Sequence record: LC739536.1
From: Escherichia phage phiWec187
Strand: one strand, 5' to 3'
Length of the DNA stretch: 64,000 nucleotides
A program made the position numbers and the translations under genes. Positions 1-64,000 of this stretch are shown here, piece by piece. The notes under the pieces were generated by a model. The model had not been told where the DNA came from. It saw only the letters and a list, made by a program, of their open reading frames with translations, and made no database searches. Within the stretch, counting starts at the first letter, position 1, and the number at the start of each line of letters is the position of its first letter.

Positions 1-17
1 ACCTCCACGGTGAACGT

Positions 18-296
18 ATGTCTGAAATTGAAATCAGAAAGATGGTTGACAACTTCAACGCAAATATTACTAACGTAAGTGGTAATCTTGGTCATATCAA
101 AAACACCGATAAATTTAAACCAGTTAAGGCTTGGGTTAATGAAGTCGATTGTTATATTGGTGACGAGTTTGTTGTTGAAGGAACACCACTCGTTAAAATT
201 CAATTCTATGATCCTGAACTGTATGAAGCAAGAAAGAACGGCGTTCTTAAAGGTTTAAGTATTGGTGCAGTAGGATGTAAAGTGAAGAAGGATTAA
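18..296 (+). CDS. hypothetical protein; reading frame stays open to the window edge, so may be the 3' part of a longer upstream head-morphogenesis gene
   Basis: ORF track; no stop codon in frame between position 3 and the ATG at 18; sits immediately upstream of the scaffold-like gene. Confidence 0.3.
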   Translation: MSEIEIRKMVDNFNANITNVSGNLGHIKNTDKFKPVKAWVNEVDCYIGDEFVVEGTPLVKIQFYDPELYEARKNGVLKGLSIGAVGCKVKKD

Positions 297-298
297 TT

Positions 299-1414
299 GT
301 GGCACATACATATCTAGCTGACGTAGACTTTTCGGGTAAAGCTACGGAAGATTCTTGCGGAGCACACATTGCTTACACCTTCGATTTTCAAGGTGGTGCT
401 GCTTCTGGCTTTAATACCCCTCTACTTTTTAAATCTGGTGACAACCCAGACATTAGCTTCACTAAGTTAGAAGCTCTAGAAAAAATGGGTGAAGACGTTA
501 CTGAATTACGTAAATCATATATGAACCAACTTATGGGATCATTATCTGATGCCGTTCGTGAAAAATACGAATCTGGTTGGGATTGGGTTTATGTAGTCGA
601 TGCCGATTTTGATAATGGCATTGTTATTTTCTGTTCTGACTATGGAATGTTCTCTACTGATTTTACTATTAACGGACTTCTTGTTGAAGTTGGTGATGTT
701 GCAAAACCAGTAGTACAAACAACGGACTATGAAGTAGTAGACGGTGATGTTTTAGTTTCCCTGGATTTCTTTGATAACTTGATTGATGATGCTCTAGGTG
801 ATTTAGTTAAGAGCGCAATTAAGTTTGATCACGTAAAAGATTATTTAGTAAAAGCTCACGAAGCTCGTACTAATAAAGACTCTGTGATTGCAGAGGATAA
901 TCCAGCAGATCTTGAATCTGCAAACACAACCGATATAAATAAAGGAGATACCCCTTTGGAAAATATTAACAAAGAAGAATTCCTGAAATCTGCTGAGGTG
1001 CAAGACCTTATTAAAGCACAGATTGCAGAAGCGGTAGAAAAAGCTGCTGCTGAAGCTCGTGCAGAGGCAGAAGCTAAAGCACAGGAAGAAATCAACAAAG
1101 CTAAGGCAGAAGCCGAAGAACTTCGTAAAGCAGAAATTGCTCGTATCGAAGAAGACTATACCAATGTAATTAAGTCTTATGGCTATGTTGAAGAAGACAA
1201 AGTTGAAGCACTTGTTAAATACCTAGTAGATAACAAAGAAATTGCTGAAACTGTTGTTACTGCATTTGAAAAAGCTCGCGAAGAAGTTGAAACAGTTAAG
1301 AAAGAATTTGGCAAAGAAGTAGGTGTTGATGTTGAAAACAAAGAACCTGTTGCTAAATCTGCTTCTGAACTGATTCGTCAAAAAGCTGCTGAACTTAAAA
1401 AAGCCCAGAAATAA
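299..1414 (+). CDS. scaffolding-like head assembly protein
   Basis: GTG start after AAGGA; very acidic, with an Ala/Glu/Lys-rich coiled-coil C-terminal half (AEAVEKAAAEARAEAEAKAQEE...); lies just upstream of decoration and capsid genes. Confidence 0.45.
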   Translation: MAHTYLADVDFSGKATEDSCGAHIAYTFDFQGGAASGFNTPLLFKSGDNPDISFTKLEALEKMGEDVTELRKSYMNQLMGSLSDAVREKYESGWDWVYVVDADFDNGIVIFCSDYGMFSTDFTINGLLVEVGDVAKPVVQTTDYEVVDGDVLVSLDFFDNLIDDALGDLVKSAIKFDHVKDYLVKAHEARTNKDSVIAEDNPADLESANTTDINKGDTPLENINKEEFLKSAEVQDLIKAQIAEAVEKAAAEARAEAEAKAQEEINKAKAEAEELRKAEIARIEEDYTNVIKSYGYVEEDKVEALVKYLVDNKEIAETVVTAFEKAREEVETVKKEFGKEVGVDVENKEPVAKSASELIRQKAAELKKAQK

Positions 1415-1432
1415 TCTAAGGAGATTTAATTA

Positions 1433-1825
1433 ATGGCAACTGGAATTTCTTTATCAAACTACCGCCAGGAATTTGGACACCTTGTTCTGGGTGGAGTATT
1501 TAGTTCTGACCTAGGTCACTGTGTTCGTGAAGTGAACCTGGTTAAAACTGCAACCATGAAAATTGGTTCTGTACTGAAAGCTGACAACACAGAAGCTGCT
1601 TCTGCTGGTGAAGCTGTTAAAGTTCTGCTGTGGACTGACGCACTGTTCGGGATCGATGATGTTGCAGTAGGTGACACTTTCACCGCAGTTGTTGGTGTAC
1701 GTGACCTGACTCTCAACCGTTATGCAGTTTACTACAAGAGTGGTGATCTGATTGATGACGCTGGCGTTGCAGCACTGGAAACTCACGATCTGAAACTGAC
1801 TGAAAAAGTTGTTTTCACTTCTTAA
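1433..1825 (+). CDS. head decoration protein (lambda gpD-like)
   Basis: 130 aa; YYKSGDL segment resembles the FYKSGTF segment of lambda gpD as I recall it; position immediately upstream of major capsid gene. Confidence 0.5.
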   Translation: MATGISLSNYRQEFGHLVLGGVFSSDLGHCVREVNLVKTATMKIGSVLKADNTEAASAGEAVKVLLWTDALFGIDDVAVGDTFTAVVGVRDLTLNRYAVYYKSGDLIDDAGVAALETHDLKLTEKVVFTS

Positions 1826-1846
1826 TTTTTAATAGGAGATTTATAC

Positions 1847-2848
1847 ATGCCAGCTATTATCTTAGATCAGGTTGTTGACTTTAGCCCAATGATTGAGCTA
1901 CAAGAAACTCCTGATACACTTATCGCAAGTCTGAACCTGTTTGATGTTCAGTATCATGCTACCACTGCTATCGAAATTGGCAGACAGAAAAATGCAGATG
2001 GTCTGATCCCAGCACGTGAACGTGGTGGTGAGCGTAACTTCCTGACTATGGACGCTCCAAGCGTTAAAGTCTTCCGTATTCCGTTCTTCCCTCTGGATAA
2101 GAACATTAAGGCACAGGATATTCAATCCTTCCGTAGCTTCGCTATGGGTGGCATCAATGATAACCTGCGTACCGAAGCGGAAGTTGTTAACCGCTATATG
2201 ACTCAAATCCTGCGTGATGTTGCAAAAACTAAAGAAAAAATCTTTGCAGAAGCAGTAATGGGTCGTGCATACAATGGTGTTGGTGGTGCAGCTAACTCTG
2301 CATACAACTGGTACACCGAATGGGGTGCTACCCAGAAATCAGTATCTGTAGATTTCGCTTCTACTACTGTTTCTCCGGCTGCTACCATTGAGCAAGAAGC
2401 TCGTGCATACATCATCGATCAGAAACAAGACGGTTCTACCGCTACTCGTATCGTTGCTCTGTGCTCTCGTGAGTTCTTTGCTTCTCTGGTTAACTCTCCG
2501 TTTGTTCGCCAGGCTTATCAATACTTCCAAGGTACTCCGAACCTTCTGCGTGACCGCCTAAGCGGTAATATGGACGTTCAGGTATTCGAATGGAATGGTG
2601 TAACCTACATCGAAGATATCCACGGTAACATCCCTGCTGGTGAAGCGTTTGTTCTGCCAATGGGTATCCCAGATATGTTCCAGGCGCACTATGCTCCAGC
2701 GGATACTCCAGAACTGGCTAACACTGTTGCTCGTGATCTGTATACCTTTATGGTATCTGAACACCGCACTGTACAGCTACAGTCTGAATTCTCCCTGCTG
2801 GCGGTTAACACCCGTCCAGAACTGGTAGTTAAACTGACTACTGCTTAA
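1847..2848 (+). CDS. major capsid protein (lambda gpE-like family)
   Basis: 333 aa, size and position after the decoration gene; strong RBS AGGAGA; followed by a strong terminator, typical of a highly expressed capsid gene. Confidence 0.6.
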   Translation: MPAIILDQVVDFSPMIELQETPDTLIASLNLFDVQYHATTAIEIGRQKNADGLIPARERGGERNFLTMDAPSVKVFRIPFFPLDKNIKAQDIQSFRSFAMGGINDNLRTEAEVVNRYMTQILRDVAKTKEKIFAEAVMGRAYNGVGGAANSAYNWYTEWGATQKSVSVDFASTTVSPAATIEQEARAYIIDQKQDGSTATRIVALCSREFFASLVNSPFVRQAYQYFQGTPNLLRDRLSGNMDVQVFEWNGVTYIEDIHGNIPAGEAFVLPMGIPDMFQAHYAPADTPELANTVARDLYTFMVSEHRTVQLQSEFSLLAVNTRPELVVKLTTA

Positions 2849-2866
2849 TCCTTAACGGGATTCTAA

Positions 2867-2898
2867 AAAGCCTGCCCCTTGCGGGTGGGCTTTTTTAT
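2867..2898 (+). terminator. rho-independent terminator after capsid gene
   Basis: GC-rich stem (gcctgcccc / gggtgggc) followed by ttttttat. Confidence 0.6.
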
Positions 2899-2915
2899 TA
2901 TGTGTCCCACTAACA

Positions 2916-3284
2916 ATGAGAGGAAACACGATTATGGGTAACGCTGTACTGAAAACATATTTTAGCTACCATGAAATGATTATGGATTTTGCTTCACTAT
3001 CTCCTGCATTAGATGCAGGTAAGACACTTAGTGTTGCTCCACCTATGTCATTCTATACTACAGATGGTAGAGTAGCCCTTGGCGGTAACTTTATTCACTT
3101 CTTAGTTCGTCTACGTGAAGAGACAGGAATTCAGGTTCATCCTTTCGGAAGTGAAGAACATCCTGGATACTATCTCGTTAGCTACGAAGAGTATGCACCA
3201 GTAGAATTAAAAACGCAAGATAAAATTGAAGTTAAAGCAGTAGACACACCAGCAAAGAAACGTGCACAGCGCACTAAAAAGTAA
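2916..3284 (+). CDS. hypothetical protein (head-tail joining region)
   Basis: ORF with RBS; position between capsid and sheath genes. Confidence 0.3.
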   Translation: MRGNTIMGNAVLKTYFSYHEMIMDFASLSPALDAGKTLSVAPPMSFYTTDGRVALGGNFIHFLVRLREETGIQVHPFGSEEHPGYYLVSYEEYAPVELKTQDKIEVKAVDTPAKKRAQRTKK

Positions 3285-3296
3285 TAGGAGGTTTAC

Positions 3297-3845
3297 ATGC
3301 TTATAGCTAGTGACCTTGTACCTATGATCCGCATATTGGTATTTAACCCTTCACAAGAAACACTTCCTGATGCAATGATTGAACAAATCATTCAAACGTG
3401 GATAGATGTGCTAGGGAATGATGATGCCAATAAATGTGCTGTACTGTGGAACAGTCTGATCTCTGTACTTGAATACTTGTGGAATACAGACGTACTAAAT
3501 CATAATACACAAACAGGTGGTGCTCTTTCTAGAAAAGAGAAAGTTGGCGAAGTACAGGTTGAAGTAACCTTTGGTACTGGACAGACAGAATACATTTCAC
3601 CTTGGGAAAATATCTATAAAGGATATCTTGATGGTGATATGATGATACCTGGTTGTACTTCTGGTAGAGGTGTAACGAGTAAAGTATTAGTTGGTGGTGT
3701 TGATGCTCGCGAAATTGATCGTGTCAACAGTGATCCTAATTCAGTAAATGGTTTAGGTGGTGTTGGTAGTGTAGATCGACATACGAGAAATATCAAATAT
3801 ACCAGAAACTATGGCCCCATTGGTTACTACAGAAGGGATAAATAA
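3297..3845 (+). CDS. hypothetical structural protein (head-tail joining region)
   Basis: ORF with RBS AGGAGG; gene order. Confidence 0.3.
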   Translation: MLIASDLVPMIRILVFNPSQETLPDAMIEQIIQTWIDVLGNDDANKCAVLWNSLISVLEYLWNTDVLNHNTQTGGALSRKEKVGEVQVEVTFGTGQTEYISPWENIYKGYLDGDMMIPGCTSGRGVTSKVLVGGVDAREIDRVNSDPNSVNGLGGVGSVDRHTRNIKYTRNYGPIGYYRRDK

Positions 3846-4333
3846 TGAAATGTGAGATCACACGTGGCGATGATATGTCGTTAGATGAATATTTTATTAA
3901 AATGCTGGCTCTAGATAATATAGAAATAGATGCTGGTTTTCTTACTGCTGTTCGCCATCCAGAATCAGATCTCACTATCCCTGCAATTGCTGCCATACAA
4001 CAGTTTGGTAATGAAACAAACAATACTCCTGCACGTCCGTTTTTAACGGACGGTGCAGTCCATGCCAGTAAAGAAATACCTAAGCATTTTGAAGAAGTGT
4101 TTAGAAATTATTTACTTCGTGGAAGGGGTTTAGCTGCCTTTGAACCTATTGCAAAAGTTTCACGAGAATCTATTGCTAAAGCGATTGCTCTGCAACGTTA
4201 TAGACCGCTATCTCCTGTGACTATTAAAATCCGTAGAGATAAAGGTAACTACTCTTCTCATATTCTTATTGATACTGGACACTTAATTAACAGTATCGAA
4301 TCAGAAATCAAGAAGGGTCGTTCTAAAAAATAA
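3845..4333 (+). CDS. hypothetical structural protein (head-tail joining region)
   Basis: start overlaps the upstream stop (ATGA); gene order. Confidence 0.3.
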   Translation: MKCEITRGDDMSLDEYFIKMLALDNIEIDAGFLTAVRHPESDLTIPAIAAIQQFGNETNNTPARPFLTDGAVHASKEIPKHFEEVFRNYLLRGRGLAAFEPIAKVSRESIAKAIALQRYRPLSPVTIKIRRDKGNYSSHILIDTGHLINSIESEIKKGRSKK

Positions 4334-4334
4334 C

Positions 4335-4363
4335 TTGCAATAAGTCTGTTTTTGATGTATACT
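4335..4363 (+). promoter_or_regulatory. sigma70-like promoter (TTGCAA, 17 nt spacer, TATACT)
   Basis: -35 ttgcaa at 4335-4340, 17-nt spacer, -10 tatact at 4358-4363, upstream of the RBS/ATG at 4378. Confidence 0.35.
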
Positions 4364-4377
4364 AAAAAGGAGATACA

Positions 4378-4794
4378 ATGCTATTAGACCAATTTACTCT
4401 CCTTGATCTTACAACGTATCAGGGTCGTAAAAGAACCTATGTTCAAGATCCTGATTCGCCAATTTCCAATATGGGTAATACAGTAGCATACGAAGACTTT
4501 ACAATAGAGGCTGCAAGTTTGCAACCAATATCAGGTAGAACACTTCAAGCACTGCCAGAAGGATACAGATCTAAGGCACAATATAGCTTCTGGACAAAAA
4601 CAGAAATCAGAGGCATTCAGCAAGGATCAGATCAATTATCTGACCAAATACTAATAGATGGACAATGGTTTTCCATTTATTCTTTGAAAGACTGGACAAG
4701 AACATCTTTCTTAATACACACACATTGTGTTGCTATTCTAGATGACCAGAATAACACCTATTCTTATTCTGAGGAGGGTGGTAATTTTGGCTAA
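4378..4794 (+). CDS. hypothetical structural protein
   Basis: RBS AAAGGAGA then ATG; gene order. Confidence 0.3.
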   Translation: MLLDQFTLLDLTTYQGRKRTYVQDPDSPISNMGNTVAYEDFTIEAASLQPISGRTLQALPEGYRSKAQYSFWTKTEIRGIQQGSDQLSDQILIDGQWFSIYSLKDWTRTSFLIHTHCVAILDDQNNTYSYSEEGGNFG

Positions 4795-5443
4795 TATCTA
4801 TGAACAAATTGAATTGTATGAAAATACGATATTATTAAATATCGCTAAGTTCTTACAAAGACTCGTGGGGCTTCCGGTTTATGTTATGGATAAGCCATTT
4901 GTTAAACCAACAACCCCATATCTGACATTACGTATTGTATCATCTGATGATTCAGGTGGTTGGTCACAAAAATATTCTTTTAGTGAAGATGCGTTTTCAT
5001 ATCTAATGGACAATAAGTATGAAATAGAACTTATGGCTTTTAGAGGAAGACCAATGACACTTTTAAGTTATGTTCTTGCGGCACTTCGTGGTGCAGATGA
5101 ATTAAAATACCAGTATCTTTATTCCAAAGGTATTAGCTTCTTGTCTGCAACAAATGTTGCACAGGCTAACACTGTTCTGGATGGAGATAAAACTGAACAA
5201 AGAGCGAGAATATTTCTTACATTCAATACTACGATGGTTATTGAGGATTTAGTAACTACCGAAATTGAAGCAATTAATATGAACATTCATTCGTTCAGAG
5301 ATGATTACGATGATCCTACTCCAATAGATCTTCCTTTGGATAAGATTTACATTGTTGCTCACAGAAGTAAAACCTATTACTTTACGACGACTGATGATGG
5401 ATCATTAATTAAGTATATCCCAACGGATAATTCATTGGAATAA
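4787..5443 (+). CDS. hypothetical structural protein; start re-assigned to TTG at 4787
   Basis: ORF track starts at 4742 inside the upstream gene; GAGGAGGG RBS 8 nt upstream of TTG 4787 gives a more plausible start with an 8-nt overlap. Confidence 0.3.
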   Translation: MANIYEQIELYENTILLNIAKFLQRLVGLPVYVMDKPFVKPTTPYLTLRIVSSDDSGGWSQKYSFSEDAFSYLMDNKYEIELMAFRGRPMTLLSYVLAALRGADELKYQYLYSKGISFLSATNVAQANTVLDGDKTEQRARIFLTFNTTMVIEDLVTTEIEAINMNIHSFRDDYDDPTPIDLPLDKIYIVAHRSKTYYFTTTDDGSLIKYIPTDNSLE

Positions 5444-5463
5444 AGTTTCTAACAGGAGCATAA

Positions 5464-6870
5464 ATGGCAACTTTTCGTGATAAGGTAGTTTCCGTAACCC
5501 TTACCTACGGTGCTACTTCAATTAGTGAAACACAGTTTGATATCCCTCTAATTCTTACAGGGCATAACGTTACTGGCAATCTTGTAGATTATTTCACTTC
5601 TTCAGACGCACTTCTGCAAGCAGGTTTTGGCACTGCCGATCCAGCTTATAAAATGGCAAAACTACTATTTGACGGTCTGTTCGCACCAGAACAAGTTATC
5701 GTCGGTAAGCGTGATGTTTCTAAAACGACTCTAACTCCAGTAGTTGAAGATAGTGCAACTTACGTTATCACTATTAAAGCAAATTCAAAAAGCAAGGACT
5801 TCAAGTTTGTTGCCGATGATACTGCAACTGCTCAAGAGATTGTTGTTGGTTTAACAGAAATGATCAACGCAGACGTAGTGTATAAAGAATTTTTCACTGT
5901 GTCAAACGATGGTAGTGTTATCACTGTAACCCCAGTTGCAGGTAAATACGCTACTATGGATAGTTCAGGATTCACAACTAACGTAGAATATGCAAATGAT
6001 ATCTTAGAAGATATTGCTAAAATTGCAGACTATGAAAACAGTTGGTTCTGGTTACTATCTGATTCTCACGCAGAACAAGATATTATCGATCTAGCAGGTT
6101 ATGTAGAAGAGCACGATAAAGTGTACTTCTTCTCTACCTCGCAACCAGGTGTTCTAACTAAAGAAGAAGATAACATTCTAGAACGCTTAGGTGATATGGG
6201 CTACAATAACACTTGTATGGCATTGTGGATGACTAACGCTGATACAGTGTTCCCAGAAGCTGCTGTAGTTGGTTCTATCTGCTCTGCAACACCAGGTACT
6301 ACTACCTTGCATGGTAAAACCCTTGTTGGTATCGAGATTGAAAAACTTGGTCAGACAGCAGAAAACTTTATCGTTCAACAGAATGGTAATATTTACCGTA
6401 AAGAACACGGTGTTCTGTTCTACCGTGATGGCTTCATGGTAAGTGGTTTCTATGTTGACTATGTGGTACACGCTCTGTGGTTCAAAGCTCGCGTAGAAGA
6501 ATCTCTGTTCGCTCTATTCAAACAGCAATCTATGCTTGGTAGTGGTGTTAGAGCAACTTCTGCTGGTCTTGCTTTGATTCGTCAGGCTGTTACTGCAAAC
6601 CCAATCCAAGTAGGTATTAACAATGGTTCTATTGCCAATGAGGTAGTAACTTCAGAGGAAACAGGACTTCTGGTAAGCCTTAAACCTACTATCTATATCC
6701 CATCTCGTGCAGATATGACTGATGCTCAAATCAATGCACGTTTGGTTGATGGTATGGTTATTGAATACGTATATGCTGGATTCTTCCACTATGTTAAAGT
6801 GCAGGTAAACGTTCTGACGAACCGCACTGCAAATAGCCAGAATTCCAATAGCTCTACTGTATCTTCATAA
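5464..6870 (+). CDS. tail sheath protein (contractile tail)
   Basis: 468 aa; position immediately upstream of tube, chaperone pair and tape measure; size typical of sheath proteins. Confidence 0.55.
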   Translation: MATFRDKVVSVTLTYGATSISETQFDIPLILTGHNVTGNLVDYFTSSDALLQAGFGTADPAYKMAKLLFDGLFAPEQVIVGKRDVSKTTLTPVVEDSATYVITIKANSKSKDFKFVADDTATAQEIVVGLTEMINADVVYKEFFTVSNDGSVITVTPVAGKYATMDSSGFTTNVEYANDILEDIAKIADYENSWFWLLSDSHAEQDIIDLAGYVEEHDKVYFFSTSQPGVLTKEEDNILERLGDMGYNNTCMALWMTNADTVFPEAAVVGSICSATPGTTTLHGKTLVGIEIEKLGQTAENFIVQQNGNIYRKEHGVLFYRDGFMVSGFYVDYVVHALWFKARVEESLFALFKQQSMLGSGVRATSAGLALIRQAVTANPIQVGINNGSIANEVVTSEETGLLVSLKPTIYIPSRADMTDAQINARLVDGMVIEYVYAGFFHYVKVQVNVLTNRTANSQNSNSSTVSS

Positions 6871-6877
6871 TTAAAAG

Positions 6878-6897
6878 CAGCGGGGGAAACCCCGCTT
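6878..6897 (+). terminator. hairpin (partial terminator or attenuator) between sheath and tube genes
   Basis: stem agcgggg / ccccgct with gaaa loop; weak T tract. Confidence 0.4.
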
Positions 6898-6928
6898 ATA
6901 TGAAAAGTAGTATAAAAGGAGATCCACT

Positions 6929-7408
6929 TTGGATAAAATGCTTACTGGCGTAATGGCCTATGATCCTTCTCAAGTAATCCTGTCTTTGGGTGGTTGGGAA
7001 CCTTGGGGTTTCGCCGCAGATACCAAAATTGTTATTAACAAAACTAACGATATCATCAACCCATATTCAGGTACTGATGGTGACGTTTCCTTGGCTCTTA
7101 GTCGTAACCGTTTAGGTACGCTAACAATGTCACTGCAACGTACTTCCCCAGCAAACGAAGTTCTTGCTGCTTATGCACAAACGATGTATTCTACTCGTCA
7201 AGTAGCATTTAGCGTATATCTAGAAGACCCTCGCGGATATTATATCAGCACAATTGGTTGGATTCAAAGCCAACCGGACGACACTATTGGTGAAACTATT
7301 CAAGAAAACCAATGGGTAATTGGTCTTAAAGATGCAAGCCTACTTCGTTCTACTGTAGGTGTTGGTGTTAACGCACTTAACTCTATTAGTGCTCTAACTA
7401 TTCAGTAA
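6929..7408 (+). CDS. tail tube protein
   Basis: 159 aa, directly downstream of sheath; followed by a terminator. Confidence 0.5.
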   Translation: MDKMLTGVMAYDPSQVILSLGGWEPWGFAADTKIVINKTNDIINPYSGTDGDVSLALSRNRLGTLTMSLQRTSPANEVLAAYAQTMYSTRQVAFSVYLEDPRGYYISTIGWIQSQPDDTIGETIQENQWVIGLKDASLLRSTVGVGVNALNSISALTIQ

Positions 7409-7411
7409 CAA

Positions 7412-7437
7412 AAAGGGCAGAAATGCCCTTTATTTTT
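7412..7437 (+). terminator. rho-independent terminator after tube gene
   Basis: stem agggca / tgccct then tatttttaaa. Confidence 0.55.
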
Positions 7438-7451
7438 AAAGAGAGGAAATA

Positions 7452-7934
7452 ATGGAACAACAAAAAGATAATACTATTGCAAAATTTGCTCGTCCAGAAG
7501 TAATGGTTGAAATTGATCTGGATGAAGGACGCAGTGTAAAATTTAGAGTTCTCAAGTGGAGTCCAACTAAAGTTTTTGAAAGGATTCCAGAACTAGGTAG
7601 TGTACTAGCTGTTCCTATGACAATGTATAATACTGCTCTTATGTCAGCAGACGAAGATCTAGAAGCTCGTATTGCTATGGCGCTGATCCAATTATTCAGT
7701 GGTCTGGAAGAAAAAAACTTAGCCGCATTCTTACGTAAAATTTTAGATGAAGTTTACACAGAAGCAGGTCACAGTGTTTCCGATAATTTTGATGAATTGT
7801 TTTTTGCTCACCCAGAATTAGTTGTTGACTTAGCTGCAAAAGTTCTTGAGGTGAACTATGCCCCTTTTTTCAAACGAGGTTTCGGAAAACTGTTGACCCA
7901 ATTTCAAGGAATAGAGACTCTAGCGAAGAGTTAA
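7452..7934 (+). CDS. tail assembly chaperone (upstream frame)
   Basis: 160 aa between tube and tape measure; contains a slippery heptamer near its 3' end. Confidence 0.5.
   Translation: MEQQKDNTIAKFARPEVMVEIDLDEGRSVKFRVLKWSPTKVFERIPELGSVLAVPMTMYNTALMSADEDLEARIAMALIQLFSGLEEKNLAAFLRKILDEVYTEAGHSVSDNFDELFFAHPELVVDLAAKVLEVNYAPFFKRGFGKLLTQFQGIETLAKS
7865..7871 (+). other. candidate programmed -1 ribosomal frameshift site T_TTT_TTC
   Basis: heptamer in X_XXY_YYZ register of the 7452 frame; the -1 frame is open from 7871 to the stop at 8209. Confidence 0.45.
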
Positions 7935-7981
7935 GTCCGGCAATTAAATCAGCAATTGAAATTGCCTCACAAACCCTTAGC

Positions 7982-8209
7982 TTGACATGGTATGAAGTAA
8001 TTCTTTGTAAGGTAATTAAGAATACCTCCGAAACCTTGTCCTCATTAGATAATTATGGTGTAGATTATCTACTTAAAATTTATGAATATTTAACATTTGA
8101 AGACTATGTACAAGATCTTCACGTTAAAGATGCGGATATTAAACGTGGTCAACAGAGAACAATAAGAGAACTGGATACGGCTATGAAAAAATTAATTCCA
8201 GATTCATAA
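7982..8209 (+). CDS. tail assembly chaperone -1 frame extension (probably expressed only as a frameshift fusion 7452..7870/7871..8209)
   Basis: frame is -1 relative to the 7452 ORF and open back to the slippery site; analogous to lambda G/GT. Confidence 0.4.
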   Translation: MTWYEVILCKVIKNTSETLSSLDNYGVDYLLKIYEYLTFEDYVQDLHVKDADIKRGQQRTIRELDTAMKKLIPDS

Positions 8210-8228
8210 GTAATACGGAGGATTACCC

Positions 8229-10208
8229 TTGTTAGAAATTAACACTTCCAAGATTAAGAATACAGTAACGTTTACTGTAGATAAAGACAGTTTAAAAAAT
8301 ACTAAAGACGCAATTAAAAACCTTAAAACTTTTACAGAATCTATTGAACCATCTTTAAATATGACTAAAATGCGTCGTCAATTTAAAAGTATGGAAGAGT
8401 ATGCTAAAAGAATAAGGCAGCAAATGTCAGGTCTTGGCGGCGGTAATCCTCCACCAATCCCACCAACCGGAGGTTCAAGCGGTGGTGGAAAAGGAGGAAG
8501 TGGTAGAGGTGGTTCTGGATCTTCTGGAGGACGTAAAACACCAGAGGAAAGAGCCGCAGAAGCCGCCGCTAAACGTGCAGCACTTGCTAATATGAAGCAA
8601 GACGATTTTAGTTTTAAAGCTATGCCTTTTACAAAAGCAGACAGCAGAATTCTAGAAAAATCTAAAAAGATTGTAGAAGAAACTGTTGAACTTTATCGTA
8701 AAGGTGTAATCACTAGCCAACAAATGAATAATACTTTGGCTAGACAGTTAGAAGAACTACGAAGATCTCATAAAGAGAAGAATGCACAACTTCTTGATGA
8801 AGAGAGAGCTAGACGCAGAATTGCCCGTCTGCAAGAAGCAGAAGATAAAAGAAGACAGCGTATCCGAGAAAGAGAAAGAAAGGATTTCGAACGTCAGCAA
8901 AGAAGAGAAAAAGAAGCAAGACAACGCGACAGACAACGTAAGCTATCTGGTGTAGGTAATGCTGCTATTGCTCTTAACCCTGCTATGTTTGGTGCTGCTC
9001 TTTTAGGTGCTGGTTTATATCAAGGTATAAGTAAAATTTCCGAAGGTATTACTGCATCGGCAGAGCGTGTTAATATGGTTAGTAGAGGTGGTCAGAACGT
9101 ACAGGTAAACCCTAACGCAATCTTAACAATGCGTACTTGGGGTGAAATGAACGGTGTAGACTCTGCTAGTATTATTAAAGCTATTGATAACCTTAAAGAC
9201 GTTCGTGAACGTTTAGGTAACACTGTACTCCACTCTGAATTTGATGAAAAATCAGGTAAATGGAAAGGTGGAGATAGTGGTATTAATGAAATCATGAACC
9301 AATTTGGTTGGACAAAAGAAGATGTTGCTAAATTCCAGAATAGACCTTTAGACTTTGTTCAAGCACTTGTTAATGAAGGTCAAAAAAGAGGAATGAACTC
9401 TGCGCAAATTGGTCGTCTGATGGAAAACCTTGGTGATGACTTAATGCACTACCAACGTATGTTTTTGGATAATGGTAAAGAGTTTATGGAAGTCCTGAGA
9501 ATGTTAAGTAATTCAGGTGCAACTCTTAACGACGAAAACATCCAAGCAGCACAAGATTTTGTTAAGCTAAGAGCACAAATTAATGCAGCAGGAGAAGGTT
9601 TTACCAATAACTTACTTGTAGGTTTTATGGATGGTTTAAAATCTGCACCAGATTTTGCAGAGAATATGAAAACTTTCCAAGAGGCTGCTCGTGGTCTTGG
9701 TGAAATGTCTGGTAGTATTGTAAGTAGCCTTGCAAAAATTGCAAAATATTTCCTTGATTTTTCAAATAAGGTTGGGCCAAAAAATAATACTAAAGAAGCT
9801 GTAAGAGATTATTATAATGGTACGCAGTATGGGTACGATGCACAGGTTGGTGGTAATCCTTGGGCTTATTGGCCTATTGGAAGAGATCAACATCTACCTG
9901 AAAATCAACCTTTAGGTAACTTTGATAGTAGTTTCTTAACTAGTGCCTTAAATCCAAGTGCTTCTAGTATTGGTTACAATAGACCTGATTTAACAGCATC
10001 TATGCTAACACCACGCCAAGGTGTTCCAGTACCGTTAAGTGTAGAGAATACAGTTGTTATCCCAGACAACGCATTCCAGATTAATGTTATTCCAGATGGT
10101 TATGGTTTTAGTAATTATCTAGATGCGACAATGAATACCAGTTTTAGTAACTTCTCACAAGGTTTAACTCTTCAGTTAAGCAGTGGACAATCTTCTACTG
10201 GTGGTTAA
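8229..10208 (+). CDS. tail tape measure protein
   Basis: 659 aa; Gly/Ser-rich linker, charged coiled-coil (RRRIARLQEAEDKRRQRIRERERK...), hydrophobic segment (AAIALNPAMFGAALLGAGLY); position after the chaperone pair. Confidence 0.7.
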   Translation: MLEINTSKIKNTVTFTVDKDSLKNTKDAIKNLKTFTESIEPSLNMTKMRRQFKSMEEYAKRIRQQMSGLGGGNPPPIPPTGGSSGGGKGGSGRGGSGSSGGRKTPEERAAEAAAKRAALANMKQDDFSFKAMPFTKADSRILEKSKKIVEETVELYRKGVITSQQMNNTLARQLEELRRSHKEKNAQLLDEERARRRIARLQEAEDKRRQRIRERERKDFERQQRREKEARQRDRQRKLSGVGNAAIALNPAMFGAALLGAGLYQGISKISEGITASAERVNMVSRGGQNVQVNPNAILTMRTWGEMNGVDSASIIKAIDNLKDVRERLGNTVLHSEFDEKSGKWKGGDSGINEIMNQFGWTKEDVAKFQNRPLDFVQALVNEGQKRGMNSAQIGRLMENLGDDLMHYQRMFLDNGKEFMEVLRMLSNSGATLNDENIQAAQDFVKLRAQINAAGEGFTNNLLVGFMDGLKSAPDFAENMKTFQEAARGLGEMSGSIVSSLAKIAKYFLDFSNKVGPKNNTKEAVRDYYNGTQYGYDAQVGGNPWAYWPIGRDQHLPENQPLGNFDSSFLTSALNPSASSIGYNRPDLTASMLTPRQGVPVPLSVENTVVIPDNAFQINVIPDGYGFSNYLDATMNTSFSNFSQGLTLQLSSGQSSTGG

Positions 10209-10214
10209 TGCATA

Positions 10215-10243
10215 AAGCCTCGCTTCGGCGGGGCTTTTTATTT
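10215..10243 (+). terminator. rho-independent terminator after tape measure gene
   Basis: stem aagcctcgc / gcggggctt with ttcg loop, then tttatttg. Confidence 0.6.
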
Positions 10244-10246
10244 GTC

Positions 10247-10276
10247 TTGACAAAGAGTTGTTTTTCGTGATAAAAT
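10247..10276 (+). promoter_or_regulatory. sigma70-like promoter with extended -10 (TTGACA ... TGaTAAAAT)
   Basis: ttgaca at 10247-10252; tg at 10268-10269 and taaaat at 10271-10276; immediately after a terminator and upstream of the 10324 gene. Confidence 0.4.
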
Positions 10277-10323
10277 GAGTGATAAGGGAGAATGTTTCTT
10301 ATCACATTAAGAGGTAAAATTAT

Positions 10324-11040
10324 ATGGCAGCAAACACTCCAGAACAACACGTTCAAGCGGTTTATAAAGCGGAACAAGAAATAAATTCTACAAAAAACAC
10401 AAATAACTCTGCCTCTACTGTGAAAGGGGAGAATGGTTTTTGTATTTTAGCAAGTGTTTACAATAGTGCAAGTGATCAATATATTCAAAACTACCAAGCT
10501 ATAGTTTTTGATGCTGTTCCAAATATCGGTGTAAAACGTCAAGCTGATGTTACGAGCTATCCTGTAGAAAATGGTGCTAATGTATCGGATCACGTTCAAG
10601 TTAAAAATAATACTTTCTCTTTATCAGGAATGATTACAGAGACACCTGTAAGATTGATGCGAGATATGCTATATAGTGCTGGTGTTAACGGTACTCGTAT
10701 CAGTCAAGCAATTACTTACTTAGATAAAATATTTGATCAAAGACAGCCTATCATTTTAATAACAGAACATAAGGTGTATGAGAATGTTATTTTGAAAGGC
10801 ATATCATATGAATATCAAACAGAGTATGCAATGCAATTTGACTTGGAATTTGAACAAGTAAGATTAGTTTCTTACGGAGAAACCAACGCTATTGCACTTA
10901 AGACTCAACCAAATAAAAACACAGGTGTTAAGAACAAAACAAACGCAACAGGTAGCAAACCAGATGCTGATTTGAACAAACGAGCAGGACAAGCAACAGG
11001 CACTGAACATTTGAGTAATGACAGTCCAGATGGTAAGTAA
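10324..11040 (+). CDS. hypothetical tail/baseplate protein
   Basis: gene order downstream of tape measure. Confidence 0.3.
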   Translation: MAANTPEQHVQAVYKAEQEINSTKNTNNSASTVKGENGFCILASVYNSASDQYIQNYQAIVFDAVPNIGVKRQADVTSYPVENGANVSDHVQVKNNTFSLSGMITETPVRLMRDMLYSAGVNGTRISQAITYLDKIFDQRQPIILITEHKVYENVILKGISYEYQTEYAMQFDLEFEQVRLVSYGETNAIALKTQPNKNTGVKNKTNATGSKPDADLNKRAGQATGTEHLSNDSPDGK

Positions 11041-11054
11041 TAAGGAGTAATATT

Positions 11055-11474
11055 TTGGCTATTTCATCTTATTCAAGAGTAAGTAGAAGCACTTCAAATA
11101 GCGGATATAACGCGGTATTTATTGATCAAAAGTTAGGTTATTCTTCTTGGTACTTACCTACAGAACAGTACCCAGATCAAACATATACAGTAACTCTCGA
11201 TGGAGTAGATTATGATATACGTTTGAGATGGAATACAAGAGATCAAGCGTGGCAAATGCAATTAGGATTATCAGGAGACAATCCTAGTGTAACTTTTAAA
11301 GTAACCAATGGTTTAGATCTTCTAGAACCATATAAGTATATAGAATCTGTGCCGGATGGTCAACTTTATTTGGTAGATACTGTTAAAATAAACGGTAGAC
11401 CTAATTACTATGACACAGGTGTAGATAAAAGATTTGCTTTGGTTTATATCGACGCTCTTCCATATCAAGCATGA
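11055..11474 (+). CDS. hypothetical tail/baseplate protein
   Basis: gene order. Confidence 0.3.
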   Translation: MAISSYSRVSRSTSNSGYNAVFIDQKLGYSSWYLPTEQYPDQTYTVTLDGVDYDIRLRWNTRDQAWQMQLGLSGDNPSVTFKVTNGLDLLEPYKYIESVPDGQLYLVDTVKINGRPNYYDTGVDKRFALVYIDALPYQA

Positions 11475-11490
11475 TAAAAGGAGTTTTTAA

Positions 11491-12501
11491 ATGGCAGAAG
11501 AAAGAAATTACACAAAAGCTCCTGCACCAAATCTAAACAGAGCATACAAACTGTTAATAGGTACAGCTACTAATACTAAAGAAAAAAGGACAAAAAATTC
11601 CTCTTTCAAATCTACAGTAGACTTAGATACTAAACTAGGGGATGCTAAAAAATCAACCCCTAATTTGTATGTTATTACGGAGCACCAAATATCTTTCACA
11701 ATAAGAAAAGATAATAATAAAGATCCTAATCAAGCCGAGATAACTATTTATAACCTAAGTGATGATACTGTTAATTATATTAACAAGGGTATTCGTAACA
11801 ACTTGGCTGTTGCTTTAGCGGTAGGTTATGAAGGTCAAGAGTTAATTATGATCTTTAAGGGAACGGTGCAATGGGTGAGTGATACCTTTAACAATACAGA
11901 CAGACGTACAGTGTTACATTGTCTGGATGGTGGTATTAACATCTCCGAAGCAAGGACAAGCAGAAGTTATCCGAAAGGTACAAAAGTAAGTAAGGTTGTT
12001 AAAGATTTAGTTAAAGATTTAGGTACTACAGAAGGTAATATTCACGTAGACACAGAGAAAACTTTATCATCTGCAACAGCTATGTGTGGGAACACATCAC
12101 ATTACTTAGAAAGTATCTGTAAAGGTATTGATCATAATGTGTCAATACAAGACGGATCTGTTTACGTAACACCAAGATCACAAATGTCTAGCGCAAGATG
12201 CGCATATATTAGTGCAGAAACAGGTTTAATTGGTAGTCCAGAACCTTTCCACAACGATATTAAACCGACACAAAAAGTAACTAAATCTTCTAAGAAAGCT
12301 AAAAAGCCTACAGATGGTGTTAAGTTCAGATGTGAGATGAACGGTGCTATCCTACCAGAAAAAACTGTTTGGCTCAAGAGCCATAACTACGATGGTGGTT
12401 TTAAGGTAGTATCTGTTGTTCATACAGGAGATAGGGAAGGTAAAGACTGGACAACTGAAGTAGAGTCTGTATCTGTATCTGCAATTATTAAGAAGGGCTA
12501 G
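11491..12501 (+). CDS. hypothetical tail/baseplate protein (possibly hub)
   Basis: 336 aa; gene order upstream of spike. Confidence 0.3.
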   Translation: MAEERNYTKAPAPNLNRAYKLLIGTATNTKEKRTKNSSFKSTVDLDTKLGDAKKSTPNLYVITEHQISFTIRKDNNKDPNQAEITIYNLSDDTVNYINKGIRNNLAVALAVGYEGQELIMIFKGTVQWVSDTFNNTDRRTVLHCLDGGINISEARTSRSYPKGTKVSKVVKDLVKDLGTTEGNIHVDTEKTLSSATAMCGNTSHYLESICKGIDHNVSIQDGSVYVTPRSQMSSARCAYISAETGLIGSPEPFHNDIKPTQKVTKSSKKAKKPTDGVKFRCEMNGAILPEKTVWLKSHNYDGGFKVVSVVHTGDREGKDWTTEVESVSVSAIIKKG

Positions 12502-12503
12502 AA

Positions 12504-13241
12504 ATGGATGCTTTAAATTTTGTAACAGCAATCCGTGGATTAATCAACGAGCAAGTTGCGGAAGTACATACATCTTTACCTGTAAGGGTAATTGGTGTAG
12601 ATTATGGATCTAAGACAGTAACTTTAGAATCTATCGTAAAAAATACCAGATCTACTGAAGATGAAATAGATTACCCAACATTCCACGATGTTCCTTTTAT
12701 GGTAAATGGTGGCGGTACAGGTAGAATTTCATTCCCAATCAAAGCAGGAGATATTGGTGTTGTTGTCTTTTCAGAAAGAGATCCGTCGAATGCTTTCCAG
12801 ACAGACGGAGATACAGCCAGCAGCGGAACATTAATTCAACCTTGTGGTTTGTATCCAGCCTGTTTTATTCCTAAGATAGCAACAGCTACAGATTCTTCAG
12901 AAGAAGTAGACTCTGAAAAAGTTGTTATCTCAAATAATAAGCAAACTTACGCTTCGTTTGATCCTAACGGTAATATATCTGTGTACAACACACAAGGTAT
13001 GAAAATAGATATGACACCAAACAGTATCGTCCTTACCGATGCAGGAGGGGGAAAACTTACACTGCAAGGTGGAACTATGACATATAAAGGTGGTACTGTA
13101 AATTTAAACGGTTTAACAATCACACCTGACGGTCGTATGACAGATAGTGGTGGCATTGGTTTACACACACATACACACCCTGTACGCGGTGTTGAAACTG
13201 GTGGTGGCACTGTTACTTCCGACAAACCAAATGGAGGTTAA
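12504..13241 (+). CDS. baseplate central spike protein (gpV-like) with His-rich apex
   Basis: 245 aa; C-terminal HTHTHP motif and Gly-rich tip resemble metal-binding spike apex domains; position in baseplate block. Confidence 0.45.
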   Translation: MDALNFVTAIRGLINEQVAEVHTSLPVRVIGVDYGSKTVTLESIVKNTRSTEDEIDYPTFHDVPFMVNGGGTGRISFPIKAGDIGVVVFSERDPSNAFQTDGDTASSGTLIQPCGLYPACFIPKIATATDSSEEVDSEKVVISNNKQTYASFDPNGNISVYNTQGMKIDMTPNSIVLTDAGGGKLTLQGGTMTYKGGTVNLNGLTITPDGRMTDSGGIGLHTHTHPVRGVETGGGTVTSDKPNGG

Positions 13242-13244
13242 CAG

Positions 13245-13880
13245 ATGGGAATACCATTTGATTTAAAACTTGATGGTTCTAACGATTTAGTAATGGTGGA
13301 TGGTGATTTAACACTAACCACAACTAAAAGTGAAATTGCAGCACAGACGCTTGGAATAACACTTAGAACTTTCCGTGGAGAATGGTTCCTCAACTCTAAT
13401 TTTGGGGTTCCATATCTGCAAGAGATTATTGGTGTTGCCAAGAAGAAAGAGATTGTTGATCGCATTTTCTTATCAACTATCGCAAGTAATGTTTATATAG
13501 ATAATATTAATTCCTACACATCCTCTTATGATAGAGATGATAGGTATTACTCAATGAACGTTACTGTTACAGTTGGTGAACAAGTTGTTAGTGCTCTATT
13601 CAGTACACAGCCGTCTGAAGAATATATCTATCCAGAAGCTGGTGACGATAATGCAGCAATCACTTGTGAAGCATTTGAAATTGTTGAATCTGCAAATAGA
13701 CTCTATCGCTTTATTAACATTGTTGGTCTTCCTAAAGATACTTATTCTACTTGGTGGAATGAGTGGTCTAACGAGGCATTGATTGAAAAATACCTTGTTA
13801 ACGAAGCCAATAAAGGTCTTGCAACCAATTACAACTATACTATAACAGCAACAATGGGAGCTACAAATAATAATGGCTGA
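13245..13880 (+). CDS. hypothetical baseplate protein
   Basis: gene order; translationally coupled to neighbours. Confidence 0.3.
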   Translation: MGIPFDLKLDGSNDLVMVDGDLTLTTTKSEIAAQTLGITLRTFRGEWFLNSNFGVPYLQEIIGVAKKKEIVDRIFLSTIASNVYIDNINSYTSSYDRDDRYYSMNVTVTVGEQVVSALFSTQPSEEYIYPEAGDDNAAITCEAFEIVESANRLYRFINIVGLPKDTYSTWWNEWSNEALIEKYLVNEANKGLATNYNYTITATMGATNNNG

Positions 13881-14346
13881 TTTAACTACAATCAAGGTGT
13901 CTGATCTACCTGTAACAACATCTGTTTCAGACACAGATTATTTTGTAACAGATCAATCAGGCATCACTAAGAAAACATCATTACGTGTTCTTCTTGCGGG
14001 TGCTGGTGTTACACGAAATCGTCTTTCTGCAAGGGGTACTGTTACAAACACCCTAGCTTTAGATATTAGCACGGCAGAGTATTTCTCTGCCACTTTATCT
14101 AGTCCAACTTGCAGTATTTCATTTAGTAATGTTCCAGTTACAACTAACATTGTTCAAAACTTTACGCTATCCCTACGTCAAGGCAGTGGAGCAAATAAAG
14201 TAACGTGGCCTCAATCTGTTAAATGGAGTTTTGGTCGCGCTCCTGTTTTGAGTTATAAACAGGGAGCTACAGATATTTTTGAATTTGTTAGTTATGATAA
14301 TGGAGCTACCTGGATAGGTAGTTTAGTGATGGCAGGAGTGATTTAA
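13873..14346 (+). CDS. hypothetical baseplate/tail protein
   Basis: 8-nt overlap with the upstream gene; gene order. Confidence 0.3.
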   Translation: MADLTTIKVSDLPVTTSVSDTDYFVTDQSGITKKTSLRVLLAGAGVTRNRLSARGTVTNTLALDISTAEYFSATLSSPTCSISFSNVPVTTNIVQNFTLSLRQGSGANKVTWPQSVKWSFGRAPVLSYKQGATDIFEFVSYDNGATWIGSLVMAGVI

Positions 14347-17222
14347 TGTCAAGAATTAAGCACAGAATTGACAATGTTTTTCAACTGATCGATGGACATA
14401 TTCAGTTCTTAGATCGTAATACAGGTTTAACTGTAGATCCTACAGTGCAACACTATGTATTAAACCCACAAAACGTTCTAGCTAATAACAGACACTTTAT
14501 AAACTGGACTGCTCAAGAAGGGCAACCAAACGGGGATGCTACAACAGAAGGTCAATCCGTGCTTATTCTTGGTTGCGCTTATGCATACCTAGCTTCCGGC
14601 GATACAAAGTATTTAGACTCTGCTAAAAAATATTGGCAAGCCTATATAGATTACTTCTTTGGTGGTCAACCTATCCCAGATCCGCCAGCAAAGTATCGCC
14701 CTAACTGGATTATTAACGGTAAAGAACCACGTCTTGCACATTATCCTCTTACAGATGATGGCTACCCTACACACGGAGGTTTTAAGGGTAGCTTAATGAC
14801 GTGGACTAACGGTAGAACAGTTATTCCTCATGGTGCTCCGCATTGGGGAGAATACCTTGACAAAGCATGGTTTGCTTTTAATGGTAATCTAGGATGGAAC
14901 TCTGTAAACGCTACAGTTTATGCTGTTAATGCAGATGGTACAACAGATTGGTCTAAGAAGGGAGATCAATGGGATGTTGATTGGATCATTGATCGTCTAG
15001 GACGTAAAGTTGATTGGGATGGAAATATCTTAGAAGAAGGTTTTCCAACATCTCAATACGGAACAGTTCAACTAAAAAATACTTCTGTAAATGGTACATA
15101 TAAATTTAACTATGCGACTTGTAACCCTGTTGAACACGGTGGTTATTTAATGGAGCGTAACACTATGTGGCATAACAGACCAGTTAACGTTCCGGTAGAA
15201 ATGGGCTTTCAGGATAATGCGTCAGATGCCGAAACTTGGTGGTGTGATGCTAATTACCTGATGTACCAAATTACAGGAGAAAGAAAATATTGGTTATGCT
15301 GGCAGTCTTCACTGTTAGTGTGTCAAGATTACTCAAACATTGATATGTTTGATAAATTCTTCCGTAAGTCTACATATGCAACTATTCCGTTTACAGATGG
15401 TATCTCTTACGATTATTCGTATCCATCTACAGCAATACCTAAATATTCAAGAGATACTTTAGGTTATATTGTTATTAGACAAGATGTTGCTGCTCAAACA
15501 ACATTAGAACAGCAATCCATTTGGTTTAAAGTTGATCAGAACTCTAAGTTACGAGTTCAGTTCCAAGGTGTAGATGACGCAGGACATGGTATCCTTTTCC
15601 GTCCAGAATTGAAGCTAAGTAATACCAAAGATGAAAATAACACAGTAACTTACCGTTGTGGCTTACCACTAGGTACAGCTAATATGACAAGCATGGATAT
15701 TCCATTATCCAGCTTTATGAGAAGTACCCCTCCAAATGGTGGAACATATATTATCGCAGATCCGCGAATTATTGTTGACTGGGGTGACAATACTGTGGTA
15801 CAATTTAAGTATGTAACAGGTATTACTGGAACTAATGATGACCAGATTGTTACTGCATCAATGGATACGGATGGTGGTGTCACTGTTGGTTTTTGGTTAA
15901 CCCCTACATCAAAAGCTAATGTTAAGTCTATCACATATAGAACATATGAAGATGACTTTAACATGACTATCACGGATGCTCAAGGTTGGAGATGGTGGGC
16001 TATGCTACCTAAAACGCAAGGAGCATGGAGTACGAAGACTTTATCAGCCTCTGATTTTAAGTTAAGTGCTTACCAGCCTAATCATCCAGAAACAGATCCT
16101 AAACCTTCAGCAATAAATCTTACTGCTGTAGATCAGGTAAATTTAGTTCTCGATACGGCTCCTGTCAATGGTTTAACAGGAACAATAGATTTCTATTGTA
16201 TTAACGATGTGCCTGAAAGATATTCGTCATCTTCTGGTGATGATTATACCATGTACTTCCGTATCACTGTACAGGCTTCAAGTCCTCATACTGCTAAGTT
16301 AGGTGATTGTACTATTATTGACTATAAGTTAAATAGTCTTAATTACACACCAGGAATAATTCCATTCTCTAATATCAGTGACCCAAACACTGCATTGTAT
16401 GATGGCTGGCGTGGTATTCCATACCCAGGATACCAATACCCTTCCTTATACTGTTTTGCAGGTAGAGATATTGATTGGACGCGTTTAAATAACAGTATCA
16501 ATTTCTTGTATGATTCTCAAATGTGGTTTTATAACACATTCGATCCTGTGATGCCTGGGCCTATGGCACAAGCGTATGTGTGGGATCGTTGGGATGCAAG
16601 AAAATACGGTGAACCAAATACGTTCACAATGAAACACTGGAATGAAAAAGCGTGGGATGGTTATGAAGCTCGTGCATTCTACTGTGCTTGTCATGCTGTA
16701 TACGAACTTGTACAAAGAGGAGAAACACCTCCTGAAAAACTAGTAACAGTTTGTAAAAATTGGATCAACTATCTTAAATGGTTCCAAGACAATAATGATG
16801 GAAGAACACCAACTATCTTTAACCCAGATGGTACAGTTCTTGCGCCTATAGATGACTTTACTAGTCATATGTCTGCACTGTTTATGGCGGGTTGTTCAAT
16901 CATGGGCTTGGCAGGTTATGATTCACAAATTCCAAACATTGGTATTGTAGCAGACAGATGTTTTGATCTGATTCAGCAAAACTATATTGTGCTTTCCCCT
17001 AACCATCCGATGAATGGTTCCTGGAGTGTTGCACCACGCCCAGATTCAGATAACGGAATGTTCTTTGGTTTCCATGCTGGAGAACTATTACGTGGTTTTG
17101 GTTTATATGCCTTGTATCGTAAACTAAACCCTCAAAACGCTTTACCAATTTTGGATAATAGTAACATACCAACACTAACTGTTCTAACTATGAATGATAT
17201 TAGTGTTGATGTAACCAAATAA
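14346..17222 (+). CDS. large virion structural protein, Trp/Tyr-rich (possible carbohydrate-interacting domain)
   Basis: 958 aa ORF in the baseplate/fibre region; aromatic-rich composition; no motif I can name with confidence. Confidence 0.3.
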   Translation: MSRIKHRIDNVFQLIDGHIQFLDRNTGLTVDPTVQHYVLNPQNVLANNRHFINWTAQEGQPNGDATTEGQSVLILGCAYAYLASGDTKYLDSAKKYWQAYIDYFFGGQPIPDPPAKYRPNWIINGKEPRLAHYPLTDDGYPTHGGFKGSLMTWTNGRTVIPHGAPHWGEYLDKAWFAFNGNLGWNSVNATVYAVNADGTTDWSKKGDQWDVDWIIDRLGRKVDWDGNILEEGFPTSQYGTVQLKNTSVNGTYKFNYATCNPVEHGGYLMERNTMWHNRPVNVPVEMGFQDNASDAETWWCDANYLMYQITGERKYWLCWQSSLLVCQDYSNIDMFDKFFRKSTYATIPFTDGISYDYSYPSTAIPKYSRDTLGYIVIRQDVAAQTTLEQQSIWFKVDQNSKLRVQFQGVDDAGHGILFRPELKLSNTKDENNTVTYRCGLPLGTANMTSMDIPLSSFMRSTPPNGGTYIIADPRIIVDWGDNTVVQFKYVTGITGTNDDQIVTASMDTDGGVTVGFWLTPTSKANVKSITYRTYEDDFNMTITDAQGWRWWAMLPKTQGAWSTKTLSASDFKLSAYQPNHPETDPKPSAINLTAVDQVNLVLDTAPVNGLTGTIDFYCINDVPERYSSSSGDDYTMYFRITVQASSPHTAKLGDCTIIDYKLNSLNYTPGIIPFSNISDPNTALYDGWRGIPYPGYQYPSLYCFAGRDIDWTRLNNSINFLYDSQMWFYNTFDPVMPGPMAQAYVWDRWDARKYGEPNTFTMKHWNEKAWDGYEARAFYCACHAVYELVQRGETPPEKLVTVCKNWINYLKWFQDNNDGRTPTIFNPDGTVLAPIDDFTSHMSALFMAGCSIMGLAGYDSQIPNIGIVADRCFDLIQQNYIVLSPNHPMNGSWSVAPRPDSDNGMFFGFHAGELLRGFGLYALYRKLNPQNALPILDNSNIPTLTVLTMNDISVDVTK

Positions 17223-17230
17223 GGAAAATA

Positions 17231-19306
17231 ATGAAACAGGCTATTTTTACTGTAACTCGAAATACGAGAGTAAATGCCAGTTCATTCAGCTATAAGACCG
17301 TCGATGGAACGGCGGTCGCTGGTAGAGATTATGTAGCTAAACAGGGAACAGTAACGTTCCCTTCTGATGCAGATTCTGCTACTGTAGTGGTTGATGTATA
17401 TGAACGCCCGGCAAACTCTTTAGATCTTTATTTTACTCTTGAGATTACTAGCATAAGTCAAAATAACATGATGATCAATGAAGAAATTCGTTGTGTTATT
17501 ACGACTAATCAATCGAATACAACCCCGCTAACTTGGCCTGTTGTGAAGTCTAGAATGTTTGATCCTAAGTTTTGGACAATAGATTCTCAAGCAACAGAAA
17601 GTTGTTCTATTATCTCTAATGGTGATTCTTTCACAGCAAGAATGGTTAATAGGACAGTGGCTGGTCTTGCTGGGATTATTTGGTCAACTTACGATAAATA
17701 TGATCACAAAGGATTAGGCTACCAAGAACATTCTGATTTAAGTAAAGAAAAACTTTGGTTTAAAATGGAACTTAGTCAAGGTGTTCCTGGATTAAAAGAA
17801 GAAAAATTAATGCCATCCTTAACAGTGACACTGAAGGATGAAACAGTTCATTATATATCTCTAAACTTTTATGCAGAAGAAGTTTCAGAGGACGGTAAAA
17901 CAGCAATAATCAAATTAGATTTCTCAAATTTAAAATCTGGGCCAGAAAATGATATTGTTGTTGACACTACACAGATAGATAACATGTTCTTCTCCTTGAT
18001 TTCCGCAAGGTATCAAGAAATTGAAGATGTTATACCAGTAGACAATATAGATCTTTCCTTTAAGTTTACCATACTAGAGCCTGATACTGGTTACAGTATG
18101 ATGAATATGGGTAATTTAAATGTTCCGGCGCACACCATAAGAATGTGTACATCTTATGATGATATGTATAACCTAACCCCAGAGCGAGTTATTTCTAACA
18201 CCTATAGATTAGGTTATAGAGATATGATTAACCATTATAATGGTATGTCACACTATTATCAATTTAGTTGGGATGCTGGATCTAATAAATGGGCTTTGAA
18301 CAGAACAGAATATTTAAACCCAGCAACAGAGGCCTGGTTTGATAATTTCCACGCTAATGCAAAAGCTATGGGCTACACAGTAATGAACTCCTTAAGTTTT
18401 GAAATTATGAGTACAGTGTGTCCTGTAGAATGGGTACAACATACTTGGAATGATGATCTGGCTGCTACAGGTTATGAGCCACCAAGTTATGTTTTATCTC
18501 CTTCAATTGATGAAGGGATGAATTATTTACAAGGTGTAATAAATAAGATAGCTTCTATATCCGCTGCTAATGATCTTCCGGTTATTATTCAGGTTGGTGA
18601 ACCGTGGTGGTGGTATAACACAGCTACCAATCTCCCGTGTATTTATGATTATGCAACCAAAGTTGCATTTAATAATGAAACTGGATTATATGCACAAGAT
18701 GTTGGTACAGTTAAGAATTATAAAACTGGTACACCATATGATGAATATTATGCATTCTTATCTAAAACATTAGGACTGCGTGTTGCTAAATTTGCAACAG
18801 ATACTAGATTAGCATATCCTGGAGCAAAAGTTACATTGTTACCATTTGTACCATCCATCTTAGGTAACGGTATGATGGAATTTGTTAACTTCCCTAAAGA
18901 TTATTATATCCCAGAAAACTTTGACTTTTATTGTTCAGAATGTTATGACTGGTTGTTGGAAGGTCAGATGGAAAGATCTTTCGATGCTATCACAATACCT
19001 AATGAACAATTAGGTTTTAGTTATGATAAGATACATTATCTTGCAGGGTTTGTTCCAGATGCAACTCTAGCACCATTATATGGCTTTGATCCTGAATCAG
19101 ACTACAGAACATATTTGTGGAAAATGATTATAGGTAATATTGTATTGAATGACCAGAGGTTTGTTGGTTTGTATCAATACATATGGGCTTATCCACAAAT
19201 TATGGCAGATTCATTAACTGTTCTTAATTCAAAATCCCAAGTTTTTTATATGGGTAACGTACCTCTGAATGTCTTTTTACAAGATACAGTATATGTTTCT
19301 TCTTAA
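17231..19306 (+). CDS. large virion structural protein
   Basis: 691 aa ORF; gene order. Confidence 0.3.
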   Translation: MKQAIFTVTRNTRVNASSFSYKTVDGTAVAGRDYVAKQGTVTFPSDADSATVVVDVYERPANSLDLYFTLEITSISQNNMMINEEIRCVITTNQSNTTPLTWPVVKSRMFDPKFWTIDSQATESCSIISNGDSFTARMVNRTVAGLAGIIWSTYDKYDHKGLGYQEHSDLSKEKLWFKMELSQGVPGLKEEKLMPSLTVTLKDETVHYISLNFYAEEVSEDGKTAIIKLDFSNLKSGPENDIVVDTTQIDNMFFSLISARYQEIEDVIPVDNIDLSFKFTILEPDTGYSMMNMGNLNVPAHTIRMCTSYDDMYNLTPERVISNTYRLGYRDMINHYNGMSHYYQFSWDAGSNKWALNRTEYLNPATEAWFDNFHANAKAMGYTVMNSLSFEIMSTVCPVEWVQHTWNDDLAATGYEPPSYVLSPSIDEGMNYLQGVINKIASISAANDLPVIIQVGEPWWWYNTATNLPCIYDYATKVAFNNETGLYAQDVGTVKNYKTGTPYDEYYAFLSKTLGLRVAKFATDTRLAYPGAKVTLLPFVPSILGNGMMEFVNFPKDYYIPENFDFYCSECYDWLLEGQMERSFDAITIPNEQLGFSYDKIHYLAGFVPDATLAPLYGFDPESDYRTYLWKMIIGNIVLNDQRFVGLYQYIWAYPQIMADSLTVLNSKSQVFYMGNVPLNVFLQDTVYVSS

Positions 19307-19317
19307 GGATCTCTAGT

Positions 19318-19563
19318 ATGAGAAAATTTTTAATAGGTATGTTTTGTACATATCCTGATAATAAAGTCAGTTCTACTAAAGTTTGGAATGCTATTGGTAT
19401 GATTGTTATGTCCAGTATGTTTATTTATTTGGGAATTGATAAAGAAATTCCTGAATGGATGGGCTGGGCTTTTGTTTTTATGATCACACCATCCAGACTG
19501 ATGAAGAATTTAATAGATTTACGTTGGGGCAGATCACCTGCCCCTGATAAGGAGGATAACTAA
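19318..19563 (+). CDS. small membrane protein
   Basis: 81 aa with two hydrophobic segments. Confidence 0.3.
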   Translation: MRKFLIGMFCTYPDNKVSSTKVWNAIGMIVMSSMFIYLGIDKEIPEWMGWAFVFMITPSRLMKNLIDLRWGRSPAPDKEDN

Positions 19564-21050
19564 TGGCAGATTATGGTTTAACAGATGCTGGTTTTGTCAT
19601 TCCAACGTTTGATGATATTTTAAATAATTATATGACAGCATTGAAAAACACTTTCGGTGCAGATACAGCTACATCTGAAGATACTGTCTTTGGTCAACTG
19701 TTTCGTATTATTGCATATACAGATTACACCCTTTGGGAAGGTATGCAAGGTGTTTACAATACCCAAACCTTAGATGGTGCAGAAGGTATTTATCTTGATG
19801 AAATTTTCTCTAAAAGGGGTTTTTATCGTAAAGCTGCTTCTGCTGGTAGTGGTTATGCTTATGTTAAATCTAACAATAAGGCAGCTTGGACTTATGAGCT
19901 AAGCACAGATGTTTATTTTAATGCCGATAACGATTTGACATATTATGTCAGTGCACCAACAATGTTGAATGCTAAGATTGGAGCATATACCATTTCTAAA
20001 GCAAACGCAACAGCTTCTGGTGAAACTTCTATTACTTTCTACATTCAAAGTGCTATTGACGGTGGTCTTAACAGTAAAACACTAAGTCCTAGCAATACAA
20101 ACTTTATTTTAGATCTCACGAATTTCATTAAAGCTAACGTATCAACAACAGATCGTGCTTTAGTATGGAATGATGCTAGTAATGTTTACATGGGTTATAA
20201 TCCAGAAGATAATGTTAACCCAATAGGTTTAGTAACACCAGTGAAATTTTACGCATCTATTGCAATAGGTACAAAATGGAGTGAAATTCCAGTTACGTGT
20301 TCAGACGTTGGTTATAATCCAGTAGGTACAGAAAGTATCACAGGTATTTCTTCAACGTTTACAGGCTTTTTAGATACAGGTAACTTCTATCCATTCTCTC
20401 CAGGTACAGATGTTGAAACAGATGCAGAATTCCGTTCTCGTTTCAATGATAATATGGATGAAGCTAATGCTGCTACTCGTGCTGCTATTGTTAAAGCTCT
20501 GCTACTGACAGATGGTGTGACAAAGGTTAAGATTTATGATAACCCTACATTACATGATCAGGAACATGCTCCAGCTATGACATTCCAGACTATTGTGTAT
20601 GGTGGTACAGCAGAAGAAGTTGCACAGGTTATTTATAATACTAAACCTATTAACACCTTAACCTATGGTACAACAGCAATTACTATCGTAACAGAAGATG
20701 GCGGTCAAGAAGTAATTCGTTTTTCTCCTGGTGACAATGCTGAATATTCACTTAAACTGATATATCAAACTGGCAATGGTAGTGTGTTAAGTACAACAGA
20801 AAGAGAAAATATTGTTTCTGCTCTTTCAAACCTACAGGCTTATTTTGAGTTAGGGTCAACAGTAACTAACGATCAGATAAAAGGTGTAATTTATTCTGCA
20901 CTTGCGTTCGGACGCTTGACTTCTCTCCGTGTTTATGTTAAACTTAATACTGAGGATGACAGTAAATATAATGAGGGAGATATCACTCCAGCGTACAATG
21001 TTGTACCATCCTTTGACCTTGATAATATTTCCTACGAGTACGGAGTCTAA
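19563..21050 (+). CDS. baseplate J-like protein
   Basis: 495 aa; N-terminal region typical of baseplate J family as I recall it; followed by a gpI-like gene. Confidence 0.45.
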   Translation: MADYGLTDAGFVIPTFDDILNNYMTALKNTFGADTATSEDTVFGQLFRIIAYTDYTLWEGMQGVYNTQTLDGAEGIYLDEIFSKRGFYRKAASAGSGYAYVKSNNKAAWTYELSTDVYFNADNDLTYYVSAPTMLNAKIGAYTISKANATASGETSITFYIQSAIDGGLNSKTLSPSNTNFILDLTNFIKANVSTTDRALVWNDASNVYMGYNPEDNVNPIGLVTPVKFYASIAIGTKWSEIPVTCSDVGYNPVGTESITGISSTFTGFLDTGNFYPFSPGTDVETDAEFRSRFNDNMDEANAATRAAIVKALLLTDGVTKVKIYDNPTLHDQEHAPAMTFQTIVYGGTAEEVAQVIYNTKPINTLTYGTTAITIVTEDGGQEVIRFSPGDNAEYSLKLIYQTGNGSVLSTTERENIVSALSNLQAYFELGSTVTNDQIKGVIYSALAFGRLTSLRVYVKLNTEDDSKYNEGDITPAYNVVPSFDLDNISYEYGV

Positions 21051-21052
21051 AA

Positions 21053-21682
21053 ATGGCAGTGAGTGTTGACCATGTGACAACGTGGGATAGTATCAATGAA
21101 GATGTTAAAGACCTACTGATTGAAGATTTTAAATCTTCTCCGAACATTGTCAAACTACTCTATATCATTTCTAGCGAAAAACAAAAGATAGATCAGGCAA
21201 TGATCTATCTTGCCAAACACCGCTTGATCTCTACTGCAACTGGTAAGTATTTAGATCTTATTGGTGAAGAGATGGGGATGGAAAGAAATGGTGCTACAGA
21301 TGAAGAGTATCGTACAATATTAAAAATCAGGGCTTATCGTGTTGCGTCTTCTGGTACGCGAGATGATATCATTGATATGTTCGCTCGTTTTACAGGAACA
21401 GAAAAAGAAACGATCAATACATACGTTGGATTAAATAAAACATTCGACGTATTCTTTTATAATTTGTGTCTACAATCCGATCAGGCAGTAGCACAGTTAC
21501 TTAACGTTTTCCCGATCCTAAGTAGTTATCGCTTAGGTGCGAAAGCGGGTTCAGCCTTTGGTTTCACTTCCTATTATGCCACAACTCCACCTCATGGCAT
21601 AGGTGGTTTAGGTTCTCTTTACACAGAGGCTGAAGGAGATGATACAGGGCGAATGACTATGCTGATAGCTCAAATAGAATAA
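21053..21682 (+). CDS. tail protein I-like baseplate protein
   Basis: 209 aa; position after the J-like gene; family assignment from recollection only. Confidence 0.4.
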   Translation: MAVSVDHVTTWDSINEDVKDLLIEDFKSSPNIVKLLYIISSEKQKIDQAMIYLAKHRLISTATGKYLDLIGEEMGMERNGATDEEYRTILKIRAYRVASSGTRDDIIDMFARFTGTEKETINTYVGLNKTFDVFFYNLCLQSDQAVAQLLNVFPILSSYRLGAKAGSAFGFTSYYATTPPHGIGGLGSLYTEAEGDDTGRMTMLIAQIE

Positions 21683-21695
21683 GGAGTTACCCTTA

Positions 21696-22676
21696 ATGGC
21701 AAAGCCACAATACTACCCTGACTGGGCGACACAAACAGTAACCCTCCCAGGAACGGGAAACACAAACAAGATTAGACCAAAAGAAACCATCCGTAATGTT
21801 GGTATGGACTTTGGTCAGATTATGACTTGTGAAGAAATGAACTGGATCTTAAACAATATTGGGTCTTGGATTCGCTATATGCAAGATGAATTCTTCCCAA
21901 CATTGCCTACTACATATCTTCCTATAGTCGGTACTAAAATTACAATGGCAGGTGATGCTACAGGTGAAGTTACATGGAATGGTAATGCTGCTGTAACATT
22001 ATCTATTCAAGTAGTAGATAACAGTCATAATCACTTATCAGCTAACATTACAGACGCAACATCGAACCAAGTTGTAGGAAATGTCCTTGTTAAGCGTGAT
22101 AATGGTGGTGCTATCTATGCAGGTGATATTTACACTTGTGGTACAGGTGCTACAGATCCTGCAACATTATTTTTTAGAAACTATAATGGACAAACAGTAG
22201 GCAATATGTCTTCTGAACCAGGTGCAGGTGGTCAACTCTATATTTATAGAATAAATCCATCTACTGGAGGAACATCTTGTGGAGTCCGTTTGTATGATGC
22301 AGGTTATGTTTTAATAGACAATCCTCGTTCTAATTCTGGTCAAGATACTGGCAATGGTAATGCTCTTGTAAGATTAGATTATCTTAACTCAAGACTAAAC
22401 TCATTGCAAAGTACACTGCAAAATAATATTAACAACGTTAATAGCAACTTGCAAGGCCAAATTAATAACATTAACAATAGAGTTTCTTCTGTTGTGTCTT
22501 CTATCCGTCTAGGTACACGTATTAAAGCTGGTGTATCTGAATCTCCTTTCTATGCTGGTCACGTGATCACAGGTTGGGGTTTTGGTGATAAGAAAGAACT
22601 TCGTGGTGCTTGGTATTGGTCTGCTCCGCTACAATATTACATTAATGGTAGGTGGATAACAGTAACCAACGTTTAG
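21696..22676 (+). CDS. tail fibre protein (short)
   Basis: 326 aa; Gly/Asn/Thr-rich with heptad-like segment (LQNNINNVNSNLQGQINNINNRVSS). Confidence 0.35.
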   Translation: MAKPQYYPDWATQTVTLPGTGNTNKIRPKETIRNVGMDFGQIMTCEEMNWILNNIGSWIRYMQDEFFPTLPTTYLPIVGTKITMAGDATGEVTWNGNAAVTLSIQVVDNSHNHLSANITDATSNQVVGNVLVKRDNGGAIYAGDIYTCGTGATDPATLFFRNYNGQTVGNMSSEPGAGGQLYIYRINPSTGGTSCGVRLYDAGYVLIDNPRSNSGQDTGNGNALVRLDYLNSRLNSLQSTLQNNINNVNSNLQGQINNINNRVSSVVSSIRLGTRIKAGVSESPFYAGHVITGWGFGDKKELRGAWYWSAPLQYYINGRWITVTNV

Positions 22677-22688
22677 TAAGGAGAACAC

Positions 22689-23240
22689 ATGAAAAAAGAT
22701 GTTATTTACACTGGCTTTGAACTATATCAACCAGAATTGACAGAAGAAAATGTCATCTATCTTTCAATAGGTGCTGGTTTTCTTAAAGATAAAGATGGTA
22801 ATGATTGGTACGAAATTCAGAAATATTTATCCAAAAATTACCCTGATGCCTATTTCTTAACTCTAGATCACAACAATGTAGTTGTTGCAGCTACGAAAGA
22901 TGTTTCTACATATTTTCCCGCTGGTCTTACTGTTCTTGTAACATACAATGTTCCAGATAAAATAGAAGAAGAAAGCAACCTAGGGTCGTGGAGATATGAC
23001 AATGGTAAGTTTATTTCTCATAATGGGTTTGCAATAGAAGATGCCAACCTTAAAATGGAAAAAGAATTAACTTGGGCCACAAATCAAATATCTGCAATTC
23101 AAGATTTAGAGGAATTACAAGGTTTATCTGAAGAACAAAAAGATTGGTTAGGAAAAGTTAAACTCTATCGTGCAACATTAATTCAAATTAACGTTGAAGA
23201 TGCACCTAATATAACTTGGCCTACAAGACCTAAGAAATAG
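22689..23240 (+). CDS. hypothetical protein (possible fibre assembly factor)
   Basis: gene order between fibre genes. Confidence 0.25.
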   Translation: MKKDVIYTGFELYQPELTEENVIYLSIGAGFLKDKDGNDWYEIQKYLSKNYPDAYFLTLDHNNVVVAATKDVSTYFPAGLTVLVTYNVPDKIEEESNLGSWRYDNGKFISHNGFAIEDANLKMEKELTWATNQISAIQDLEELQGLSEEQKDWLGKVKLYRATLIQINVEDAPNITWPTRPKK

Positions 23241-23249
23241 GGGCAATGT

Positions 23250-23591
23250 ATGGAGCTAACAGAAGTATGGGATATCGCTAAAGAGGCGATTATCCCTCTT
23301 ATTGGCGTAATCTGGGTGGTCTTCAAACAGAAGATAGATGATATGGCAAGTGATTTGGATAAAATGGAAGACAAATACCGCGAACTAGAAAAGAAGTTGG
23401 TGTTTGTTGAATCCACTTATGCTACCAAAGCAGAACTTGCTCAAATGCTTAACCAGATCAACTCTACATTAATGGCAAATAATACTGCCTTAGAACAGAA
23501 GATTGAAAAAATAATGGATTTAAAAAATGCTCCTGTTCAATTAATGCTAGAGGAGATTACAAAGCGCACACAAAGTAAGGACAAAAATTAA
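23250..23591 (+). CDS. hypothetical coiled-coil protein
   Basis: 113 aa; hydrophobic N-terminus then coiled-coil. Confidence 0.25.
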   Translation: MELTEVWDIAKEAIIPLIGVIWVVFKQKIDDMASDLDKMEDKYRELEKKLVFVESTYATKAELAQMLNQINSTLMANNTALEQKIEKIMDLKNAPVQLMLEEITKRTQSKDKN

Positions 23592-26005
23592 TGGCGAATT
23601 TTCCAACATATCCTGCTACGACACTAGAACAAGGTGTTGATCTGGTTATATTCTCGTCTAACCAGATGCATGATGTTATTAATGGGGATGCTACAGCAAC
23701 TGTAGAAACCGAAACAGGTTTAATACCTACACTGCGTAAAGCACTTGTTGATAACTTCTTCTTTAAGAGTCCTGTTGCTTGGTCAGCAGGATCAACTGAA
23801 ACTGTATTTAACCAGTTACGTTATTTTGAAAACGGTATCTTGAGTGGGTACTATTATGCCCCATCTGCCACTACTGCGAACCCTGTACCTATGCAGGGCA
23901 CACCTGTAGGGGACAGTAACTGGACTCTGTACGCTCTTAAAACTGAACAGTTAGCTTCAGATGTGTATCCTTGGTATTTTAAAGGTGCTACAGGATATGA
24001 AACAGAAATCAGTCCTCCTTATATCTTTGATAATGCTATTGTCACCATTAACGGTGTAATTCAGATTCAAGGTGAAGCATTTACTATCAAAGATAGTAAA
24101 ATTATTCTGGCAGAACCATTAGGTTTAGATCCGTCTACTGGTCTACCTAACAAATTGTTTGCTTTTATTGGTAAAACAACAGCTTCTACTTCTTACGTAG
24201 AGAAAAACCTTTTGTCATCTACTACTGGTGCAGCAATGGTTGGTCTTCCATCTGGAGGCAACCTGTTACAAGCTCAATACTTTGTAACGCCTGAGCAGTT
24301 TGGTGCAATTGGTGATGGAGTTACCGATGATACTCAAGCAATTTTAAAAACTATCACTTTCGCTAACACGAATAACATTCAAGTACGTGCAGATAAGAAT
24401 TATAGATTCACAAGCTCAATTGCTATGTCTGGTATTCGTTGGTATGGTGGTACATTCACTGGTAACGGTGGAACAATGATTTCTACTGTGTCCTGTTGGA
24501 TGGAAAACGTTCGCTTTGAAAAATGTTATGTTAAGATGTTAGGTGGTGATTGCCGATTCTATCGTAATATCTTCTCCAACGCAACATCTACAGCAGCATT
24601 CTTAATGCAAGCAATGACAAGTGAAGGTACGTTGGACTTCAGTTACAACGAAATGTATGGTTGTAAATATGCGATCCTGCAACAAGGTACTGGAGAAGTA
24701 ATGACCTACGGGCGTTACTCTAACAACTATATTCACGATATCAAAGGTGATGCTATTGAACTTAACGTAGTTCAAAAACACTACACTGAAGGTTTGATTA
24801 TCGAGAATAACCACATTGCTAACGTAGATGCTTCTGGACAAGGTGCAAACTGGGGTATTGGTATTGGTGTAGCAGGTAGTGGCCCATATGGTGTTGATGT
24901 TCCTGATTCACAATATGTACGTAATTTCAGTATCGTTGGGAATAGGGTTTACAATTGCCGTCAATGTTTACACGTTGAAATGGGTAAAAACTTCACAATA
25001 CGTGATAATGAAGTTTATCCTAACACAGCAGTTTCAACAGGTACAGGTTTAACTACTTGTGGTGTTGCATTATACGGATGCCAAGATTTTGAAGTTGATG
25101 GTTTAACTGGTTATCTGCTCAATGATCCGTCTGTTTCAACACGTATGGTCTTTATTGACTGGGGTGTTAACAGTGGAAGATATGCGGGGCCACCAATTAA
25201 CTTTACAATTAAGAATTTGGATATTCCAGAATCTTCAATTGAGATTGCAACATCTGGATCAGATGCCTGGGAAAACTCTACAATTGTTAGTAATATCAAT
25301 TGTAATATTTTTAAATGGCGTGGGCTACCATCTAGCTCTACCTTTAATAATATTCGTTGCCGTAGTATTGACTTTATTGGTCAACACGGAAGCGGAGAAG
25401 GAAGTGGTGGCGGTTTCTATACTCGCAGCCAATTCACGTATATGAAGTGGGTAGGATGTACAGCACTTAGCGGAGATGAAACAACAGTTTCTTTTGCTAA
25501 AATCTACACTGATCGTTGCGATCAGGTTGGAAATAACTTTGGTGTTCCAACTGCTGTTGATGGTACAGGTCATCGTGGGCCAGTTTTAACTACTATTTCT
25601 GAACAATATTTTACAGCTTATGATGAATTCCCAGGTGGGCGTGAATTCCCTACTGGAACAGTTATTCATTGTGCAAGCGGTAAAAAACATGTTGTTACAG
25701 TAGGTGGTGCTTTCTTTAGTGACAACGAGAAAATAAAAGCAACTGTTACAGGTCAAACCTATCTACAGTCTAATGCTTTAAACTGGGCTAGTAATGGCTA
25801 CGCTAAAGCAGCAGGTACTAAGATTGTTATTCCAGGTGCAGGTGCAAATGGCGGCGATCTTGTGACAACTATAGCACGTGCTACATATGTGACAAATAGT
25901 TTGTACACAATAGATATTGCAGATCCAATTGTAACACCTACAGCAGAGAATACACAAATTAAAGCTCTGAATCCTGTTACTTTTGTTACTGTCAATAATG
26001 CTTAA
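23591..26005 (+). CDS. tailspike with pectate-lyase-type right-handed beta-helix (putative polysaccharide depolymerase)
   Basis: 804 aa; TPEQFGAIGDGVTDDTQAI matches the pectate-lyase superfamily signature; repeated G/N/V/I-rich beta-helix-like segments. Confidence 0.65.
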   Translation: MANFPTYPATTLEQGVDLVIFSSNQMHDVINGDATATVETETGLIPTLRKALVDNFFFKSPVAWSAGSTETVFNQLRYFENGILSGYYYAPSATTANPVPMQGTPVGDSNWTLYALKTEQLASDVYPWYFKGATGYETEISPPYIFDNAIVTINGVIQIQGEAFTIKDSKIILAEPLGLDPSTGLPNKLFAFIGKTTASTSYVEKNLLSSTTGAAMVGLPSGGNLLQAQYFVTPEQFGAIGDGVTDDTQAILKTITFANTNNIQVRADKNYRFTSSIAMSGIRWYGGTFTGNGGTMISTVSCWMENVRFEKCYVKMLGGDCRFYRNIFSNATSTAAFLMQAMTSEGTLDFSYNEMYGCKYAILQQGTGEVMTYGRYSNNYIHDIKGDAIELNVVQKHYTEGLIIENNHIANVDASGQGANWGIGIGVAGSGPYGVDVPDSQYVRNFSIVGNRVYNCRQCLHVEMGKNFTIRDNEVYPNTAVSTGTGLTTCGVALYGCQDFEVDGLTGYLLNDPSVSTRMVFIDWGVNSGRYAGPPINFTIKNLDIPESSIEIATSGSDAWENSTIVSNINCNIFKWRGLPSSSTFNNIRCRSIDFIGQHGSGEGSGGGFYTRSQFTYMKWVGCTALSGDETTVSFAKIYTDRCDQVGNNFGVPTAVDGTGHRGPVLTTISEQYFTAYDEFPGGREFPTGTVIHCASGKKHVVTVGGAFFSDNEKIKATVTGQTYLQSNALNWASNGYAKAAGTKIVIPGAGANGGDLVTTIARATYVTNSLYTIDIADPIVTPTAENTQIKALNPVTFVTVNNA

Positions 26006-26008
26006 TTA

Positions 26009-26031
26009 AAAAGGGGCGAAAGCCCCTTTAT
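26009..26031 (+). terminator. terminator hairpin after tailspike gene
   Basis: stem aaggggc / gcccctt with gaaa loop; A/T-rich flank. Confidence 0.5.
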
Positions 26032-26046
26032 AAAAGGAGTAGTAAA

Positions 26047-28008
26047 GTGATTTTAACACGTCCAAATAGTGCCATTGCAGACATGGTAGAGTCTCGCTAT
26101 AGAAAGCGTAGAAGTTTTGCAAGTGGTTTTACCTTAAGAGATGCTCGTGAAGCATTGCTCTTTGAAACTGACGGTAACTACTATCAGTGGAAAGGTTCTC
26201 TACCTAAAGTTGTACCTGCTAACTCTACTCCTACATCTACTGGAGGGATTTCAGATACAGCTTGGAAAAATGTGGGTAATGCAGATGACATTGCTCAAAT
26301 AGAATCAGAATTAGATGCTATTGAAGCTGAAATTGAAGATCTTAGAGAATCCATTCCAGAGGCTGGTAAATCAGCTTACCAGATTGCCGTAGACAATGGT
26401 TTCCAAGGTACTGAGACAGAGTGGTTGGCTTCTTTAAAAGGTGATCCAGGTGCTCCATTAAAGCTACTAGGGACGCTATCTAATACCAACCAATTACCTA
26501 CAACTGGAAACAATGCAGGGGATGCATGGATTGTAGGCGAGAATATGTATGCTTGGGATGGTACTGCTTGGAGAAAAGTAAACTCACAGGGGCCAGAAGG
26601 TAAATCTGCTTATGAAGTATGGCTTGCAGCAGGAAACGAAGGTACAGAACTAGATTATCTTGCCGCAATTAAAGGTGATAAAGGGGAGCCTGGCCCAGAG
26701 GGGCCACAAGGTGTGCCAGGTAATAATGCTAATGGTTTTGATTACCAAGGCGCAGCTAATTCCGTTTCAGATCTTCCTTCTGCATCTCCTGGAAACACAT
26801 CTCAAGCATGGAGTATTGGTACATATCTATACGTGTCAAACGGTGTAGAATGGATCAATATGGGCGCTATAGTGGGGCCAAAAGGAGATAAAGGCGACAA
26901 AGGAGATAAGGGTAACACTGGTGATTCAGCTTATCAAGTCTGGTTAAATGCTGGTAACGTTGGTACTATTGACGAATATATTGCCTCTCTGAAAGGAGAA
27001 AAAGGTGATAAGGGAGACAAGGGTGATCAAGGTGAACAGGGTATACAAGGCTTGACGGGGCCAACTGGTGCAGGGTTGACCATTATTGACATTCTGACTA
27101 GCACTTCTGAACTACCACAAACTGGAGAAGATGGCGATGGTTATCTGATCAATAATGAACTTTGGGTCTGGTTGCAAGGAGCCACAGAGTGGACAAATGT
27201 TGGTCGTTTAGCTGGTACTCCAATCACTGCAAAAGGACACGTTGCGTCTGCAAGTGCACTTCCTCCTACAGCCAATTACGGTGATGCTTATCTGACGGAA
27301 GATACAGGTCATCTTTACATTTACACCTATGATGAACAAACTCAAACTGCTGAATATGTAGATATGGGTAGTTTGAAAGGTGATAAGGGTGAAAAAGGTG
27401 ACGCTGGTACTAACGGTACAGACGGTGCAACTTGGATTGTTAAAACAACAGATCCAATCTCTAGTGATGGTAAACAAGGTGATTATGCCTTTAATATCTC
27501 CACTGGCGAGGTGTTCTTAAAAACATCTGCAACTATCTGGACTTCTCAAGGTACACTACCTAGTATCACAGATGCACCTAGTGATGGTAAGACTTATGCT
27601 CGTAAAGATGGAGCATGGGAAGAACTCACTAATTCTGTAGATGGTCAAGATATAGTTCCAACAAAAGTAACAACTAATTTTATAGAGGTTACAGCATATA
27701 CTAACAATTCTGTTACAGGGGACTGGACACCTCCAGGAACACATAACATGAATGTGTTGAATCTTACTGGTAACTCTACTATAAAAGCATGGCCTGGTGT
27801 CGAAGATAGCACAAAACCTAAACCATTCTCTGCAATAGTTTATCTTATCCAAGATGCCACTGGAGGTCGTACTGTTACTTTAGATCCATCTTACAAAGTA
27901 ATTGGTTCCAGTGATATTAATACAGATCCTAACGGAGTAACAATACTACAACTAACATATTGTGGTGTTGGCGATTACGTGGATGCTATTGTTGCTAAAC
28001 GCACATAA
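26047..28008 (+). CDS. tail fibre with collagen-like Gly-X-Y repeats
   Basis: GTG start after AAGGAG; GDKGEPGPEGPQGVPG, GPKGDKGDKGDKGNTGD, GEKGDKGDKGDQGEQGIQGLTGPTGAG. Confidence 0.6.
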   Translation: MILTRPNSAIADMVESRYRKRRSFASGFTLRDAREALLFETDGNYYQWKGSLPKVVPANSTPTSTGGISDTAWKNVGNADDIAQIESELDAIEAEIEDLRESIPEAGKSAYQIAVDNGFQGTETEWLASLKGDPGAPLKLLGTLSNTNQLPTTGNNAGDAWIVGENMYAWDGTAWRKVNSQGPEGKSAYEVWLAAGNEGTELDYLAAIKGDKGEPGPEGPQGVPGNNANGFDYQGAANSVSDLPSASPGNTSQAWSIGTYLYVSNGVEWINMGAIVGPKGDKGDKGDKGNTGDSAYQVWLNAGNVGTIDEYIASLKGEKGDKGDKGDQGEQGIQGLTGPTGAGLTIIDILTSTSELPQTGEDGDGYLINNELWVWLQGATEWTNVGRLAGTPITAKGHVASASALPPTANYGDAYLTEDTGHLYIYTYDEQTQTAEYVDMGSLKGDKGEKGDAGTNGTDGATWIVKTTDPISSDGKQGDYAFNISTGEVFLKTSATIWTSQGTLPSITDAPSDGKTYARKDGAWEELTNSVDGQDIVPTKVTTNFIEVTAYTNNSVTGDWTPPGTHNMNVLNLTGNSTIKAWPGVEDSTKPKPFSAIVYLIQDATGGRTVTLDPSYKVIGSSDINTDPNGVTILQLTYCGVGDYVDAIVAKRT

Positions 28009-28010
28009 TC

Positions 28011-28036
28011 AAAGCCCCTTCTGGGGCTTATTATTT
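28011..28036 (+). terminator. terminator hairpin after collagen-like fibre gene
   Basis: stem aagcccc / ggggctt then tattattt. Confidence 0.5.
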
Positions 28037-28047
28037 AAGGAGATTAA

Positions 28048-30867
28048 ATGTATCCTATTCCTTTATTTATGTCAACAACATCAGCTTCAGTAGTAACAGC
28101 TACATCTATAACTACTTCCTCTATTGGTATTGCAATAGTTGGTGGTAAAAAACAACTGACATACACAGTTACACCGGAAGATGGTGCATTATTTGATATA
28201 GCTTTTTCATCTTCAGATAATACCAAAATGGTTATAGATAATAGTGGTATGATGGAGTTTGTTGCCGAAGGTGGTTTTGATGCAATAATGACAGCTAAAA
28301 ATAATTTAGGTGCTGTCTTAACTGATCAATCTGGTGGTTATGCTTCAGAATTAAGTGTGTACACTGAAAGTCTATCGGCTATGGATGTAGGCACTACTCA
28401 ACAGTTGGTTGCTACAATCAGTCCAGAAGGTGCTAAAGACCTTCCAGATATGGTAATTACATACACCACAACAGATCCAGAAGTAGCTACTGTAAGCCCT
28501 ACAGGGTTAATAACTGCTCTTAAAGATGGCGGTTGCCGTATAGGTTGTACTGCAACGTATCAAGGAACAGTTGTGGCCTCTGATAGGTCTTATTTAGGTG
28601 TTAATGCTATTCCTGTTATTTCTAATGTAACAGCCGTGGCAAACAGTTATGGAGACGTTCGTGTTGCTTGGGATGTAACTGATCCGCTAGACGGTGATAC
28701 TTATACTGTAGAAGTATTAGATTTAAGTAATAATAGTGTTCAGTGGACTACAACAACCACGAATACTTACGCTTACTTTGATATCTCTGACTCTATTCCT
28801 CTTTATGGGTTTGCTCCAACATACCTTAAAATTAGCGTTAAGAGCACCAAAGCAGCAGCCGTTATCTTTAATAACTCAATAGCTACAGATGATTCGTTCA
28901 TTAAAGAAGTTATTGTCTTTGCTGGACAAGATAACGTAAATGCACACTTTACAGAACTATCTGGTGCAAATAAAGCAGCAATGAGTAGCACAACAGCCCG
29001 TAATGCATATGCCACGCAACGTGGTTTAGCAAATGCTGAAGTTCTTCCGTTAAATACAGCTTCTGGATCATCAGCAGCAGATAAATATGCAGATGATAAA
29101 GCCGGAACAGGAACACCAGACAACTACTGGTATGATCTGGATAACACAGCAGATGGGCCATGCTTAACTAACTTTATCACTAAAGTCACACCTTATGCAA
29201 GTAAGGTTAAAGCCATTATTTGGGGACAAGGTGAAAATGATGCTGTATCAGCATCTTCGACTGTTGCAGGTAGGTACAGTAACACTACACGTTACCATGA
29301 TGCTACGATAGCCATCTTTGATAAGATGCGTACAATAGTTCCTGCTTCTCAAGCAAAAATTGTTTGGCAGATCCTAGGACGTTCTTATTTATATGGTGTA
29401 GAAGTTAATGGTGTGGATTGGCAGAAGTACAGAAATGTACAAAGAACCATCTCTACAGCACGTGATGATGTTATCATTGGTTCTTGGGTAGATGGTGCTG
29501 AACGTTACAGTGGTTATGTTTATGAAGAAGGTATTGATGGTCGTATCCATTATATTTCTTCTGTATACCAAACAGCAGCTACAAAACTTGCTAAATCAGC
29601 AGCAGACGGTACAGACTTAACATCAACGTCACCTGTTTGGGTTGATATGGCTGTTCCAACTGGAGCAACAGCTACTTCCCAATCTAATCAAGATACAATT
29701 TTAGCATGGGATGCTCAAGGCTATAGTAAACACTACTTCCGTAATATTAACGTCTTAACCGCATCTGTATTAACTGAACAAACGCTTAATACGAACAGTT
29801 ATACGTTTACCTATGCAGATCAAGTAGCACAATATGGCTTTGCAGCAGGAACTACTATATTTGATGTTGCATATTATGACGAAGCAAATGATGTGTTATC
29901 TCCTTTAGTACGTTTTAATGTTAACGTTACAGCAGGAACCGTAGAAGATAAACCTGTAGTGATGGATTATGATTTAACACAAGAAACTCTTCCATCAGAT
30001 GTTAAGGTTAATGGTGGGAACTCTTTTGCTCGTACTTCTGGAGATACACTTGTAGCCACTAACACCTTGGTTGCTCCGTTGGAGTATATTGGTACTACCC
30101 CTGTAGGTAGACGTGTAACAGCTAACACAGCTACACAAATTTTTGTCAACAACGCCTTAACAAGTGCAAGCCCGTGGGTAAAGACCAACTTAACTGTTGC
30201 AGCTTCATCTGATAACTCTCCGGTTGGAACTACTGCTAATGTATTCAAATTAACTCCGACTACAACCTCTGGTAGTCATATCTTAACTGCAACATATACT
30301 AACGCGTACAACATATCTGCCGGACGTAACTGGTCTGCCTCTGTTTTCTTGAAAGCGAACGGGATTACTAAGGCCAAACTAAGATTAAAAGCAGGAACTG
30401 AAGTTAATGAGGGTACTTTTGATTTAGCAGCAGGTACATTCACAGGAAGTGAAGCTAATATTATATCTATGGGCAACGGTTGGTATCGTGCTATTCTGCA
30501 TAAAACAGGGATAGCCAAACAGTCCTCCATAAGTTTTGAAATAATTGCCTTGGATGCAACTGGTGCGGAGATTTTCGCTGGAGATGGTACTAGTAACCTT
30601 GCAGTTTGGTTGCCACAGCTTGAAGGTGCTTCTACAGGAGAAACATCAAAAGCTGGATCGCCTTATGTCTGCACATATCCTGGAAATTTAGGAGGAGTAT
30701 CCTTCACTATACCAAGGAACGGACATACTGGTGTGGATGTTTACTATTCCAACGGAGACGTTGTTCGTGACGTATTCTCTGGTACGGCATCTACTTGGAC
30801 AATAAACTACTCCAGCTTGTACGATTGGGGATCAGTCTTTATTACAGGTTTGAAATATTACGACTAA
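28048..30867 (+). CDS. tail fibre with Ig-like N-terminal region and putative SGNH/sialate-O-acetylesterase-like domain
   Basis: 939 aa; FAGQDNVNAH and IWGQGENDA resemble the GQSNM and WxQGE blocks of SASA-type esterases; last gene of the + strand module. Confidence 0.45.
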   Translation: MYPIPLFMSTTSASVVTATSITTSSIGIAIVGGKKQLTYTVTPEDGALFDIAFSSSDNTKMVIDNSGMMEFVAEGGFDAIMTAKNNLGAVLTDQSGGYASELSVYTESLSAMDVGTTQQLVATISPEGAKDLPDMVITYTTTDPEVATVSPTGLITALKDGGCRIGCTATYQGTVVASDRSYLGVNAIPVISNVTAVANSYGDVRVAWDVTDPLDGDTYTVEVLDLSNNSVQWTTTTTNTYAYFDISDSIPLYGFAPTYLKISVKSTKAAAVIFNNSIATDDSFIKEVIVFAGQDNVNAHFTELSGANKAAMSSTTARNAYATQRGLANAEVLPLNTASGSSAADKYADDKAGTGTPDNYWYDLDNTADGPCLTNFITKVTPYASKVKAIIWGQGENDAVSASSTVAGRYSNTTRYHDATIAIFDKMRTIVPASQAKIVWQILGRSYLYGVEVNGVDWQKYRNVQRTISTARDDVIIGSWVDGAERYSGYVYEEGIDGRIHYISSVYQTAATKLAKSAADGTDLTSTSPVWVDMAVPTGATATSQSNQDTILAWDAQGYSKHYFRNINVLTASVLTEQTLNTNSYTFTYADQVAQYGFAAGTTIFDVAYYDEANDVLSPLVRFNVNVTAGTVEDKPVVMDYDLTQETLPSDVKVNGGNSFARTSGDTLVATNTLVAPLEYIGTTPVGRRVTANTATQIFVNNALTSASPWVKTNLTVAASSDNSPVGTTANVFKLTPTTTSGSHILTATYTNAYNISAGRNWSASVFLKANGITKAKLRLKAGTEVNEGTFDLAAGTFTGSEANIISMGNGWYRAILHKTGIAKQSSISFEIIALDATGAEIFAGDGTSNLAVWLPQLEGASTGETSKAGSPYVCTYPGNLGGVSFTIPRNGHTGVDVYYSNGDVVRDVFSGTASTWTINYSSLYDWGSVFITGLKYYD

Positions 30868-30899
30868 TAAAAAAGGAGCCATTAGGCTCCTTTTCTTTT
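30868..30899. terminator. bidirectional rho-independent terminator between convergent modules
   Basis: aaaaaa, stem ggagcc / ggctcc with atta loop, ttttctttt; A-run and T-run on both sides. Confidence 0.6.
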
Positions 30900-30902
30900 A
30901 TC

Positions 30903-31334
30903 TTAATCAGTGAAAATTACGCTCACATCTTCTTTAGAGAAGAGTTTATGATCTTCACCTTTTGTCTCAAGAGTTTCATACAGGTTAAGAAGTTCTGAAA
31001 CATCTTTCTCTACCAGTTTCTTCAATGTTGCAATTTTCTGTTTGCGATTCTTAATACGTTCAGCTACAACCTTACGTTGGTATCCGGCAGTACGATAACC
31101 TGAGAAAGTTACACCAGTAAGACTTGCAGTTACAGGATCGTAGTGACGTTCAATCTGAAATTTATTAAAAGGTACAGCGTCATCACGAATAATCTTACCG
31201 CCATTACTTACTTGACGAAGACCAGTAACTTGCTCAAGTCGTGCCATAGAAATCTTTGGAGACAGACCAGAATCCAGGTTCATACCGTTGTTAATCAGTG
31301 CTTTCAGGGTGATTTTGCTGTTCAGTGTACTCAT
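30903..31334 (-). CDS. hypothetical protein co-transcribed with the DNA methyltransferase
   Basis: 143 aa; start overlaps the 3' end of the methyltransferase gene by 44 nt; no family I can recognise. Confidence 0.35.
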   Translation of the reverse strand: MSTLNSKITLKALINNGMNLDSGLSPKISMARLEQVTGLRQVSNGGKIIRDDAVPFNKFQIERHYDPVTASLTGVTFSGYRTAGYQRKVVAERIKNRKQKIATLKKLVEKDVSELLNLYETLETKGEDHKLFSKEDVSVIFTD

Positions 31335-32022
31335 TTAGTCGTTCCTCCGCTTGCTTAAAAATATTTACATCGGCTTCACAGCCTAAGTATTCTCTACCTG
31401 TTAAAAGTGCCGCAACTTGTGTTGTTGCACTTCCAGAGAAGAAGTCTAAGACTACATCTCCTTCGTTGGTGTGTATATTAATAAGGTCACAAAACAAAGT
31501 CAAGTGTTTTTGTGTTGGATGAAAACGATCTGCTCCTTGATAGATAGGATACTCGAACACACCCTTATGGTAGGAAGCATTGAAGGTTGGCTTCGAACCT
31601 TTAACACAAACAATAGCCATCTCTTTAGCGTTACTAAGGTAGTTAACACCACTGTTGATGGGTACAGGGTTTGTTTTAATCCATTCAATAGTACGGAACA
31701 TACGAAAACCAAGCGGTTCAAGGATTTCACGTAGCTCCTGGATCTTCCAGATATCATACCAAACTATACAAGTACCACCTTTTCTAAGCACCCTGTAGGC
31801 TTCTTTGAATACTTCTTTAAAGTAAGGAATATCTACAACATCCCAATCACCAAAGTTGTAAGATACACGGAATCTATCCGTATCTTTTCCAGTCGGCTCT
31901 CCAGATTGAAAATTTGTGTCACGAGAAATAGCATATGGTGGGTCAGTAAGAATCAAATCTACACTATTGCTTTCGAGGGTTTGCAGGTAGTTTAACGCGG
32001 TGTTGTTTACAAATTCGCTCAT
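31291..32022 (-). CDS. DNA methyltransferase, beta class (N6-adenine or N4-cytosine)
   Basis: N-terminal DPPY catalytic motif (LILTDPPYAI) and C-terminal AdoMet motif (VLDFFSGSATT); motif order IV then I defines beta class. Confidence 0.7.
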   Translation of the reverse strand: MSEFVNNTALNYLQTLESNSVDLILTDPPYAISRDTNFQSGEPTGKDTDRFRVSYNFGDWDVVDIPYFKEVFKEAYRVLRKGGTCIVWYDIWKIQELREILEPLGFRMFRTIEWIKTNPVPINSGVNYLSNAKEMAIVCVKGSKPTFNASYHKGVFEYPIYQGADRFHPTQKHLTLFCDLINIHTNEGDVVLDFFSGSATTQVAALLTGREYLGCEADVNIFKQAEERLNEYTEQQNHPESTD

Positions 32023-32040
32023 TATATCTCCTTCAAAGAA

Positions 32041-32060
32041 AAGGAGCCGTTAGGCTCCTT
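32041..32060 (-). terminator. rho-independent terminator after SSB gene
   Basis: stem aaggagcc / ggctcctt with gtta loop; minus-strand T tract ttttctttg; same stem as the 30868 hairpin. Confidence 0.5.
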
Positions 32061-32082
32061 ATATTTACACAATATTTAACTA

Positions 32083-33030
32083 TTAGAAACAGTGCAGGAA
32101 GTTTCGACCATACTGCAAACCAATAGGAGCAAATGGGATATCATCATCGAAATCTTGAACAACAGGTTCTGGCTCTTTCGGTGCTGGCTCTTTCTTCTCT
32201 ACTTTTTTAGTTTCTTTCTTAACTTCTTGTACCGGGGTAGACATTCCACGGATAGCAGCAGCTACTTTATCAGACAAAGCAAGAACTTCACGAGCAGCTT
32301 CAATAATCTCTTCTGCCGTTACAGTCTTACCTGTATGATCACGACAAGCGTTAAGAATTGCGTGTCCAACTGAAGCACCAAGATCATAGTCAGTCACATC
32401 AACGCCACGATCTTTAGCAATTTCTGCTTTCAGAGTAACAGTTGCAGATTGTACCACACCAGCCAAGTCGAAAGCATCACCTTTCACACCAGCACGTAGA
32501 AGCTCCAGAGCGCCGTTCACAGCGTGTCCTGTTTCAATCCCCACGGTATCACGTTTTTTGTAGTTAGGCTTGTTACCGTCATTATTAGATGGCTTATTTC
32601 CACCTTTTGAAGAGGATTGCGCTTGCTGAACACCTTCTGTTGAAAGAATAGTGATTTTACCTTTAGAGGAATTGTAGTATGTTTTGCCATTCCATTCAGA
32701 AGGTTTAACATCCATAGTTAGTTCTACACCTTTTTCGATAGTAACCCACTTGTCACCATCTTTAACTTGCAGGTTTTCATGTTCTGGATGCAGTTTAACT
32801 TCACCTAGGCTAACCCAAACACCTTTATCATCAGCACTAGCACCTTTCTCTTTAATAAGCAGAGATGCTTTGTGAGTTGATTCAATTTTCTTATCTGGCT
32901 GACCTGCAACCTTAATATAAGAGACTTTCATTTCATCAAACTTATCCAGTTTGACATATTCAACGATACCTTCAGCCCAGAATGCTTCTTTTTTAGTACG
33001 ACGGTCGATTTCAGAATTAATTACTGGCAT
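32083..33030 (-). CDS. ssb: single-stranded DNA-binding protein
   Basis: 315 aa; Gly/Asn/Lys-rich linker and acidic DFDDDIPF motif, the hallmark tail of bacterial-type SSB, here followed by 15 more residues. Confidence 0.6.
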   Translation of the reverse strand: MPVINSEIDRRTKKEAFWAEGIVEYVKLDKFDEMKVSYIKVAGQPDKKIESTHKASLLIKEKGASADDKGVWVSLGEVKLHPEHENLQVKDGDKWVTIEKGVELTMDVKPSEWNGKTYYNSSKGKITILSTEGVQQAQSSSKGGNKPSNNDGNKPNYKKRDTVGIETGHAVNGALELLRAGVKGDAFDLAGVVQSATVTLKAEIAKDRGVDVTDYDLGASVGHAILNACRDHTGKTVTAEEIIEAAREVLALSDKVAAAIRGMSTPVQEVKKETKKVEKKEPAPKEPEPVVQDFDDDIPFAPIGLQYGRNFLHCF

Positions 33031-33046
33031 AAATTCTCCTCTATAA

Positions 33047-33445
33047 TTACATTACTTTAACACAAAACTCTCGTAAAAGAGTAGCGTCAGTTTCTTCCAA
33101 CAGGTATTTACCAAGACCAATACCAAATCCTATTTCACCACTTTCGAAATGGAGGATTTGTATCTTTTCTCCACCAAGGTTAATTACTTTTGCTTTTCCA
33201 GGATTATCCAAAACATCTCGTATTGTATCCTGTAGTAGCATTAGTTCACGTTTTGTGATAGTGGTTTCAGATATCTCTTTGTTTTCTACTCTCACTGTTA
33301 AACGGTTGTATCCACCAAAGAGACATAGTATTTGAATAAAAAAGGTATTATCTTGAGGTTCAACATCTTTTTTAGTTAACTCAAGACGATTAGTTTCTCT
33401 ACTATAGAACGTCTCGACTAAGATTTTAGAACGATTATCTGTCAT
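33047..33445 (-). CDS. hypothetical protein
   Basis: 132 aa ORF. Confidence 0.3.
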   Translation of the reverse strand: MTDNRSKILVETFYSRETNRLELTKKDVEPQDNTFFIQILCLFGGYNRLTVRVENKEISETTITKRELMLLQDTIRDVLDNPGKAKVINLGGEKIQILHFESGEIGFGIGLGKYLLEETDATLLREFCVKVM

Positions 33446-33488
33446 TCAAGTCCTCATAATAACACATAATTATAATGTTTGTCAACAC

Positions 33489-34082
33489 TTAAATTTTAAA
33501 TTCTTCACTGTTAAATGAATCCAGTGTACGTACTTCTGGTTCTTTGGGAATGAAAACGTCTTTTACAAAGCGGAACATAGGGAAACGTTCTGCCATTTTA
33601 CGGACGTGTGCTTCTTTACCTGTGTATCGGTGATTAATAGTACAAATATTAGTTTTCAGTGCAAATTCAAAATCTGGATGATATACATAATTTTGACCAT
33701 CCCAGTAACACAAGCAAATAGCTACATCAAAGTTCCATACGATTTCACTGCGTACACCTTCTTCCATAATCATAAAGTTAAACTTAAGATCTTTATAGTA
33801 TGCTTCAAATACCCATTTCAAATGCGGTAGTTCGGCATAAGTGTGTTCTGTTTGCTTAGTAAGTTGTTTAACATTACGTGCACCAACACCCAACATCAAA
33901 AATTTCTCTACTAATACGATTGTATTGTGGTTAGGCATACGCAAGTAAATATCAATATCTTGCGCAGGTTTCTCTAATCGCCAATCACGTACAGCGCCGC
34001 CAGCTACAATTGCAAACGGATCTACCAGTTGGCACATACGTAATACTTCTAAAGCTCGTACTTTTTGATCTTCAATATTCAT
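33489..34082 (-). CDS. minimal nucleotidyltransferase with tRNA CCA-adding/poly(A) polymerase-type head motif
   Basis: 197 aa; VAGGAVRDWRLEKPAQDIDIY matches the GGxVRD...DxD head motif of class II tRNA nucleotidyltransferases; too short to carry the body domain. Confidence 0.45.
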   Translation of the reverse strand: MNIEDQKVRALEVLRMCQLVDPFAIVAGGAVRDWRLEKPAQDIDIYLRMPNHNTIVLVEKFLMLGVGARNVKQLTKQTEHTYAELPHLKWVFEAYYKDLKFNFMIMEEGVRSEIVWNFDVAICLCYWDGQNYVYHPDFEFALKTNICTINHRYTGKEAHVRKMAERFPMFRFVKDVFIPKEPEVRTLDSFNSEEFKI

Positions 34083-34219
34083 ATTTTCTCCTATCTCTTA
34101 TGGTCTTTGCGTTATTCTAGATGTTCAAACATCTAATTATGAAATGGTTTAAAAGTGCGGAACAACCTTGGCAATTACAGATTGTTCCACATAAAAACTC
34201 CTTTAAAATCAAAGATTTG

Positions 34220-37200
34220 TCAATGACAACTAGCCCATGAGTTACCAACATCGTAACCAGCAGTGAGAGGTACATTAAGATTGTAATACTCACCAGCTTT
34301 ATTAACAGCGATAGATGCTAATTCTCCAGCACGACTGTAGGCTGTAAACCAACCACCTTTCGGAGATTCATGTACGTTAGCCCAAATCTTGCCAGTACGT
34401 TTCTCTTCCTCTTCTTTCCAGGTATTAACTTTATCCAAACATTCTTTATCAATTTTCTTTTGTTCTTCTGGATCATCAACTTGAGTCCAACCTAAAGATT
34501 CTTTAGAGAACCATTTAAAATGCACCAGATCACGAGTTACTTCAAGCTGTGCTTCATCGTGATATGCAATCATTTGTTGAACGAATGACTTATTTTTCCA
34601 GTCATCAACAAAAAAGTCAACAGCTAATCCTTCTTCTTCGATAAGATCGTCGTAGATAACCATTGCTCTTTTTGCACAAATAACACCACCACTCTGGAAC
34701 AGAGAGTTAAGTATTGCGTGTGCAGATCGTGTAGGTACTTTTCTACCATCAATACCGAGAATGTATTTCTTACCTGTTTTAACCCAAAAATCATGCAGAC
34801 GTTCTTTAAGAAGCGCAAGAGGTTTTGCAGCTTCCCAGAAAGCATCGTATACAAGCTGTCCTGTATACATATCACTACCTATAGTTTTTGCTACTTTTGC
34901 AGCTTGAGCGCCGTACGTGCAGTTACCTGTCAACGTGATAAAACCATTCTGACGCATAACAAAAGATTCATTCTTGGTTGAGATACAGAATACATCTGTT
35001 ACTCGTGAAAAAGCTCTTGTCAACCTCTGTCCTGAAATAGTTTGTCCGTTATTGATTGCCAACGTTAACATGCCATCTTTTTGAACAGAACCATACGCAA
35101 TATTACCTGTCATATTGATAGCCAAAGAAACAGCGTCGCTAATCTTACCTTTCTTTTGACGGATAACAAGACTGCCGTTTGGACGCTTATGACCATCTGC
35201 CATCCAGAATGCCTCTAAGAATGCTTCCAACACAGCTTGACCTTGATTAGCAATTAATGTAGACCAGTCCACTTCGTGCTTATTTTGACCCACTTCAACG
35301 CCACATTTAGTCAAAAATTCCCTAAACTGACTCTTATTAGGACGTAATGAATGCATCGTTCCAGATACATACTCGTCAAATGTGAAGATATCTCCCACAG
35401 CCTCACGTGCTTCTTCTAAGAATTTTTTCTCATCTTGATCTACCGTGACTGTAATACCCATTACTTTATTTCTGGCTTTGCCAGACCACTTATAGTAGCC
35501 ATCCGAAAGAAGCCAGCCTAAGAAACGACCTTCTTCCACTGTTAGAGTAGACACCACACCAGATCGCCCTGCTGCAATTATGTTTGACTCCGAGTTTAAA
35601 TCCTCTGTAGATCTACGCTCCACTTGCATATACTTAACATTGTTACCATCTGATCGCATAGTTTTTCTCTGTGCGTTAATCCACATATGATCGTTAGTAA
35701 CTTCTACTTTGAACCACTTGTTACCGAGAGAGACAACTTCTGCATCGTTATAGTCCCACAGCTTAAGAATAGGGGTATATTCGTAAAGAGCGGTGTGAGT
35801 ATTATAAGATAAAACTTCATCCCCTACAAAAAGATCTTTACGTTTCTTCCAACCCGTTCTTGTTAACACTTCCGTATTATCTACAGGTACACAACCGTAT
35901 TTAACGCTCTTAGCAGGACCACGTTCAAACTTACGTCCAATAATATCAGTAATATGTTTTGCCATCATAGTATGCACATCGTTTGGTTTTTCTAACAGAA
36001 GTGCATTACAGTAAGCATGATCAGGATTATCATATCTCCACGTATAATGCGACTCAATCTTCGCCTCTAATGAATCAAAGTCATAACCAATCTGGAAGTA
36101 TTTAGGAACCTCTACACCAAATAAGTTACGCATTTCATATCCGTACAGAGATGTTACACGTGGGATATTTGCTACTAACCTATGTTTCATACGAGATGTA
36201 GCTGCATCACACGTTGCAGCAGGAGTTGGTATACGACCATCAGCCCTTACTGCTGCCAGATAACCTTTATCGTAATCCTCTTCTTCTTCCCAATCAGCAC
36301 CACCCCCTAGAATAGAGTTCCTACGGTGTTTATACGTAAGATACTGCACAACCTGCGTAGCATAAGGAAACTTTTCACCTAGTGCTTCCAAGTTAGGACA
36401 AATATCTTTCTCTTGCCCTTTTGTAAAGGAAGGGTTAGTAAGCACTTTAACACCACGACCTTTAGCTTTAGCAATACGATCTCTTAGTTTCCATTCCAAA
36501 GTTTCTGGTGTGCACTCCAGATGATCACATCTGTCCTGGCAGAAATTAGATGCTAATGTTTGATCAACATAGTCACGAATGGCTTTCTCCATTTGTGCTT
36601 CATCTTTCTTAATCTTAGTGCCAGATTTAAGAGTGATATCTTTATCTTTATATTCAGATGGACTCCAACCTAAACCAACTAACCAATTTTTAATATGTGT
36701 TGTGTCGTCTAAAGTAGCAGGTACTGTAGGATCACAAATAGGTTCTTCTGCTGGAATAGGTAGTTTAAACTCTTTACCTAATGCAAATAACCACCAACCA
36801 TCTTCTTTTTGTACAAGTTCACCAGAATGTTTCTCTGCAAACTTTATCATGTTACTTGAAGGTTCACCATTCTTTTTAAACTGTAGTTTAGGTGGAATGA
36901 ATGATTTCAAATAACCTTTAGTAGCAGGTTTAGGAGGTAGCACAGGTTCTGCCTCTAAACGACATGCTTCCATTCGAGCATCCAGATCACGAATATTATC
37001 TTCTGCTTGTTTCATGTTGAAAGCAAAGCCACGGTGCTCTTGACGTGTAATAATATCAGCTACACGTTGTTCTAAGTTAAATGGTTCAGACCACTTATTA
37101 TAATCACCCCACTCTTCCATCAAATAACGGAACACTGCGGTGTTAGCTTTGTTATCGTAAATACAGTAATACAGCATATCTGCTGCAAATGTTCTAAATC

Positions 37201-37768
37201 TTTCAGTTTCAGGGATGTTTTTTCTGAAATCAATTTTAACATCCCCTCCAGCTTTCTTAGATAACTCTGCCAGACTATGACCACCGAAGCGATCAGGGTT
37301 TAGTGTCTTACTTAAGATCATAGTATCACAAATTTCAATGTTACTATTACCCCAAGTATTGTACTTAATACTGTAGTTGAGTTTAAAAAATAATTTAATT
37401 GCCAGTAAGTCGAAGTTAATGATGTTGTGTCCAACTACTTTGGTAATTTTATAGTTTGAATTACCTTTAAATTTACCTGTTCCGTTTACAAAATCAGGAA
37501 AATCTTTAAGAGGGAAATGGGTATATTCTAAATGCTCATATTCCTCCAGTCGGTATTCATACTTTCCGTCAGTCTCAACATACGGACGACCATCGAAAAG
37601 ATATTTATCACCATCATGGAAAGCAATAATCTCTCCAGTATCATGACTTTCGCACACAATACAGTGCATTGCAAAACTATCTTTTAAACGATATGGACTT
37701 GCCAAGTAATCTACACTTTCGTCATTAAGCAAGTTGTTACTTTCAATGTCGAAAGTAAAAGCTCCCAT
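34220..37768 (-). CDS. family A (T7-like) DNA polymerase with 3'-5' exonuclease domain, interrupted by an intein
   Basis: Exo I FDIESNN; motif A DFDSLEAKI; motif B RGPAKSVKYG split by the intein and resuming CTYGAQAAK; motif C AYHDEAQLEV. Confidence 0.85.
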   Translation of the reverse strand: MGAFTFDIESNNLLNDESVDYLASPYRLKDSFAMHCIVCESHDTGEIIAFHDGDKYLFDGRPYVETDGKYEYRLEEYEHLEYTHFPLKDFPDFVNGTGKFKGNSNYKITKVVGHNIINFDLLAIKLFFKLNYSIKYNTWGNSNIEICDTMILSKTLNPDRFGGHSLAELSKKAGGDVKIDFRKNIPETERFRTFAADMLYYCIYDNKANTAVFRYLMEEWGDYNKWSEPFNLEQRVADIITRQEHRGFAFNMKQAEDNIRDLDARMEACRLEAEPVLPPKPATKGYLKSFIPPKLQFKKNGEPSSNMIKFAEKHSGELVQKEDGWWLFALGKEFKLPIPAEEPICDPTVPATLDDTTHIKNWLVGLGWSPSEYKDKDITLKSGTKIKKDEAQMEKAIRDYVDQTLASNFCQDRCDHLECTPETLEWKLRDRIAKAKGRGVKVLTNPSFTKGQEKDICPNLEALGEKFPYATQVVQYLTYKHRRNSILGGGADWEEEEDYDKGYLAAVRADGRIPTPAATCDAATSRMKHRLVANIPRVTSLYGYEMRNLFGVEVPKYFQIGYDFDSLEAKIESHYTWRYDNPDHAYCNALLLEKPNDVHTMMAKHITDIIGRKFERGPAKSVKYGCVPVDNTEVLTRTGWKKRKDLFVGDEVLSYNTHTALYEYTPILKLWDYNDAEVVSLGNKWFKVEVTNDHMWINAQRKTMRSDGNNVKYMQVERRSTEDLNSESNIIAAGRSGVVSTLTVEEGRFLGWLLSDGYYKWSGKARNKVMGITVTVDQDEKKFLEEAREAVGDIFTFDEYVSGTMHSLRPNKSQFREFLTKCGVEVGQNKHEVDWSTLIANQGQAVLEAFLEAFWMADGHKRPNGSLVIRQKKGKISDAVSLAINMTGNIAYGSVQKDGMLTLAINNGQTISGQRLTRAFSRVTDVFCISTKNESFVMRQNGFITLTGNCTYGAQAAKVAKTIGSDMYTGQLVYDAFWEAAKPLALLKERLHDFWVKTGKKYILGIDGRKVPTRSAHAILNSLFQSGGVICAKRAMVIYDDLIEEEGLAVDFFVDDWKNKSFVQQMIAYHDEAQLEVTRDLVHFKWFSKESLGWTQVDDPEEQKKIDKECLDKVNTWKEEEEKRTGKIWANVHESPKGGWFTAYSRAGELASIAVNKAGEYYNLNVPLTAGYDVGNSWASCH
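34922..35893 (-). mobile_element. intein (324 aa) with LAGLIDADG homing endonuclease, inserted in polymerase motif B
   Basis: starts at Cys626 (CVPVDNTEVL), ends at Asn949 (FITLTGN) followed by Cys+1; LAGLIDADG-like FLGWLLSDGY and LEAFWMADGH; boundary codons checked on the nucleotide sequence. Confidence 0.75.
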
Positions 37769-37861
37769 TCTCCCTCCTTAAAATATTTCTAAAGTCTTAA
37801 TTTGTTAATACTGTACCATAAATTAATTGTTTTGTAAAGGGGCTTTCGCCCCTTCTTGTTA

Positions 37862-38254
37862 TTAATTGTCAGCACTTAGTTGTACTTTAATAAGGCAATT
37901 AGGGACACCATTGGTATTTCTCAAGCCTACACGGTCAATTTTAACTGTCCCTGTTAAGCCACTAAAAGTGGAAACAATGTTATTAATGTTTTCATCCTTA
38001 CTAGCGATATCAAGAACAACTTTATCACTAACATTTTTCAGCATACGATCTACAAGCTCTCCCACAAAACCACCGGTAGTTTGAATGAGAAGGTATAGGC
38101 AACCATCCTCAAACCACAAATGTTCACCATAAGCATAACCGTATGGTTCTAACTCCGATCCATCTTGAAATTTAAACTTAGCAACAGTTTTCGTATAATC
38201 ATACCCTAACGCAGAAGGGGATACCCCATAGAGGATATTTTCGTTGTCTTTCAT
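37862..38254 (-). CDS. hypothetical protein; start re-assigned to ATG at 38254
   Basis: ORF track start at 38383 lies inside the primase-helicase gene; internal ATG at 38252-38254 is preceded by AAGGAGA and lies just past the primase-helicase stop. Confidence 0.35.
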   Translation of the reverse strand: MKDNENILYGVSPSALGYDYTKTVAKFKFQDGSELEPYGYAYGEHLWFEDGCLYLLIQTTGGFVGELVDRMLKNVSDKVVLDIASKDENINNIVSTFSGLTGTVKIDRVGLRNTNGVPNCLIKVQLSADN

Positions 38255-38264
38255 ATTTCTCTCC

Positions 38265-40037
38265 TTAATAAAAACCATCAGGAATATTCTCTGGGTTACT
38301 TGTGTATTGATCGTAATCGTGAAGTGTAGCTGTTTTAATCTCATAGAAGAAACTACCTGCTGCACCAGTCTCTGAGAACTCACGGTTCTTTAGAATGTAG
38401 CAATATGTGCGGTTACGTTCCATAGGATCTTCAGCTTGTTTATCACGCTCCAGCGCAATTGTGATACCAGCACCTTTAGCAAGGAAGCTACTACCCATTG
38501 CATCATCTTCTACAATATGTTCATTACTATTGTTAGAAGACTTTTTAACGTGTGAAATTACAACAATGGTAATTGCGTACTCTTTCATAATGCGTTTGAG
38601 CCACGTCGCAAGTTCCTCTTGTTGTGACACGTCCATACCAGAAAGCAAGTCAGAATAAGGGTCGATAACAAGAATGGTTACTCCGAAATAAATAATCATT
38701 TCCAGAACCTTCTCTTTAATCACATCTACGTTAGCCCCACGATCATCACAAACATAGAAACGTGGTGTTCCATCTTCTCGTTCGTAAAAATCACGAATCT
38801 TTTCTTCATTATCTTTTAAAATCTTTTCCTTCTCTTCTTTTGTTTTACGGTGAAGAGGGATGTGCAAGAATGAAGACAGTAAGTTACGAGAATACTTCTT
38901 ATACGTTGCCTCCAAAGATAAAATACCAAGAGTATGTTCTGGGTGTGCAAGAATAATGTGCTTCGTAATCTCGTTAACCAACAGTGTTTTACCGATACTT
39001 GTTTTTGCAAGTATAACAGTAATTTCTTCTTCTACCAAGCCTCCACCTAACATATTAGAAGCAACACGCATGAATGGAGGAAGGGTGATCATTTTAGCTT
39101 CCAGGCATTCCAAGGCTGCTTCATACAGTACGTTAGAAGCATAAACACCAGCAGGTGTGTACAGTTTAGCTTTGAAAAAGCGATCAAGAAAGTGATCAAT
39201 TTTTCCTTCTACTAGTGCCTGGTTAGGATCTTTAACATCCGTTAGTTCCATCACGTAAACTTTATTACGTGGTAAGATTTTAACACATTTCTCAACTGCT
39301 GCACGTCCAGCTTCATCATTATCCATACACAGAACAATCTTTTTAAATTGATCTAAGAATTTATAACGATGTTGAAGCTGCTTATGCAGAGATGTTTCGC
39401 CACAAGTGCCAGATACTACAGCAGGAACAGGATATTTACCGCCCTTGTTATAATCTTTTAGCATCTGTGTTGCAGCCAGCATATCGTGTTCACCACCAAC
39501 GATTAGAATAGTACCGCTGTGGTTACGATATTTAAACTCACCAAAAAGATCACAATCCTTTCCTGTTTCACCGATAGGATGCGAAAAATCTTTTGGATCA
39601 ATACGTTGTTTATACCCAGCAATATTGTAATCTTTAGTTGTAGGGTATAGTGTTGAAATTACTTCGCCAGTAGCTTCATCGTACATATAGCGTACACCGA
39701 AAGGTTTAGAGATATCTTCACGAATACCGCGATAACCTTTTGGATTAGTTCCAGTGCTGGCTTTTAGTTTATCATGTACTTCTGGATTAAACTCACTACC
39801 CAAGATATCCTCCTCTTCAATTTCTTCGCCGTGTGCATTTAACCATTTTTGATCAGGGATAGTAAAGCCACAAGAAAAACAATGTGCTCCTCGATGGTCT
39901 TCATCGGCATCTAAGCCATATACCATCAAATTGTTTTGTGATCGATCACGCCCTCCTTTCATACAACGAGGACACCCAGTATGTCCTTCTTGACTTAAAT
40001 CAATGTTATACCCATATTTATTTACAACATAAGACAC
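38265..40037 (-). CDS. bifunctional DNA primase-helicase (T7 gp4-like)
   Basis: 590 aa; N-terminal zinc-binding Cys motifs (CPRC ... CFSCG), central primase region, C-terminal DnaB-like helicase with P-loop (AKTSIGKT) and Walker B-like VIDPYSDL. Confidence 0.8.
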   Translation of the reverse strand: MSYVVNKYGYNIDLSQEGHTGCPRCMKGGRDRSQNNLMVYGLDADEDHRGAHCFSCGFTIPDQKWLNAHGEEIEEEDILGSEFNPEVHDKLKASTGTNPKGYRGIREDISKPFGVRYMYDEATGEVISTLYPTTKDYNIAGYKQRIDPKDFSHPIGETGKDCDLFGEFKYRNHSGTILIVGGEHDMLAATQMLKDYNKGGKYPVPAVVSGTCGETSLHKQLQHRYKFLDQFKKIVLCMDNDEAGRAAVEKCVKILPRNKVYVMELTDVKDPNQALVEGKIDHFLDRFFKAKLYTPAGVYASNVLYEAALECLEAKMITLPPFMRVASNMLGGGLVEEEITVILAKTSIGKTLLVNEITKHIILAHPEHTLGILSLEATYKKYSRNLLSSFLHIPLHRKTKEEKEKILKDNEEKIRDFYEREDGTPRFYVCDDRGANVDVIKEKVLEMIIYFGVTILVIDPYSDLLSGMDVSQQEELATWLKRIMKEYAITIVVISHVKKSSNNSNEHIVEDDAMGSSFLAKGAGITIALERDKQAEDPMERNRTYCYILKNREFSETGAAGSFFYEIKTATLHDYDQYTSNPENIPDGFY

Positions 40038-40049
40038 ATGATTCTCCTA

Positions 40050-40319
40050 CTAAAATGATTCGTTTGTCTCCATAATATATTGCATTTCCAAATCTTCCAT
40101 ATGTTTCTTAAATTGGTAAACAATTTCCGATGGGGAAATATCTATATCAAAAAGTTCTTTTGTACCAGAATAAAACCTAATACCGTCAACAATAAGGCCA
40201 CCATAATAATCCCAATCACTTTCTCGTGAGAAAGGATTAGGTTCTTCATAATAGTAATCTACTTCAACAATAATAGGTTCTTTATTATCTTGTTTATACT
40301 CAAAATCAAAAGTGTTCAT
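40050..40319 (-). CDS. hypothetical protein
   Basis: 89 aa acidic ORF. Confidence 0.25.
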   Translation of the reverse strand: MNTFDFEYKQDNKEPIIVEVDYYYEEPNPFSRESDWDYYGGLIVDGIRFYSGTKELFDIDISPSEIVYQFKKHMEDLEMQYIMETNESF

Positions 40320-41263
40320 TATAAATCCTCGATAAGCAGTCTGCGGGTTTCATTTAAATCATCAATATTGTAGTTATCTCTTACATACTTAGCAAGAGCC
40401 AATCCTTTCTCAATACAAACATCAGGAGATTCGATTAAGTATTCTACAATATCTTTCCACTCTTTAACTGAATCAGCAAAGAAGATTAGATCTTTAAATT
40501 CTTCAGTATAATAGTTCTCTCGTGGTGAACAAACGAGTGGCAAACCTTTAGCACCAGCTTCAAGAATTTTTAAATTACTTTTGGCATTATTAAAATGATT
40601 ATTTACTAACGGAGCTATGGAGATTTGATGACCATCGTATGCTTCCATATAACACTCATAAGGACGAATACCTTCATAAACACAATCTGGTTGAATATCT
40701 TCTTTAATTTGCAACCATTGAGCACTACTTAACTCTTCGTGATCTCTACGAAATCCACATAAAGTTAAATCTTTACCAAAAGCAGGAAGAATTGCTAAAT
40801 CATGTTTATGGGTTTCACTTCCCGCCCAAACCAGTGGGCTTTTAGAATAACGATCTTTAGTAAGAACAAACTGCCCTTCATCAAAAGGTAGTCCGTTAGG
40901 CACAATATGTACATTATCATTGTATTGGCTTAATTCGACCTTTAATGCTGGAGTTGTTGTAGTTACAAGATCGCTTCTTTCAAGGAACCATTTTAGGTCA
41001 TCTCGGATTTGATTTTCAAATAATCCTTCCAGCATATGCCCTTCAGGAATAATTAAAGAATCATCCAGATCCATTACCAATTTAAACCCAAGTTGTTTAA
41101 GAGCCAGGAAACCTGGCTTTCCACGTGTTGGTACTCCATTGAACACAAAAATATTATGCTTAGGATTAATGGTCAGTTTGCGTTTATATGGCAAAATGAT
41201 TCTATGAAAATCACATACACTATACTTTTCATTTCCGCGTGTGTCAAGAATAATATTAGGCAT
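40319..41263 (-). CDS. glycosyltransferase, GT-B-like (paralog 1)
   Basis: 314 aa; C-terminal KILEAGAKGLPLVCSP resembles the GT1/GT4 nucleotide-sugar-binding region; paralogous to 41275..42249. Confidence 0.45.
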   Translation of the reverse strand: MPNIILDTRGNEKYSVCDFHRIILPYKRKLTINPKHNIFVFNGVPTRGKPGFLALKQLGFKLVMDLDDSLIIPEGHMLEGLFENQIRDDLKWFLERSDLVTTTTPALKVELSQYNDNVHIVPNGLPFDEGQFVLTKDRYSKSPLVWAGSETHKHDLAILPAFGKDLTLCGFRRDHEELSSAQWLQIKEDIQPDCVYEGIRPYECYMEAYDGHQISIAPLVNNHFNNAKSNLKILEAGAKGLPLVCSPRENYYTEEFKDLIFFADSVKEWKDIVEYLIESPDVCIEKGLALAKYVRDNYNIDDLNETRRLLIEDL

Positions 41264-41274
41264 ATAACTCCTTG

Positions 41275-42249
41275 TTAAAGACTTTCAATAACTTGACGAC
41301 GCAGTTCATTGGCATCTGCAAGATTATAATTAAGACGAACGTGTTCTGCAAGCATCATACCACGATCTTCTGTGTATCTAGGGTTCCTCATTAGCTTGAC
41401 AACTTCATAATGCCAAGATGCTTTAGAGTCTGCATAGATAACAGCCTTTGCATCTACCGGATTGAAGTACGGCAGCACAGGAGAACAGATAATAGGAAGA
41501 CCCTTTGCACCTGCTTCCAAAATCTTCAAATTGCTTTTACAGTTGTTGAAGTCATTATCTACCAGAGGAGCAATTGCAATACTGTGACCGTCATACACAG
41601 ACATATACTCACCTAAATTTTTAATAGCTGGTTTATACTGTGCATTTGGAATTTTACGTTTTACTTTAACCCACTCCGCAGTAGTTAGATACTGACTATT
41701 ATTTCCAACAGGTGCAGAAGGATACACTTCATACCCTGCAATTGTCAATAGCGTATCATCAAATGTATTAGCTACAAGAGATAAATCAGGTTCATGGCTT
41801 GCTCCTCCCGCCCAAATAATAGGCGTGTCAGAATAACGGTCTTTTGTCAAAGTAAATTGACCTTCGTCGTAAGGTAGTGCGTTTCTAATAACGACAACAT
41901 TACGATTTAAATGACGAATTTTGTAAGCTAGGTATTCTGTTGTTACAGTAACCACATCTGCTAACTTAATCATCTCTACAATAGTCTTTGAGTGATTAGT
42001 AAATACGCCAGCCATATAATGTTCAGGATTAAGCGAATAAAAATCATCTAAATCAACAATAATCTTAACACCTTGTGCCTTCAGGCGTTTAACCTCGTCT
42101 GATCCACGAGAATACACTCTATTAAAAACTAAAACGTCTTTCTTAGGTTTAAACGTATTTCCAGCAAATGGCATTACAATACGATGGTAATCACAACCAC
42201 TGCCTAACTTATTATCACACTTAAGTACAGGAGTATTAGGATTTACCAT
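41275..42249 (-). CDS. glycosyltransferase, GT-B-like (paralog 2); start re-assigned to ATG at 42249
   Basis: shares CDYHRI and IAIAPLVDNDFNNCKSNLKILEAGAKGLPIICSP blocks with paralog 1; AGGAGG RBS 9 nt upstream of ATG 42249. Confidence 0.45.
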   Translation of the reverse strand: MVNPNTPVLKCDNKLGSGCDYHRIVMPFAGNTFKPKKDVLVFNRVYSRGSDEVKRLKAQGVKIIVDLDDFYSLNPEHYMAGVFTNHSKTIVEMIKLADVVTVTTEYLAYKIRHLNRNVVVIRNALPYDEGQFTLTKDRYSDTPIIWAGGASHEPDLSLVANTFDDTLLTIAGYEVYPSAPVGNNSQYLTTAEWVKVKRKIPNAQYKPAIKNLGEYMSVYDGHSIAIAPLVDNDFNNCKSNLKILEAGAKGLPIICSPVLPYFNPVDAKAVIYADSKASWHYEVVKLMRNPRYTEDRGMMLAEHVRLNYNLADANELRRQVIESL

Positions 42250-42922
42250 ATTTTTGAGCCTCCTCATAAGAGATAAAAGTTTTACCATTGCGAAGATCCT
42301 CCAGTGATTGTTTATATTGTTCCCAGTTTACACCAATCCCCTGTTCTTTCTCTTCTTTTGACAGATTTGCAAAAGGTAAAGGATTGTCTCCAAACACATC
42401 GTCAGGATGGATAAACGCCATAATTCGAATAGGACATGGTACGCCGTGAATACCTCGGTTCAAACCTGCAAGTGGAACGCGCTGAATCCACTCTGCATCT
42501 TCATATCCATAACCGTGGGTGTATGAGCGGAAATAGCCAGCTTTCTCAATAACTGCACGGGAATACATACCAAACTGGCACATGCCTAGCTCCCAAATAA
42601 CTACTTCTCCTTCAATACCTTTTACTTTATCTTTAAAGTATTCAGGCATACCAAAGAAATCCCAACCATTTTCCTTCGCCTGTTTTACAAAATATGTTTC
42701 CCAACCTGGAACAACAGGATAACAATCATCATCAAAAATAAACCAGTAGTCATACCCTTCATCATAAAACTTTTTCATCAGTTCATTACGGGCATATGCA
42801 ACACCTTTTCGTTCACGATCATACTGTACAACAAAAGTAGCATTAGGATCAGTTACAAGATAATCTTTAAGAGGACGCTTACCTACAGTAATAACACCAA
42901 CACCAATTTTTGTATTTTCCAA
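42236..42922 (-). CDS. glycosyltransferase family 2-like (GT-A fold)
   Basis: 228 aa; DxD-type acidic motif FIFDDDCY and downstream YGYEDAEWIQR resembling the GT2 ED...R block. Confidence 0.5.
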   Translation of the reverse strand: MENTKIGVGVITVGKRPLKDYLVTDPNATFVVQYDRERKGVAYARNELMKKFYDEGYDYWFIFDDDCYPVVPGWETYFVKQAKENGWDFFGMPEYFKDKVKGIEGEVVIWELGMCQFGMYSRAVIEKAGYFRSYTHGYGYEDAEWIQRVPLAGLNRGIHGVPCPIRIMAFIHPDDVFGDNPLPFANLSKEEKEQGIGVNWEQYKQSLEDLRNGKTFISYEEAQKYGKS

Positions 42923-42931
42923 AATAACTCC

Positions 42932-43495
42932 TTAAATAATTTTATTCATGTCTTGACAATGTAAAAGGTGTGAAACAGCTTTTCTAGGATCATCATTACC
43001 TAAACGGTATGTGTGAAATAAATATAACCCACGTAGTAAACCTAGCCTTTTATTGTTAGCGTGCAATGCTTTAGAGAAAATTATATCAAACTGTATTGAT
43101 CTTTCCTCAAAAGGAATTTCATTCCACAGACTCTTACGAAAGAGAAGAAAGAATCCTGCTAAGATAGCATCTGTAGGTACTTCCTCTATTGAGTTTCCCC
43201 ATTCTAGATGTGCTCTTTTTGCAATCTCAATGTGGTGTAATATATTCGGATCTTCACTTCTTTCATTATTAAATAATTGATATGTTGATCCCAATCTGTT
43301 ACAAGATGCACCAAGAACATCAAAATCAGGATTTGAACGGACAATTGATTCCAGCCAAGCAGGTTGTTCTGGAAGAAGAAACATTGTATCAATGTCTCTT
43401 AGGCAAATCCAACTATCTTCTGGTAAGACACTTATTGTGTCATTGATACCTTTTCCAATATCTCCAGAAAGATAGGGAGTTATGTGAAATATCAT
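42932..43495 (-). CDS. putative glycosyltransferase (GT-A-like, DxD motif)
   Basis: 187 aa; CLRDIDTMF acidic motif; adjacent to three glycosyltransferase genes. Confidence 0.3.
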   Translation of the reverse strand: MIFHITPYLSGDIGKGINDTISVLPEDSWICLRDIDTMFLLPEQPAWLESIVRSNPDFDVLGASCNRLGSTYQLFNNERSEDPNILHHIEIAKRAHLEWGNSIEEVPTDAILAGFFLLFRKSLWNEIPFEERSIQFDIIFSKALHANNKRLGLLRGLYLFHTYRLGNDDPRKAVSHLLHCQDMNKII

Positions 43496-43552
43496 ACTCC
43501 CTCCGTATTATTACTTTAGCATTTTTAGACTAAAAAGTCCAAATGGTTTTAC

Positions 43553-43747
43553 CTATTGATTACGTTTTGCGAGTTCCATTTGGATAGCTAAACTGTGATC
43601 TCGTGCTTCCATATACTCTTTATATGTTTCATTAAGATGATCACGACAAACATCACGCAGTTTAATCAGTTTATCTGTAGGGATACCACTAAGATCATCC
43701 CAAGATTTTACAACTTCACCAGTATCATTGATCCCAATGGTTTTCAT
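43553..43747 (-). CDS. hypothetical small protein
   Basis: 64 aa ORF. Confidence 0.25.
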   Translation of the reverse strand: MKTIGINDTGEVVKSWDDLSGIPTDKLIKLRDVCRDHLNETYKEYMEARDHSLAIQMELAKRNQ

Positions 43748-44003
43748 CTACAACCTCCTTAATTGCTACAGCACAGTTTTTGCAGATACACTGCCCTTTA
43801 CCTTTAGAAATCTGGATGTAAGGTTCATTTTCATTTTCGCCCTTACGTGAGTCATATATTACAGAATTGAAGCACACAACGCAAATATTTTTTAAGATTG
43901 TATACTTATCAACTTTCTTTTTTGTTTTAAAGTTAACTTCAATAACATCAGCCATCAGTGTAACACTCCCAGTATGTTGCTTTGTGACATAACCATAGAA
44001 CAT
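43725..44003 (-). CDS. hypothetical small Cys-rich protein (possible zinc ribbon)
   Basis: 92 aa with CVVC ... CICKNC. Confidence 0.25.
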   Translation of the reverse strand: MFYGYVTKQHTGSVTLMADVIEVNFKTKKKVDKYTILKNICVVCFNSVIYDSRKGENENEPYIQISKGKGQCICKNCAVAIKEVVDENHWDQ

Positions 44004-44233
44004 TCAACATTATCGTGACTACGTGAAAAACGTTCCCAAACATCTTCATCGACTCGTAAAGCTATACAAGGATAGACGTTATCATTGATCATTTCAATTG
44101 AATAAACATCCACATTGTCTTCGTCTTCGATGAACATCATTGCAAACTGTTCTAAATGTTTCCTAATGTAATGTACATCCTCTTCTGTAAGACCAATAAC
44201 AAGATAACTTGCAACGATAACGCCATCTTTCAT
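43955..44233 (-). CDS. hypothetical small protein
   Basis: 92 aa ORF. Confidence 0.25.
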   Translation of the reverse strand: MKDGVIVASYLVIGLTEEDVHYIRKHLEQFAMMFIEDEDNVDVYSIEMINDNVYPCIALRVDEDVWERFSRSHDNVECSMVMSQSNILGVLH

Positions 44234-44243
44234 CTATATCTCC

Positions 44244-44753
44244 TTAGCGATAGAATTGATGTTCTTTGTAGCGGTACACTAGAACCATATCTTTTTCCCA
44301 GTGTGCTCTTATTGTAGATTTTTTAAAGTATAATGCTCCTTTTGTAATATCTAATGCAATTCGTAATTCTGGAAAATGCGTATCGAGATAAAGTAGACGT
44401 TCTGCTATAGCCTTAGCTTCCTTCCACTTATCACGTTCCATAACGTTGAATGTCTTTGTGTAAGAGAATTGTCCTTTTTGAAACAAAACTTCTTTTATAG
44501 TATCAGGGAAATATGAATCTCTAGCCCTATTCAATACTACATTACCAACAGCAGACATACCGCGCTTTCCTTGATTACGACTTTCTGCATAGATTGCACA
44601 AGCTAATAGATTTTCTTTACTATCACGCTTTGTACACTTGTGAACTACTTTAGCAGTTTTTACGTTTGCAGCTTCGGCTTGCGCCACAACAGGTGTAAAT
44701 GTAAAAGCAGTTAAGGATAGTAACGCAATTGCGACAAAGGTTTTTATTGACAA
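44244..44753 (-). CDS. secreted cell-wall hydrolase (SleB/Hydrolase_2-like), candidate endolysin
   Basis: 169 aa; N-terminal signal peptide with AQA-EA cleavage-like site; LACAIYAESRNQGKRGMSAVGNVVLNR resembles cell-wall hydrolase family 2. Confidence 0.5.
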   Translation of the reverse strand: MSIKTFVAIALLSLTAFTFTPVVAQAEAANVKTAKVVHKCTKRDSKENLLACAIYAESRNQGKRGMSAVGNVVLNRARDSYFPDTIKEVLFQKGQFSYTKTFNVMERDKWKEAKAIAERLLYLDTHFPELRIALDITKGALYFKKSTIRAHWEKDMVLVYRYKEHQFYR

Positions 44754-44846
44754 ACTTGCCTCCTATTTTGTTAAACGAACTTTTATTGTAACACAGAAGA
44801 GGCTGTTTTGCAAGTGGAGGGGGGATTATCCCCCTCTTACACTCTG

Positions 44847-45449
44847 TTAGATATTGTAAACCTTCGTATGAGTTACTACACCATCTTCTACAAAATCAAT
44901 ACGTTCTTGATCCGTAACTAGTGCAGACAACACTTTAAATTTAATTTTTACACGTTCAAAAGCTGGTTGACCATCTTTAAGATAATTATGTTCGGTTGTC
45001 ACTGTCTTGTTTACAAAATCAACTTTCGCTTTACCGTTTTCGCGTAGGTGGAATGTTTTTCCTGCTTTGTACACAATTTCAACATTACCTTCGAGAATAA
45101 TTCCTTCAAAAAGTTCACCCTCTTCTTCATTTTCTTCACTTTTGAACAGACGACGAAACTCTTCCATATCAAGATAAACAACATCTTCAGAATAACTATC
45201 AGTAAGGTATGTCTTACCATCCATTAACCCGAAATATTGCCAGATCGCAGAATAAACATCACTAGTTGATCCAAGGGTTTCTCTGAGTTTAGTTCCACGG
45301 ATTACTTCATAAACTTCAAAATTGAAACCAGACTGCAAAGCATCAAACAGTACATCACTAACTTCTACAGCATAATCTTGATTGTTGTCAACATCCACAA
45401 GAAAATTGCCGCTACGAATAAGTTTTTGACCTTCTAAAGTAATACCCAT
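44847..45449 (-). CDS. hypothetical protein
   Basis: 200 aa acidic ORF downstream of TerD. Confidence 0.3.
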   Translation of the reverse strand: MGITLEGQKLIRSGNFLVDVDNNQDYAVEVSDVLFDALQSGFNFEVYEVIRGTKLRETLGSTSDVYSAIWQYFGLMDGKTYLTDSYSEDVVYLDMEEFRRLFKSEENEEEGELFEGIILEGNVEIVYKAGKTFHLRENGKAKVDFVNKTVTTEHNYLKDGQPAFERVKIKFKVLSALVTDQERIDFVEDGVVTHTKVYNI

Positions 45450-45476
45450 TGTTTTCTCCTCTTTTATTTAAAATAT

Positions 45477-45492
45477 GCGCCCCGAAGGGCGC
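45477..45492 (-). terminator. terminator hairpin after TerD gene
   Basis: stem gcgccc / gggcgc with cgaa loop; minus-strand atatttt follows. Confidence 0.4.
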
Positions 45493-45501
45493 TATGATTT
45501 A

Positions 45502-46098
45502 TTACTCGAACCAATCGTCGCCAGCGCCAAACGCTTTAACTACATCGTAAATGTCAAGCCCAGCTTTACCCACACCATACGCTTTCAGTTTCCATTCGCT
45601 ATCTTCTCGCACCAGGGAGGCAACGTGGCAAATGGTGTTACCTGCAAGTTCTGGAGCCAAGAAGTCAAAGTCCAGCAGTTCAACATTACGTTCATCATCG
45701 AAGATTTTAAGGAAACCTTCGGTAGCGTGACCAAGGCGTTTCTTACCCGTTTCGTCATCAATAGTAATTACGAATGCAATTTCCTGTGCTTCAGCAGAGA
45801 TATTATCCAGTGTAACATCAATCTGCTCCATCTGTCCTACACCATCACGAACATCTTCACCTGCAAAAGTAGAACGTTCAGGATCAAATTTCTGCGCGTA
45901 GCACACCAGGTGACGAGGAGACAACAGTTCCGGCAGACCAGATGCATTGTGTCGGCAAATCAGAGCACTAACATCCAGATCCAGTTTTTCGTTAGATTTC
46001 CAAGAGAATTCCAGACGAATGCGTTTCAGTGCTGGTGCAATCTTTTTCAGAGAAACTTTTTCGCTAGAACCTTTTTTCAGGGAAATTTTCTGAGTCAT
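45502..46098 (-). CDS. terD: TerD-family stress protein
   Basis: 198 aa; ISLKKGSSEKVSLKK, LDLDVSALIC, EIAFVITIDD, SEWKLKAYGVGKAGL align with E. coli TerD blocks as I recall them. Confidence 0.8.
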   Translation of the reverse strand: MTQKISLKKGSSEKVSLKKIAPALKRIRLEFSWKSNEKLDLDVSALICRHNASGLPELLSPRHLVCYAQKFDPERSTFAGEDVRDGVGQMEQIDVTLDNISAEAQEIAFVITIDDETGKKRLGHATEGFLKIFDDERNVELLDFDFLAPELAGNTICHVASLVREDSEWKLKAYGVGKAGLDIYDVVKAFGAGDDWFE

Positions 46099-46170
46099 AA
46101 TTTATTATCTCCTTTGTTGTTAATTTACGTTGTCTATTTTACTAATCTTTTCTACAAAGTCAAGCGTTTT

Positions 46171-46965
46171 TTACGCTTTTGCTCCAAATTTTTTAACCCA
46201 CTCACCAAACTCTTCGGATAGCAGTTTATCGTAAAGTTCTTCGTCAGACAAGGACAAATCTGCAATACCGATAAAATCAACATTATCGTATTCTTTTGCC
46301 AAGTCTTTCAGGAATTTAAAGTTTGCATTACCTACACCAACCATAAACCAGTAAACAGGCGTATTGCGGTGTTTGTTCAGTAAGCTACGTACTGCTGAAG
46401 TATCCATGTTCTCCCCGTCAGTTTGGAAGAAAATCATTGCAGGAGTACGATCAACTTGTGCATCAGTATCTACAACCTGTTCTACAACAGTACGTGTTAC
46501 TTCTACAAGTTCTTTTTTACCAGTTAGTTTAGCAAGGAAACCTTTAGCCGGAACTTCTTCATACTCAACGACTTCGCGTGTAATATTTTTCATAGGTACA
46601 CTACCGAAGTATGTATCATAGATCTCTTGCATTACTGGAGCATAAGCAGTACCACCGTTGATGCAAACATTAGACATGCAAGAGCCGACATAATCATCAT
46701 ACACATCAGCCGTTGCAGGAGGCAGTTCAAAAGAAGAACTATTGAAAGCCCACATGTCAATCTGTGCATTATCATCAAACTTCATACCAAACGGCAGTAG
46801 CTTACCTACAAAATCACTGACAGTGCCATCACGATATAGCTCACACATACTACCCGAAATATCTAAGGCGCTACCGACACGAAGAACAACATCGTTAATC
46901 TTTTTCTTACGCAGAGATACAGTAAGAGTCTCTTGACGTTTTTTAAGACTGATTTTATTGGACAT
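46171..46965 (-). CDS. von Willebrand factor A domain protein (TerY-like)
   Basis: 264 aa; MIDAS-like DISGSM motif after a TerD-like ISLKK N-terminus; adjacent to terD. Confidence 0.55.
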   Translation of the reverse strand: MSNKISLKKRQETLTVSLRKKKINDVVLRVGSALDISGSMCELYRDGTVSDFVGKLLPFGMKFDDNAQIDMWAFNSSSFELPPATADVYDDYVGSCMSNVCINGGTAYAPVMQEIYDTYFGSVPMKNITREVVEYEEVPAKGFLAKLTGKKELVEVTRTVVEQVVDTDAQVDRTPAMIFFQTDGENMDTSAVRSLLNKHRNTPVYWFMVGVGNANFKFLKDLAKEYDNVDFIGIADLSLSDEELYDKLLSEEFGEWVKKFGAKA

Positions 46966-46966
46966 A

Positions 46967-47236
46967 TTATTTCTCCTTTTTGACTGTAATGTTAGTAACT
47001 TCTAAATCCACTTCTACCACTTCTATATCATATAAAATACAGTTAAGTTGACCTCTTTGTGAACCGTTCAGACACATTGCTTGGTTTGTATTAACCTTAA
47101 TAAACACTAAGTTTCTGAACGTATCTAAACCAGCATCTTGATAGGCAAAATAATATACAAATGTATCACCTGCGTCAAGTTCTCCAAAACATTTAGGTTC
47201 ATATGATTCGTCGTCTTTGATATTAAATTTAAGCAC
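46967..47236 (-). CDS. hypothetical protein
   Basis: 89 aa ORF. Confidence 0.25.
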   Translation of the reverse strand: MLKFNIKDDESYEPKCFGELDAGDTFVYYFAYQDAGLDTFRNLVFIKVNTNQAMCLNGSQRGQLNCILYDIEVVEVDLEVTNITVKKEK

Positions 47237-47792
47237 TATCTTCTCCTTTACCTACTTTCAAGCCTAAATAGAAAGCCTCTCTAGTGATTTTTTGCAACTC
47301 GTTTAAAGAGATAGTTACAACTAAATCATCTTCAATTTCTAGCTTTGAGTCTTCTTCTGTCTCAATGCAAGTATTATGCACTTTGTGGTAAGGATTGTCA
47401 ACACGTTTAAATTTATTATTTTCAGTGCTGAAGAAGCAATCTGGATCTTCTTCCACATCACCCCAACCCTGGTTAGGATCTTCTTCAGATCTTTCTGTTG
47501 GGATCTCACCTGTAAAGTGCTCTTCTAATACCAGAGCAATCCCATCTCCAGGATCGGAAGAGAACATCAAATTACAAACTTCTTCCCAAGGCATAGACCA
47601 CTTAAATCTTTTACGATTGCCATGTTTATCTTCTTCGTTAGAGAAAACACTACCATAGCTATCATAATTCCCATACATCTCTTCGACAACCTTACCACCT
47701 TTCAAAAGAAATAGGTAGCAAGGAGAGCCATCGAAAGAGGTAGAAAGAGCAGCATTACCAGACTCTTTGCACAAGAAACTAAAACACCCCAT
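47229..47792 (-). CDS. hypothetical acidic protein
   Basis: 187 aa ORF within the Ter-like cluster. Confidence 0.3.
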   Translation of the reverse strand: MGCFSFLCKESGNAALSTSFDGSPCYLFLLKGGKVVEEMYGNYDSYGSVFSNEEDKHGNRKRFKWSMPWEEVCNLMFSSDPGDGIALVLEEHFTGEIPTERSEEDPNQGWGDVEEDPDCFFSTENNKFKRVDNPYHKVHNTCIETEEDSKLEIEDDLVVTISLNELQKITREAFYLGLKVGKGEDSA

Positions 47793-47992
47793 TATACACC
47801 AGCCTTAAGATCAATTAAAGCCAAAGTTGTTTCAGAGTGTGTTTGCTCGTCTACAGGTGCAGTCATATGATAATACAAAAAATCTTCGGCATCATACCAA
47901 TCTGATTCTTGACCTTGTTTCCAACCATCAATGAAAGCATCTTCCATAATGGTTTGCAATTCTTCACGAGTTAAGTGAATATCTTTACTCAT
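47792..47992 (-). CDS. hypothetical small protein
   Basis: 66 aa ORF. Confidence 0.25.
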   Translation of the reverse strand: MSKDIHLTREELQTIMEDAFIDGWKQGQESDWYDAEDFLYYHMTAPVDEQTHSETTLALIDLKAGV

Positions 47993-48225
47993 TACACATT
48001 CTCCTCTTTTACCAAGTCCATCGTTGAACTATCAAAACCATCTTTAGAAGAATAGGTATAGACAGAACGTAGTTCTCGCAGGACAGTGAATACATTAGGA
48101 TCATCTAACCAAGCATCCTGGAGGAGAACATAACGATCTTCATTGTCATACTGAACAGCAATCATAGAACCAGACAGTTTGTAAATTTTAATATTCATAA
48201 TATATTTCTCCTTAAAGTAGACCAC
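47992..48225 (-). CDS. hypothetical small protein
   Basis: 77 aa ORF. Confidence 0.25.
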   Translation of the reverse strand: MVYFKEKYIMNIKIYKLSGSMIAVQYDNEDRYVLLQDAWLDDPNVFTVLRELRSVYTYSSKDGFDSSTMDLVKEENV

Positions 48226-49315
48226 GTTTAACAGTTTGAATCATACCATCTTCAAGAGATTGCACTTCTTGAATGTAATCAATACGCGCAGCACGGGCTT
48301 CAGTGTTGATTCGGTTAGTTTCTTCCAACATTTTAACTAAGTTTTCTTGATCGCGACGTAATGTTTCAATATCCAATACTTGACGATTAGCAAGTTGTGT
48401 AGCTTCAATTTGGTTTTGTGCAGCCAGATCACTACCCATTGCAATAGCAGCATTAAATTCATTCAGCACATTGTTCTGTGTATCGGCTGCTTTCTTCTGG
48501 CGTAGACTTTCAATATACATAGAAAAGTTTGCAGAGTAAGCAGGGATAACATTATTCACAATATTACGGGCTGATCGCATCAAACTTGCAGATACTTTCT
48601 GCATACTTTGTACACGTGGCCCCATCTGAACACACAGTAAACGCAAGGCTTTCAGGTCTGCAATACGAATTTCAAGCAGATCCATAGTATCACGAGTACG
48701 TTGACGCTCTTCTACTTCATTTTCAGGTAGTGTATTAAGGCGAACTTCTTCTTTTTCATAAGTAGCTGTTAGAAGCTCTATATCCCTGTTTAAGCTAAGA
48801 GCATATTTTGCAATAGCCTCTTCTAAACGTTGCAGATATCGTAAAGAATCTTCTTCTTTTTTCAAGTCTGTTTGTAGTGTCTTTACCAAACCTTCAATAC
48901 GATTATTGATGGTGTCAAATTCACCAAACAAATCTTCTTTCATACCTAATACTTTCTTAACCAGTTTACCTAAGCCTTTAGATTGTTTAATAGAGTTAGG
49001 ATCAAGTTGCTTTGCTTGCTTAATAAGTGCAGTTAAACGTTCACTCATTTCATCCCCCTGAGATGAACGCTGGTGTTTAAGCACTTCAGCATTAAGGTTA
49101 CGAAGAGTAAGTCCTGCATCAGCACCAACTTGTTCAATCTCTTCACGAGACATTGGAGGCAGCATTTGTACAGGTCGTGCAACAGCAGGGGCATATACAG
49201 GGCTTGCATCCATAGCACTTGGAGCAAACAAAGACTTACTTTTTTCTGTTGTTGCCGTGAATACACTCATTTCAGACGGTTTGCTTTTTACGGCACTGAT
49301 AAAAGGACTGGACAT
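48212..49315 (-). CDS. TelA-like toxic anion resistance family protein
   Basis: 367 aa, largely coiled-coil, with size and architecture of TelA/KlaA; context with TerD and TerC; no single diagnostic motif. Confidence 0.45.
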   Translation of the reverse strand: MSSPFISAVKSKPSEMSVFTATTEKSKSLFAPSAMDASPVYAPAVARPVQMLPPMSREEIEQVGADAGLTLRNLNAEVLKHQRSSQGDEMSERLTALIKQAKQLDPNSIKQSKGLGKLVKKVLGMKEDLFGEFDTINNRIEGLVKTLQTDLKKEEDSLRYLQRLEEAIAKYALSLNRDIELLTATYEKEEVRLNTLPENEVEERQRTRDTMDLLEIRIADLKALRLLCVQMGPRVQSMQKVSASLMRSARNIVNNVIPAYSANFSMYIESLRQKKAADTQNNVLNEFNAAIAMGSDLAAQNQIEATQLANRQVLDIETLRRDQENLVKMLEETNRINTEARAARIDYIQEVQSLEDGMIQTVKRGLL

Positions 49316-49383
49316 TCAATTTCCTCCGTATTCTTTAGTAGATGGTGATACCTCTGTACCACCATCATAACACAAATTAAGTA

Positions 49384-50235
49384 TTAAACAAACATATCTA
49401 AATAATTTGTAGTAATAAATGCTCCATCTGCTTCCAGATTAACATAACCAGTAGCATTAGTGGTTAAGAAATCCAGATCGAAGGACTCTTTAACACCCCG
49501 TACCTCAACACGAGAGATATCGAATACAGGTAGTGTAACAGCCTCTTCGTGCAATACCGTACCTTTGTAGGTTGCCTTAATGATAAACTTGATATTACCC
49601 GTTCCAGCATCATACAAAACACTTTCAAACCCTTTGAGAGTATACTTATCACCAGAAGTGAAGTGCAAAGTTGCTTTGTTTACAGTACGTTTTTTACGAG
49701 GAGTTCCTTTCACACGTTTATGATCACTACGTTTTTTGTATTTAGGAATGAATACAAACGATACATTGTGAAGAAAGGTATCAACATCAAGGATTTTAAT
49801 ATCCTCTGTTGCAGCAAATTTTGAAGTTGTTGCATCAAAATGCTTTTCCCGGCGATCATACATAAAGATATCAAACCGATCTTCTAAATCAAACAAATTA
49901 TGTATTTTAATTTCAGAATGCTTGCGCATTGCAGCAACCTTGAACTCTTCAAAACGTGGGTGTTCTACAAGTTCTTCAAGTTTTACACCAAAGACAGTAT
50001 ATTGCTTCGGAGTTTTTTCTGGTGTTGGCATTACAGAAGCATAATCACCGATTGCGCTCTTAAAGCAAAATTGTTCTTGACCTGTATTTTTACCAACGAA
50101 TTTACAGTATTCGTCATCGTGCATACTTTCCTGGGTAGTACCAACAAACTCAAAACCATCTTTATTCTTCTCAAGAATTTCTTGATTAAAGATCCAACCT
50201 TCCAGGCGATATACTTTACCAACTTCTAGTTTCAT
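49384..50235 (-). CDS. hypothetical protein
   Basis: 283 aa ORF between TelA-like and lipoprotein genes. Confidence 0.3.
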   Translation of the reverse strand: MKLEVGKVYRLEGWIFNQEILEKNKDGFEFVGTTQESMHDDEYCKFVGKNTGQEQFCFKSAIGDYASVMPTPEKTPKQYTVFGVKLEELVEHPRFEEFKVAAMRKHSEIKIHNLFDLEDRFDIFMYDRREKHFDATTSKFAATEDIKILDVDTFLHNVSFVFIPKYKKRSDHKRVKGTPRKKRTVNKATLHFTSGDKYTLKGFESVLYDAGTGNIKFIIKATYKGTVLHEEAVTLPVFDISRVEVRGVKESFDLDFLTTNATGYVNLEADGAFITTNYLDMFV

Positions 50236-50270
50236 CTGTTTCTCCTTCTTATTTAATCTGTATTAAATTA

Positions 50271-50861
50271 TTAACGACGACGTGAGCTACTAAAACTACG
50301 TTTCGACGAAGAATAACTTTTCGAAGACTTACTATAAGAGCTAACAGGACTTGAGTAAGACTTACCAGCAGAGTAATCACTATTCACTTTTGTTGTTGAT
50401 GGGCGTGAATACGTTTGTACACTTTGCTGCTTAATTGTGTTTTGTTTAGTGGTTGTATATGTATTTCCTTGTTTATCATAAAAACTATGCTTTTGTGTTG
50501 TATATGCTTTACTATTAGTTGTAGGAGCAGCGTTGTTATTGATAATTGTTGTATTGCTACCGCCATCTCTATAACCACCACCGCCACTATTACCACTCAA
50601 CATATGACCAAGAAGCATACCTGTAGCGAACTCACCTACGCCAGAAGAACCACTGCCGCCTCCTTGAACAACAACTGTTGAAGGTTGTGCAGGTGCTGCT
50701 TGAACAACTTGAGGTGCAGGCTGATTTACATATTGTTCATCTACCATCTGATTTGGTGTTTGTTGGTAACGTTGGTTTTGTACATTTTCAGAATCATCAC
50801 AACCTACCAGCAATGCACTACCTAATACAACTGCAACAATAAAAGATTTAATGTTTTTCAT
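50271..50861 (-). CDS. lipoprotein with Gly-rich and Ser/Tyr-rich low-complexity regions; start re-assigned to ATG at 50861
   Basis: signal peptide with lipobox LLVGC; GAGAGG-type RBS upstream of the second ATG; C-terminal SYSSPVSSYSKSSKSYSSSKRSFSSSRRR. Confidence 0.45.
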   Translation of the reverse strand: MKNIKSFIVAVVLGSALLVGCDDSENVQNQRYQQTPNQMVDEQYVNQPAPQVVQAAPAQPSTVVVQGGGSGSSGVGEFATGMLLGHMLSGNSGGGGYRDGGSNTTIINNNAAPTTNSKAYTTQKHSFYDKQGNTYTTTKQNTIKQQSVQTYSRPSTTKVNSDYSAGKSYSSPVSSYSKSSKSYSSSKRSFSSSRRR

Positions 50862-51093
50862 TTGTAACCCTCTCATTTAAAGTCTCAACACAATTTTTAA
50901 AATCTCTAGAGAAACAATACATCTGTTCTCCGTTCCTGTTGATAGTAATTGTATGGTTATCAATATATGTTGTCAAGATAAAAATCAAACAAAACAACCC
51001 TAGAGCAAAACAAATATTTTCAAACAGAATCCAAAGAACACGTAAAACCACCATCAGATCACCTCAATAAAGCCCCCGAAGGGGCTTAATGAA

Positions 51094-52071
51094 TTAAGCA
51101 ACAGCCTGGTCTTCTTTTTCAGGGAAGATTAAACTTGCAATAACACCCAGCCCAAGAGTACCTAACACAATATACATACTGATCGTCGGATCAATGTGTG
51201 CTGGTAGGAAACTCACTTTTGCGTGCAGAGTTTCTGCAAACGGATGATACATCAGTTTTACACCCACAAATACCAGGACTACGATAACTGCTTTCTCCAG
51301 ATGAACCAAATACTTCAGTGCAACACTAAGAACAAAGAACAGAGCACGTAAACCTAAGATAGCACAGAGCATCGAAGAGAACACCAGCAGAGGTTCTTGT
51401 GTCACTGCAATCACTGCTGGAACAGAGTCTACTGCAAAGATTACGTCAACCATTTCCATTACAAACACACAAACCAGAGCCGGAGTTGCTACACGAACAC
51501 CATTTTTGATTGTGAAGAACTTCTCACCATCCATCTGATCAGATACAGGGAACAGCTTACGAACAATGCGAGTAGCCCAGTGTTTAGAGTAATCAACTTC
51601 TGCATCATTATCTCCAGCGAATACCATTTTAGCCGCACAGAAAAGGATGACCGCACCGAAGAAGATATTAACATACCAGCCCAAACTCAACAAGTAAGTG
51701 CCTACTGCTACAAACACACCTCGGAAGACAATCGCACCTGCAATACCCCAAAGTAGAATCTTGTGCTGCAAGTGTGTGCTTTTAATACCAAAACTTGCGA
51801 ATACTGCCACAAATACTACTAAGTTATCTACAGAAAGAGATTTCTCCAACACATACCCACTTAAGAACAAGCTCGCAAAATCAGCACCGTGTTGGAAGTA
51901 TACAAAACCATAGTAGGCTAATGATACCCCAATCCAGAAAATTGACCAGCCAATTGCAGATTTAAATGAAATTTCTTTGTTTTCTCTGTGTCCAAAGAAA
52001 TCAATACAAATCGACAAGACTAAAATACCCACTAAAACAACCACATCAATAATTGGGAAACCCAGTTGCAT
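51094..52071 (-). CDS. terC: TerC-family integral membrane protein
   Basis: 325 aa polytopic membrane protein; YVLEKSLSVDNLVVFVAVF matches the conserved TerC block. Confidence 0.75.
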   Translation of the reverse strand: MQLGFPIIDVVVLVGILVLSICIDFFGHRENKEISFKSAIGWSIFWIGVSLAYYGFVYFQHGADFASLFLSGYVLEKSLSVDNLVVFVAVFASFGIKSTHLQHKILLWGIAGAIVFRGVFVAVGTYLLSLGWYVNIFFGAVILFCAAKMVFAGDNDAEVDYSKHWATRIVRKLFPVSDQMDGEKFFTIKNGVRVATPALVCVFVMEMVDVIFAVDSVPAVIAVTQEPLLVFSSMLCAILGLRALFFVLSVALKYLVHLEKAVIVVLVFVGVKLMYHPFAETLHAKVSFLPAHIDPTISMYIVLGTLGLGVIASLIFPEKEDQAVA

Positions 52072-52148
52072 TCTTTTCTCCTCTTTAATGCGGAGGACAA
52101 TCCTCCGCTCTATGTCTTATACTATAAACTGTTTTTAAAGAAAGTCAA

Positions 52149-52397
52149 CTAGTTCAGTTCTGTAATTTTAAGTTTATCTTCTTTGTTAATGATAGGGAAA
52201 GCTACAGCATCACCTACATCATCAATAAAGCAAATAGCAAGACCACCTTCCACTTTGCTAACCTGACCATTAAAGGCATGATACGGGGCAGGAACTTCAT
52301 CTCCATCTTCAATGAGAATAGCCTCGTAAACCTTGCCGATAGTACAATCACGGGTGTTTATAAATTTTTCAAGCACTTCAACATTTACTTTACGCAT
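52149..52397 (-). CDS. hypothetical small protein
   Basis: 82 aa ORF. Confidence 0.25.
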   Translation of the reverse strand: MRKVNVEVLEKFINTRDCTIGKVYEAILIEDGDEVPAPYHAFNGQVSKVEGGLAICFIDDVGDAVAFPIINKEDKLKITELN

Positions 52398-52411
52398 ATA
52401 AAGATCCTCTC

Positions 52412-52618
52412 TTATTTGTTAGATTGAAAGATACCACGGAGTACCGCAAGAATGAACGTCACACAGACTACACTCCAAAACGTTACAGGAACATGATGCC
52501 AGTCTAAGCCGATAATGTCAATCATATAATTGTATGCTAAAAGCAGTAGCCAACTAGGGATTAACACAATCAAGAACACAACAATAAAACAACCTAATAC
52601 TGCTAAAACACCTGCCAT
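52412..52618 (-). CDS. small membrane protein
   Basis: 68 aa, two hydrophobic helices. Confidence 0.3.
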   Translation of the reverse strand: MAGVLAVLGCFIVVFLIVLIPSWLLLLAYNYMIDIIGLDWHHVPVTFWSVVCVTFILAVLRGIFQSNK

Positions 52619-52627
52619 ACTTTCTCC

Positions 52628-53344
52628 TTATTTCAGTTTGTAAACAATTACATTTAAACCTTTGTTTACTAGAGTTTCTTCGATCATAAGTTTTACAATA
52701 TTCCAAGAACCTCCAGCCAAACCACAACCAAGCATTGGTAAACCTACAATTTTACCGCCTGAAGATACAACATCGTCTCCCATACTATCTAGCGCATTGT
52801 AGATAGCTTCATAATTCAGGTCACGCTTACCTTCCTCACGACGACTATAACCATATTGTCCATATAAATTATAAATTGTCAAATTGTTTTCTGTATATTT
52901 GGTAAACGTACCTAATTTTTTATAATCACCACGTTTAGTGGCACAATCTGCTTTAAACGCACCAGGCCACTTGCTTTTAATTTTTGGTGCAATACCACTA
53001 CCCATAGTGCAAAAACAGTTACAGCAGTGTGCTATAGCGTCTATATCGCCTCTCTCGGCTGCTGCTAAAAGATCACCGTATACCTCAATGATACCTGCTG
53101 GATAACTTGTTACAATTTCATCTTCCCAGTACATTTTCTCTACACCACCGATCAGTGCAAAGTTTTGTGTAATGCGATCATCAATATAGTTAAGCCCTGA
53201 AACATACACAGCGTATTCATCCTGTGCTGTAATACCTTGCACACGAATTCTTAAGACACCATCTTTATCTGTTGCTACACGCCCAAAATCTTTTTCTGTA
53301 ATATTGGTGATAGGATCTCCGAAAGTCATTACTTTATTAGACAT
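52628..53344 (-). CDS. macro-domain protein (ADP-ribose binding/processing); start re-assigned to ATG at 53344
   Basis: IAHCCNCFCTMGSGIAPKI and C-terminal LGCGLAGG resemble macro-domain blocks; ORF track start lies inside the upstream gene. Confidence 0.5.
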   Translation of the reverse strand: MSNKVMTFGDPITNITEKDFGRVATDKDGVLRIRVQGITAQDEYAVYVSGLNYIDDRITQNFALIGGVEKMYWEDEIVTSYPAGIIEVYGDLLAAAERGDIDAIAHCCNCFCTMGSGIAPKIKSKWPGAFKADCATKRGDYKKLGTFTKYTENNLTIYNLYGQYGYSRREEGKRDLNYEAIYNALDSMGDDVVSSGGKIVGLPMLGCGLAGGSWNIVKLMIEETLVNKGLNVIVYKLK

Positions 53345-54194
53345 AATAATCCCCTTTAACATTAGATTTGTTGATAATGTTGCTTTCAAAAAATTGACGT
53401 AGGAAATCAAAGTTCTCTTTGTATTTTTCAATGTTATTGTAACCTTCTGCAAGGCAACCAAAGAACAGTTGTTCTACATAATACAAAGGAAGTTGTGAAA
53501 GTGCAATTTTAAAATCAACTTCGCTTTGACTCATTAGATACTTAATAGGACGAACCAAACATTTAGCATCAGTTTCTTGCTTAATCATTTTAATAAAAGC
53601 TGCCAGATTATTGATATAGTTGAAGTTAAGTGCAGCTTCGGTATTGGCTTCTGTACCTTCATACTTTGCAAAGTACAGGAAAAACGTATCGTTTTCAACA
53701 CCTTCTTTGTCTAAAATTTCAATAAGTTTTTCTTCGTGTGTTCCTGTAATATTAACATCATCAATGAAAATCAGAGTTTTATTACCCCAGAAATCACGAT
53801 TGATAGAGAAAGTGTCACCATCGATCAAAGCCTTACGATCTTCTTTGCTAAGAAATCCATAATCATTGATATAACTCACTTTACGATGAACGATATCCCA
53901 CTCCACTGCTTTACCTCCTTTGATAGAGATTAGGTAGTTGAGGTGATCTACAAAATGCTCAGATAACACTGTAGCTGCATTTTTCACATAATTATATGGA
54001 GATGGAATAACAACAAAACTTTCATTTACTAGTCGTTCTTCATATTTAGAAAAGAAACTTTCAGCTAGAATGCGTCCCATTCTTTTTGCTGCCTGGTTAC
54101 TGCCAAACTTTAGTTTGGAATAATCTGCAATGTTAAATTTTGCTTCCTTCAGGTTAGTAAAAGTATTAGCAAAATGTTGAATTTGATTACGCAT
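53337..54194 (-). CDS. phosphoribosyltransferase-domain protein (type I PRTase fold)
   Basis: 285 aa; TLIFIDDVNITGTHEE matches the PRPP-binding motif (hydrophobic x4, DD, xxTG) of type I PRTases. Confidence 0.55.
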   Translation of the reverse strand: MRNQIQHFANTFTNLKEAKFNIADYSKLKFGSNQAAKRMGRILAESFFSKYEERLVNESFVVIPSPYNYVKNAATVLSEHFVDHLNYLISIKGGKAVEWDIVHRKVSYINDYGFLSKEDRKALIDGDTFSINRDFWGNKTLIFIDDVNITGTHEEKLIEILDKEGVENDTFFLYFAKYEGTEANTEAALNFNYINNLAAFIKMIKQETDAKCLVRPIKYLMSQSEVDFKIALSQLPLYYVEQLFFGCLAEGYNNIEKYKENFDFLRQFFESNIINKSNVKGDYYV

Positions 54195-54843
54195 TAATAA
54201 GTTCCTCTTTTTTAAGTTTAGCCAACAAGTCTTCTGGATTAATAATATGACAGAACTTCATCCCTATGTCAACAGCTTTTCCATCATAAATCAAACTATC
54301 TCCAACGTGTAAAATCTCCTCTGGTGCGAGATCAAACGTTACCATTTCATCAAAAGAGAGTTTAAAAAACCTAGGATCTGGTTTACACAAGCAAAACTCA
54401 TCAGAAAAATGCATAAAGTCAAATGGTAATTTTGTTAAGCCAGAATATACAGCTAAGAAACTACCTGGTACAAAATTAGTATTGCTCTTAATACTCAAAG
54501 AATAGGTTGAACTTAGCTCTTCCAACTTCTTGCAAAGTTCAGGGTTCAATATTGGAGGATGTTTTATAAACATTGCTAAACAGTCTCTTTTTAACCCATC
54601 CACTTTATCAAGATCAATGTTCAAACGAGTAGAAAGTGTTTCCCAAGCATTCCTAGACGTTCCACAAATGCCTTTTTCTGCTTTTAAATCCAGGAGAGTT
54701 TTTACCTCTTTATATACGGTAGCTGCTTCTGCCTCAGAACAAGAGGCATACTCGGCAATAACCTTGTTGCGTTCTTCTGCATACAAAGGATTAGCAGTAA
54801 TAAGAGTATTCCATACATCAAAAGAAATATGCTTAACAGTCAT
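54187..54843 (-). CDS. HAD-superfamily hydrolase/phosphatase; start re-assigned to ATG at 54843
   Basis: motif I FDVWNTL (DxYGT-type variant) and motif IV VGDSLIYDG; GGAGG RBS 7 nt upstream of ATG 54843. Confidence 0.55.
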   Translation of the reverse strand: MTVKHISFDVWNTLITANPLYAEERNKVIAEYASCSEAEAATVYKEVKTLLDLKAEKGICGTSRNAWETLSTRLNIDLDKVDGLKRDCLAMFIKHPPILNPELCKKLEELSSTYSLSIKSNTNFVPGSFLAVYSGLTKLPFDFMHFSDEFCLCKPDPRFFKLSFDEMVTFDLAPEEILHVGDSLIYDGKAVDIGMKFCHIINPEDLLAKLKKEELINA

Positions 54844-55012
54844 TTTTAATCCTCCGTCCAAAAGAATATCATCTGCTTAATTTTATTGATCTCTTGATGT
54901 AGTAACTTTCCAGCATGTGATTGATCTTTAATATTGACAGCAAGAATTTCAAGCTCCGTTAGTTTTTCCTGTATAGCTTTATATTCATCATCTGTAAGCA
55001 TTTTCTTCCCCT

Positions 55013-55216
55013 TTAGAATGGTAATCTTTGTATGTCACTTATCCCCACACCAAGAAGTCTAGCAATATCCTTATCTAAAAGCAACTCTTTTTGTTCTAAA
55101 ATGTTAATCAGATCCCCTAATACTTCTTTAATGTCACGATCATTTTTAACAACGTGACCACCTGCTGTATCAACTTTATCTTTAAAAACAAAGTAATGAT
55201 CCATAATACCCTCCAT
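55013..55216 (-). CDS. hypothetical small protein
   Basis: 67 aa ORF. Confidence 0.25.
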   Translation of the reverse strand: MEGIMDHYFVFKDKVDTAGGHVVKNDRDIKEVLGDLINILEQKELLLDKDIARLLGVGISDIQRLPF

Positions 55217-55250
55217 ATAAATAAAGGAGGCTTTCGCCTCCTTTTATCAC

Positions 55251-56411
55251 TTAGTAAGAACGACCACCAAACACATACTCTGTGTAGTTTTTACGTTCTT
55301 TGTTTTTAATAACAACTTCAATGTTGTTGCCTTTATCATCGGTGAACACAAAGTGATAACCGTCACCACCCATTGTACGGATGTGTTTTTCATCATACGT
55401 CAGCAAGATACGGTCTACACCCCAGTAGTAGTCACCTTCTTCGTCTTTATCTTCTACGGTAACGACTCCTTCCATTTCAGGAAGATGCTCTTCTCCTGAC
55501 TTATGATCTACAGCTACAACATAACGATTACCGCTAAACAAACCTTGTGCTGTCATACCGTCAATATCTGTATCTGACGAAACATCTCCTGTACGATCTA
55601 CACCGTTAACTTTCAGAAGTTTAACTTCTTTTGCAGCATAGCGGTGTTCAGTAATACTGATACCCATTAATGCAAGTGCATCAGAGAATTTGTCATTAGG
55701 GTAACGGTTAAGTTCTTCTACTAATGACTGAACAATATCAAAGTTCAAGTCCACGGAAAGATTATAAAGCGTTTCAAAATCTGGTAAAAAGGCTTTGTTC
55801 TCCAGATTTTTAGCCAGATAGTCATCCATAGTAGCTTTAGGTAGTTTCTTATAGCTAAAGCTGTAGAAAATACGGCTAGGACGATTACGCAAAAATTCTG
55901 ATACATAACCATCGTTTTTAGTCAATACAAACAGCTTGTCGTAGCCACCTACACCATCCAGCAGGGTAAGCAAGCCATCCTGTGCATCTTTTTCAGCATA
56001 CAGTTTATCAAATTCATCGATCATAATCATCACAGGTTGTGTGATTTTAGACATAAAATTGATAAAGCCTTCGCCATTAAAAGCACTACCGATAGAAATA
56101 GTAGGAATACCCATTTCACGAAGAGCAGAAGACAGCATTTTAGCTTGCAAAGTTTTACCGCTACCCTTCGTACCCTCAAGGAGAACACCTGTGTTTTTAC
56201 CTTTGCGGCTAAGGAACGTCTTGATAATACGTTCTGATTTATCATCAGTATCACCGTATGTTACTGAAGGGACTTCCATATCGTTTTTAGGATACAGGAA
56301 GAACTCACCACTTTGAGTAACACCTACACCAAAAGTTCCTGCTGGAATTTCTTCAATATCTGTACCAGACTTCTGACGCAGGAAGATTTGATTGCCGAAT
56401 ACTGTAAACAT
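55251..56411 (-). CDS. AAA-type ATPase of unknown function
   Basis: 386 aa; Walker A GTKGSGKT and Walker B VMIMIDEFD; GAGGAG RBS. Confidence 0.55.
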   Translation of the reverse strand: MFTVFGNQIFLRQKSGTDIEEIPAGTFGVGVTQSGEFFLYPKNDMEVPSVTYGDTDDKSERIIKTFLSRKGKNTGVLLEGTKGSGKTLQAKMLSSALREMGIPTISIGSAFNGEGFINFMSKITQPVMIMIDEFDKLYAEKDAQDGLLTLLDGVGGYDKLFVLTKNDGYVSEFLRNRPSRIFYSFSYKKLPKATMDDYLAKNLENKAFLPDFETLYNLSVDLNFDIVQSLVEELNRYPNDKFSDALALMGISITEHRYAAKEVKLLKVNGVDRTGDVSSDTDIDGMTAQGLFSGNRYVVAVDHKSGEEHLPEMEGVVTVEDKDEEGDYYWGVDRILLTYDEKHIRTMGGDGYHFVFTDDKGNNIEVVIKNKERKNYTEYVFGGRSY

Positions 56412-56431
56412 AGTTTTCTCCTCTATTTAAT

Positions 56432-56902
56432 TTAGTCAGATTCCCAAATGTTGTCTTTCTTAATCCACATTCGTTGATTATCTGAACCTCTATAACGTTT
56501 CGTTGTTGGTTGATTCATATCATACTTACCATCTATCACTATGTCAACCAGTTTTTTAATTTTTTCTGGAATTTCCTCAAAAAGATATCCTGTATATAAG
56601 ACAATATCTTTTTTGTTTCCAAAACAATCTCTTACCTTCTCAAGAACATACTCTACAGTGTCAATGTTCTCTTTGTCAAGAGGTTCACCACCTAAAACTG
56701 TTAATCCTTTAATGAAAGGTCGAGATAAATCTTTCAAGATAAGATCTAATGTTTCAGTAGTGAACTCTTGTCCGTGGTTATACGACCAGGCTTTCTGGTT
56801 AAAGCAGCCACGGCAACCGTGGCTACAACCGCTCACCCACAAAGAGCATCTTACACCGTCACCGTTGAGCATGTCAACAGGTTCATATCCGGCGTAATTC
56901 AA
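56432..56902 (-). CDS. nrdG: anaerobic ribonucleotide reductase activating protein (radical SAM)
   Basis: 156 aa; CSHGCRGC radical-SAM cluster motif; start overlaps the nrdD stop. Confidence 0.8.
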   Translation of the reverse strand: MNYAGYEPVDMLNGDGVRCSLWVSGCSHGCRGCFNQKAWSYNHGQEFTTETLDLILKDLSRPFIKGLTVLGGEPLDKENIDTVEYVLEKVRDCFGNKKDIVLYTGYLFEEIPEKIKKLVDIVIDGKYDMNQPTTKRYRGSDNQRMWIKKDNIWESD

Positions 56903-57840
56903 AAATGTTTCTCCCTTTCTAGTACCTCTTGCATTTTACCTTTATTATAGGGGCGAGAGTTAGGGGCAGAAAGGTATCCTGACACTCTTCTGATCACAGA
57001 TATGGATTCTTCTTCATGATTGCCACAACTTGGACACTCGAAGCCTTTAGCCGTTGCTTTAAATTCACCATGAAAACCACATTTGAAACACTGATCTACA
57101 GGTTGGTTCACACCAAAATAAGGAATTTTGTTGTAGGCATAATCTACAAGAGTTTCCAGTGCTTGCAAGTTATTTTTAAGGTTTGGTGTTTCTACATAAC
57201 CTATGTTCCCACCATTACTGATTTGTGCAAAACCTTCCTCATAATCCCACTTTTGGAACGGGGTAGTGTGCATCCATACAGGTTGATGGAAAGAGTTTGT
57301 CAAGTAGTCACGATCAATAGAACCAGGATAGCGATCATTTAATGCTTTGGCAAATTTATAGCACAAGGATTCTGCTGGTGTTCCATACAAACTAAAAGCT
57401 AAACCAGAACGTTCTTTAAATGTGCCACAGATATCCTTCATATATTGAAGGATGTTTTTACCCATTGCTTTTGTATTGGTGTTACCTGGGTATAAAATCT
57501 CCATAGCTTCTGCTAAACCTACATAACCGATACTAATAGAGGCATAACCACCTTCGAATAGTTTACCAATCTCTTCATTAGCTTCTAGTCGAGCTAAAGC
57601 CCCTTCCATAAACAATGTAGGGTTTTGAGATGCTTTGGTATGTCTAATACGGTTAACACGTAGCATATGTGCCTTATACGCCATCTCCATATGTTGTTCC
57701 AACAGTTCAGTAAATAAGATGCCCTTTTCACGGGACTCTGCTGCAATGATAGGTAAGTTTAAAGAAACCACGCCTAAGTTGAAACGACCATCATATTTTT
57801 CACCTTGCTCTGTTGCGTAGTATGACAAGAAACTTCTACA
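56899..57840 (-). CDS. nrdD: anaerobic ribonucleoside-triphosphate reductase, exon 2
   Basis: CRSFLSYY...DGRFNLGVVSLNLP aligns with my recollection of E. coli NrdD; C-terminal CPSCG zinc site and RVSGYL glycyl-radical motif; proposed exon start at the Cys codon 57838-57840. Confidence 0.75.
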   Translation of the reverse strand, partial: CRSFLSYYATEQGEKYDGRFNLGVVSLNLPIIAAESREKGILFTELLEQHMEMAYKAHMLRVNRIRHTKASQNPTLFMEGALARLEANEEIGKLFEGGYASISIGYVGLAEAMEILYPGNTNTKAMGKNILQYMKDICGTFKERSGLAFSLYGTPAESLCYKFAKALNDRYPGSIDRDYLTNSFHQPVWMHTTPFQKWDYEEGFAQISNGGNIGYVETPNLKNNLQALETLVDYAYNKIPYFGVNQPVDQCFKCGFHGEFKATAKGFECPSCGNHEEESISVIRRVSGYLSAPNSRPYNKGKMQEVLEREKHF

Positions 57841-58609
57841 CATTATGTTCAAAGTGGCTCGCAAGGCCACTCCCGCACCATTACGTGCTGCTGCATGTCA
57901 CCATGCAGATCAGACTATATCTTCATGCTTAAAGCATGTCTACCATTTGGGGTGTCATAGGCTTACACCCTACGCTGCTACATTCATCACAGCTAGTCGT
58001 TAGGCATTTCGTAACAGAACTCATAATCATAATTATTTGGTGCTCCTCGCTTTAAGATTGCAGATATTCTTTTTCTGTCCAACCCTAAAGCGTCAGCACA
58101 ACATCTCAGACTTTTAAAGTAAAAAACTTCACCGGTAGCCTTATGAGTAGCTTTTACACTGTGACACCTTGTGTAGAAAGCATAACAGTTATTATCGTAA
58201 CCCTCTTGCGTGTTGTCTGGACAAGATCCCCACTCAAGATTGTATACACTATTGTCTTTCCTATTGTCACCTTTATGCTTCACATAAGGTAAATTGTCTG
58301 GATTGGGTAAAAACGCTTCAGCTACAAGTCTGTGCACCCGAAAGCAAACAGTTTTCTTGTTTTTACGTATTCTGACAAGTTGGTATCCTGTGTTTATTTC
58401 TTCCCACGAGCGAAGGATTCTTTCATCCTTATACCTGGTACAATAAACATTTCCAAGCTCGTCAATTTCATACCCTTCAAAATCACGAATTTGTTTTCTC
58501 ATATCAGTACCCCCTTCTTCTGTGTTGGGAGTTCTGTTACGTTTAGCACGGGATTGTCTCGTTGAGAGTTCCCCCGTTTAGGCAGATTTTACATGAGCAG
58601 TTATAGTTT
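57841..58609 (-). mobile_element. group-I-intron-like intervening sequence in nrdD carrying an HNH homing endonuclease ORF
   Basis: nrdD frame broken between ...VTSMG and CRSFL...; exon 1 ends in U (GGT) and the intervening sequence ends in G, as in group I introns; no RBS or ATG precedes exon 2. Confidence 0.55.
57993..58502 (-). CDS. HNH homing endonuclease (intron-encoded)
   Basis: 169 aa; ELGNVYC...GYQLVRIR...VHRLVAEAFLPNP...NLEW resembles the HNH_3/NUMOD pattern of phage homing endonucleases. Confidence 0.7.
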   Translation of the reverse strand: MRKQIRDFEGYEIDELGNVYCTRYKDERILRSWEEINTGYQLVRIRKNKKTVCFRVHRLVAEAFLPNPDNLPYVKHKGDNRKDNSVYNLEWGSCPDNTQEGYDNNCYAFYTRCHSVKATHKATGEVFYFKSLRCCADALGLDRKRISAILKRGAPNNYDYEFCYEMPND

Positions 58610-59467
58610 ACCCATGCTTGTGACGCGACCATCTGAAGATCCTGTAACTTCTTTGTTTAAAGGTACAGAGATAAAATCAGGATAAATGCGTTCAGCACAA
58701 CACTCCATTGCCAGTTGCTTCAAATCATAGTTTGGATCGCCAGCTTTCATGTTAACACCATCTTCCAAGAAGAAGATAACTTTAGGAAACACAGGAGTTA
58801 CCCTATCTTTTCCTAATCCTTGTTTGTGCACCATTAGGTAGTTTTTAGTGATCATTCTACCAAAAGCAGAGGTATCCAAGCCTAAACTAATTGTTATAAA
58901 AGGTGACTGACCATTTACACTCATTAGGGTGTTCACCTGGTAGATTAAAGTTTGCATTGCATCATAAACCTGTTTATCTACCATACGCATAGCAATATCA
59001 TAATCGCCAACATCGGCGTATATTTTATTAAAACTTGCTTTAACGTATTGACTAAGCCCAGTATCAATATGTGCACAAGTTTGTCCACCATATTGGCTAG
59101 AAGCTACTGCTTGAATAATTTGAGTTAGGACAGTAGTTGCTACACCGATAGATTTTGGTTTTTCAATATGTGCATTACCAATACGGAAACCGTTCTCAAG
59201 CATATCTTGGTAATTTACCAGGCAACAATTAGTTAGAGGTGAGAGTAAATAATCTAAATCGTGAATGTGACCATACCCACTTTTATGCCATTCTGCCAGA
59301 TCTTCCGGTAAAATATGGGTCATTGCCATGTGCTTGCTTAGGATACCTGCTAGTAAGTCTCGGTGAGTATTAACAATCATTGCAGGTTTGTTTGCATTTT
59401 CACGAGTAAATTCTTCGGATGTTTGTTCGAGGAATCCGATTACATCCTCATATAGTTTTTGGGTCAT
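58610..59467 (-). CDS. nrdD: anaerobic ribonucleoside-triphosphate reductase, exon 1
   Basis: N-terminal 286 aa of NrdD; track ORF runs two codons further to a stop inside the proposed intron. Confidence 0.75.
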
Positions 59468-59486
59468 TAATCCTCCGTGGAAAATA

Positions 59487-59509
59487 AAAGCCAGCTTAAT
59501 GCTGGCTTT
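59487..59509 (-). terminator. terminator hairpin upstream of nrdD
   Basis: stem aaagccagc / gctggcttt with ttaat loop; minus-strand ttttattttcc follows. Confidence 0.45.
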
Positions 59510-59556
59510 AGGGTGGATCTTTATTTTAAATCTTTTTCGTAAGATTGTCCTTGATC

Positions 59557-60507
59557 TTAGTCAAGGTTTTTGGTAATACGTGTACAACCGTCAGAAGTCA
59601 AACCGTCAACTTGAGTTTCCCAAGTACCATGAATATTTCGGAACAATGTTGTTACACCTTTTGGTTCATTAATAATGATTGCCATAACAAGTTTAGGATC
59701 GATAACAGACATAATCTTTTCCTCAATACCCTCTGTAATAACATTATTGCGCACAATATTAATTGCATCTTCTTGTACAGTAAGAACACTTACGTTCTTA
59801 AGAGTATATACCTGCTGTGTAGTGTAAATAATACGAACATAACTTACAGAACGAGTAGGCACAGGTTTACGCGGTCGGCGAAAACGTGGTTTTGGTGAAG
59901 ATTCAGTCTTACTTTCATTTTTTGAATAATACTCCTCAAACAGTTTAGTAAATGTTTTTACATCAACTACAAACCGATCTTTCCTATATGGAGAATTCTT
60001 ATGTGCACCATTAATACCACTGTTTTCATCGAAGAAAGTAATGTTTTCTTCAGTTGAATACATTAGATAATGCTCTGCATTTTTCCAATGTGGTTGTGGA
60101 CAACGAGGATTACAAACGGAAAGCAAATAATTAATATTTTCTTCCGTGGCCTCAGTATCCAGGAAACACGTATTATGCACAGTCAGTTGTACTTTTTCAG
60201 CCATATCCTTTTCTTTATCCTCATTGGTAAGATATTCAATACGAAGAATTTCCAGAAAATTTTCAGGTGTTACTTCCATAAATGTATATTCAGGATGAAG
60301 TTCCATATATTCAAATCCACAACCATCTAATTGCTGTAGAAAGTTAGGGTAGAAGAACAAATCATTAACACTGTGAATCAGATCATTGATTTCTGCTTCA
60401 GTTGTGTAACCAAAACTTTTGTGAATTGCCTCGTTAAGAATATGCAGGATACCCATCTCTTCTGCTGCTTTTTTAACTTCCAGTTTATTAGCGTAAAATG
60501 CAATCAT
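59557..60507 (-). CDS. hypothetical protein
   Basis: 316 aa ORF. Confidence 0.3.
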   Translation of the reverse strand: MIAFYANKLEVKKAAEEMGILHILNEAIHKSFGYTTEAEINDLIHSVNDLFFYPNFLQQLDGCGFEYMELHPEYTFMEVTPENFLEILRIEYLTNEDKEKDMAEKVQLTVHNTCFLDTEATEENINYLLSVCNPRCPQPHWKNAEHYLMYSTEENITFFDENSGINGAHKNSPYRKDRFVVDVKTFTKLFEEYYSKNESKTESSPKPRFRRPRKPVPTRSVSYVRIIYTTQQVYTLKNVSVLTVQEDAINIVRNNVITEGIEEKIMSVIDPKLVMAIIINEPKGVTTLFRNIHGTWETQVDGLTSDGCTRITKNLD

Positions 60508-60524
60508 TATGTTCTCCTTCTAAA

Positions 60525-60959
60525 TTAGTTTAAAATTTCTTTTGCAATGGTAGAAGCAAGTTTTCCATCATATTGATTCGGATACTCTGCTTTAAGGTGT
60601 TTCATCATATCTGGCATTTTCTTGCCTGTCAAGGCAAATTCTTCGGCAATAGCTCGAAGATCATCTTCAGATAGCATTTCTGGTAAATATTTCTCCAGAG
60701 TGGTGATATCACGCATAGCTCTCTCACATTTGCTAAGGGAAGCATTAACTTTCTTAAGCGAGTCTAGTTCCTCTTTAGCGTGTGCAATACCAATCTTAAC
60801 AATGTTAATCATAATATCGTCTTCTGATTTGTTTAGATTTGCCTTTTGAGTACGAGCAAGGTCAAACTCACCAATAATATTAGTTAACAAAGCAAAAGCA
60901 CCCTTATCGGTTGTACGTGCTAAGATACGATCTGCTTTCATTTGTGTCACAATAGACAT
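60525..60959 (-). CDS. GatB/YqeY-domain-like protein
   Basis: 144 aa helical protein; size and composition resemble YqeY-type domains; weak call. Confidence 0.35.
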   Translation of the reverse strand: MSIVTQMKADRILARTTDKGAFALLTNIIGEFDLARTQKANLNKSEDDIMINIVKIGIAHAKEELDSLKKVNASLSKCERAMRDITTLEKYLPEMLSEDDLRAIAEEFALTGKKMPDMMKHLKAEYPNQYDGKLASTIAKEILN

Positions 60960-60971
60960 TCTATTCTCCTC

Positions 60972-61544
60972 TTATTTGCTAATGCTTTGAGTCTTGTTTA
61001 TAACACGGTTTATTGCCAGTGAAGCCCTAGGCTCCGCAATACCTGTTGCATAGATATAAGGATGACCTCTTGGAGACTCCCTCATACCGAATGAACCTAA
61101 TTCTAAACCATATTCATCCTCTACGTCAACCCCAATATTAGTGGGTACTAAATATGTTTTAACTCCATAATAAGTAGAGAAGAAACAGCGCATAGCGTTA
61201 GCATACTCTTCAATTGTAGCATCAGGGTAGAACTCAATCAACTCCAATTTCAAGAAAATATTAAAATGGGTATCATCTAAATTTTCTTCTGTACGGTAAC
61301 ATGGCGTTAGTGCCATATACGGATTACCTGCTGCAAATTCAAAACCATCCTTCTCCATTTGCAGGAAAGATTGTTCTGCACTAGCTACATAGTATTTACC
61401 GTTAGGATGCCCTAATGGGCGATCCTCTTTATTTTCTGGTAGTGTGTACGCTAGTATATCAGCATCCACGAGATATGGAACTTCTAACATTTGTGCAAAT
61501 CGACCATAGTAATCAATAGCTTGAGCTATTACTGCAACATTCAT
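60972..61544 (-). CDS. class II aminoacyl-tRNA synthetase-like catalytic core protein (minimal)
   Basis: 190 aa; PCYRTEENLDDTHFNIFLKLELIEF resembles class II motif 2 (FRNE...H..EFT..E); GSFGMRE a possible motif 3; weak call. Confidence 0.3.
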   Translation of the reverse strand: MNVAVIAQAIDYYGRFAQMLEVPYLVDADILAYTLPENKEDRPLGHPNGKYYVASAEQSFLQMEKDGFEFAAGNPYMALTPCYRTEENLDDTHFNIFLKLELIEFYPDATIEEYANAMRCFFSTYYGVKTYLVPTNIGVDVEDEYGLELGSFGMRESPRGHPYIYATGIAEPRASLAINRVINKTQSISK

Positions 61545-61792
61545 GATCGACCTCCATTGCGGAATGCACGTTTAGTAATGTTTGACATAGTGATCAAATC
61601 TTGAAGCGTCATATCAGGAAAATGCTGTTCAAGAACACCTTCAACAGCGCCTACAATATCTGATAACTCAATAAGTTGCATCAGCTTGCAGTCTTGATCA
61701 ATAGCATCTTGAAGTTCATAAAGCTCTTCTTGAATCTTAGCAACAGAACCATATTCCTCTTTGCTAATCTCCTTCAAATGATACCCTGCCAC
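61541..61792 (-). CDS. MazG-like nucleotide pyrophosphohydrolase-like small protein
   Basis: 83 aa all-helical; EELYELQDAI ... ELSDIVGAVEGVLEQH resembles the MazG/HisE Glu-rich metal-binding pattern; weak call. Confidence 0.3.
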   Translation of the reverse strand: MAGYHLKEISKEEYGSVAKIQEELYELQDAIDQDCKLMQLIELSDIVGAVEGVLEQHFPDMTLQDLITMSNITKRAFRNGGRS

Positions 61793-61802
61793 TTTAACCC
61801 CC

Positions 61803-64000
61803 TTAGTTTACCAGTTTATTTATGTCTGGTAAAAGATTTATTTCACCTAAGAAATCACCTTCACCTTCCTCTAGCCAACTCTCATATGCTTGTGCATGAT
61901 TATAGTTACCATCAAAAGAATCTGCAACAAATTTTTCTACAGTTTTTCGAGATGTGTCAGCGCCAAATACACCAAGTTTAATACCATTGATAGGTAAAGT
62001 GGTGCTTGTGGGTACTTTCTCTGTTGCAACACGGTTGATATCTATAATCTCCTGTACGGTTGTGTTCCATTGTAAGCATTTAACACAACGGGTGTGCGCT
62101 ACATACAGTAGGTTTCGCTCTGCCTCTTCTAGTCCTACCCATTCACCAGTCTTTTTATCATAATTGGAAGGAAAATCATTAGCAACAATAACCTGATCCC
62201 ACTCCAAACCTTTAGATTTGTGTGCTGTAGTCAATGTGACTTTTGCTGTAGGAGAATTTCTATGCGTTCTAAGTGTATGTGCTATAGTGTTTGCCTTACC
62301 AGAAACTACAATGTTTAACAAACGTTTAGCATCTGGATCAGCCTCTGCACACTCAACAAATTCATCCCAGTCTGCATAAGGTAATACAGTTTCATGTTTT
62401 ACTTTCTCAATATCTCCTCTCCGAAGAGCATTAACACTATCTACCATAGAGATAAAATCCCTGGTATCTACGTTAATAATAATTTCTTCCCCGTCTGCAA
62501 TACGATCCATTGCCTCCATAAGCAAGGTTAAATTCTTGCGAAAGATGATAGTGTAAGGTTTTGTATAGTCTACAACATCTGATTTGTAGCTACCTACTAC
62601 AGTATCAAAGCCTTTACCAACCAAAGGATGACGCAAAGGTTCTTTATCGCTTAAAATCATATTGGCAATGTTTGCCACTTTGGGGCCAAAACGGAAGCAA
62701 GCAGTTAATGGAAGTTCTGCCCCATACTTAGCTGTTTCAATCATCATATTAGAGCTACCTCTAAATTGATAAATGCAGTTGTGGCTAAGAATTTCATTGC
62801 CAAAGAAGTTAGCAGTATCCTCTACTTCAATATCATAATAGATACCCTCACTATCTACAATGTCCACAATCTCTTCTGCCGTTACAGTATCACCATCTTT
62901 TACCAACACAGACATGCCTTTAAACAAACCCGCTGCCGGAATTAAGTTATATTTGGCACTGTTCACAGAGGACATGCATTCTTTTAAAGATGCAAACGGA
63001 ACTATTTCAAGGATCTTTTGTGCAAAACTCAATGCTTCACGATAAGAATTGAAATATTTACGTACACGGTAACGACCTTCCAATTTAGCAGCACTTACGC
63101 TTACACCTGCTTTAATCAGTGAAGAATAGATCGGCATTTCACTTTCTGTCCACTCAAAACTAACTTGTGTTCCTTTACAACCTTGTGCTCGCAAAGTCAC
63201 TGTTAGCATTTTTCTTTCATCTACTGCACAATTGATGCTGTGCCAGTGTGGATAAGCAAAATGATAATCTTTATCCTCTAAAAGTTTAAAACCATTTTGT
63301 CCGAATTGTTCAAAGATGTTATTGATCTTTTCTTGATTAATGCCGCGTGAACTTGCTTCAAATACACAAGTAGGCATGCCATATTGTAAACTGTAAGCCA
63401 TTTCTTTTTCCATAGCAGCTTCACGGTTTTCAACAATATCCAACACCCATAATTTCTGTGCTTTTTCAGAACGTGTACGTTGCCCCAGTTTAGAAAAACC
63501 TTCTTTATCATCGAATTTGTTAGTGATCCCTACTCGGAAACCTAAATCTTTCCTCCACATTAGGTATACCACCATCTGATCATCTTTCAGAACATAGGAT
63601 GAAGCCCAAATACGATGGTTATGTGTCATATCTAAAGTTTTACCTGTGGCAGTAATAATATTCCTACCTTTTGTACGTGTAGATAAAGTCTTATTTGTTA
63701 CTTTTCTAAATGTAATTTTACCATTAGAATAAGACTCTACCTTATCACCGATTTGTAGGTCTTTCATTGTAACCTGACCATTCTCGGTATTAAGTACCGT
63801 GTTTTCCGACACACATTGGAATTCATCGCCCACTACCACAATTTGTTTTGCAGATTTAGCATTTCGCAGAATAGACAAGAATGCAGGGTTAACATCCTGG
63901 AATTCATCACCAAAAATAATGTCATAACCAAGATCAGCACCTGATAATTCAAACAATTTTACATAGGTGTCATGCGTCATCAAAGTATCTGTGTTAGGAT
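61803..64000 (-). CDS. UvrD/Rep-like superfamily 1 helicase interrupted by an intein (5' end outside the window)
   Basis: motif II GDEFQD; motif III VGDEFQ split by the intein and resuming CIYQFRGSS; frame open past the TTG at 63983 to the window edge. Confidence 0.75.
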   Translation of the reverse strand, partial: PNTDTLMTHDTYVKLFELSGADLGYDIIFGDEFQDVNPAFLSILRNAKSAKQIVVVGDEFQCVSENTVLNTENGQVTMKDLQIGDKVESYSNGKITFRKVTNKTLSTRTKGRNIITATGKTLDMTHNHRIWASSYVLKDDQMVVYLMWRKDLGFRVGITNKFDDKEGFSKLGQRTRSEKAQKLWVLDIVENREAAMEKEMAYSLQYGMPTCVFEASSRGINQEKINNIFEQFGQNGFKLLEDKDYHFAYPHWHSINCAVDERKMLTVTLRAQGCKGTQVSFEWTESEMPIYSSLIKAGVSVSAAKLEGRYRVRKYFNSYREALSFAQKILEIVPFASLKECMSSVNSAKYNLIPAAGLFKGMSVLVKDGDTVTAEEIVDIVDSEGIYYDIEVEDTANFFGNEILSHNCIYQFRGSSNMMIETAKYGAELPLTACFRFGPKVANIANMILSDKEPLRHPLVGKGFDTVVGSYKSDVVDYTKPYTIIFRKNLTLLMEAMDRIADGEEIIINVDTRDFISMVDSVNALRRGDIEKVKHETVLPYADWDEFVECAEADPDAKRLLNIVVSGKANTIAHTLRTHRNSPTAKVTLTTAHKSKGLEWDQVIVANDFPSNYDKKTGEWVGLEEAERNLLYVAHTRCVKCLQWNTTVQEIIDINRVATEKVPTSTTLPINGIKLGVFGADTSRKTVEKFVADSFDGNYNHAQAYESWLEEGEGDFLGEINLLPDINKLVN
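62778..63815 (-). mobile_element. intein (346 aa) inserted in helicase motif III
   Basis: starts CVSENTVL, ends FFGNEILSHN followed by Cys+1; canonical terminal His-Asn; boundary codons checked on the nucleotide sequence. Confidence 0.7.

What the first reader, a model, noticed from the sequence alone, without database searches (positions are those of the whole stretch)
45502..54861. Phage-borne Ter-type stress cluster contiguous with PRTase, HAD and macro-domain genes
On one strand and in one orientation lie TerD (45502..46098), a vWA protein with a MIDAS motif (46171..46965), a TelA-like coiled-coil protein (48212..49315), a lipoprotein, TerC (51094..52071), a macro-domain protein, a type I phosphoribosyltransferase and a HAD hydrolase, with seven unassigned ORFs interspersed. 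In bacteria, Ter genes are known to associate with PRTase and HAD enzymes proposed to make a nucleoside-like metabolite. Finding the whole set in a lytic phage, next to its nucleotide-metabolism genes, suggests the phage carries a metabolite-producing or signal-degrading module that may serve host takeover or counter-defence. The unassigned ORFs may be new components.
Basis: partly seen in the sequence, partly recalled or inferred. Interest (0 to 1): 0.85.

Follow-up and report, generated by a model that had tools for sequence, protein, structure and literature searches.

The report
Known Ter stress cluster in coliphage
A phi92-like E. coli phage carries a real, conserved block of 'tellurite-resistance-type' membrane-stress genes next to a two-enzyme nucleotide module. 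This block is already annotated in dozens of related phages and has been described for other phages, and its function is still untested.

Summary
On the minus strand lie TerD, a TerF-type vWA protein, TelA, a lipoprotein, an Alx-type TerC, a macro-domain protein, a PRTase_3 phosphoribosyltransferase and a HAD hydrolase. All are supported by profile searches.

The window is a phi92-like myovirus (Justusliebigvirus, 99% identical to phage Antha). The block is full-length in at least 54 phage records and syntenic in Phapecoctavirus. Ter genes in phages, including Ter plus PRTase plus HAD sets, were described by Iyer et al. 2021, so the finding is not new. No experimental function was found in the literature.

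New here:
- The HAD gene directly precedes PRTase_3 in all 30 phage and plasmid loci first examined.
- The pair abuts TerD, vWA, TelA or TerC-family genes, in shuffled order, in 8 of about 17 other phage lineages and in two Bacteroidota loci. It stands alone in 9 lineages and on rhizobial replicons.
- The macro domain is a generic phage gene (2972 records) and is not Ter-specific.
- None of the unassigned ORFs recurs with Ter genes outside this subfamily.

Most likely function, by inference: an inner-membrane Ter complex, tuned by a ribosylated metabolite, that keeps the infected cell's envelope stable and excludes rival phages. The counter-defence reading is unsupported.

The parts
55223..55244 (-). 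Terminator-like hairpin (AAAGGAGGC-GAAA-GCCTCCTTT followed by ATTTAT) after the AAA-ATPase gene. It marks the upstream boundary of the block.
55013..55216 (-). 67-aa ORF of unknown function, the first gene of the block. It is conserved in phAPEC8 at 49% identity.
54846..55001 (-). 51-aa ORF of unknown function, restricted to this genus.
54187..54861 (-). HAD-IA hydrolase, with a likely true start at 54843. Motif I is FDVWNTL: the nucleophile Asp is kept but Asp+2 is replaced by Trp. Its 3' end overlaps the PRTase start by 8 nt.
53337..54194 (-). Type I phosphoribosyltransferase of family PRTase_3 (PF15610). It has a PRPP loop and an extra C-terminal helical domain.
52628..53362 (-). Macro-domain protein of the SCO6735/BT1257 subclass, with a genus-specific N-terminal extension of about 90 aa. 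It is a generic phage gene and probably a separate function.
52412..52618 (-). 68-aa protein with two predicted membrane spans, conserved across Stephanstirmvirinae (60% identity in phAPEC8).
52149..52397 (-). 82-aa ORF of unknown function. It is absent from phAPEC8.
52090..52148 (-). Sigma-70-like promoter (TTGACT-16-TATAGT, 52148..52121) followed by an 8-bp 5'-UTR hairpin (52108..52090) upstream of terC. No riboswitch is present.
   Evidence: a promoter is annotated at the same place in phAPEC8
51094..52071 (-). TerC-family integral membrane protein of the Alx subfamily (TIGR03718, 322.8 bits against a cut-off of 246.4).
50848..51054 (-). 68-aa single-span membrane protein with the conserved motifs FENICFA and GEQxYCF. 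It is found only in Stephanstirmvirinae.
50271..50876 (-). Lipoprotein with lipobox LLVG|C followed by Asp-Asp, which is an inner-membrane retention signal in E. coli. The rest is rich in Q, G, S and N.
49384..50235 (-). 283-aa ORF of unknown function. Full-length homologues occur only in Justusliebigvirus. The C-terminal third is 39% identical to a phAPEC8 ORF.
48212..49315 (-). TelA (toxic anion resistance family) helical protein.
47992..48225 (-). 77-aa ORF of unknown function. It is absent from phAPEC8.
47792..47992 (-). 66-aa ORF of unknown function, conserved in Stephanstirmvirinae.
47229..47792 (-). 187-aa ORF whose N-terminal domain of about 135 aa belongs to a widespread, very conserved phage family with no Pfam model and no PDB fold match. 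It is probably not a Ter component.
46967..47236 (-). 89-aa ORF of unknown function, conserved in Stephanstirmvirinae and duplicated in phAPEC8.
46171..46965 (-). vWA protein of the TerF C-terminal type (PF10138) with an intact MIDAS motif.
   Evidence: and direct reading of the sequence
46136..46163 (-). Sigma-70-like promoter (TTGACT-16-TAAAAT) in the gap upstream of terD.
45502..46098 (-). TerD-domain protein. The Ca2+-binding motif is partly degenerate: GEDVRDGVGQME against GDNRTGEGDGDDE in Klebsiella TerD (PDB 2KXT).
45477..45492 (-). Terminator-like hairpin (GCGCCC-TTCG-GGGCGC followed by ATATTTT). It marks the downstream boundary of the block.

Best explanation
The block is the Stephanstirmvirinae version of a phage-borne Ter system.

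Shown:
- It combines a TerC/Alx-type inner-membrane protein, TelA, a TerF-type vWA protein, one TerD protein and an invariant HAD-PRTase_3 enzyme pair.
- Small membrane proteins and a lipoprotein are interleaved with these genes.
- Two terminator-like hairpins bracket the block, and sigma-70-like promoters lie in front of terC and terD.

Inferred mechanism:
- The genes are transcribed from host-type promoters. This follows from sigma-70 consensus matches only; the timing of expression was not examined.
- TerC inserts in the inner membrane. TelA, vWA (through its MIDAS metal site) and TerD assemble on its cytoplasmic face.
- The complex adjusts divalent-cation flux (Mn2+/Ca2+) and stabilises the envelope. 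This keeps the infected cell energised until programmed lysis.
- The complex also blocks entry or pore formation by superinfecting phages and colicin-like agents. Phage inhibition and resistance to pore-forming colicins are the two classical non-tellurite phenotypes of plasmid ter genes.
- PRTase_3 joins an unknown base to PRPP. The HAD enzyme processes the product to a nucleoside-like molecule that acts as a ligand or regulator of the Ter proteins.
- The macro-domain protein is a separate, generic phage ADP-ribosyl hydrolase that happens to lie in the same early-gene region.
For: Identity of the parts.

Block boundaries and promoters. phAPEC8 has an annotated host-type promoter at the same place before terC.

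Long residence in phages:
- The block is syntenic in Phapecoctavirus, with the Ter proteins at 67-81% identity and PRTase at 65%.
- The phage TerD scores only 58 bits against Klebsiella TerD, so this is not a recent capture from a host.

Functional linkage of HAD-PRTase_3 with Ter genes:
- HAD sits directly upstream of PRTase_3 in 30 of 30 loci.
- Ter genes lie within 10 kb in 8 of about 17 non-Stephanstirmvirinae phage lineages.
- In several cases they sit within 21-87 bp, and the gene order differs between lineages.
- Four of these lineages carry DUF475, a TerC-superfamily protein, in place of TerC.
- The same linkage appears in two Bacteroidota loci, one of them beside a TerY-PP2C-kinase triad.

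Membrane focus: the block also encodes a lipoprotein with Cys-Asp-Asp and small proteins with one and two membrane spans.

Literature:
- TerC-family proteins export Mn2+ and metalate secreted enzymes (PMC10550928, PMC10197570, PMC13274385).
- Plasmid ter genes confer phage inhibition and resistance to pore-forming colicins (Whelan et al. 1995, as cited in PMC8386662 and PMC9796965).
- Superinfection exclusion was proposed for phage Ter systems by Iyer et al. 2021 (PMC7824862).
Against: - There is no experimental datum for any phage Ter gene. PMC9796965 states that their function in infection is unknown.
- The HAD-PRTase_3 pair occurs without Ter genes within 10 kb in 9 phage lineages and in 12 rhizobial loci. 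Its product therefore cannot act only through Ter proteins.
- The TerD Ca2+ motif is partly degenerate.
- In every homologue the HAD enzyme lacks the Asp+2 general acid/base of standard HAD phosphatases. The 'nucleotide to nucleoside' step is therefore an assumption.
- The substrate of the PRTase cannot be read from the model. Structural matches cover the PRTase core only, at TM-scores of 0.3-0.45.
- The promoter and terminator calls are consensus matches, and their counts do not exceed shuffled controls.
Confidence: 0.4

Rival explanations
1. The adjacency is incidental. The region holds three independent units: a Ter membrane set, a HAD-PRTase_3 nucleotide-metabolism pair that belongs with the neighbouring nrdD/nrdG genes, and a generic macro-domain gene. 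They simply share the phage's early or auxiliary gene region.
For: - HAD-PRTase_3 stands alone in XaC1, Rhizobium phages, CcrColossus, CcrPW, four metagenomic lineages and rhizobial replicons.
- In Brevundimonas phage Kabachok, TelA and PRTase lie 37 kb apart.
- The macro domain occurs in 2972 phage records.
- The pair lies next to nrdG in Phapecoctavirus, with two small ORFs between. In this window a small-ORF pair and the AAA-ATPase gene separate it from nrdG.
Against: - Direct abutment of the pair with TerD, vWA or TelA recurs in at least five lineages whose PRTases are only 42-51% identical to the window protein, and the gene order differs each time.
- The same linkage is seen in two Bacteroidota loci.
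- Two randomly placed genes in a 150-350 kb genome would fall within 10 kb of each other only about 10% of the time.
- The block is bracketed by terminator-like hairpins.
Confidence: 0.25
2. PRTase, HAD and macro together make or destroy a nucleotide or ADP-ribose-derived molecule in order to disarm NAD-dependent or nucleotide-signalling host immunity. The Ter proteins play an accessory role.
For: - The macro domain resembles the DarG antitoxin macro domain (NCBIfam 6e-13, PADLOC 1e-13) and the ADP-ribosyl hydrolases SCO6735 and TARG1.
- In phiPsa347 the macro gene sits between the Ter genes and Nampt/Prs-type NAD-salvage genes.
- Nampt also lies within about 8 kb of Ter genes in two metagenomic loci.
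Against: - The macro gene never abuts HAD-PRTase_3 outside this subfamily. Where it was detected in the other pair-bearing loci it lies 7-8 kb away.
- PRTase_3 and HAD match no PADLOC model.
- The pair's conserved partners are TerD, vWA, TelA and TerC-family proteins, which are membrane-associated rather than signal-degrading.
- The macro domain lacks the TARG1 Lys/Asp dyad, having Q and A at those positions.
Confidence: 0.12
3. The block manages metals. The Alx-type TerC exports Mn2+ or hands metal to exported phage or host proteins during infection, for example to envelope enzymes. TerD, vWA and TelA act as metal-binding accessories.
For: - TerC passes the cut-off of the TerC/Alx metal-homeostasis subfamily.
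- TerC-family proteins export Mn2+ and metalate Sec-exported enzymes (PMC10550928, PMC10197570, PMC13274385).
- TerD and the vWA MIDAS site are metal-binding modules.
- A signal-peptide-bearing cell-wall hydrolase is encoded about 750 nt downstream of terD, with one ORF between them.
- A P-type cation ATPase follows the pair in Bacteroidota locus L047.
Against: - There is no Mn2+ riboswitch upstream of terC.
- This reading gives HAD-PRTase_3 no role.
- SleB-type hydrolases are not known to need metal (my own knowledge).
- The TerD Ca2+ motif is degenerate.
Confidence: 0.1
4. The genes are a resistance moron. They give the host resistance to tellurite or other xenobiotics, which benefits the phage indirectly.
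For: The genes carry tellurite-resistance names in public annotation. Iyer et al. mention xenobiotic resistance during pseudolysogeny (PMC7824862).
Against: - The phage is virulent.
- TerB, the additional TerD-domain paralogues TerA, TerZ and TerE, and the rest of the terZABCDEF set are absent.
- PMC9796965 judges tellurite resistance from such partial sets to be unlikely.
Confidence: 0.03

Closest known systems
Phage-borne Ter systems described by Iyer, Anantharaman, Krishnan, Burroughs and Aravind 2021 (Viruses 13:63, PMC7824862). The fullest example is the Ter set with PRTases and HAD in Acinetobacter phage vB_AbaM_ME3; abbreviated TerD/TerC/TerF/TelA operons occur in Caulobacter jumbo phages.
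   Same: The gene content is the same: TerD, TerC, TerF-type vWA, TelA, PRTase and HAD in a virulent tailed phage. That paper explicitly extends the observation to 'certain other related smaller tailed phages'.
   Different: This is a 145-150 kb phi92-like coliphage, not a jumbo phage. The enzyme pair is specifically PRTase_3 with a 'DVWNTL' HAD. I could not confirm that ME3 uses the same PRTase family. I also found that Caulobacter and Brevundimonas jumbo phages carry the HAD-PRTase_3 pair far from their Ter genes.
The same block in phi92 (gp172-gp178 and neighbours), phAPEC8 and other Stephanstirmvirinae, as deposited in GenBank.
   Same: Nucleotide identity is 98-99% in Justusliebigvirus, and the block is syntenic in Phapecoctavirus. 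Existing annotations already read 'tellurite resistance protein', 'TerC', 'putative orotate phosphoribosyltransferase', 'putative macrodomain protein' and 'HAD-like'.
   Different: Nothing of substance differs. Public annotation is patchy and sometimes wrong, for example 'HNH endonuclease' for TerD and vWA and 'Zot-like toxin' for the PRTase in phage Eryne.
Bacterial Ter stress-response systems: terZABCDEF of IncHI2 plasmids and E. coli O157, the B. subtilis yceCDEFGH operon, and the Ter-linked biosynthetic and TerY-P modules of Anantharaman et al. 2012.
   Same: The core hub of TerC, TerD, TelA and vWA is shared, as is the link to a PRTase and a HAD enzyme. I verified that link here in two Bacteroidota loci.
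   Different: The phage set has only one TerD paralogue. It has no TerB, no ATP-grasp enzyme or C-C lyase, and no TerY-PP2C-kinase triad. TerD and vWA are separate genes in the order vWA then TerD, unlike fused TerF. Lineage-specific small membrane proteins are added. I could not read the 2012 paper, so its content is cited from memory and through PMC7824862.
SCO6735/BT1257-type macrodomains, relatives of TARG1 and DarG, and the T4 Tk.4 phage macro family.
   Same: Sequence similarity is 3e-15 to SCO6735 and BT1257, with shared GQ(H/Y)G and GCGLAGG(S/T)W motifs. Homologues are found in 2972 phage records, including the Tk.4 locus of a T4-like Aeromonas phage.
   Different: It carries a genus-specific N-terminal extension of about 90 aa of unknown function, present in only 56 records. 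It lacks the TARG1 Lys84/Asp125 dyad.

Membership tests
Ter stress-response system (TerC-TerD-TelA-vWA hub) | TerD-domain protein | tested here: met
   PF02342 at 5e-28. PDB 2KXT TerD at 9e-15 over residues 5-180.
Ter stress-response system (TerC-TerD-TelA-vWA hub) | TerC-family integral membrane protein | tested here: met
   PF03741 at 1e-38. TIGR03718 TerC/Alx at 322.8 bits against a cut-off of 246.4.
Ter stress-response system (TerC-TerD-TelA-vWA hub) | TelA protein | tested here: met
   PF05816 at 5e-34, covering 318 of 332 profile positions.
Ter stress-response system (TerC-TerD-TelA-vWA hub) | vWA protein of the TerF/TerY type with a MIDAS motif | tested here: met
   PF10138 at 1e-38. 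The DISGS...T...D motif is visible in the sequence.
Ter stress-response system (full terZABCDEF type) | TerB and multiple TerD paralogues (TerA/Z/E) | tested here: not met
   Pfam scans of every ORF in 44244-56411 gave a single TerD and no TerB. The 200-aa neighbour is unrelated to TerD.
Ter-linked biosynthetic module (Anantharaman et al. 2012) | PRTase and HAD enzymes adjacent to Ter genes | tested here: met
   PF15610 at 1e-41 and HAD. The linkage recurs in 8 other phage lineages and 2 Bacteroidota loci.
Ter-linked biosynthetic module (Anantharaman et al. 2012) | ATP-grasp and C-C lyase enzymes | tested here: not met
   No such Pfam hit in any ORF of the block.
Ter stress-response system | Confers tellurite, phage or colicin resistance | not testable with these tools
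   This needs expression or deletion experiments.
TerY-P anti-phage triad | TerY vWA together with a PP2C phosphatase and a Ser/Thr kinase | tested here: not met
   The window has no PP2C or kinase domain and no PADLOC hit. The triad is present in Bacteroidota locus L047.
Type I phosphoribosyltransferase | PRTase fold with a PRPP-binding loop | tested here: met
   D145, D146, T150, G151, H153 and E154 of the PRPP loop are invariant and T152 is nearly invariant in 28 homologues. The AF2 model has pLDDT 91.4 and matches HGPRT, ComF and PyrR (Foldseek 3e-6, probability 1.0) over the core only.
HAD phosphatase | Motifs I-IV, including the Asp+2 general acid/base | tested here: inconclusive
   The nucleophile Asp, the motif II Ser/Thr (SNTN), the motif III Lys and the motif IV GD...D are conserved. 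Asp+2 is Trp (Tyr in one sequence) in all 27 sequences, as in PDB 2om6.
TARG1/DarG-type ADP-ribosyl hydrolase macrodomain | Macro fold plus the catalytic Lys (TARG1 K84 / DarG K80) and Asp | tested here: not met
   The macro domain is present. The aligned positions are Q and A, as in SCO6735 and BT1257. The residue numbering of TARG1 is from memory.
yybP-ykoY Mn2+ riboswitch-controlled Alx/TerC gene | Riboswitch in the 5' leader | tested here: not met
   No Rfam match at E of 1 or lower in 43500-57500. The leader is only 49 nt and holds a simple hairpin.

The most novel reading that the evidence does not exclude
The invariant HAD-PRTase_3 pair may synthesise a dedicated nucleoside-like messenger. 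TerD and vWA proteins would sense it and gate a TerC/DUF475 membrane protein. That would make this a self-contained small-molecule signalling circuit, maintained by many unrelated virulent phages to protect the infected cell's membrane from rival phages, pore-formers or membrane-targeting abortive-infection effectors. The unusual Trp-for-Asp HAD and the extra helical domain of the PRTase would then mark a new enzymatic chemistry.
Probability: 0.2. Interest if true: 0.7.

Novelty: already known. Interest (0 to 1): 0.3.

Why it matters
Ter genes are among the most widespread bacterial stress genes that still lack a mechanism. Their classical phenotypes, phage inhibition and colicin resistance, have been unexplained for 30 years.

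Virulent coliphages that grow on E. coli K-12 (for example PaulScherrer/Bas60) carry a compact Ter plus HAD-PRTase_3 set. That offers a genetically simple place to test what the system does and what the metabolite is.

The finding is not a discovery in itself. Its value is as a tractable model, together with the refined parts list:
- an invariant HAD-PRTase_3 pair;
- a recurrent but non-obligatory link between that pair and Ter genes;
- exclusion of the macro domain and the small ORFs from the conserved core.

Tried and rejected
1. A Mn2+ riboswitch upstream of the Alx-type terC. Rfam gave no match at E of 1 or lower, and the leader is a 49-nt hairpin.
2. The 200-aa ORF 44847-45449 as a second TerD. 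BLASTP gave E=0.64. It lies past the terminator-like hairpin and is absent from phAPEC8.
3. Defence or anti-defence models. PADLOC matched only the macro domain, to DarG, plus a weak AAA hit.
5. The 283-aa ORF. Full-length homologues exist only within the genus, and hhalign against TelA was negative.
6. The lipoprotein as a cross-lineage component. Iterated HMM hits in XaC1 and L024 share the lipobox-Cys-Asp-Asp and Q/G/S-rich architecture. Pairwise BLASTP with composition correction is not significant, with E between 2 and 6.
7. A conserved protein of about 320 aa that follows TerD in L010, L020 and L026. It has no Pfam hit, only weak hhalign similarity to TelA (probability 23%) and no counterpart in the window.
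8. PRTase substrate from structure. Only the generic PRTase core matched.
9. The Anantharaman et al. 2012 paper could not be read, and the afdb50 fold library was unavailable.
10. IncHI2-type plasmid ter loci. tblastn with the phage PRTase found only rhizobial and Hymenobacter plasmids, so the enterobacterial Ter-linked PRTases belong to other families.

Full report
**What is there**

Every ORF from 44847 to 56411 is on the minus strand.

| Coordinates | Assignment | Pfam | E-value |
|---|---|---|---|
| 45502-46098 | TerD | PF02342 | 5e-28 |
| 46171-46965 | vWA-TerF-like | PF10138 | 1e-38 |
| 48212-49315 | TelA | PF05816 | 5e-34 |
| 51094-52071 | TerC | PF03741 | 1e-38 |
| 52628-53461 | Macro | PF01661 | 3e-7 |
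| 53337-54194 | PRTase_3 | PF15610 | 1e-41 |
| 54187-54861 | HAD | PF00702 | 1.7e-5 |

- The vWA protein has the MIDAS motif DISGS.
- The HAD hit is marginal in Pfam. It is confirmed by NCBIfam HAD-IA models, by PDB 2om6 and by conserved motifs.
- 50271-50876 has a lipobox (LLVG|C) followed by Asp-Asp.
- NCBIfam places TerC in the TerC/Alx metal-homeostasis subfamily, at 322.8 bits against a cut-off of 246.4.
- Eight ORFs in the block have no Pfam family above threshold. PHROGs places them in families of unknown function.

**Where it comes from**

The 10.1-kb region is 99.1% identical to Escherichia phage Antha and 98-99% identical to dozens of phi92-like myoviruses (Justusliebigvirus, Stephanstirmvirinae). 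At least 54 records hold the whole block.

In Phapecoctavirus (phAPEC8, ukendt) the block is syntenic.

| Protein | Identity in phAPEC8 |
|---|---|
| TerD | 81% |
| TelA | 79% |
| TerC | 72% |
| vWA | 67% |
| PRTase | 65% |
| HAD | 50% |
| Macro core | 49% |

Five small ORFs and the lipoprotein are also conserved there. The 200-aa ORF 44847-45449, the 77-aa and 82-aa ORFs and the AAA ATPase are absent.

Existing GenBank annotations already use names such as tellurite resistance protein, TerC, putative orotate phosphoribosyltransferase, macrodomain and HAD-like. Some records mislabel the genes.

**What is already published**

- Iyer et al. [quoted passage not shown] - Genome papers on phiKp34 (PMC8386662) and phiPsa374 (PMC9796965) list terC, terD, terF and telA clusters in virulent phages. 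The latter states that their function in infection is unknown.
- RAST had already called phi92 gp172, gp173 and gp178 as Ter proteins (PMC4690881).
- I found no experimental study.

**Anatomy of the block**

- Terminator-like hairpins lie right after the AAA gene (55244..55223) and right after terD (45492..45477). They bracket exactly the stretch from the 67-aa ORF through HAD, PRTase, macro, terC, telA and vWA to terD.
- Sigma-70-like promoters sit in the only sizeable intergenic gaps, before terC (TTGACT-16-TATAGT) and before terD (TTGACT-16-TAAAAT). The first matches a promoter annotated in phAPEC8.
- These are consensus matches, and their counts do not exceed shuffled controls.
- The Alx-type terC has no Mn2+ riboswitch.

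**Is it one module?**

I collected PRTase_3 loci from phage records, IMG/VR, metagenomes and genomes. I then searched their ORFs with HMMs iterated from the window proteins.

1. HAD lies immediately upstream of PRTase_3, often overlapping it, in 30 of the 30 phage and plasmid loci of the first set. In the 15 genome loci found afterwards the two genes are again adjacent.
2. Outside Stephanstirmvirinae there are about 17 distinct phage or plasmid lineages. Eight have Ter genes within 10 kb, often directly abutting and in different orders.
   - L020 and L026: TelA-vWA...HAD-PRTase-TerD.
   - L024: TerC-vWA-TerD-TerD-TelA-HAD-PRTase.
   - L028: TelA-HAD-PRTase-vWA-DUF475-TerD.
   - L029 and L009: TerC...TerD...vWA-HAD-PRTase.
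   - Four of the eight use DUF475, a TerC-superfamily protein.
3. Nine lineages have the pair with no detectable Ter gene within 10 kb. They include XaC1, Rhizobium phages, CcrColossus, CcrPW and the rhizobial plasmid pRL10.
4. Among cellular genomes, 12 of the 15 loci are rhizobial and carry the pair alone.
5. Two Bacteroidota MAG loci embed the pair in genuine ter neighbourhoods.
   - L047: TerD x3, TerY-type vWA x3, PP2C, kinase, HAD, PRTase_3, P-type ATPase.
   - L048: TerD x2, OmpA, HAD, PRTase_3, OmpA/PD40, TerC.

So the pair is a separable two-gene unit with a recurrent, non-random but non-obligatory association with Ter proteins.

**The macro domain**

- It has homologues in 2972 phage records, including T4-like and Felix O1-like phages. 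Only 56 records cover the N-terminal extension of about 90 aa.
- It belongs to the SCO6735/BT1257 subclass, with GCGLAGG and GQYG motifs. It lacks the TARG1 Lys/Asp dyad.
- It shows DarG-like similarity in NCBIfam and PADLOC.
- Outside this subfamily it does not sit next to the pair. In the other loci where it was detected it lies 3-8 kb from the pair or from TelA.
- In phiPsa347 it lies between the Ter genes and Nampt/Prs-type genes.
- I treat it as an independent ADP-ribosyl hydrolase.

**The unassigned ORFs**

- None recurs with Ter genes outside Stephanstirmvirinae.
- The 187-aa ORF carries a strikingly conserved N-terminal domain, with 32 invariant columns across 36 homologues. The family has at least 296 protein clusters and no Pfam model. 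It occurs in marine phage contigs among replication genes without Ter genes. A confident model (pLDDT 85.7) has no PDB or BFVD fold relative.
- The 283-aa ORF is genus-restricted in full length.
- The lipoprotein's apparent counterparts in other lineages do not survive composition-corrected comparison.

**The enzymes**

- The PRTase_3 model (pLDDT 91.4) has a type I PRTase core similar to HGPRT, ComF and PyrR, plus an unmatched C-terminal helical domain. The PRPP loop is conserved in all 28 homologues, with one of its residues nearly invariant. The substrate cannot be inferred.
- The HAD enzyme keeps the nucleophile Asp and motifs II-IV. It has Trp at Asp+2 in essentially all homologues, as does the uncharacterised archaeal protein 2om6. 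Its assignment as a plain nucleotide phosphatase is therefore an assumption.
- The TerD Ca2+-binding motif is partly degenerate.

**Most likely function (inference)**

The block probably encodes an inner-membrane Ter complex of TerC with peripheral TelA, vWA and TerD. Host-type promoters would drive it. It would stabilise ion balance and the envelope of the infected cell, and exclude rival phages or pore-formers. A ribosylated metabolite from HAD-PRTase_3 would modulate it.

This fits three lines of evidence:
- the classical Phi and PacB phenotypes of plasmid ter genes (cited in PMC8386662 and PMC9796965);
- the known metal-export and metalation roles of TerC proteins (PMC10550928, PMC10197570, PMC13274385);
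- the proposal of Iyer et al. 2021.

Confidence is about 0.4. The rivals, with their weights, are:
- incidental adjacency of independent units, 0.25;
- nucleotide or ADP-ribose counter-defence, 0.12;
- metal management, 0.1;
- a xenobiotic-resistance moron, 0.03.

**Verdict**

The block is a common, already annotated feature of a known phage subfamily, and the concept has been published for other phages, so novelty is low. The unresolved function keeps it of moderate interest as a tractable model.

Noticed in passing
[not shown]
   Followed up: partly
window 56899-59467 (-): nrdD is split at Pfam model position 263 into two ORFs, 58601-59467 and 56899-57870. Between them lie an I-HmuI-like HNH endonuclease ORF (57993-58502) and a sub-threshold group I intron match (RF00028, 57891-57998, 39.2 bits, E=3e-8). 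The relative Eryne has an uninterrupted nrdD. This is probably a mobile group I intron with its homing endonuclease.
   Followed up: partly
window 44244-44753 (-): The SleB-like cell-wall hydrolase (PF07486, 6.5e-20), annotated as endolysin in relatives, begins with a signal-peptide-like segment (MSIKTFVAIALLSLTAFTFTPVVAQAEA). That suggests Sec-dependent export or a signal-anchor-release type endolysin.
   Followed up: no
window 54187-54861 (-) and homologues in L001-L033: The HAD partner of PRTase_3 has Trp (Tyr in one sequence) in place of the Asp+2 general acid/base in all 27 homologues (motif FDVWNTL). The uncharacterised P. horikoshii protein PDB 2om6 has the same motif. The chemistry may differ from that of standard HAD phosphatases.
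   Followed up: partly
L047 1-14633; L048 1-14398: Two Bacteroidota MAG contigs place HAD-PRTase_3 inside bacterial ter neighbourhoods. L047 has TerD x3, TerY-type vWA x3, PP2C, a Ser/Thr kinase (the TerY-P triad), HAD, PRTase_3 and a P-type cation ATPase. L048 has TerD x2, OmpA, HAD, PRTase_3, OmpA/PD40 and TerC.
   Followed up: partly
L015 (phiPsa347) 4665-15363: In this Otagovirus the genes TerD, vWA and TelA, a macro domain, Nampt and a Prs-like kinase lie in one co-oriented stretch. Nampt also sits within about 8 kb of Ter genes in L028 and L029. NAD-salvage genes and Ter genes therefore tend to share the same region in several phage groups.
   Followed up: no
L010 1514-2557; L020 11436-12389; L026 11530-12468: A conserved protein of 312-347 aa with no Pfam family directly follows TerD in three unrelated metagenomic phage Ter loci. 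It has a proline-rich N-terminus and a helical C-terminus ending in 'vTIPAf'. hhalign similarity to TelA is weak. It may be an unrecognised Ter-associated component, and it has no counterpart in the window.
   Followed up: partly
GenBank MG065639, MG065645, MG065656, MG065689: Records named 'Campylobacter phage' A150, A145, C3 and A110a are 98.3% identical to this coliphage block over 10 kb. The host labels are probably wrong.
   Followed up: no
L014 (Escherichia phage Eryne PQ529420) 9702-18395: Automated annotation calls TerD and the vWA protein 'HNH endonuclease' and the PRTase 'Zot-like toxin'. These labels conflict with the profile evidence and could mislead safety screens of therapeutic phages.
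   Followed up: yes

Follow-up and report, generated by a model that had tools for sequence, protein, structure and literature searches.

We consider it probable that the HAD, phosphoribosyltransferase (PRTase) and macrodomain genes of Escherichia phage phiWec187 form two functionally separate elements in one co-directional operon: a HAD-PRTase dyad and a macrodomain. Judged from its sequence and gene neighbourhood, the dyad looks like the biosynthetic part of a Ter system carried by the phage, with Ter proteins rather than NAD or ADP-ribose enzymes as its partners. Both elements are of kinds described before, of which new members are presented here. The direct observations are the folds, the conserved active-site motifs, the adjacency and fusion of HAD and PRTase, the linkage to Ter genes and the homology to characterised enzymes.

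The window analysed (the whole stretch of 64,000 nucleotides of record LC739536.1) belongs to a Justusliebigvirus, and phi92-like phages are approximately 98% identical to it. On its minus strand three open reading frames encode a HAD-fold hydrolase (gp187-like, 218 aa, 54187..54843; recognised with Pfam, PHROG and a family profile), a type I phosphoribosyltransferase (gp186-like, 285 aa, 53337..54194; Pfam PRTase_3 'ComF-like', supported by the predicted fold) and a macrodomain protein (gp185-like, 238 aa, 52628..53344; Pfam, profiles and a structure match). These domain assignments exceed chance by a wide margin. The earlier note had described the three genes as translationally coupled, and this is confirmed: both the HAD/PRTase and the PRTase/macrodomain junctions are 8-nt overlaps of the form ATGnnTAA. 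The HAD stop and the PRTase ATG overlap in ATGCGTAA, with AAGAGGAA preceding the PRTase ATG, and the PRTase stop and the macrodomain ATG overlap in ATGTCTAA, with AAGGGGA preceding the macrodomain ATG. The longest reading frame of the HAD gene (54187-54861) begins at a TTG; its start is likely the ATG at 54843, as read from the letters around it (it follows the stop codon of the preceding small gene by 2 bases, and GGAGGA stands immediately ahead of it). The longest reading frame of the macrodomain gene, from 53461, was rejected as an artefact of an upstream TTG.

The 5' boundary of the transcription unit is likely a terminator-like hairpin that follows the upstream AAA-ATPase gene (55223..55244, minus strand; a 9-bp stem with 5 GC pairs and a T-rich tail); phage Paula has an annotated terminator at the equivalent place. 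All further genes of the unit are on the minus strand as well. It opens with a small gene of ~63 aa (55013..55204; phi92 gp189-like, phrog_17780, GGAGG before the second ATG), whose homologues are found in Stephanstirmvirinae loci only, followed by a gp188-like gene of 51 aa (54846..55001; ORF and PHROG search). Beyond the macrodomain gene lie a small hydrophobic protein of 68 aa (52412..52618; gp184-like, phrog_16065) and, last before terC, a small gene of 82 aa (52149..52397; gp183-like, phrog_17459). The terC leader (52090..52148, minus strand) contains a sigma-70-like promoter, TTGACT-N16-TATAGT, and then an 8-bp hairpin (GCGGAGGA/TCCTCCGC). The promoter scan yielded 24 sites against 18.2 ± 3.9 in shuffled sequence, i.e. 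not above shuffled, and therefore only this terC-proximal site is mentioned, as a lead. A riboswitch in the leader was rejected for lack of any Rfam match in the window (the leader included), and no tRNAs were found in the window.

For the first enzyme of the dyad the proposal had been a HAD phosphatase, of which the fold stands and the activity is unproven. The match to the Pfam Hydrolase profile is just below its cutoff (E 1.7e-5; 25.8 bits against 26.4), but the protein matches PHROG 14393 at E 7.5e-120 and its family profile matches PDB 2om6 at E 5e-23, with motif I (FDVWNTL) present in both. The nucleophile, Asp9 (D9), is invariant in the alignment of homologues, and so are motifs II (S120-N121), III (K154-P155) and IV (G181-D182 ... 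D187). Thus the motif I Asp and motifs II to IV of a phosphatase are all present, whereas the second Asp of DxDxT is not: this general acid/base at Asp+2 is replaced by Trp11 (W11), found without exception in an alignment of 18 homologues as well as in 8 fused proteins. Given the Trp, simple 5'-dephosphorylation is not assured. The replacement across the members of the HAD family is the new detail reported here, and calls for caution in assuming a simple phosphatase.

The second enzyme, which had been recognised as PRTase-like from its motifs, was verified by profile and structure. PRTase_3 (PF15610) is its sole Pfam match (E 1.1e-41; 143.5 bits, cutoff 28.7), and the structural model (pLDDT 89) matches the type I PRTase cores of HGPRT, PyrR and ComF. 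The PRPP loop reads LIFIDDVNITGTHE, with D145, D146, T150, G151 and H153 invariant; the region of the loop is followed by a family-specific C-terminal helical domain. Across PRTase_3 sequences of 44-81% identity, the loop and ~60 further positions are invariant. In the literature, neither PF15610 nor PRTase_3 was found by name in any paper.

HAD and PRTase_3 behave as an obligate pair, since they are neighbours in every locus examined and at least 13 proteins, from other organisms, unite the two. In 41/41 loci the gene immediately upstream of PRTase_3, and on its strand, is the HAD gene; the loci, viewed with flanks of ±10 kb, come from a wide range of phage lineages as well as from Rhizobiaceae replicons and Bacteroidota. 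Among the best 150 family representatives there are 19 long proteins, and 13 of these are HAD::PRTase_3 fusions (Pfam identifies the HAD in 10, the N-terminal DxWxT motif in 3); none of the 19 carries a macro domain. One further long protein has the right size and layout, with no HAD evidence. Tandem PRTase_3 repeats also exist.

In the window, four Ter genes are located downstream of the dyad, on the same strand and at most 9 kb away (45.5-52.1 kb). They encode a TerC/Alx-family membrane protein (51094..52071; PF03741 E 1e-38; TIGR03718 322.8 bits, above cutoff), a TelA-like protein (48212..49315; PF05816 E 5e-34), a vWA domain protein of the TerF C-terminal type (46171..46965; PF10138 E 1e-38) and a TerD-domain protein (45502..46098; PF02342 E 5e-28). 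Ter genes surround the dyad, again on the same strand, in 7/15 phage lineages outside the Stephanstirmvirinae; in loci L003, L027 and L032 the order is TelA-vWA-...-TerC-...-HAD-PRT-TerD. They are also found near the dyad in 3 Bacteroidota loci: L021, L022 and a Hymenobacter plasmid. On the plasmid the dyad has three TerD genes and two of the vWA kind beside it, together with genes for a DUF475 protein, a kinase and a PP2C phosphatase. Within 10 kb of the dyad there are no Ter genes in the other 8/15 phage lineages or in the Rhizobiaceae loci; the link is therefore frequent, not obligatory.

A PRTase plus HAD biosynthetic module of Ter systems was reportedly predicted by Anantharaman, Iyer and Aravind in 2012. 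In Iyer et al. 2021 the pair is the predicted signal-biosynthesis part of Ter systems, those of phages included (PMC7824862). The module described there for jumbo phages shares with ours a PRTase_3-family enzyme, an adjacent HAD, a TerD/TerC/TelA/vWA-TerF cluster and carriage by a virulent phage, whereas the version in the window is minimal: it lacks the ATP-grasp enzyme, the TIM-barrel lyase, TerB and the TerY-kinase/phosphatase. The enterobacterial ter plasmids differ further, in that they have no detectable homologue of either the PRTase or the HAD: a tblastn search with both proteins against 72,556 plasmids returned Rhizobiaceae (Rhizobium plasmids among them) and one Hymenobacter only, by which capture of the dyad from a host ter island was rejected.

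PRPP-dependent ribofuranosyl transfer followed by dephosphorylation by a HAD is a known logic, for instance in PDB 7shg and C-nucleoside antibiotic pathways. The phage dyad would have in common with it the phosphoribosyl transfer from PRPP and a dedicated HAD, with net ribosylation as the outcome, and our family profile gives a weak match to the HAD domain of 7shg (E 7e-5). Nonetheless, the transferases in those systems are of another fold and their HADs are canonical phosphatases. The most likely role of the PRTase is to transfer phosphoribosyl from PRPP to a base-like acceptor, after which the HAD would process the product, conventionally by taking off the 5'-phosphate. The outcome would be a small, nucleoside-like compound working together with the membrane-associated Ter proteins; it may serve superinfection exclusion, or condition the envelope and the metal balance of the host. 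Synthesis of a modified nucleotide, which the earlier note had offered as its alternative, comes close to this standing prediction of a nucleoside-like metabolite.

The macrodomain protein, too, could be verified by profile and structure. The TARG1/DarG-like macrodomain, which belongs to the SCO6735/Bt_1257 subclass, spans residues ~85-238 (pLDDT above 90; PF01661 E 2e-7, above cutoff), with profile matches to Bt_1257 (E 1e-22), SCO6735 (E 2e-19) and TARG1, and with TARG1 (TM 0.89, E 1e-12), Bt_1257, DarG and SCO6735 among the matches in Foldseek. Residues 1-85 are a lineage-specific extension modelled at low confidence (pLDDT 35-59), probably gained by fusion with an upstream ORF. At the position of TARG1 K84 (DarG K80) the protein has Gln163 (Q163), which like N109 is invariant in 27 homologues; the loop after the Gln is 6 residues longer than in TARG1 and aligns without gaps to Bt_1257, and the phosphate loop (GCGLAGG) is identical to that of Bt_1257. 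PADLOC defence models match the macrodomain only, as DarG-like. A role as DarG antitoxin was nevertheless rejected: the DarG equivalog NF048014 gives 48.9 bits where its cutoff asks for 250, with a match to no more of the profile than positions 4-147 of 338, there is no C-terminal DarT-binding domain and no DarT gene was found adjacent to the macrodomain gene.

The Gln at the K84/K80 position, the conserved Asn and the longer, mobile loop rich in Arg and Lys are shared with SCO6735 and Bt_1257 (PDB 5e3b and 2fg1), which are cellular whereas the present protein is phage-encoded; the SCO6735 subclass cleaves the thymidine-ADP-ribose made by DarT, for which Q85 and N27 are required (PMC9411070). 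Among phage proteins, T4 Tk.4 (30% identity, E 9e-18, with the NLY-x-Q motif common to both) is AdfM, required against DarTG2 (bioRxiv 10.1101/2025.11.20.689424), and for the PhiKZ macrodomain, which bears the name AdfM too, removal of ADP-ribose from DNA has been shown in vitro (PMC13309987). All are phage-encoded TARG1/DarG-like macrodomains of ~150 residues. The phi92-type protein differs from both in its extra N-terminal region of ~85 residues, and PhiKZ AdfM keeps the DarG-type Lys (K78) where the phi92-type protein and Tk.4 have Gln. Going by these similarities, the protein would be of the AdfM/Tk.4 type and would act on phage DNA that host DarT2 toxins have modified, stripping the ADP-ribose from thymidine. 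Counter-defence, as previously suggested, is thus plausible for the macrodomain, with another target: the nearest relatives of characterised activity free the thymidine of DarT-modified DNA from ADP-ribose, which points to DarTG2, and not to Thoeris, DSR or NAD depletion. The macrodomain gene adjoins the dyad in Stephanstirmvirinae only, never fused to it; elsewhere its family occurs in unrelated gene contexts. Since its ATG overlaps the PRTase stop and the gene order is conserved in 3 Stephanstirmvirinae genera, a functional tie to the dyad is possible. One jumbo phage has a macrodomain homologue in the vicinity of Nampt, Nudix and SIR2 genes, and in locus L044 one adjoins an RNA ligase gene.

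The same features can be read in other ways. A role of the dyad in phage nucleotide metabolism, either in base salvage for DNA synthesis or in supplying a modified nucleotide for DNA/RNA hypermodification, appears quite unlikely. The PRTase fold does resemble HGPRT, PyrR and UPRT, the dyad has nrdD, nrdG and other genes of nucleotide metabolism around it, and glycosyltransferase-like genes occur 10 kb away (with one weak match to a TET-associated glycosyltransferase). However, an obligatory phosphate-removing partner would undo base salvage, the dyad is not accompanied by kinase or polymerase-linked genes, and its presence on Rhizobium plasmids and, in Bacteroidota, beside Ter, kinase and phosphatase signalling genes does not fit; the recurrent tight clustering with TerD, TerC, TelA and vWA genes would also be left unexplained. 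It is similarly improbable that PRTase_3 is no transferase but binds PRPP or nucleotides in the manner of PurR, PyrR and ComF, as a sensor or regulator which, paired with a Trp-bearing HAD that is no phosphatase, senses a metabolite or alarmone for the Ter complex. The absence of Asp+2, the tandem PRTase_3 repeats and the structural neighbours of the PRTase (PyrR, ComF and a ppGpp-bound PRTase-fold protein) would agree with sensing; against this, the DDxxTGxH loop and many charged residues are invariant across the sequences of 44-81% identity, as is typical of an active enzyme, and all other catalytic motifs of the HAD are kept. More speculative, and in our estimate highly improbable, is that the Trp-for-Asp HAD is not a phosphatase and carries out with PRTase_3 an undescribed two-step ribosyl chemistry, in which the Asp nucleophile attacks carbon (as in dehalogenase-type HADs). 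The resulting phage small molecule would control the Ter membrane complex or disturb host immunity based on ADP-ribosylation, which, if true, could also explain why a DNA de-ADP-ribosylating macrodomain is encoded in the same translationally coupled operon.

With respect to the macrodomain, we regard it as unlikely that the substrate is ADP-ribose-1''-phosphate from RNA repair, or RNA or protein ADP-ribosylated by other host toxins. The 'phosphatase' label of the family in PHROG and GenBank, the similarity to yeast Poa1p (E 2e-11) and the homologue beside an RNA ligase gene would suit such substrates, but the macrodomain is closer to the glycohydrolases Bt_1257, SCO6735 and TARG1, the subclass hallmarks fit the thymidine-ADPr hydrolase SCO6735, and the T4 homologue has a genetic anti-DarTG2 phenotype. 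Least credible to us is the unit that the earlier note had put forward, i.e. three enzymes in one ADP-ribose/NAD pathway that rebuilds NAD or destroys ADPR-derived immune signals, directed against Thoeris, DSR or other NAD-depleting defences. Translational coupling of the three genes, their conserved order in the Stephanstirmvirinae genera and the jumbo-phage homologue near Nampt, Nudix and SIR2 genes speak for it. On the other hand, the PRTase is of the type I, ComF-like kind and not a type II NAD-salvage enzyme; the operon has no NMNAT, Nampt, Adps or Namat gene, and scanning nine neighbouring proteins gave no NAPRTase, NMNAT or PRPP-synthetase domain, and neither an NadV-NMNAT nor an Adps-Namat system was recognised there. 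In most lineages, and in every bacterial locus, no macrodomain gene occurs within 10 kb of the dyad, fusions to HAD have no macro counterpart, and the macrodomain family is far more widespread (about 2,990 phage records against 156 for PRTase_3). A single pathway was therefore rejected on domain type, on the many dyad loci without a macrodomain gene and on the lack of macro fusions, and also because the dyad is linked to Ter genes.

Returning to the reading of a Ter-linked dyad beside a separate macrodomain, the nature of the product of the Ter module has been a standing question since the 2012 prediction, and although Ter systems have been linked to resistance against tellurite, colicins and phages, their mechanism is obscure. 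A compact dyad with adjoining Ter partners, carried by a cultivable E. coli phage, offers a convenient system for identifying the metabolite. As for the macrodomain, phi92-like and phAPEC8-like phages join the list of those likely armed against DarTG2, which matters for predicting the host range of therapeutic phages.

The window originates from a Justusliebigvirus, a phi92-like E. coli myovirus, and the 5.5 kb around the three genes of interest show 98-99% identity to more than 50 phi92-like phages. The minus strand carries every gene in this half of the window, including those for the HAD protein (54187-54843), the phosphoribosyltransferase (PRTase, 53337-54194) and the macrodomain protein (52628-53344, 238 aa). 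These correspond to phi92 gp187, gp186 and gp185, respectively, and GenBank records already name them HAD, phosphoribosyltransferase and macrodomain. The junctions display classic translational coupling: the HAD ATG (54843) comes two bases after a 51-codon gene ends and is preceded by GGAGGA, the HAD stop overlaps the PRTase ATG (ATGCGTAA), and the PRTase stop overlaps the macrodomain ATG at 53344 (ATGTCTAA, with AAGGGGA in front). The earlier note's observation of three translationally coupled genes is correct.

Given a terminator-like hairpin at one end (55244-55223, minus strand, 3' of the upstream AAA-ATPase gene) and a sigma-70-like promoter-like site with a perfect 8-bp, GC-rich hairpin at the other (52148-52090, minus strand, in the short terC/Alx leader), the transcription unit is likely gp189-gp188-HAD-PRTase-macro-gp184-gp183, continuing straight into terC. 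The leader (52090-52148) matched no Rfam family, yybP-ykoY included; the NCBIfam models that match the phage terC/Alx label bacterial Alx/TerC genes 'R_switched'. Directly upstream of the operon lies an AAA+ ATPase (55251-56411, minus strand) of PHROG 2376, elsewhere annotated 'ATPase or Zn metalloprotease', which together with the nearby vWA-TerF protein is reminiscent of MoxR-vWA pairs. Farther away on this strand, nrdD (56899-59467), which encodes a class III ribonucleotide reductase, is split in two: an HNH/NUMOD homing-endonuclease ORF (57993-58502) separates its N-terminal half (58601-59467) from its C-terminal half (56899-57870). The gene is unbroken in phages PaulScherrer and Paula. 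A series of glycosyltransferase-like genes (40319-43495, minus strand) might serve DNA or surface-glycan modification, and the ORF at 42236-42922 has a sub-threshold match to TET-associated glycosyltransferase (E 6.8e-5).

The real unit is the HAD-PRTase pair (hereafter the dyad), which belongs with the tellurite-resistance-like (Ter) genes. Coupling of the two is obligate in our sample: at all 41 loci, taken from GenBank phages, IMG/VR, metagenomes, plasmids and GTDB genomes, the ORF immediately preceding the PRTase gene, on the same strand, encodes the HAD protein. PRTase homologues are scarce, with 816 representatives among 1.84 billion proteins clustered at 50%. Among the best 150 of these we found 19 proteins longer than 400 residues, of which 13 are HAD::PRTase_3 fusions (10 recognized via Pfam, 3 via an N-terminal DxWxT motif); one fusion, P0256, has an extra N-terminal PRTase copy, giving the order PRTase-HAD-PRTase_3. 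One further protein has a fusion-like size and layout with HAD evidence absent, and five contain tandem PRTase repeats. None of the 19 contains a macro domain. The metagenomic proteins P0272, P0287, P0316, P0336 and P0366 hold two or three tandem PRTase_3 domains per polypeptide.

The PRTase matches Pfam PRTase_3 ('ComF-like', E 1e-41), and its predicted model (pLDDT 89) points to a type I PRTase core nearest HGPRT, PyrR and ComF, with an added helical C-terminal domain. Across homologues of 44-81% identity, the PRPP loop LIFIDDVNITGTHE and ~60 further positions are invariant. The HAD protein scores slightly below threshold for Pfam Hydrolase; it is a member of the well-defined family PHROG 14393 (E 7.5e-120), whose profile matches PDB 2om6 (E 5e-23). 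Its nucleophile Asp and HAD motifs II, III and IV are invariant. In canonical HAD phosphatases an Asp at the Asp+2 position is the general acid/base; all 18 aligned homologues, 8 fused proteins and 2om6 have Trp there instead, so that the label 'phosphatase' is an assumption rather than a finding.

In the window, TerD (45502-46098), vWA-TerF-like (46171-46965), TelA (48212-49315) and TerC/Alx (51094-52071) genes lie downstream of the dyad on the same strand. Among 15 phage lineages outside Stephanstirmvirinae, 7 have these Ter genes around the dyad, often as TelA-vWA-...-TerC-...-HAD-PRT-TerD. On a Hymenobacter plasmid (Bacteroidota) it adjoins three TerD, two vWA, a PP2C phosphatase, a kinase and a DUF475 protein, and Ter genes are also near it in two Bacteroidota loci (L021 and L022). 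The link is strong but not obligatory, since 8 phage lineages and all Rhizobiaceae loci have no Ter genes within 10 kb of the dyad. Exactly this PRTase-HAD-Ter arrangement was described by Iyer et al. 2021 (PMC7824862), who assign PRTases and HAD phosphoesterases to the arm of Ter systems that makes nucleoside or nucleotide derivatives. They report these from jumbo 'and certain other related smaller tailed phages' and suggest that they help in competing against superinfecting phages. Other work, too, has noted Ter clusters in virulent phages. The dyad was not recently acquired from the enterobacterial ter island; neither protein has a detectable homologue on enterobacterial plasmids. A metagenomic phage carrying both dyad and Ter genes (L003) encodes an Acb2/Tad1 hairpin-domain protein (19368-19592; anti-CBASS/anti-Thoeris sponge family) ~9 kb from the dyad.

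The macrodomain gene is an element of its own and is widespread among phages: members of its family turn up in ~2,990 phage records, the PRTase in 156. Only Stephanstirmvirinae (phi92-like, phAPEC8-like and Klebsiella-type relatives) carry it next to the dyad; in two phages outside this group a homologue lies 7-8 kb from the dyad. In other settings, one phage has a family member close to Nampt, Nudix and SIR2 genes, a second has one next to an RNA ligase gene, and a third has one among sugar-nucleotide genes. 'Campylobacter phage A145/B15' records MG065645.1 and MG065650.1 show, in this region, 100% or 65% identity to E. coli phi92-like and phAPEC8-like phages, and their Campylobacter host labels look doubtful.

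The macro fold is confidently predicted for residues ~85-238 (pLDDT >90), and the fold is nearest to TARG1 (TM 0.89), Bt_1257, DarG and SCO6735. Both TARG1 catalytic residues are missing (invariant Q163 aligns with K84, A210 with D125). Taken with Asn109, which is likewise invariant, and a loop longer by 6 residues, this pattern defines the SCO6735/Bt_1257 subclass, of which the protein is a member. This subclass strips DarT-installed ADP-ribose from DNA thymidine faster than DarG does, and requires the Gln and Asn for activity (PMC9411070). T4 Tk.4 is 30% identical to the phi92-type protein (E 9e-18) and shares the Gln (NLYTQF); recently named AdfM, it is required against DarTG2 according to a transposon screen and a clean knockout (bioRxiv 10.1101/2025.11.20.689424). 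A macrodomain of PhiKZ, also called AdfM, removes ADP-ribose from DNA in vitro (PMC13309987). At its N terminus the phi92-type protein is extended by ~85 residues (53090-53344, minus strand). This region weakly resembles (E 0.02) an ORF of 193-215 aa that stands on its own between the PRTase and macrodomain genes of Klebsiella-type relatives (L025, 9424-10068; L026, 4009-4587), which suggests a fusion or truncation event.

The earlier note had tentatively joined all three genes in one possible ADP-ribose or NAD unit, perhaps directed against Thoeris, DSR or similar systems. Our results do not support this: the PRTase differs in type from NAD-salvage PRTases, adenylyltransferase, Nampt, Adps and Namat genes were not found among the neighbouring proteins scanned, and the macrodomain gene is a lineage-specific neighbour of the dyad. 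Counter-defence probably applies to the macrodomain, but directed at DNA ADP-ribosylation. The alternative of modified-nucleotide synthesis comes close to the existing prediction of a nucleoside/nucleotide derivative for the dyad.

Dyad and macrodomain both belong to kinds known from earlier work, computational in one case and experimental in the other; new here are the quantitative evidence of HAD-PRTase_3 coupling, fusions included, and the Trp that invariably occupies the acid/base position of the HAD protein. The analysis shows the folds, the conserved active sites, the obligate pairing of HAD and PRTase, their link with Ter genes and the subclass of the macrodomain. Beyond this, we infer that PRTase_3 would move phosphoribose from PRPP onto a base-like acceptor and that the HAD protein would act on what results, the conventional step being 5'-dephosphorylation. 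The nucleoside-like molecule so formed may work with TerD, TelA, vWA and TerC at the membrane, and the macrodomain would independently remove DarT2-made ADP-ribose from phage DNA.

Follow-up and report, generated by a model that had tools for sequence, protein, structure and literature searches.

The nrdD (sunY) intron of phage T4 is treated in the literature as self-splicing. The endonuclease I-HmuI (174 aa), which has an N-terminal HNH domain and a C-terminal NUMOD-like/helix-turn-helix domain, is encoded in a group I intron of the DNA-polymerase gene of Bacillus phage SPO1. In Aeromonas phage Aeh1, the RNR gene nrdA is likewise interrupted by a same-strand HNH endonuclease gene, mobE, and according to reviews the separately translated halves of NrdA form an active reductase. 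The closest named counterpart of the locus described here is the nrdD intron of phage phi92 (FR775895), for which the GenBank record annotates Phi92_gp192A as a "spliced variant". In the literature on Justusliebigvirus and Phapecoctavirus that was covered (the phi92 genome paper lay outside this scope), no description of an nrdD intron was found.

The window analyzed in this study is the whole 64,000-nt stretch of DNA from Escherichia phage phiWec187, a phi92-like coliphage of the genus Justusliebigvirus. Its nrdD gene lies on the minus strand and consists of exon 1, a 769-nt intron and exon 2. An earlier note, made from the sequence alone, had described a nrdD frame split into two ORFs with a 169-aa HNH endonuclease ORF between them on the same strand, and the ORFs together with Pfam matches confirmed this arrangement. 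The evidence presented below makes it very probable that the inserted element is a mobile, self-splicing T4-type (IA2) group I intron located in nrdD between the codons for Gly286 and Cys287. The features at the level of the genes are as follows, in the order of transcription.

58610..59467, minus strand: nrdD exon 1, codons 1-286, ending in ...AGC AUG GGU, from DNA alignment with muut
59467..58601, minus strand: NrdD N-terminal ORF, 288 aa, Pfam NRDD profile positions 1-263 (E 1e-72)
57841..58609, minus strand: putative group I (IA2-type) intron, 769 nt, first base A at 58609, terminal G at 57841
57993..58502, minus strand: predicted I-HmuI-like HNH homing endonuclease ORF, 169 aa, stop codon UAG at 57995..57993
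57870..56899, minus strand: NrdD C-terminal ORF, Pfam NRDD profile positions 263-562, plus Gly_radical
56899..57840, minus strand: nrdD exon 2, codons 287-599, first codon the finger-loop Cys UGU, including the glycyl-radical domain
56432..56902, minus strand: nrdG (activating enzyme), context outside the element, its start overlapping the nrdD stop by 4 nt

DNA alignment with the nrdD gene of the sister phage muut placed the insertion point exactly at GGT|TG(T/C). When the two exons were joined in silico (...AGCAUGGGU|UGUAGAAGU...), the spliced NrdD comprised 599 aa, of which 598 were identical to the uninterrupted NrdD of muut, with the protein junction ...VTSMG|CRSFL... that had been proposed in the earlier note; the 5′ end of exon 2 reads UGU AGA AGU (C R S). 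The spliced protein could also be aligned end to end with T4 NrdD (PDB 1H78; E 2e-164), and this alignment confirmed the junction at G289|C290. The insertion, in phase 0, separates the codon of Gly286 from that of Cys287 (Gly289|Cys290 in T4 numbering); in the protein, this point is the tip (M-G|C) of the catalytic finger loop, and the insertion lies directly 5′ of the catalytic-cysteine codon. Judged from these alignments, the precise fit of the exon junction is far beyond chance. The two boundary bases named beforehand were also found, namely the U at 58610 that ends exon 1 at the 5′ splice site and the G at 57841 that ends the intervening sequence. Unspliced, the exon 1 frame continues for two codons inside the intron to a UAA at 58603..58601.

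The further claim that exon 2 lacks start signals of its own did not hold. The last three bases of the intron form an in-frame AUG abutting the Cys codon, which is the annotated start in the JSE record, and in-frame GUG (57870) and UUG (57864) codons lie downstream of a GGGAG that the annotators of phi92 and arall treated as an RBS with a start. Since the P9.1/P9.2 region that holds these candidate start bases covaries, the AUG, GUG and UUG before exon 2 are more likely to be parts of the predicted intron structure than translation starts.

The Rfam search of the whole window at the gathering threshold returned no match. Below this threshold, the group I model RF00028 (Intron_gpI) matched only the 3′ half of the intron at 57998..57891, with 39.2 bits and an E value of 2.7e-8 against a cut-off of 50. 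This low score is explained by the ORF, a 490-nt insertion that splits the core, and is a false negative rather than the sign of a missing ribozyme. The phi92 intron, which belongs to the same genus and occupies the same insertion site, is 279 nt long and 100% identical to the window intron over its entire length; relative to the window intron it lacks nt 103-592, and of the endonuclease ORF only the last 24 nt are left. The phi92 intron scored 70.6 bits (E 1.3e-16) against Intron_gpI over model positions 1-253, and the ORF-less introns of PD06 and Avunavirus scored 70.4 and 79.8 bits. Scores were thus 70-80 bits for relatives without the ORF and about 38 bits for those with it, which shows that the ORF accounts for the low score of the window. 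For comparison, the core of the T4 nrdD intron scored 105 bits. A blastn comparison further showed 70.5% identity between the window intron and the T4 nrdD intron core (E 8e-21), and the T4 td intron was matched as well. A separate Rfam match to mir-553 inside the ORF (18 bits, E 2.7) was dismissed as chance.

To describe the ribozyme, the following elements of the predicted fold are listed in 5′ to 3′ order of the intron, the 5′ core spanning 58548..58586, the 3′ core 57913..57998 and the 3′ peripheral domain 57841..57907.

58591..58617, minus strand: P1, exon GCAUGGGU (58617..58610) paired with internal guide GCUCAUGU (58598..58591), U·G at the splice site
58586..58581, minus strand: P3 5′ strand UCUGCC, 5′ core
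58577..58572 with 58553..58548, minus strand: P4 ACGGGG/UCCCGU, 5′ core
58567..58564 with 58560..58557, minus strand: P5 UCUC/GAGA, 5′ core
58010..58541, minus strand: P6 stem, CGUAACAG (58541..58534) with CUGUUACG (58017..58010), the P6a hairpin and endonuclease ORF lying between its strands
58509..58532, minus strand: P6a hairpin ACUCCC/GGGGGU, from folding prediction
57998..57994 with 57917..57913, minus strand: P7 GACUA/UAGUC, 3′ core
57993..57974, minus strand: P7.1, 5 bp, 4 with compensatory changes, 3′ core
57970..57950, minus strand: P7.2, 6 bp, 2 with compensatory changes, 3′ core
57944..57939, minus strand: P3 3′ strand GGUAGA, 3′ core
57937..57925, minus strand: P8, 5 bp with a UUA loop, 3′ core
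57924..57918, minus strand: J8/7 GAAGAUA, 3′ core
57907..57892, minus strand: P9, 3′ peripheral domain
57888..57875, minus strand: P9.1, 3′ peripheral domain
57870..57854, minus strand: P9.2, 3′ peripheral domain
ending at 57841, minus strand: intron 3′ tail UUUGAACAUAAUG, closing on the terminal G

The IA2 subgroup is defined by P7.1 and P7.2 between P7 and P3′ and by close likeness to the T4 introns in td, nrdB and nrdD. A review gives the same subgroup-defining features. On the evidence of sequence and pairing, a complete P1-P9.2 fold of the IA2 type is present in the window, and its 3′ peripheral domain has its homologue at the 3′ end of the T4 nrdD intron.

Covariation was assessed with the hand-derived structure in an alignment of nine homologues including the T4 nrdD intron. 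The results showed that 94.1% of the cells were paired, compared with 33-46% when the partners were slid; both-side changes occurred in 39 of the 73 pairs, and none of 500 shuffles matched any of the measures. Every core helix showed compensatory changes. In the P3/P7 pseudoknot, both helices were 100% paired, P3 having 6 bp with three compensatory pairs and the G-binding P7 having 5 bp with one (U-A to C-G in Avunavirus 18-1-2), and 7 of the 8 pairs of P6 carried compensatory changes. In the MAFFT alignment, parts of P6 (in T4 and Avunavirus), of P8 and of P9.1 are misplaced, which makes the pair counts of these helices slightly pessimistic. The J8/7 segment GAAGAUAUAGUC was invariant, and the intron ended in G in all nine homologues. 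The P1 hairpin (-9.5 kcal/mol, z -3.8) included one pair with a compensatory change, and its U·G was invariant (9/9). A candidate P10 of 5 bp, between CUAUA of the P1 loop (58606..58602) and UGUAG of exon 2 (57840..57836), was weaker than the core helices, with 80.6% of its cells paired across the homologues and a lower share in some of them, and lies 3 nt from the P1 strand. The covariance model and the covariation thus both support the group-I-like nature first suggested in the earlier note, including the P3-P7 core.

The endonuclease ORF is placed in the P6 loop, and its last eight codons and stop codon are encoded by P6′, J6/7 and P7. The protein matched I-HmuI (PDB 1U3E) with an E value of 8e-9 and about 27% identity (residues 3-166 against 4-172), and it also matched the phrog_59 HNH endonuclease family (E 1.9e-34). 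Two Pfam matches fell slightly short of their cut-offs, namely HNH_3 (E 1.2e-4; 22.0 bits, cut-off 24.8) and the NUMOD-like/helix-turn-helix family PF22083 (E 1e-5; 25.4 bits, cut-off 27), and the 1U3E alignment reaches residue 166 of 169. The HNH (beta-beta-alpha metal) motif has a His as its general base and Asn residues with structural and metal-binding roles, and the I-HmuI residues His75, Asn87 and Asn96 are conserved in the protein. The residue directly before the catalytic His, Asp74 of I-HmuI, is reportedly a metal ligand. This Asp is not conserved, as Lys (VKHK) occupies its place here and in the JSE and SP116 homologues, and Cys (VCHL) in that of Vibrio phage F97; given this replacement here and in most homologues, the catalytic competence of the enzyme is not certain. 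Upstream of the ORF, the P6a hairpin is predicted to sequester the Shine-Dalgarno sequence (AAGGGGG), and the diverged versions in HMD-6 and Vibrio F97 are predicted to do likewise, with z about -2.9 each. A scan of 56300..59800 for promoters and terminators, in which phage-specific promoters were not covered, gave a chance-level number of promoter-like sites (12 against 10.2 expected), none of them positioned to drive the endonuclease.

The 54 Justusliebigvirus records comprise 31 without the intron, 13 with a 279/280-nt form, 6 with a 290-nt form and 4 with the ORF-containing intron, so that an ORF-less intron (279-290 nt) interrupts nrdD at the same base in 19 records. Because 15 nt more at the 3′ end of the ORF are retained in the 290-nt form than in the 279-nt form, the ORF must have been lost at least twice. 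In the Phapecoctavirus nieznany, the intron is identical to that of the window at 766 of 771 positions (99.4%), and its exons are about 98% identical to the intron-less phAPEC8 and only about 75% to the window. Nucleotides +1 to +33 of nieznany exon 2 are of the window type inside an otherwise phAPEC8-type gene; this one-sided co-conversion tract rests on one inter-genus comparison together with the within-genus difference between TGT AGA and TGC CGT. The patchy distribution and the tract of about 33 nt indicate that the intron is mobile by homing, as far as genome comparison can tell, and the window copy represents the ORF-containing form, which is presumably still mobile.

We infer splicing from the structure and from the homology to the T4 nrdD intron, and propose the following mechanism. 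The transcribed ribozyme would fold, and exogenous guanosine would attack after U58610; the freed 3′-OH of exon 1, aligned by P10, would then attack after G57841 to give the full-length NrdD mRNA. Synthesis of the endonuclease would be low or late, since P6a is predicted to lock up the Shine-Dalgarno sequence of the ORF and translation through P6′/P7 would unfold the ribozyme. In a mixed infection, it may nick or cut intron-less nrdD slightly downstream of the insertion site, after which the recipient would acquire the intron and about 30-40 nt of exon 2 through recombinational repair. After fixation of the intron in a lineage, decay of the endonuclease gene would be expected, and two different deletions of it are seen in the sister phages.

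The earlier note had kept open a gene-in-pieces alternative, in which a free-standing HNH gene was inserted without splicing and polypeptides of 288 aa and about 320 aa assemble into the reductase. Aeh1, with NrdA split by mobE, is a precedent for a functional split RNR, and the stop codon of exon 1 two codons into the insert would fit this arrangement, as would the in-frame GUG, UUG and AUG before exon 2, one of them after GGGAG, which led to separate genes with an RBS being called in phi92 and arall. However, the ORF lies inside a group I core that is complete and covarying, the putative start region belongs to the conserved P9.1/P9.2 stems, and the split would separate Met-Gly from Cys at the very tip of the finger loop. 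Insertion of a free-standing endonuclease also leaves unexplained why 19 sister records have an ORF-less intron copy at this very base, and we consider the gene-in-pieces alternative extremely improbable. It is also very unlikely that the element is a decayed group I intron that splices inefficiently and leaves nrdD effectively a pseudogene, its loss being tolerated thanks to dNTPs from the host or the aerobic RNR. NrdD is dispensable during aerobic laboratory growth, and an ORF reaching into P6′/P7 could hinder folding; but both exons are intact, the joined protein is nearly identical to its uninterrupted homologue, the core is 100% identical in ORF-containing and ORF-less copies, all helices are still paired in the window sequence, and the intron persists across many independently isolated phages.

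If the intron splices as proposed, its endonuclease might nevertheless be inactive or domesticated, as a maturase-like helper or an enzyme with another target, and the patchiness might then stem from recombination and intron loss rather than from homing. The replacement of the metal-ligand Asp74 by Lys, the two Pfam scores just below the curated cut-offs and the retention of the ORF in only 4 of the 54 close relatives, against ORF-less introns in 19, would all agree with such a loss of function. Against it, the ORF remains intact, with 99.4% identity between two genera that share only about 75% in their exons, and the short exon 2 tract moved along with the intron. Moreover, VKHK is kept in the Krischvirus and Felixounavirus homologues, which are only 47-50% identical (VCHL in Vibrio F97), indicating selection on the endonuclease protein. 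An inactive endonuclease therefore appears unlikely, and the mobile, self-splicing intron with its own homing endonuclease remains the preferred reading. An intein was also considered and was ruled out by the stop of the exon 1 frame two codons into the insert and by the ORF's own start; in addition, the insert ends in untranslated ribozyme helices.

For phiWec187 and its nearest relatives, these results would replace two "NrdD fragments" and a "hypothetical protein" with one spliced nrdD and a homing endonuclease encoded within the intron; in arall, VEcB and SD2, the nearest relatives, the ORF-containing form is annotated only as two NrdD fragments and a hypothetical protein. They also illustrate that the Rfam gathering threshold misses ORF-containing phage group I introns. 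The stages of the homing cycle occur together in Justusliebigvirus, namely the empty site, the intron with its endonuclease and two independent endonuclease deletions, and an inter-genus transfer with a short one-sided co-conversion tract is present as well, which makes these therapeutic-type coliphages a convenient natural system for intron invasion and decay. The element is a well-supported yet ordinary kind of phage mobile element, and the principles of group I introns are unchanged by it.

Introns of the same family occupy the same Gly|Cys site in Krischvirus JSE, Felixounavirus SP116, Vibrio phage F97, HMD-6 and nieznany, phages from unrelated lineages whose records contain no intron annotation; for JSE, a 2010 review of T4-related genomes mentions only the gene 43 intron. 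The endonucleases of these five are 47-99% identical to the window enzyme, and the ribozyme-encoded C-terminal EMPND is common to JSE, F97, HMD-6 and nieznany, whereas the SP116 protein stops earlier, in J6/7. A pattern scan of IMG/VR with 17 specified bases listed at least 120 loci, a lower bound rather than a frequency, and among the matches listed the core motif AGAUAURGUC was found downstream in 78 of 120 and an NrdD homologue in 81 of 120. Since by a rough estimate the pattern alone may give substantial chance matches, only loci with the core motif or an NrdD homologue were counted. The intron-plus-HNH combination extends across Stephanstirmvirinae, Vequintavirinae, Krischvirus, Felixounavirus, vibriophages and many uncultivated viruses. 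We offer only tentatively, as a possibility that we ourselves doubt, that all of these form a single intron-plus-HNH lineage targeting the invariant Met-Gly|Cys codons of class III RNR and sister to the T4 nrdD intron, with an intragenic site switch. If true, such a lineage would imply a site switch by reverse splicing, followed by the capture of a different endonuclease. The reverse-splicing step is speculation, as is a benefit to the carrier such as the exclusion of intron-less competitors in co-infection, an effect reported for PhiPA3.

Compared with the described systems, the window enzyme (169 aa) aligns with I-HmuI over its full length, and each of the two has its gene in a group I intron of a phage; their target genes differ. 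Aeh1 nrdA/mobE has no ribozyme and yields two polypeptides, whereas the ORF in the window is embedded in a complete group I core. The T4 nrdD intron has the same host gene and a homologous ribozyme (66-70% identity), shares P7.1/P7.2, J8/7, P9 and the 3′ tail with the window intron, and has an identical internal guide, GCUCAUGUAAAAUCUGCC, the 5′ exon hexamers being nearly identical as well (AUGAGU in T4, AUGGGU in the window). On the other side, the T4 site lies about 110 codons upstream of the window site, in phase 1 within a Tyr codon, and the T4 intron encodes the GIY-YIG endonuclease I-TevII in the P9.1 loop, whereas the window intron carries its HNH enzyme in P6.

The nrdD gene of this phi92-like coliphage lies on the minus strand, in a 2.8-kb region that is 99% identical to those of the Justusliebigvirus phages arall, VEcB and SD2. 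The ORF listing showed three reading frames, which are given below with their profile matches.

Reading frames of the nrdD region
59467..58601, minus strand: NrdD N-terminal ORF, 288 aa; Pfam NRDD profile positions 1-263
58502..57993, minus strand: middle ORF, 169 aa; weak Pfam HNH_3 and I-HmuI NUMOD-like matches
57870..56899, minus strand: NrdD C-terminal ORF, 323 aa; NRDD positions 263-562 plus the glycyl-radical domain

Directly after the 323-aa ORF, on the same strand, lies nrdG, whose UUG start overlaps the nrdD stop UGA by 4 nt (UUGA, 56899..56902, minus strand), which suggests translational coupling of reductase and activase. A hairpin that resembles a terminator (AAAGCCAGCAUUAAGCUGGCUUU, then UAUUUU) was located at 59487..59509 (minus strand), 20 nt ahead of the start codon of nrdD; terminator-like sites in the scanned region were as numerous as expected by chance. 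No tRNA genes were found in the whole 64-kb window. The nrdD region was likewise about 99% identical to that of "Campylobacter phage" records A145, A110a, A150 and C3 (MG065645, MG065689, MG065639, MG065656), "Serratia phage" KKP_3264 and "Salmonella phage" UAB_1; these host labels on phi92-like records could stem from a wide host range or from mislabelling.

The intervening sequence begins at 58610/58609 (...AGC AUG GGU/AAACUAUAA...) and ends at 57841/57840 (...AACAUAAUG/UGU AGA AGU...), exactly at the coordinates 57841-58609 proposed in the earlier note. In a four-way DNA alignment, the uninterrupted nrdD of the same-genus phage muut reads ...AGCATGGGT TGCCGTAGT..., and the 769 nt are absent exactly at the predicted point. 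Joining 59467..58610 to 57840..56899 afforded a 599-aa protein with a single difference (T409P) from muut NrdD, which bears out the exon junction that had been read from the sequence. In the comparison with solved structures, the spliced NrdD aligned end to end with T4 NrdD (1H78, E 1.8e-164), with the junction between T4 Gly289 and Cys290 as counted from the printed alignment. By our count the junction cysteine corresponds to T4 Cys290. It is the conserved finger-loop cysteine that initiates radical chemistry, and a catalytic role has been proposed for the adjacent Met (PMC4493059); the intron, in phase 0, is therefore positioned one base ahead of the catalytic-cysteine codon. The finding and interpretation of the earlier note were upheld overall, the sole exception being its statement that exon 2 lacks a start signal in front of it, which was not borne out.

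An Rfam scan of the window at the gathering threshold gave zero matches. A sensitive Rfam scan of 57700..58750 detected Intron_gpI at 57998..57891 (minus strand; 39.2 bits, E 2.7e-8; cut-off, 50 bits), covering P7.1 to P9 only, the match being partial and low because the ORF interrupts it. Removal of nt 103-592 from the window intron leaves the intron of phi92, identical at 279/279 positions, and this ORF-less sequence matched the whole Rfam model (70.6 bits, E 1.3e-16), the T4 nrdD intron scoring 105 bits in the same run. Further ORF-less versions scored 70.4 and 79.8 bits and further ORF-containing versions about 38.6 bits, so the pattern is systematic. By blastn, the intron shared 70.5% identity over 219 nt with the T4 nrdD intron core (E 8e-21). 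Judged from sequence, 57841..58609 is a group I intron, as the first reading had it, and we infer both its splicing and cleavage by its endonuclease. The group I core motif (AAGAUAUAGUC or UGAUGAAUGUA) did not recur elsewhere in the 64-kb window.

The helices of the intron were derived by eye and then placed in window coordinates; P2 was absent from the derived fold.

Elements of the derived fold
P1: exon GCAUGGGU with guide GCUCAUGU; U·G at the splice site
P3: UCUGCC / GGUAGA
P4: ACGGGG / UCCCGU
P5: UCUC / GAGA
P6: CGUAACAG / CUGUUACG
P7: GACUA / UAGUC
P7.1 and P7.2: present
P8: AUGCU / AGCAU
J8/7: GAAGAUA
P9, P9.1 and P9.2: present
P10: possible; CUAUA of the P1 loop with exon 2 UGUAG

To test the fold, nine homologues (window, PD06, nieznany, HMD-6, JSE, Vibrio F97, SP116, Avunavirus 18-1-2 and T4) were aligned with their ORFs excised. 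Standard pairs occupied 94.1% of 632 cells, versus 33-46% when the 3′ partners were slid by 1-3 columns, and none of 500 shuffles reached any of five measures. The 5′ splice site kept its U·G without exception, both sides had changed in 39 of the 73 pairs, and no helix from P1 to P9.2 lacked a compensatory pair. The structure was derived from one of the sequences aligned, but this does not account for so many compensatory pairs.

The 169-aa ORF sits within the P6 loop and matches phrog_59 (E 2e-34). It aligned over its whole length (residues 3-166 versus 4-172, E 8e-9) with I-HmuI (1U3E), an HNH nicking endonuclease encoded in the polymerase intron of SPO1. I-HmuI His75, Asn87 and Asn96 are kept, whereas Asp74 is replaced by Lys in this ORF and most homologues; the endonuclease is therefore probably, though not certainly, active. 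P6′, J6/7 and the 5′ strand of P7 double as coding sequence for its final eight codons and the stop, with GAA AUG CCU AAC GAC UAG specifying the C-terminal E-M-P-N-D and the UAG stop. A predicted P6a hairpin (ACUCCC/GGGGGU) would pair the Shine-Dalgarno sequence AAGGGGG, and HMD-6 and Vibrio F97 have equivalent hairpins of different sequences (z about −2.9 each). Translation of the endonuclease would be kept low, avoiding unfolding of the ribozyme; such held-down translation has been described for endonuclease ORFs extending into intron cores (review PMC3984707). No promoter-like site stood out for this ORF in the promoter scan.

Among 54 Justusliebigvirus records surveyed (exons at least 95% identical), the site was empty in 31, whereas 13 (phi92 and 12 others) carried a 279/280-nt ORF-less intron, six a 290-nt intron, and four (arall, two VEcB records and SD2) the 769-nt ORF-containing intron. 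Intron presence differed even inside the named species alia and VEcB. Of the 3′ end of the ORF, 15 more nt remain in the 290-nt form than in the 279-nt form, so the ORF-less introns arose by two or more separate deletions of the endonuclease gene. The deletion joints, at intron positions about 95-120, read GGGGGUA/CUGUUACG in the 279-nt form (phi92) and GAAGGG/UUAUGAUUAUGAGUU-CUGUUACG in the 290-nt form (PD06).

The intron of nieznany, a phage of another genus (Phapecoctavirus), is identical to the window intron at 766/771 positions. In its exons nieznany is close to intron-less phAPEC8 (about 98% identity) and distant from the window (only about 75%), save for roughly the first 33 nt of exon 2, where it has the window-type sequence; no window-type tract was found in the 5′ exon. 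Such one-sided co-conversion is the trace expected if a break or nick a little downstream of the insertion site had been repaired. Apart from Vibrio F97, every intron-bearing allele examined has UGUAGA at the start of exon 2, whereas empty sites have UGCCGU or UGUCGU there, a contrast that fits both co-conversion and P10 pairing. In Justusliebigvirus, the stages of intron invasion and decay form a neat natural series.

Homologous introns occupy the same Gly/Cys site of nrdD in several unrelated phages. Krischvirus JSE, HMD-6, Felixounavirus SP116 and Vibrio phage F97 carry introns with homologous HNH ORFs (47-91% identical), and an Avunavirus has an ORF-less 252-nt intron. An IMG/VR pattern scan, whose figures are lower bounds, returned at least 120 loci; a NrdD homologue was encoded at the motif in at least 81, the core motif AGAUAURGUC lay downstream in at least 78, and I-HmuI-like ORFs were present in at least 19. 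Estimated intron lengths ranged from about 190 to 1180 nt among the matches listed. The element at this site is therefore common.

In a sizeable group of NrdD genes from uncultivated viruses (such as loci L057, L053 and L116), exon 1 ends in ...VDWSGNxGYDxNDPxTYFSTMG, and group I introns, some with HNH ORFs, lie at the same Met-Gly/Cys site; this target is in use far beyond enterobacterial phages. The nrdD of Vibrio phage F97 (OZ195764, 1..2669) appears to be in more than two pieces (annotated 369..875, 1629..2288 and 2289..2669) with a second HNH endonuclease gene upstream (1..241), which suggests extra interruptions or a frameshift besides the Gly/Cys-site intron. In Aeromonas phage phiA009 (OM033134), two Rfam group I matches (1033..1249, 32 bits; 1329..1608, 90 bits) adjoin an unannotated HNH_3 ORF (462..1139) in a region annotated solely as hypothetical proteins, and the downstream ORF has a faint tape-measure match.

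In GenBank FR775895, phi92 gp192A is annotated as a two-piece "spliced variant", and in the nearest ORF-containing records nrdD is entered as two NrdD fragments, with the ORF labelled a hypothetical protein or "HNH homing endonuclease". We found no description of this intron in phi92-like or phAPEC8-like phages in the searchable literature, and the reviews consulted treat only the T4 td, nrdB and nrdD, phage 25 gene 43 and putative JSE gene 43 introns. It is textbook-level knowledge that phage RNR genes can carry group I introns with HNH endonucleases in their loops, and that co-conversion and decay of the endonuclease occur, and an nrdD intron with an HNH endonuclease is not a new kind of system. 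The T4 nrdD intron (KJ477685, 2491..3523) is homologous to 58609..57841, but it is inserted about 110 codons upstream, after ...UAUGAGU at about codon 180 in phase 1, whereas the window intron follows ...CAUGGGU at codon 286 in phase 0. The T4 endonuclease is a GIY-YIG enzyme in P9.1, unrelated to the HNH enzyme in P6. The GAA-to-UAG stretch is conserved in the T4 intron even though no ORF lies there. Nevertheless, GCUCAUGUAAAAUCUGCC is the internal guide sequence of both introns and their 5′ exon hexamers are nearly the same, which is compatible with an old switch of site.
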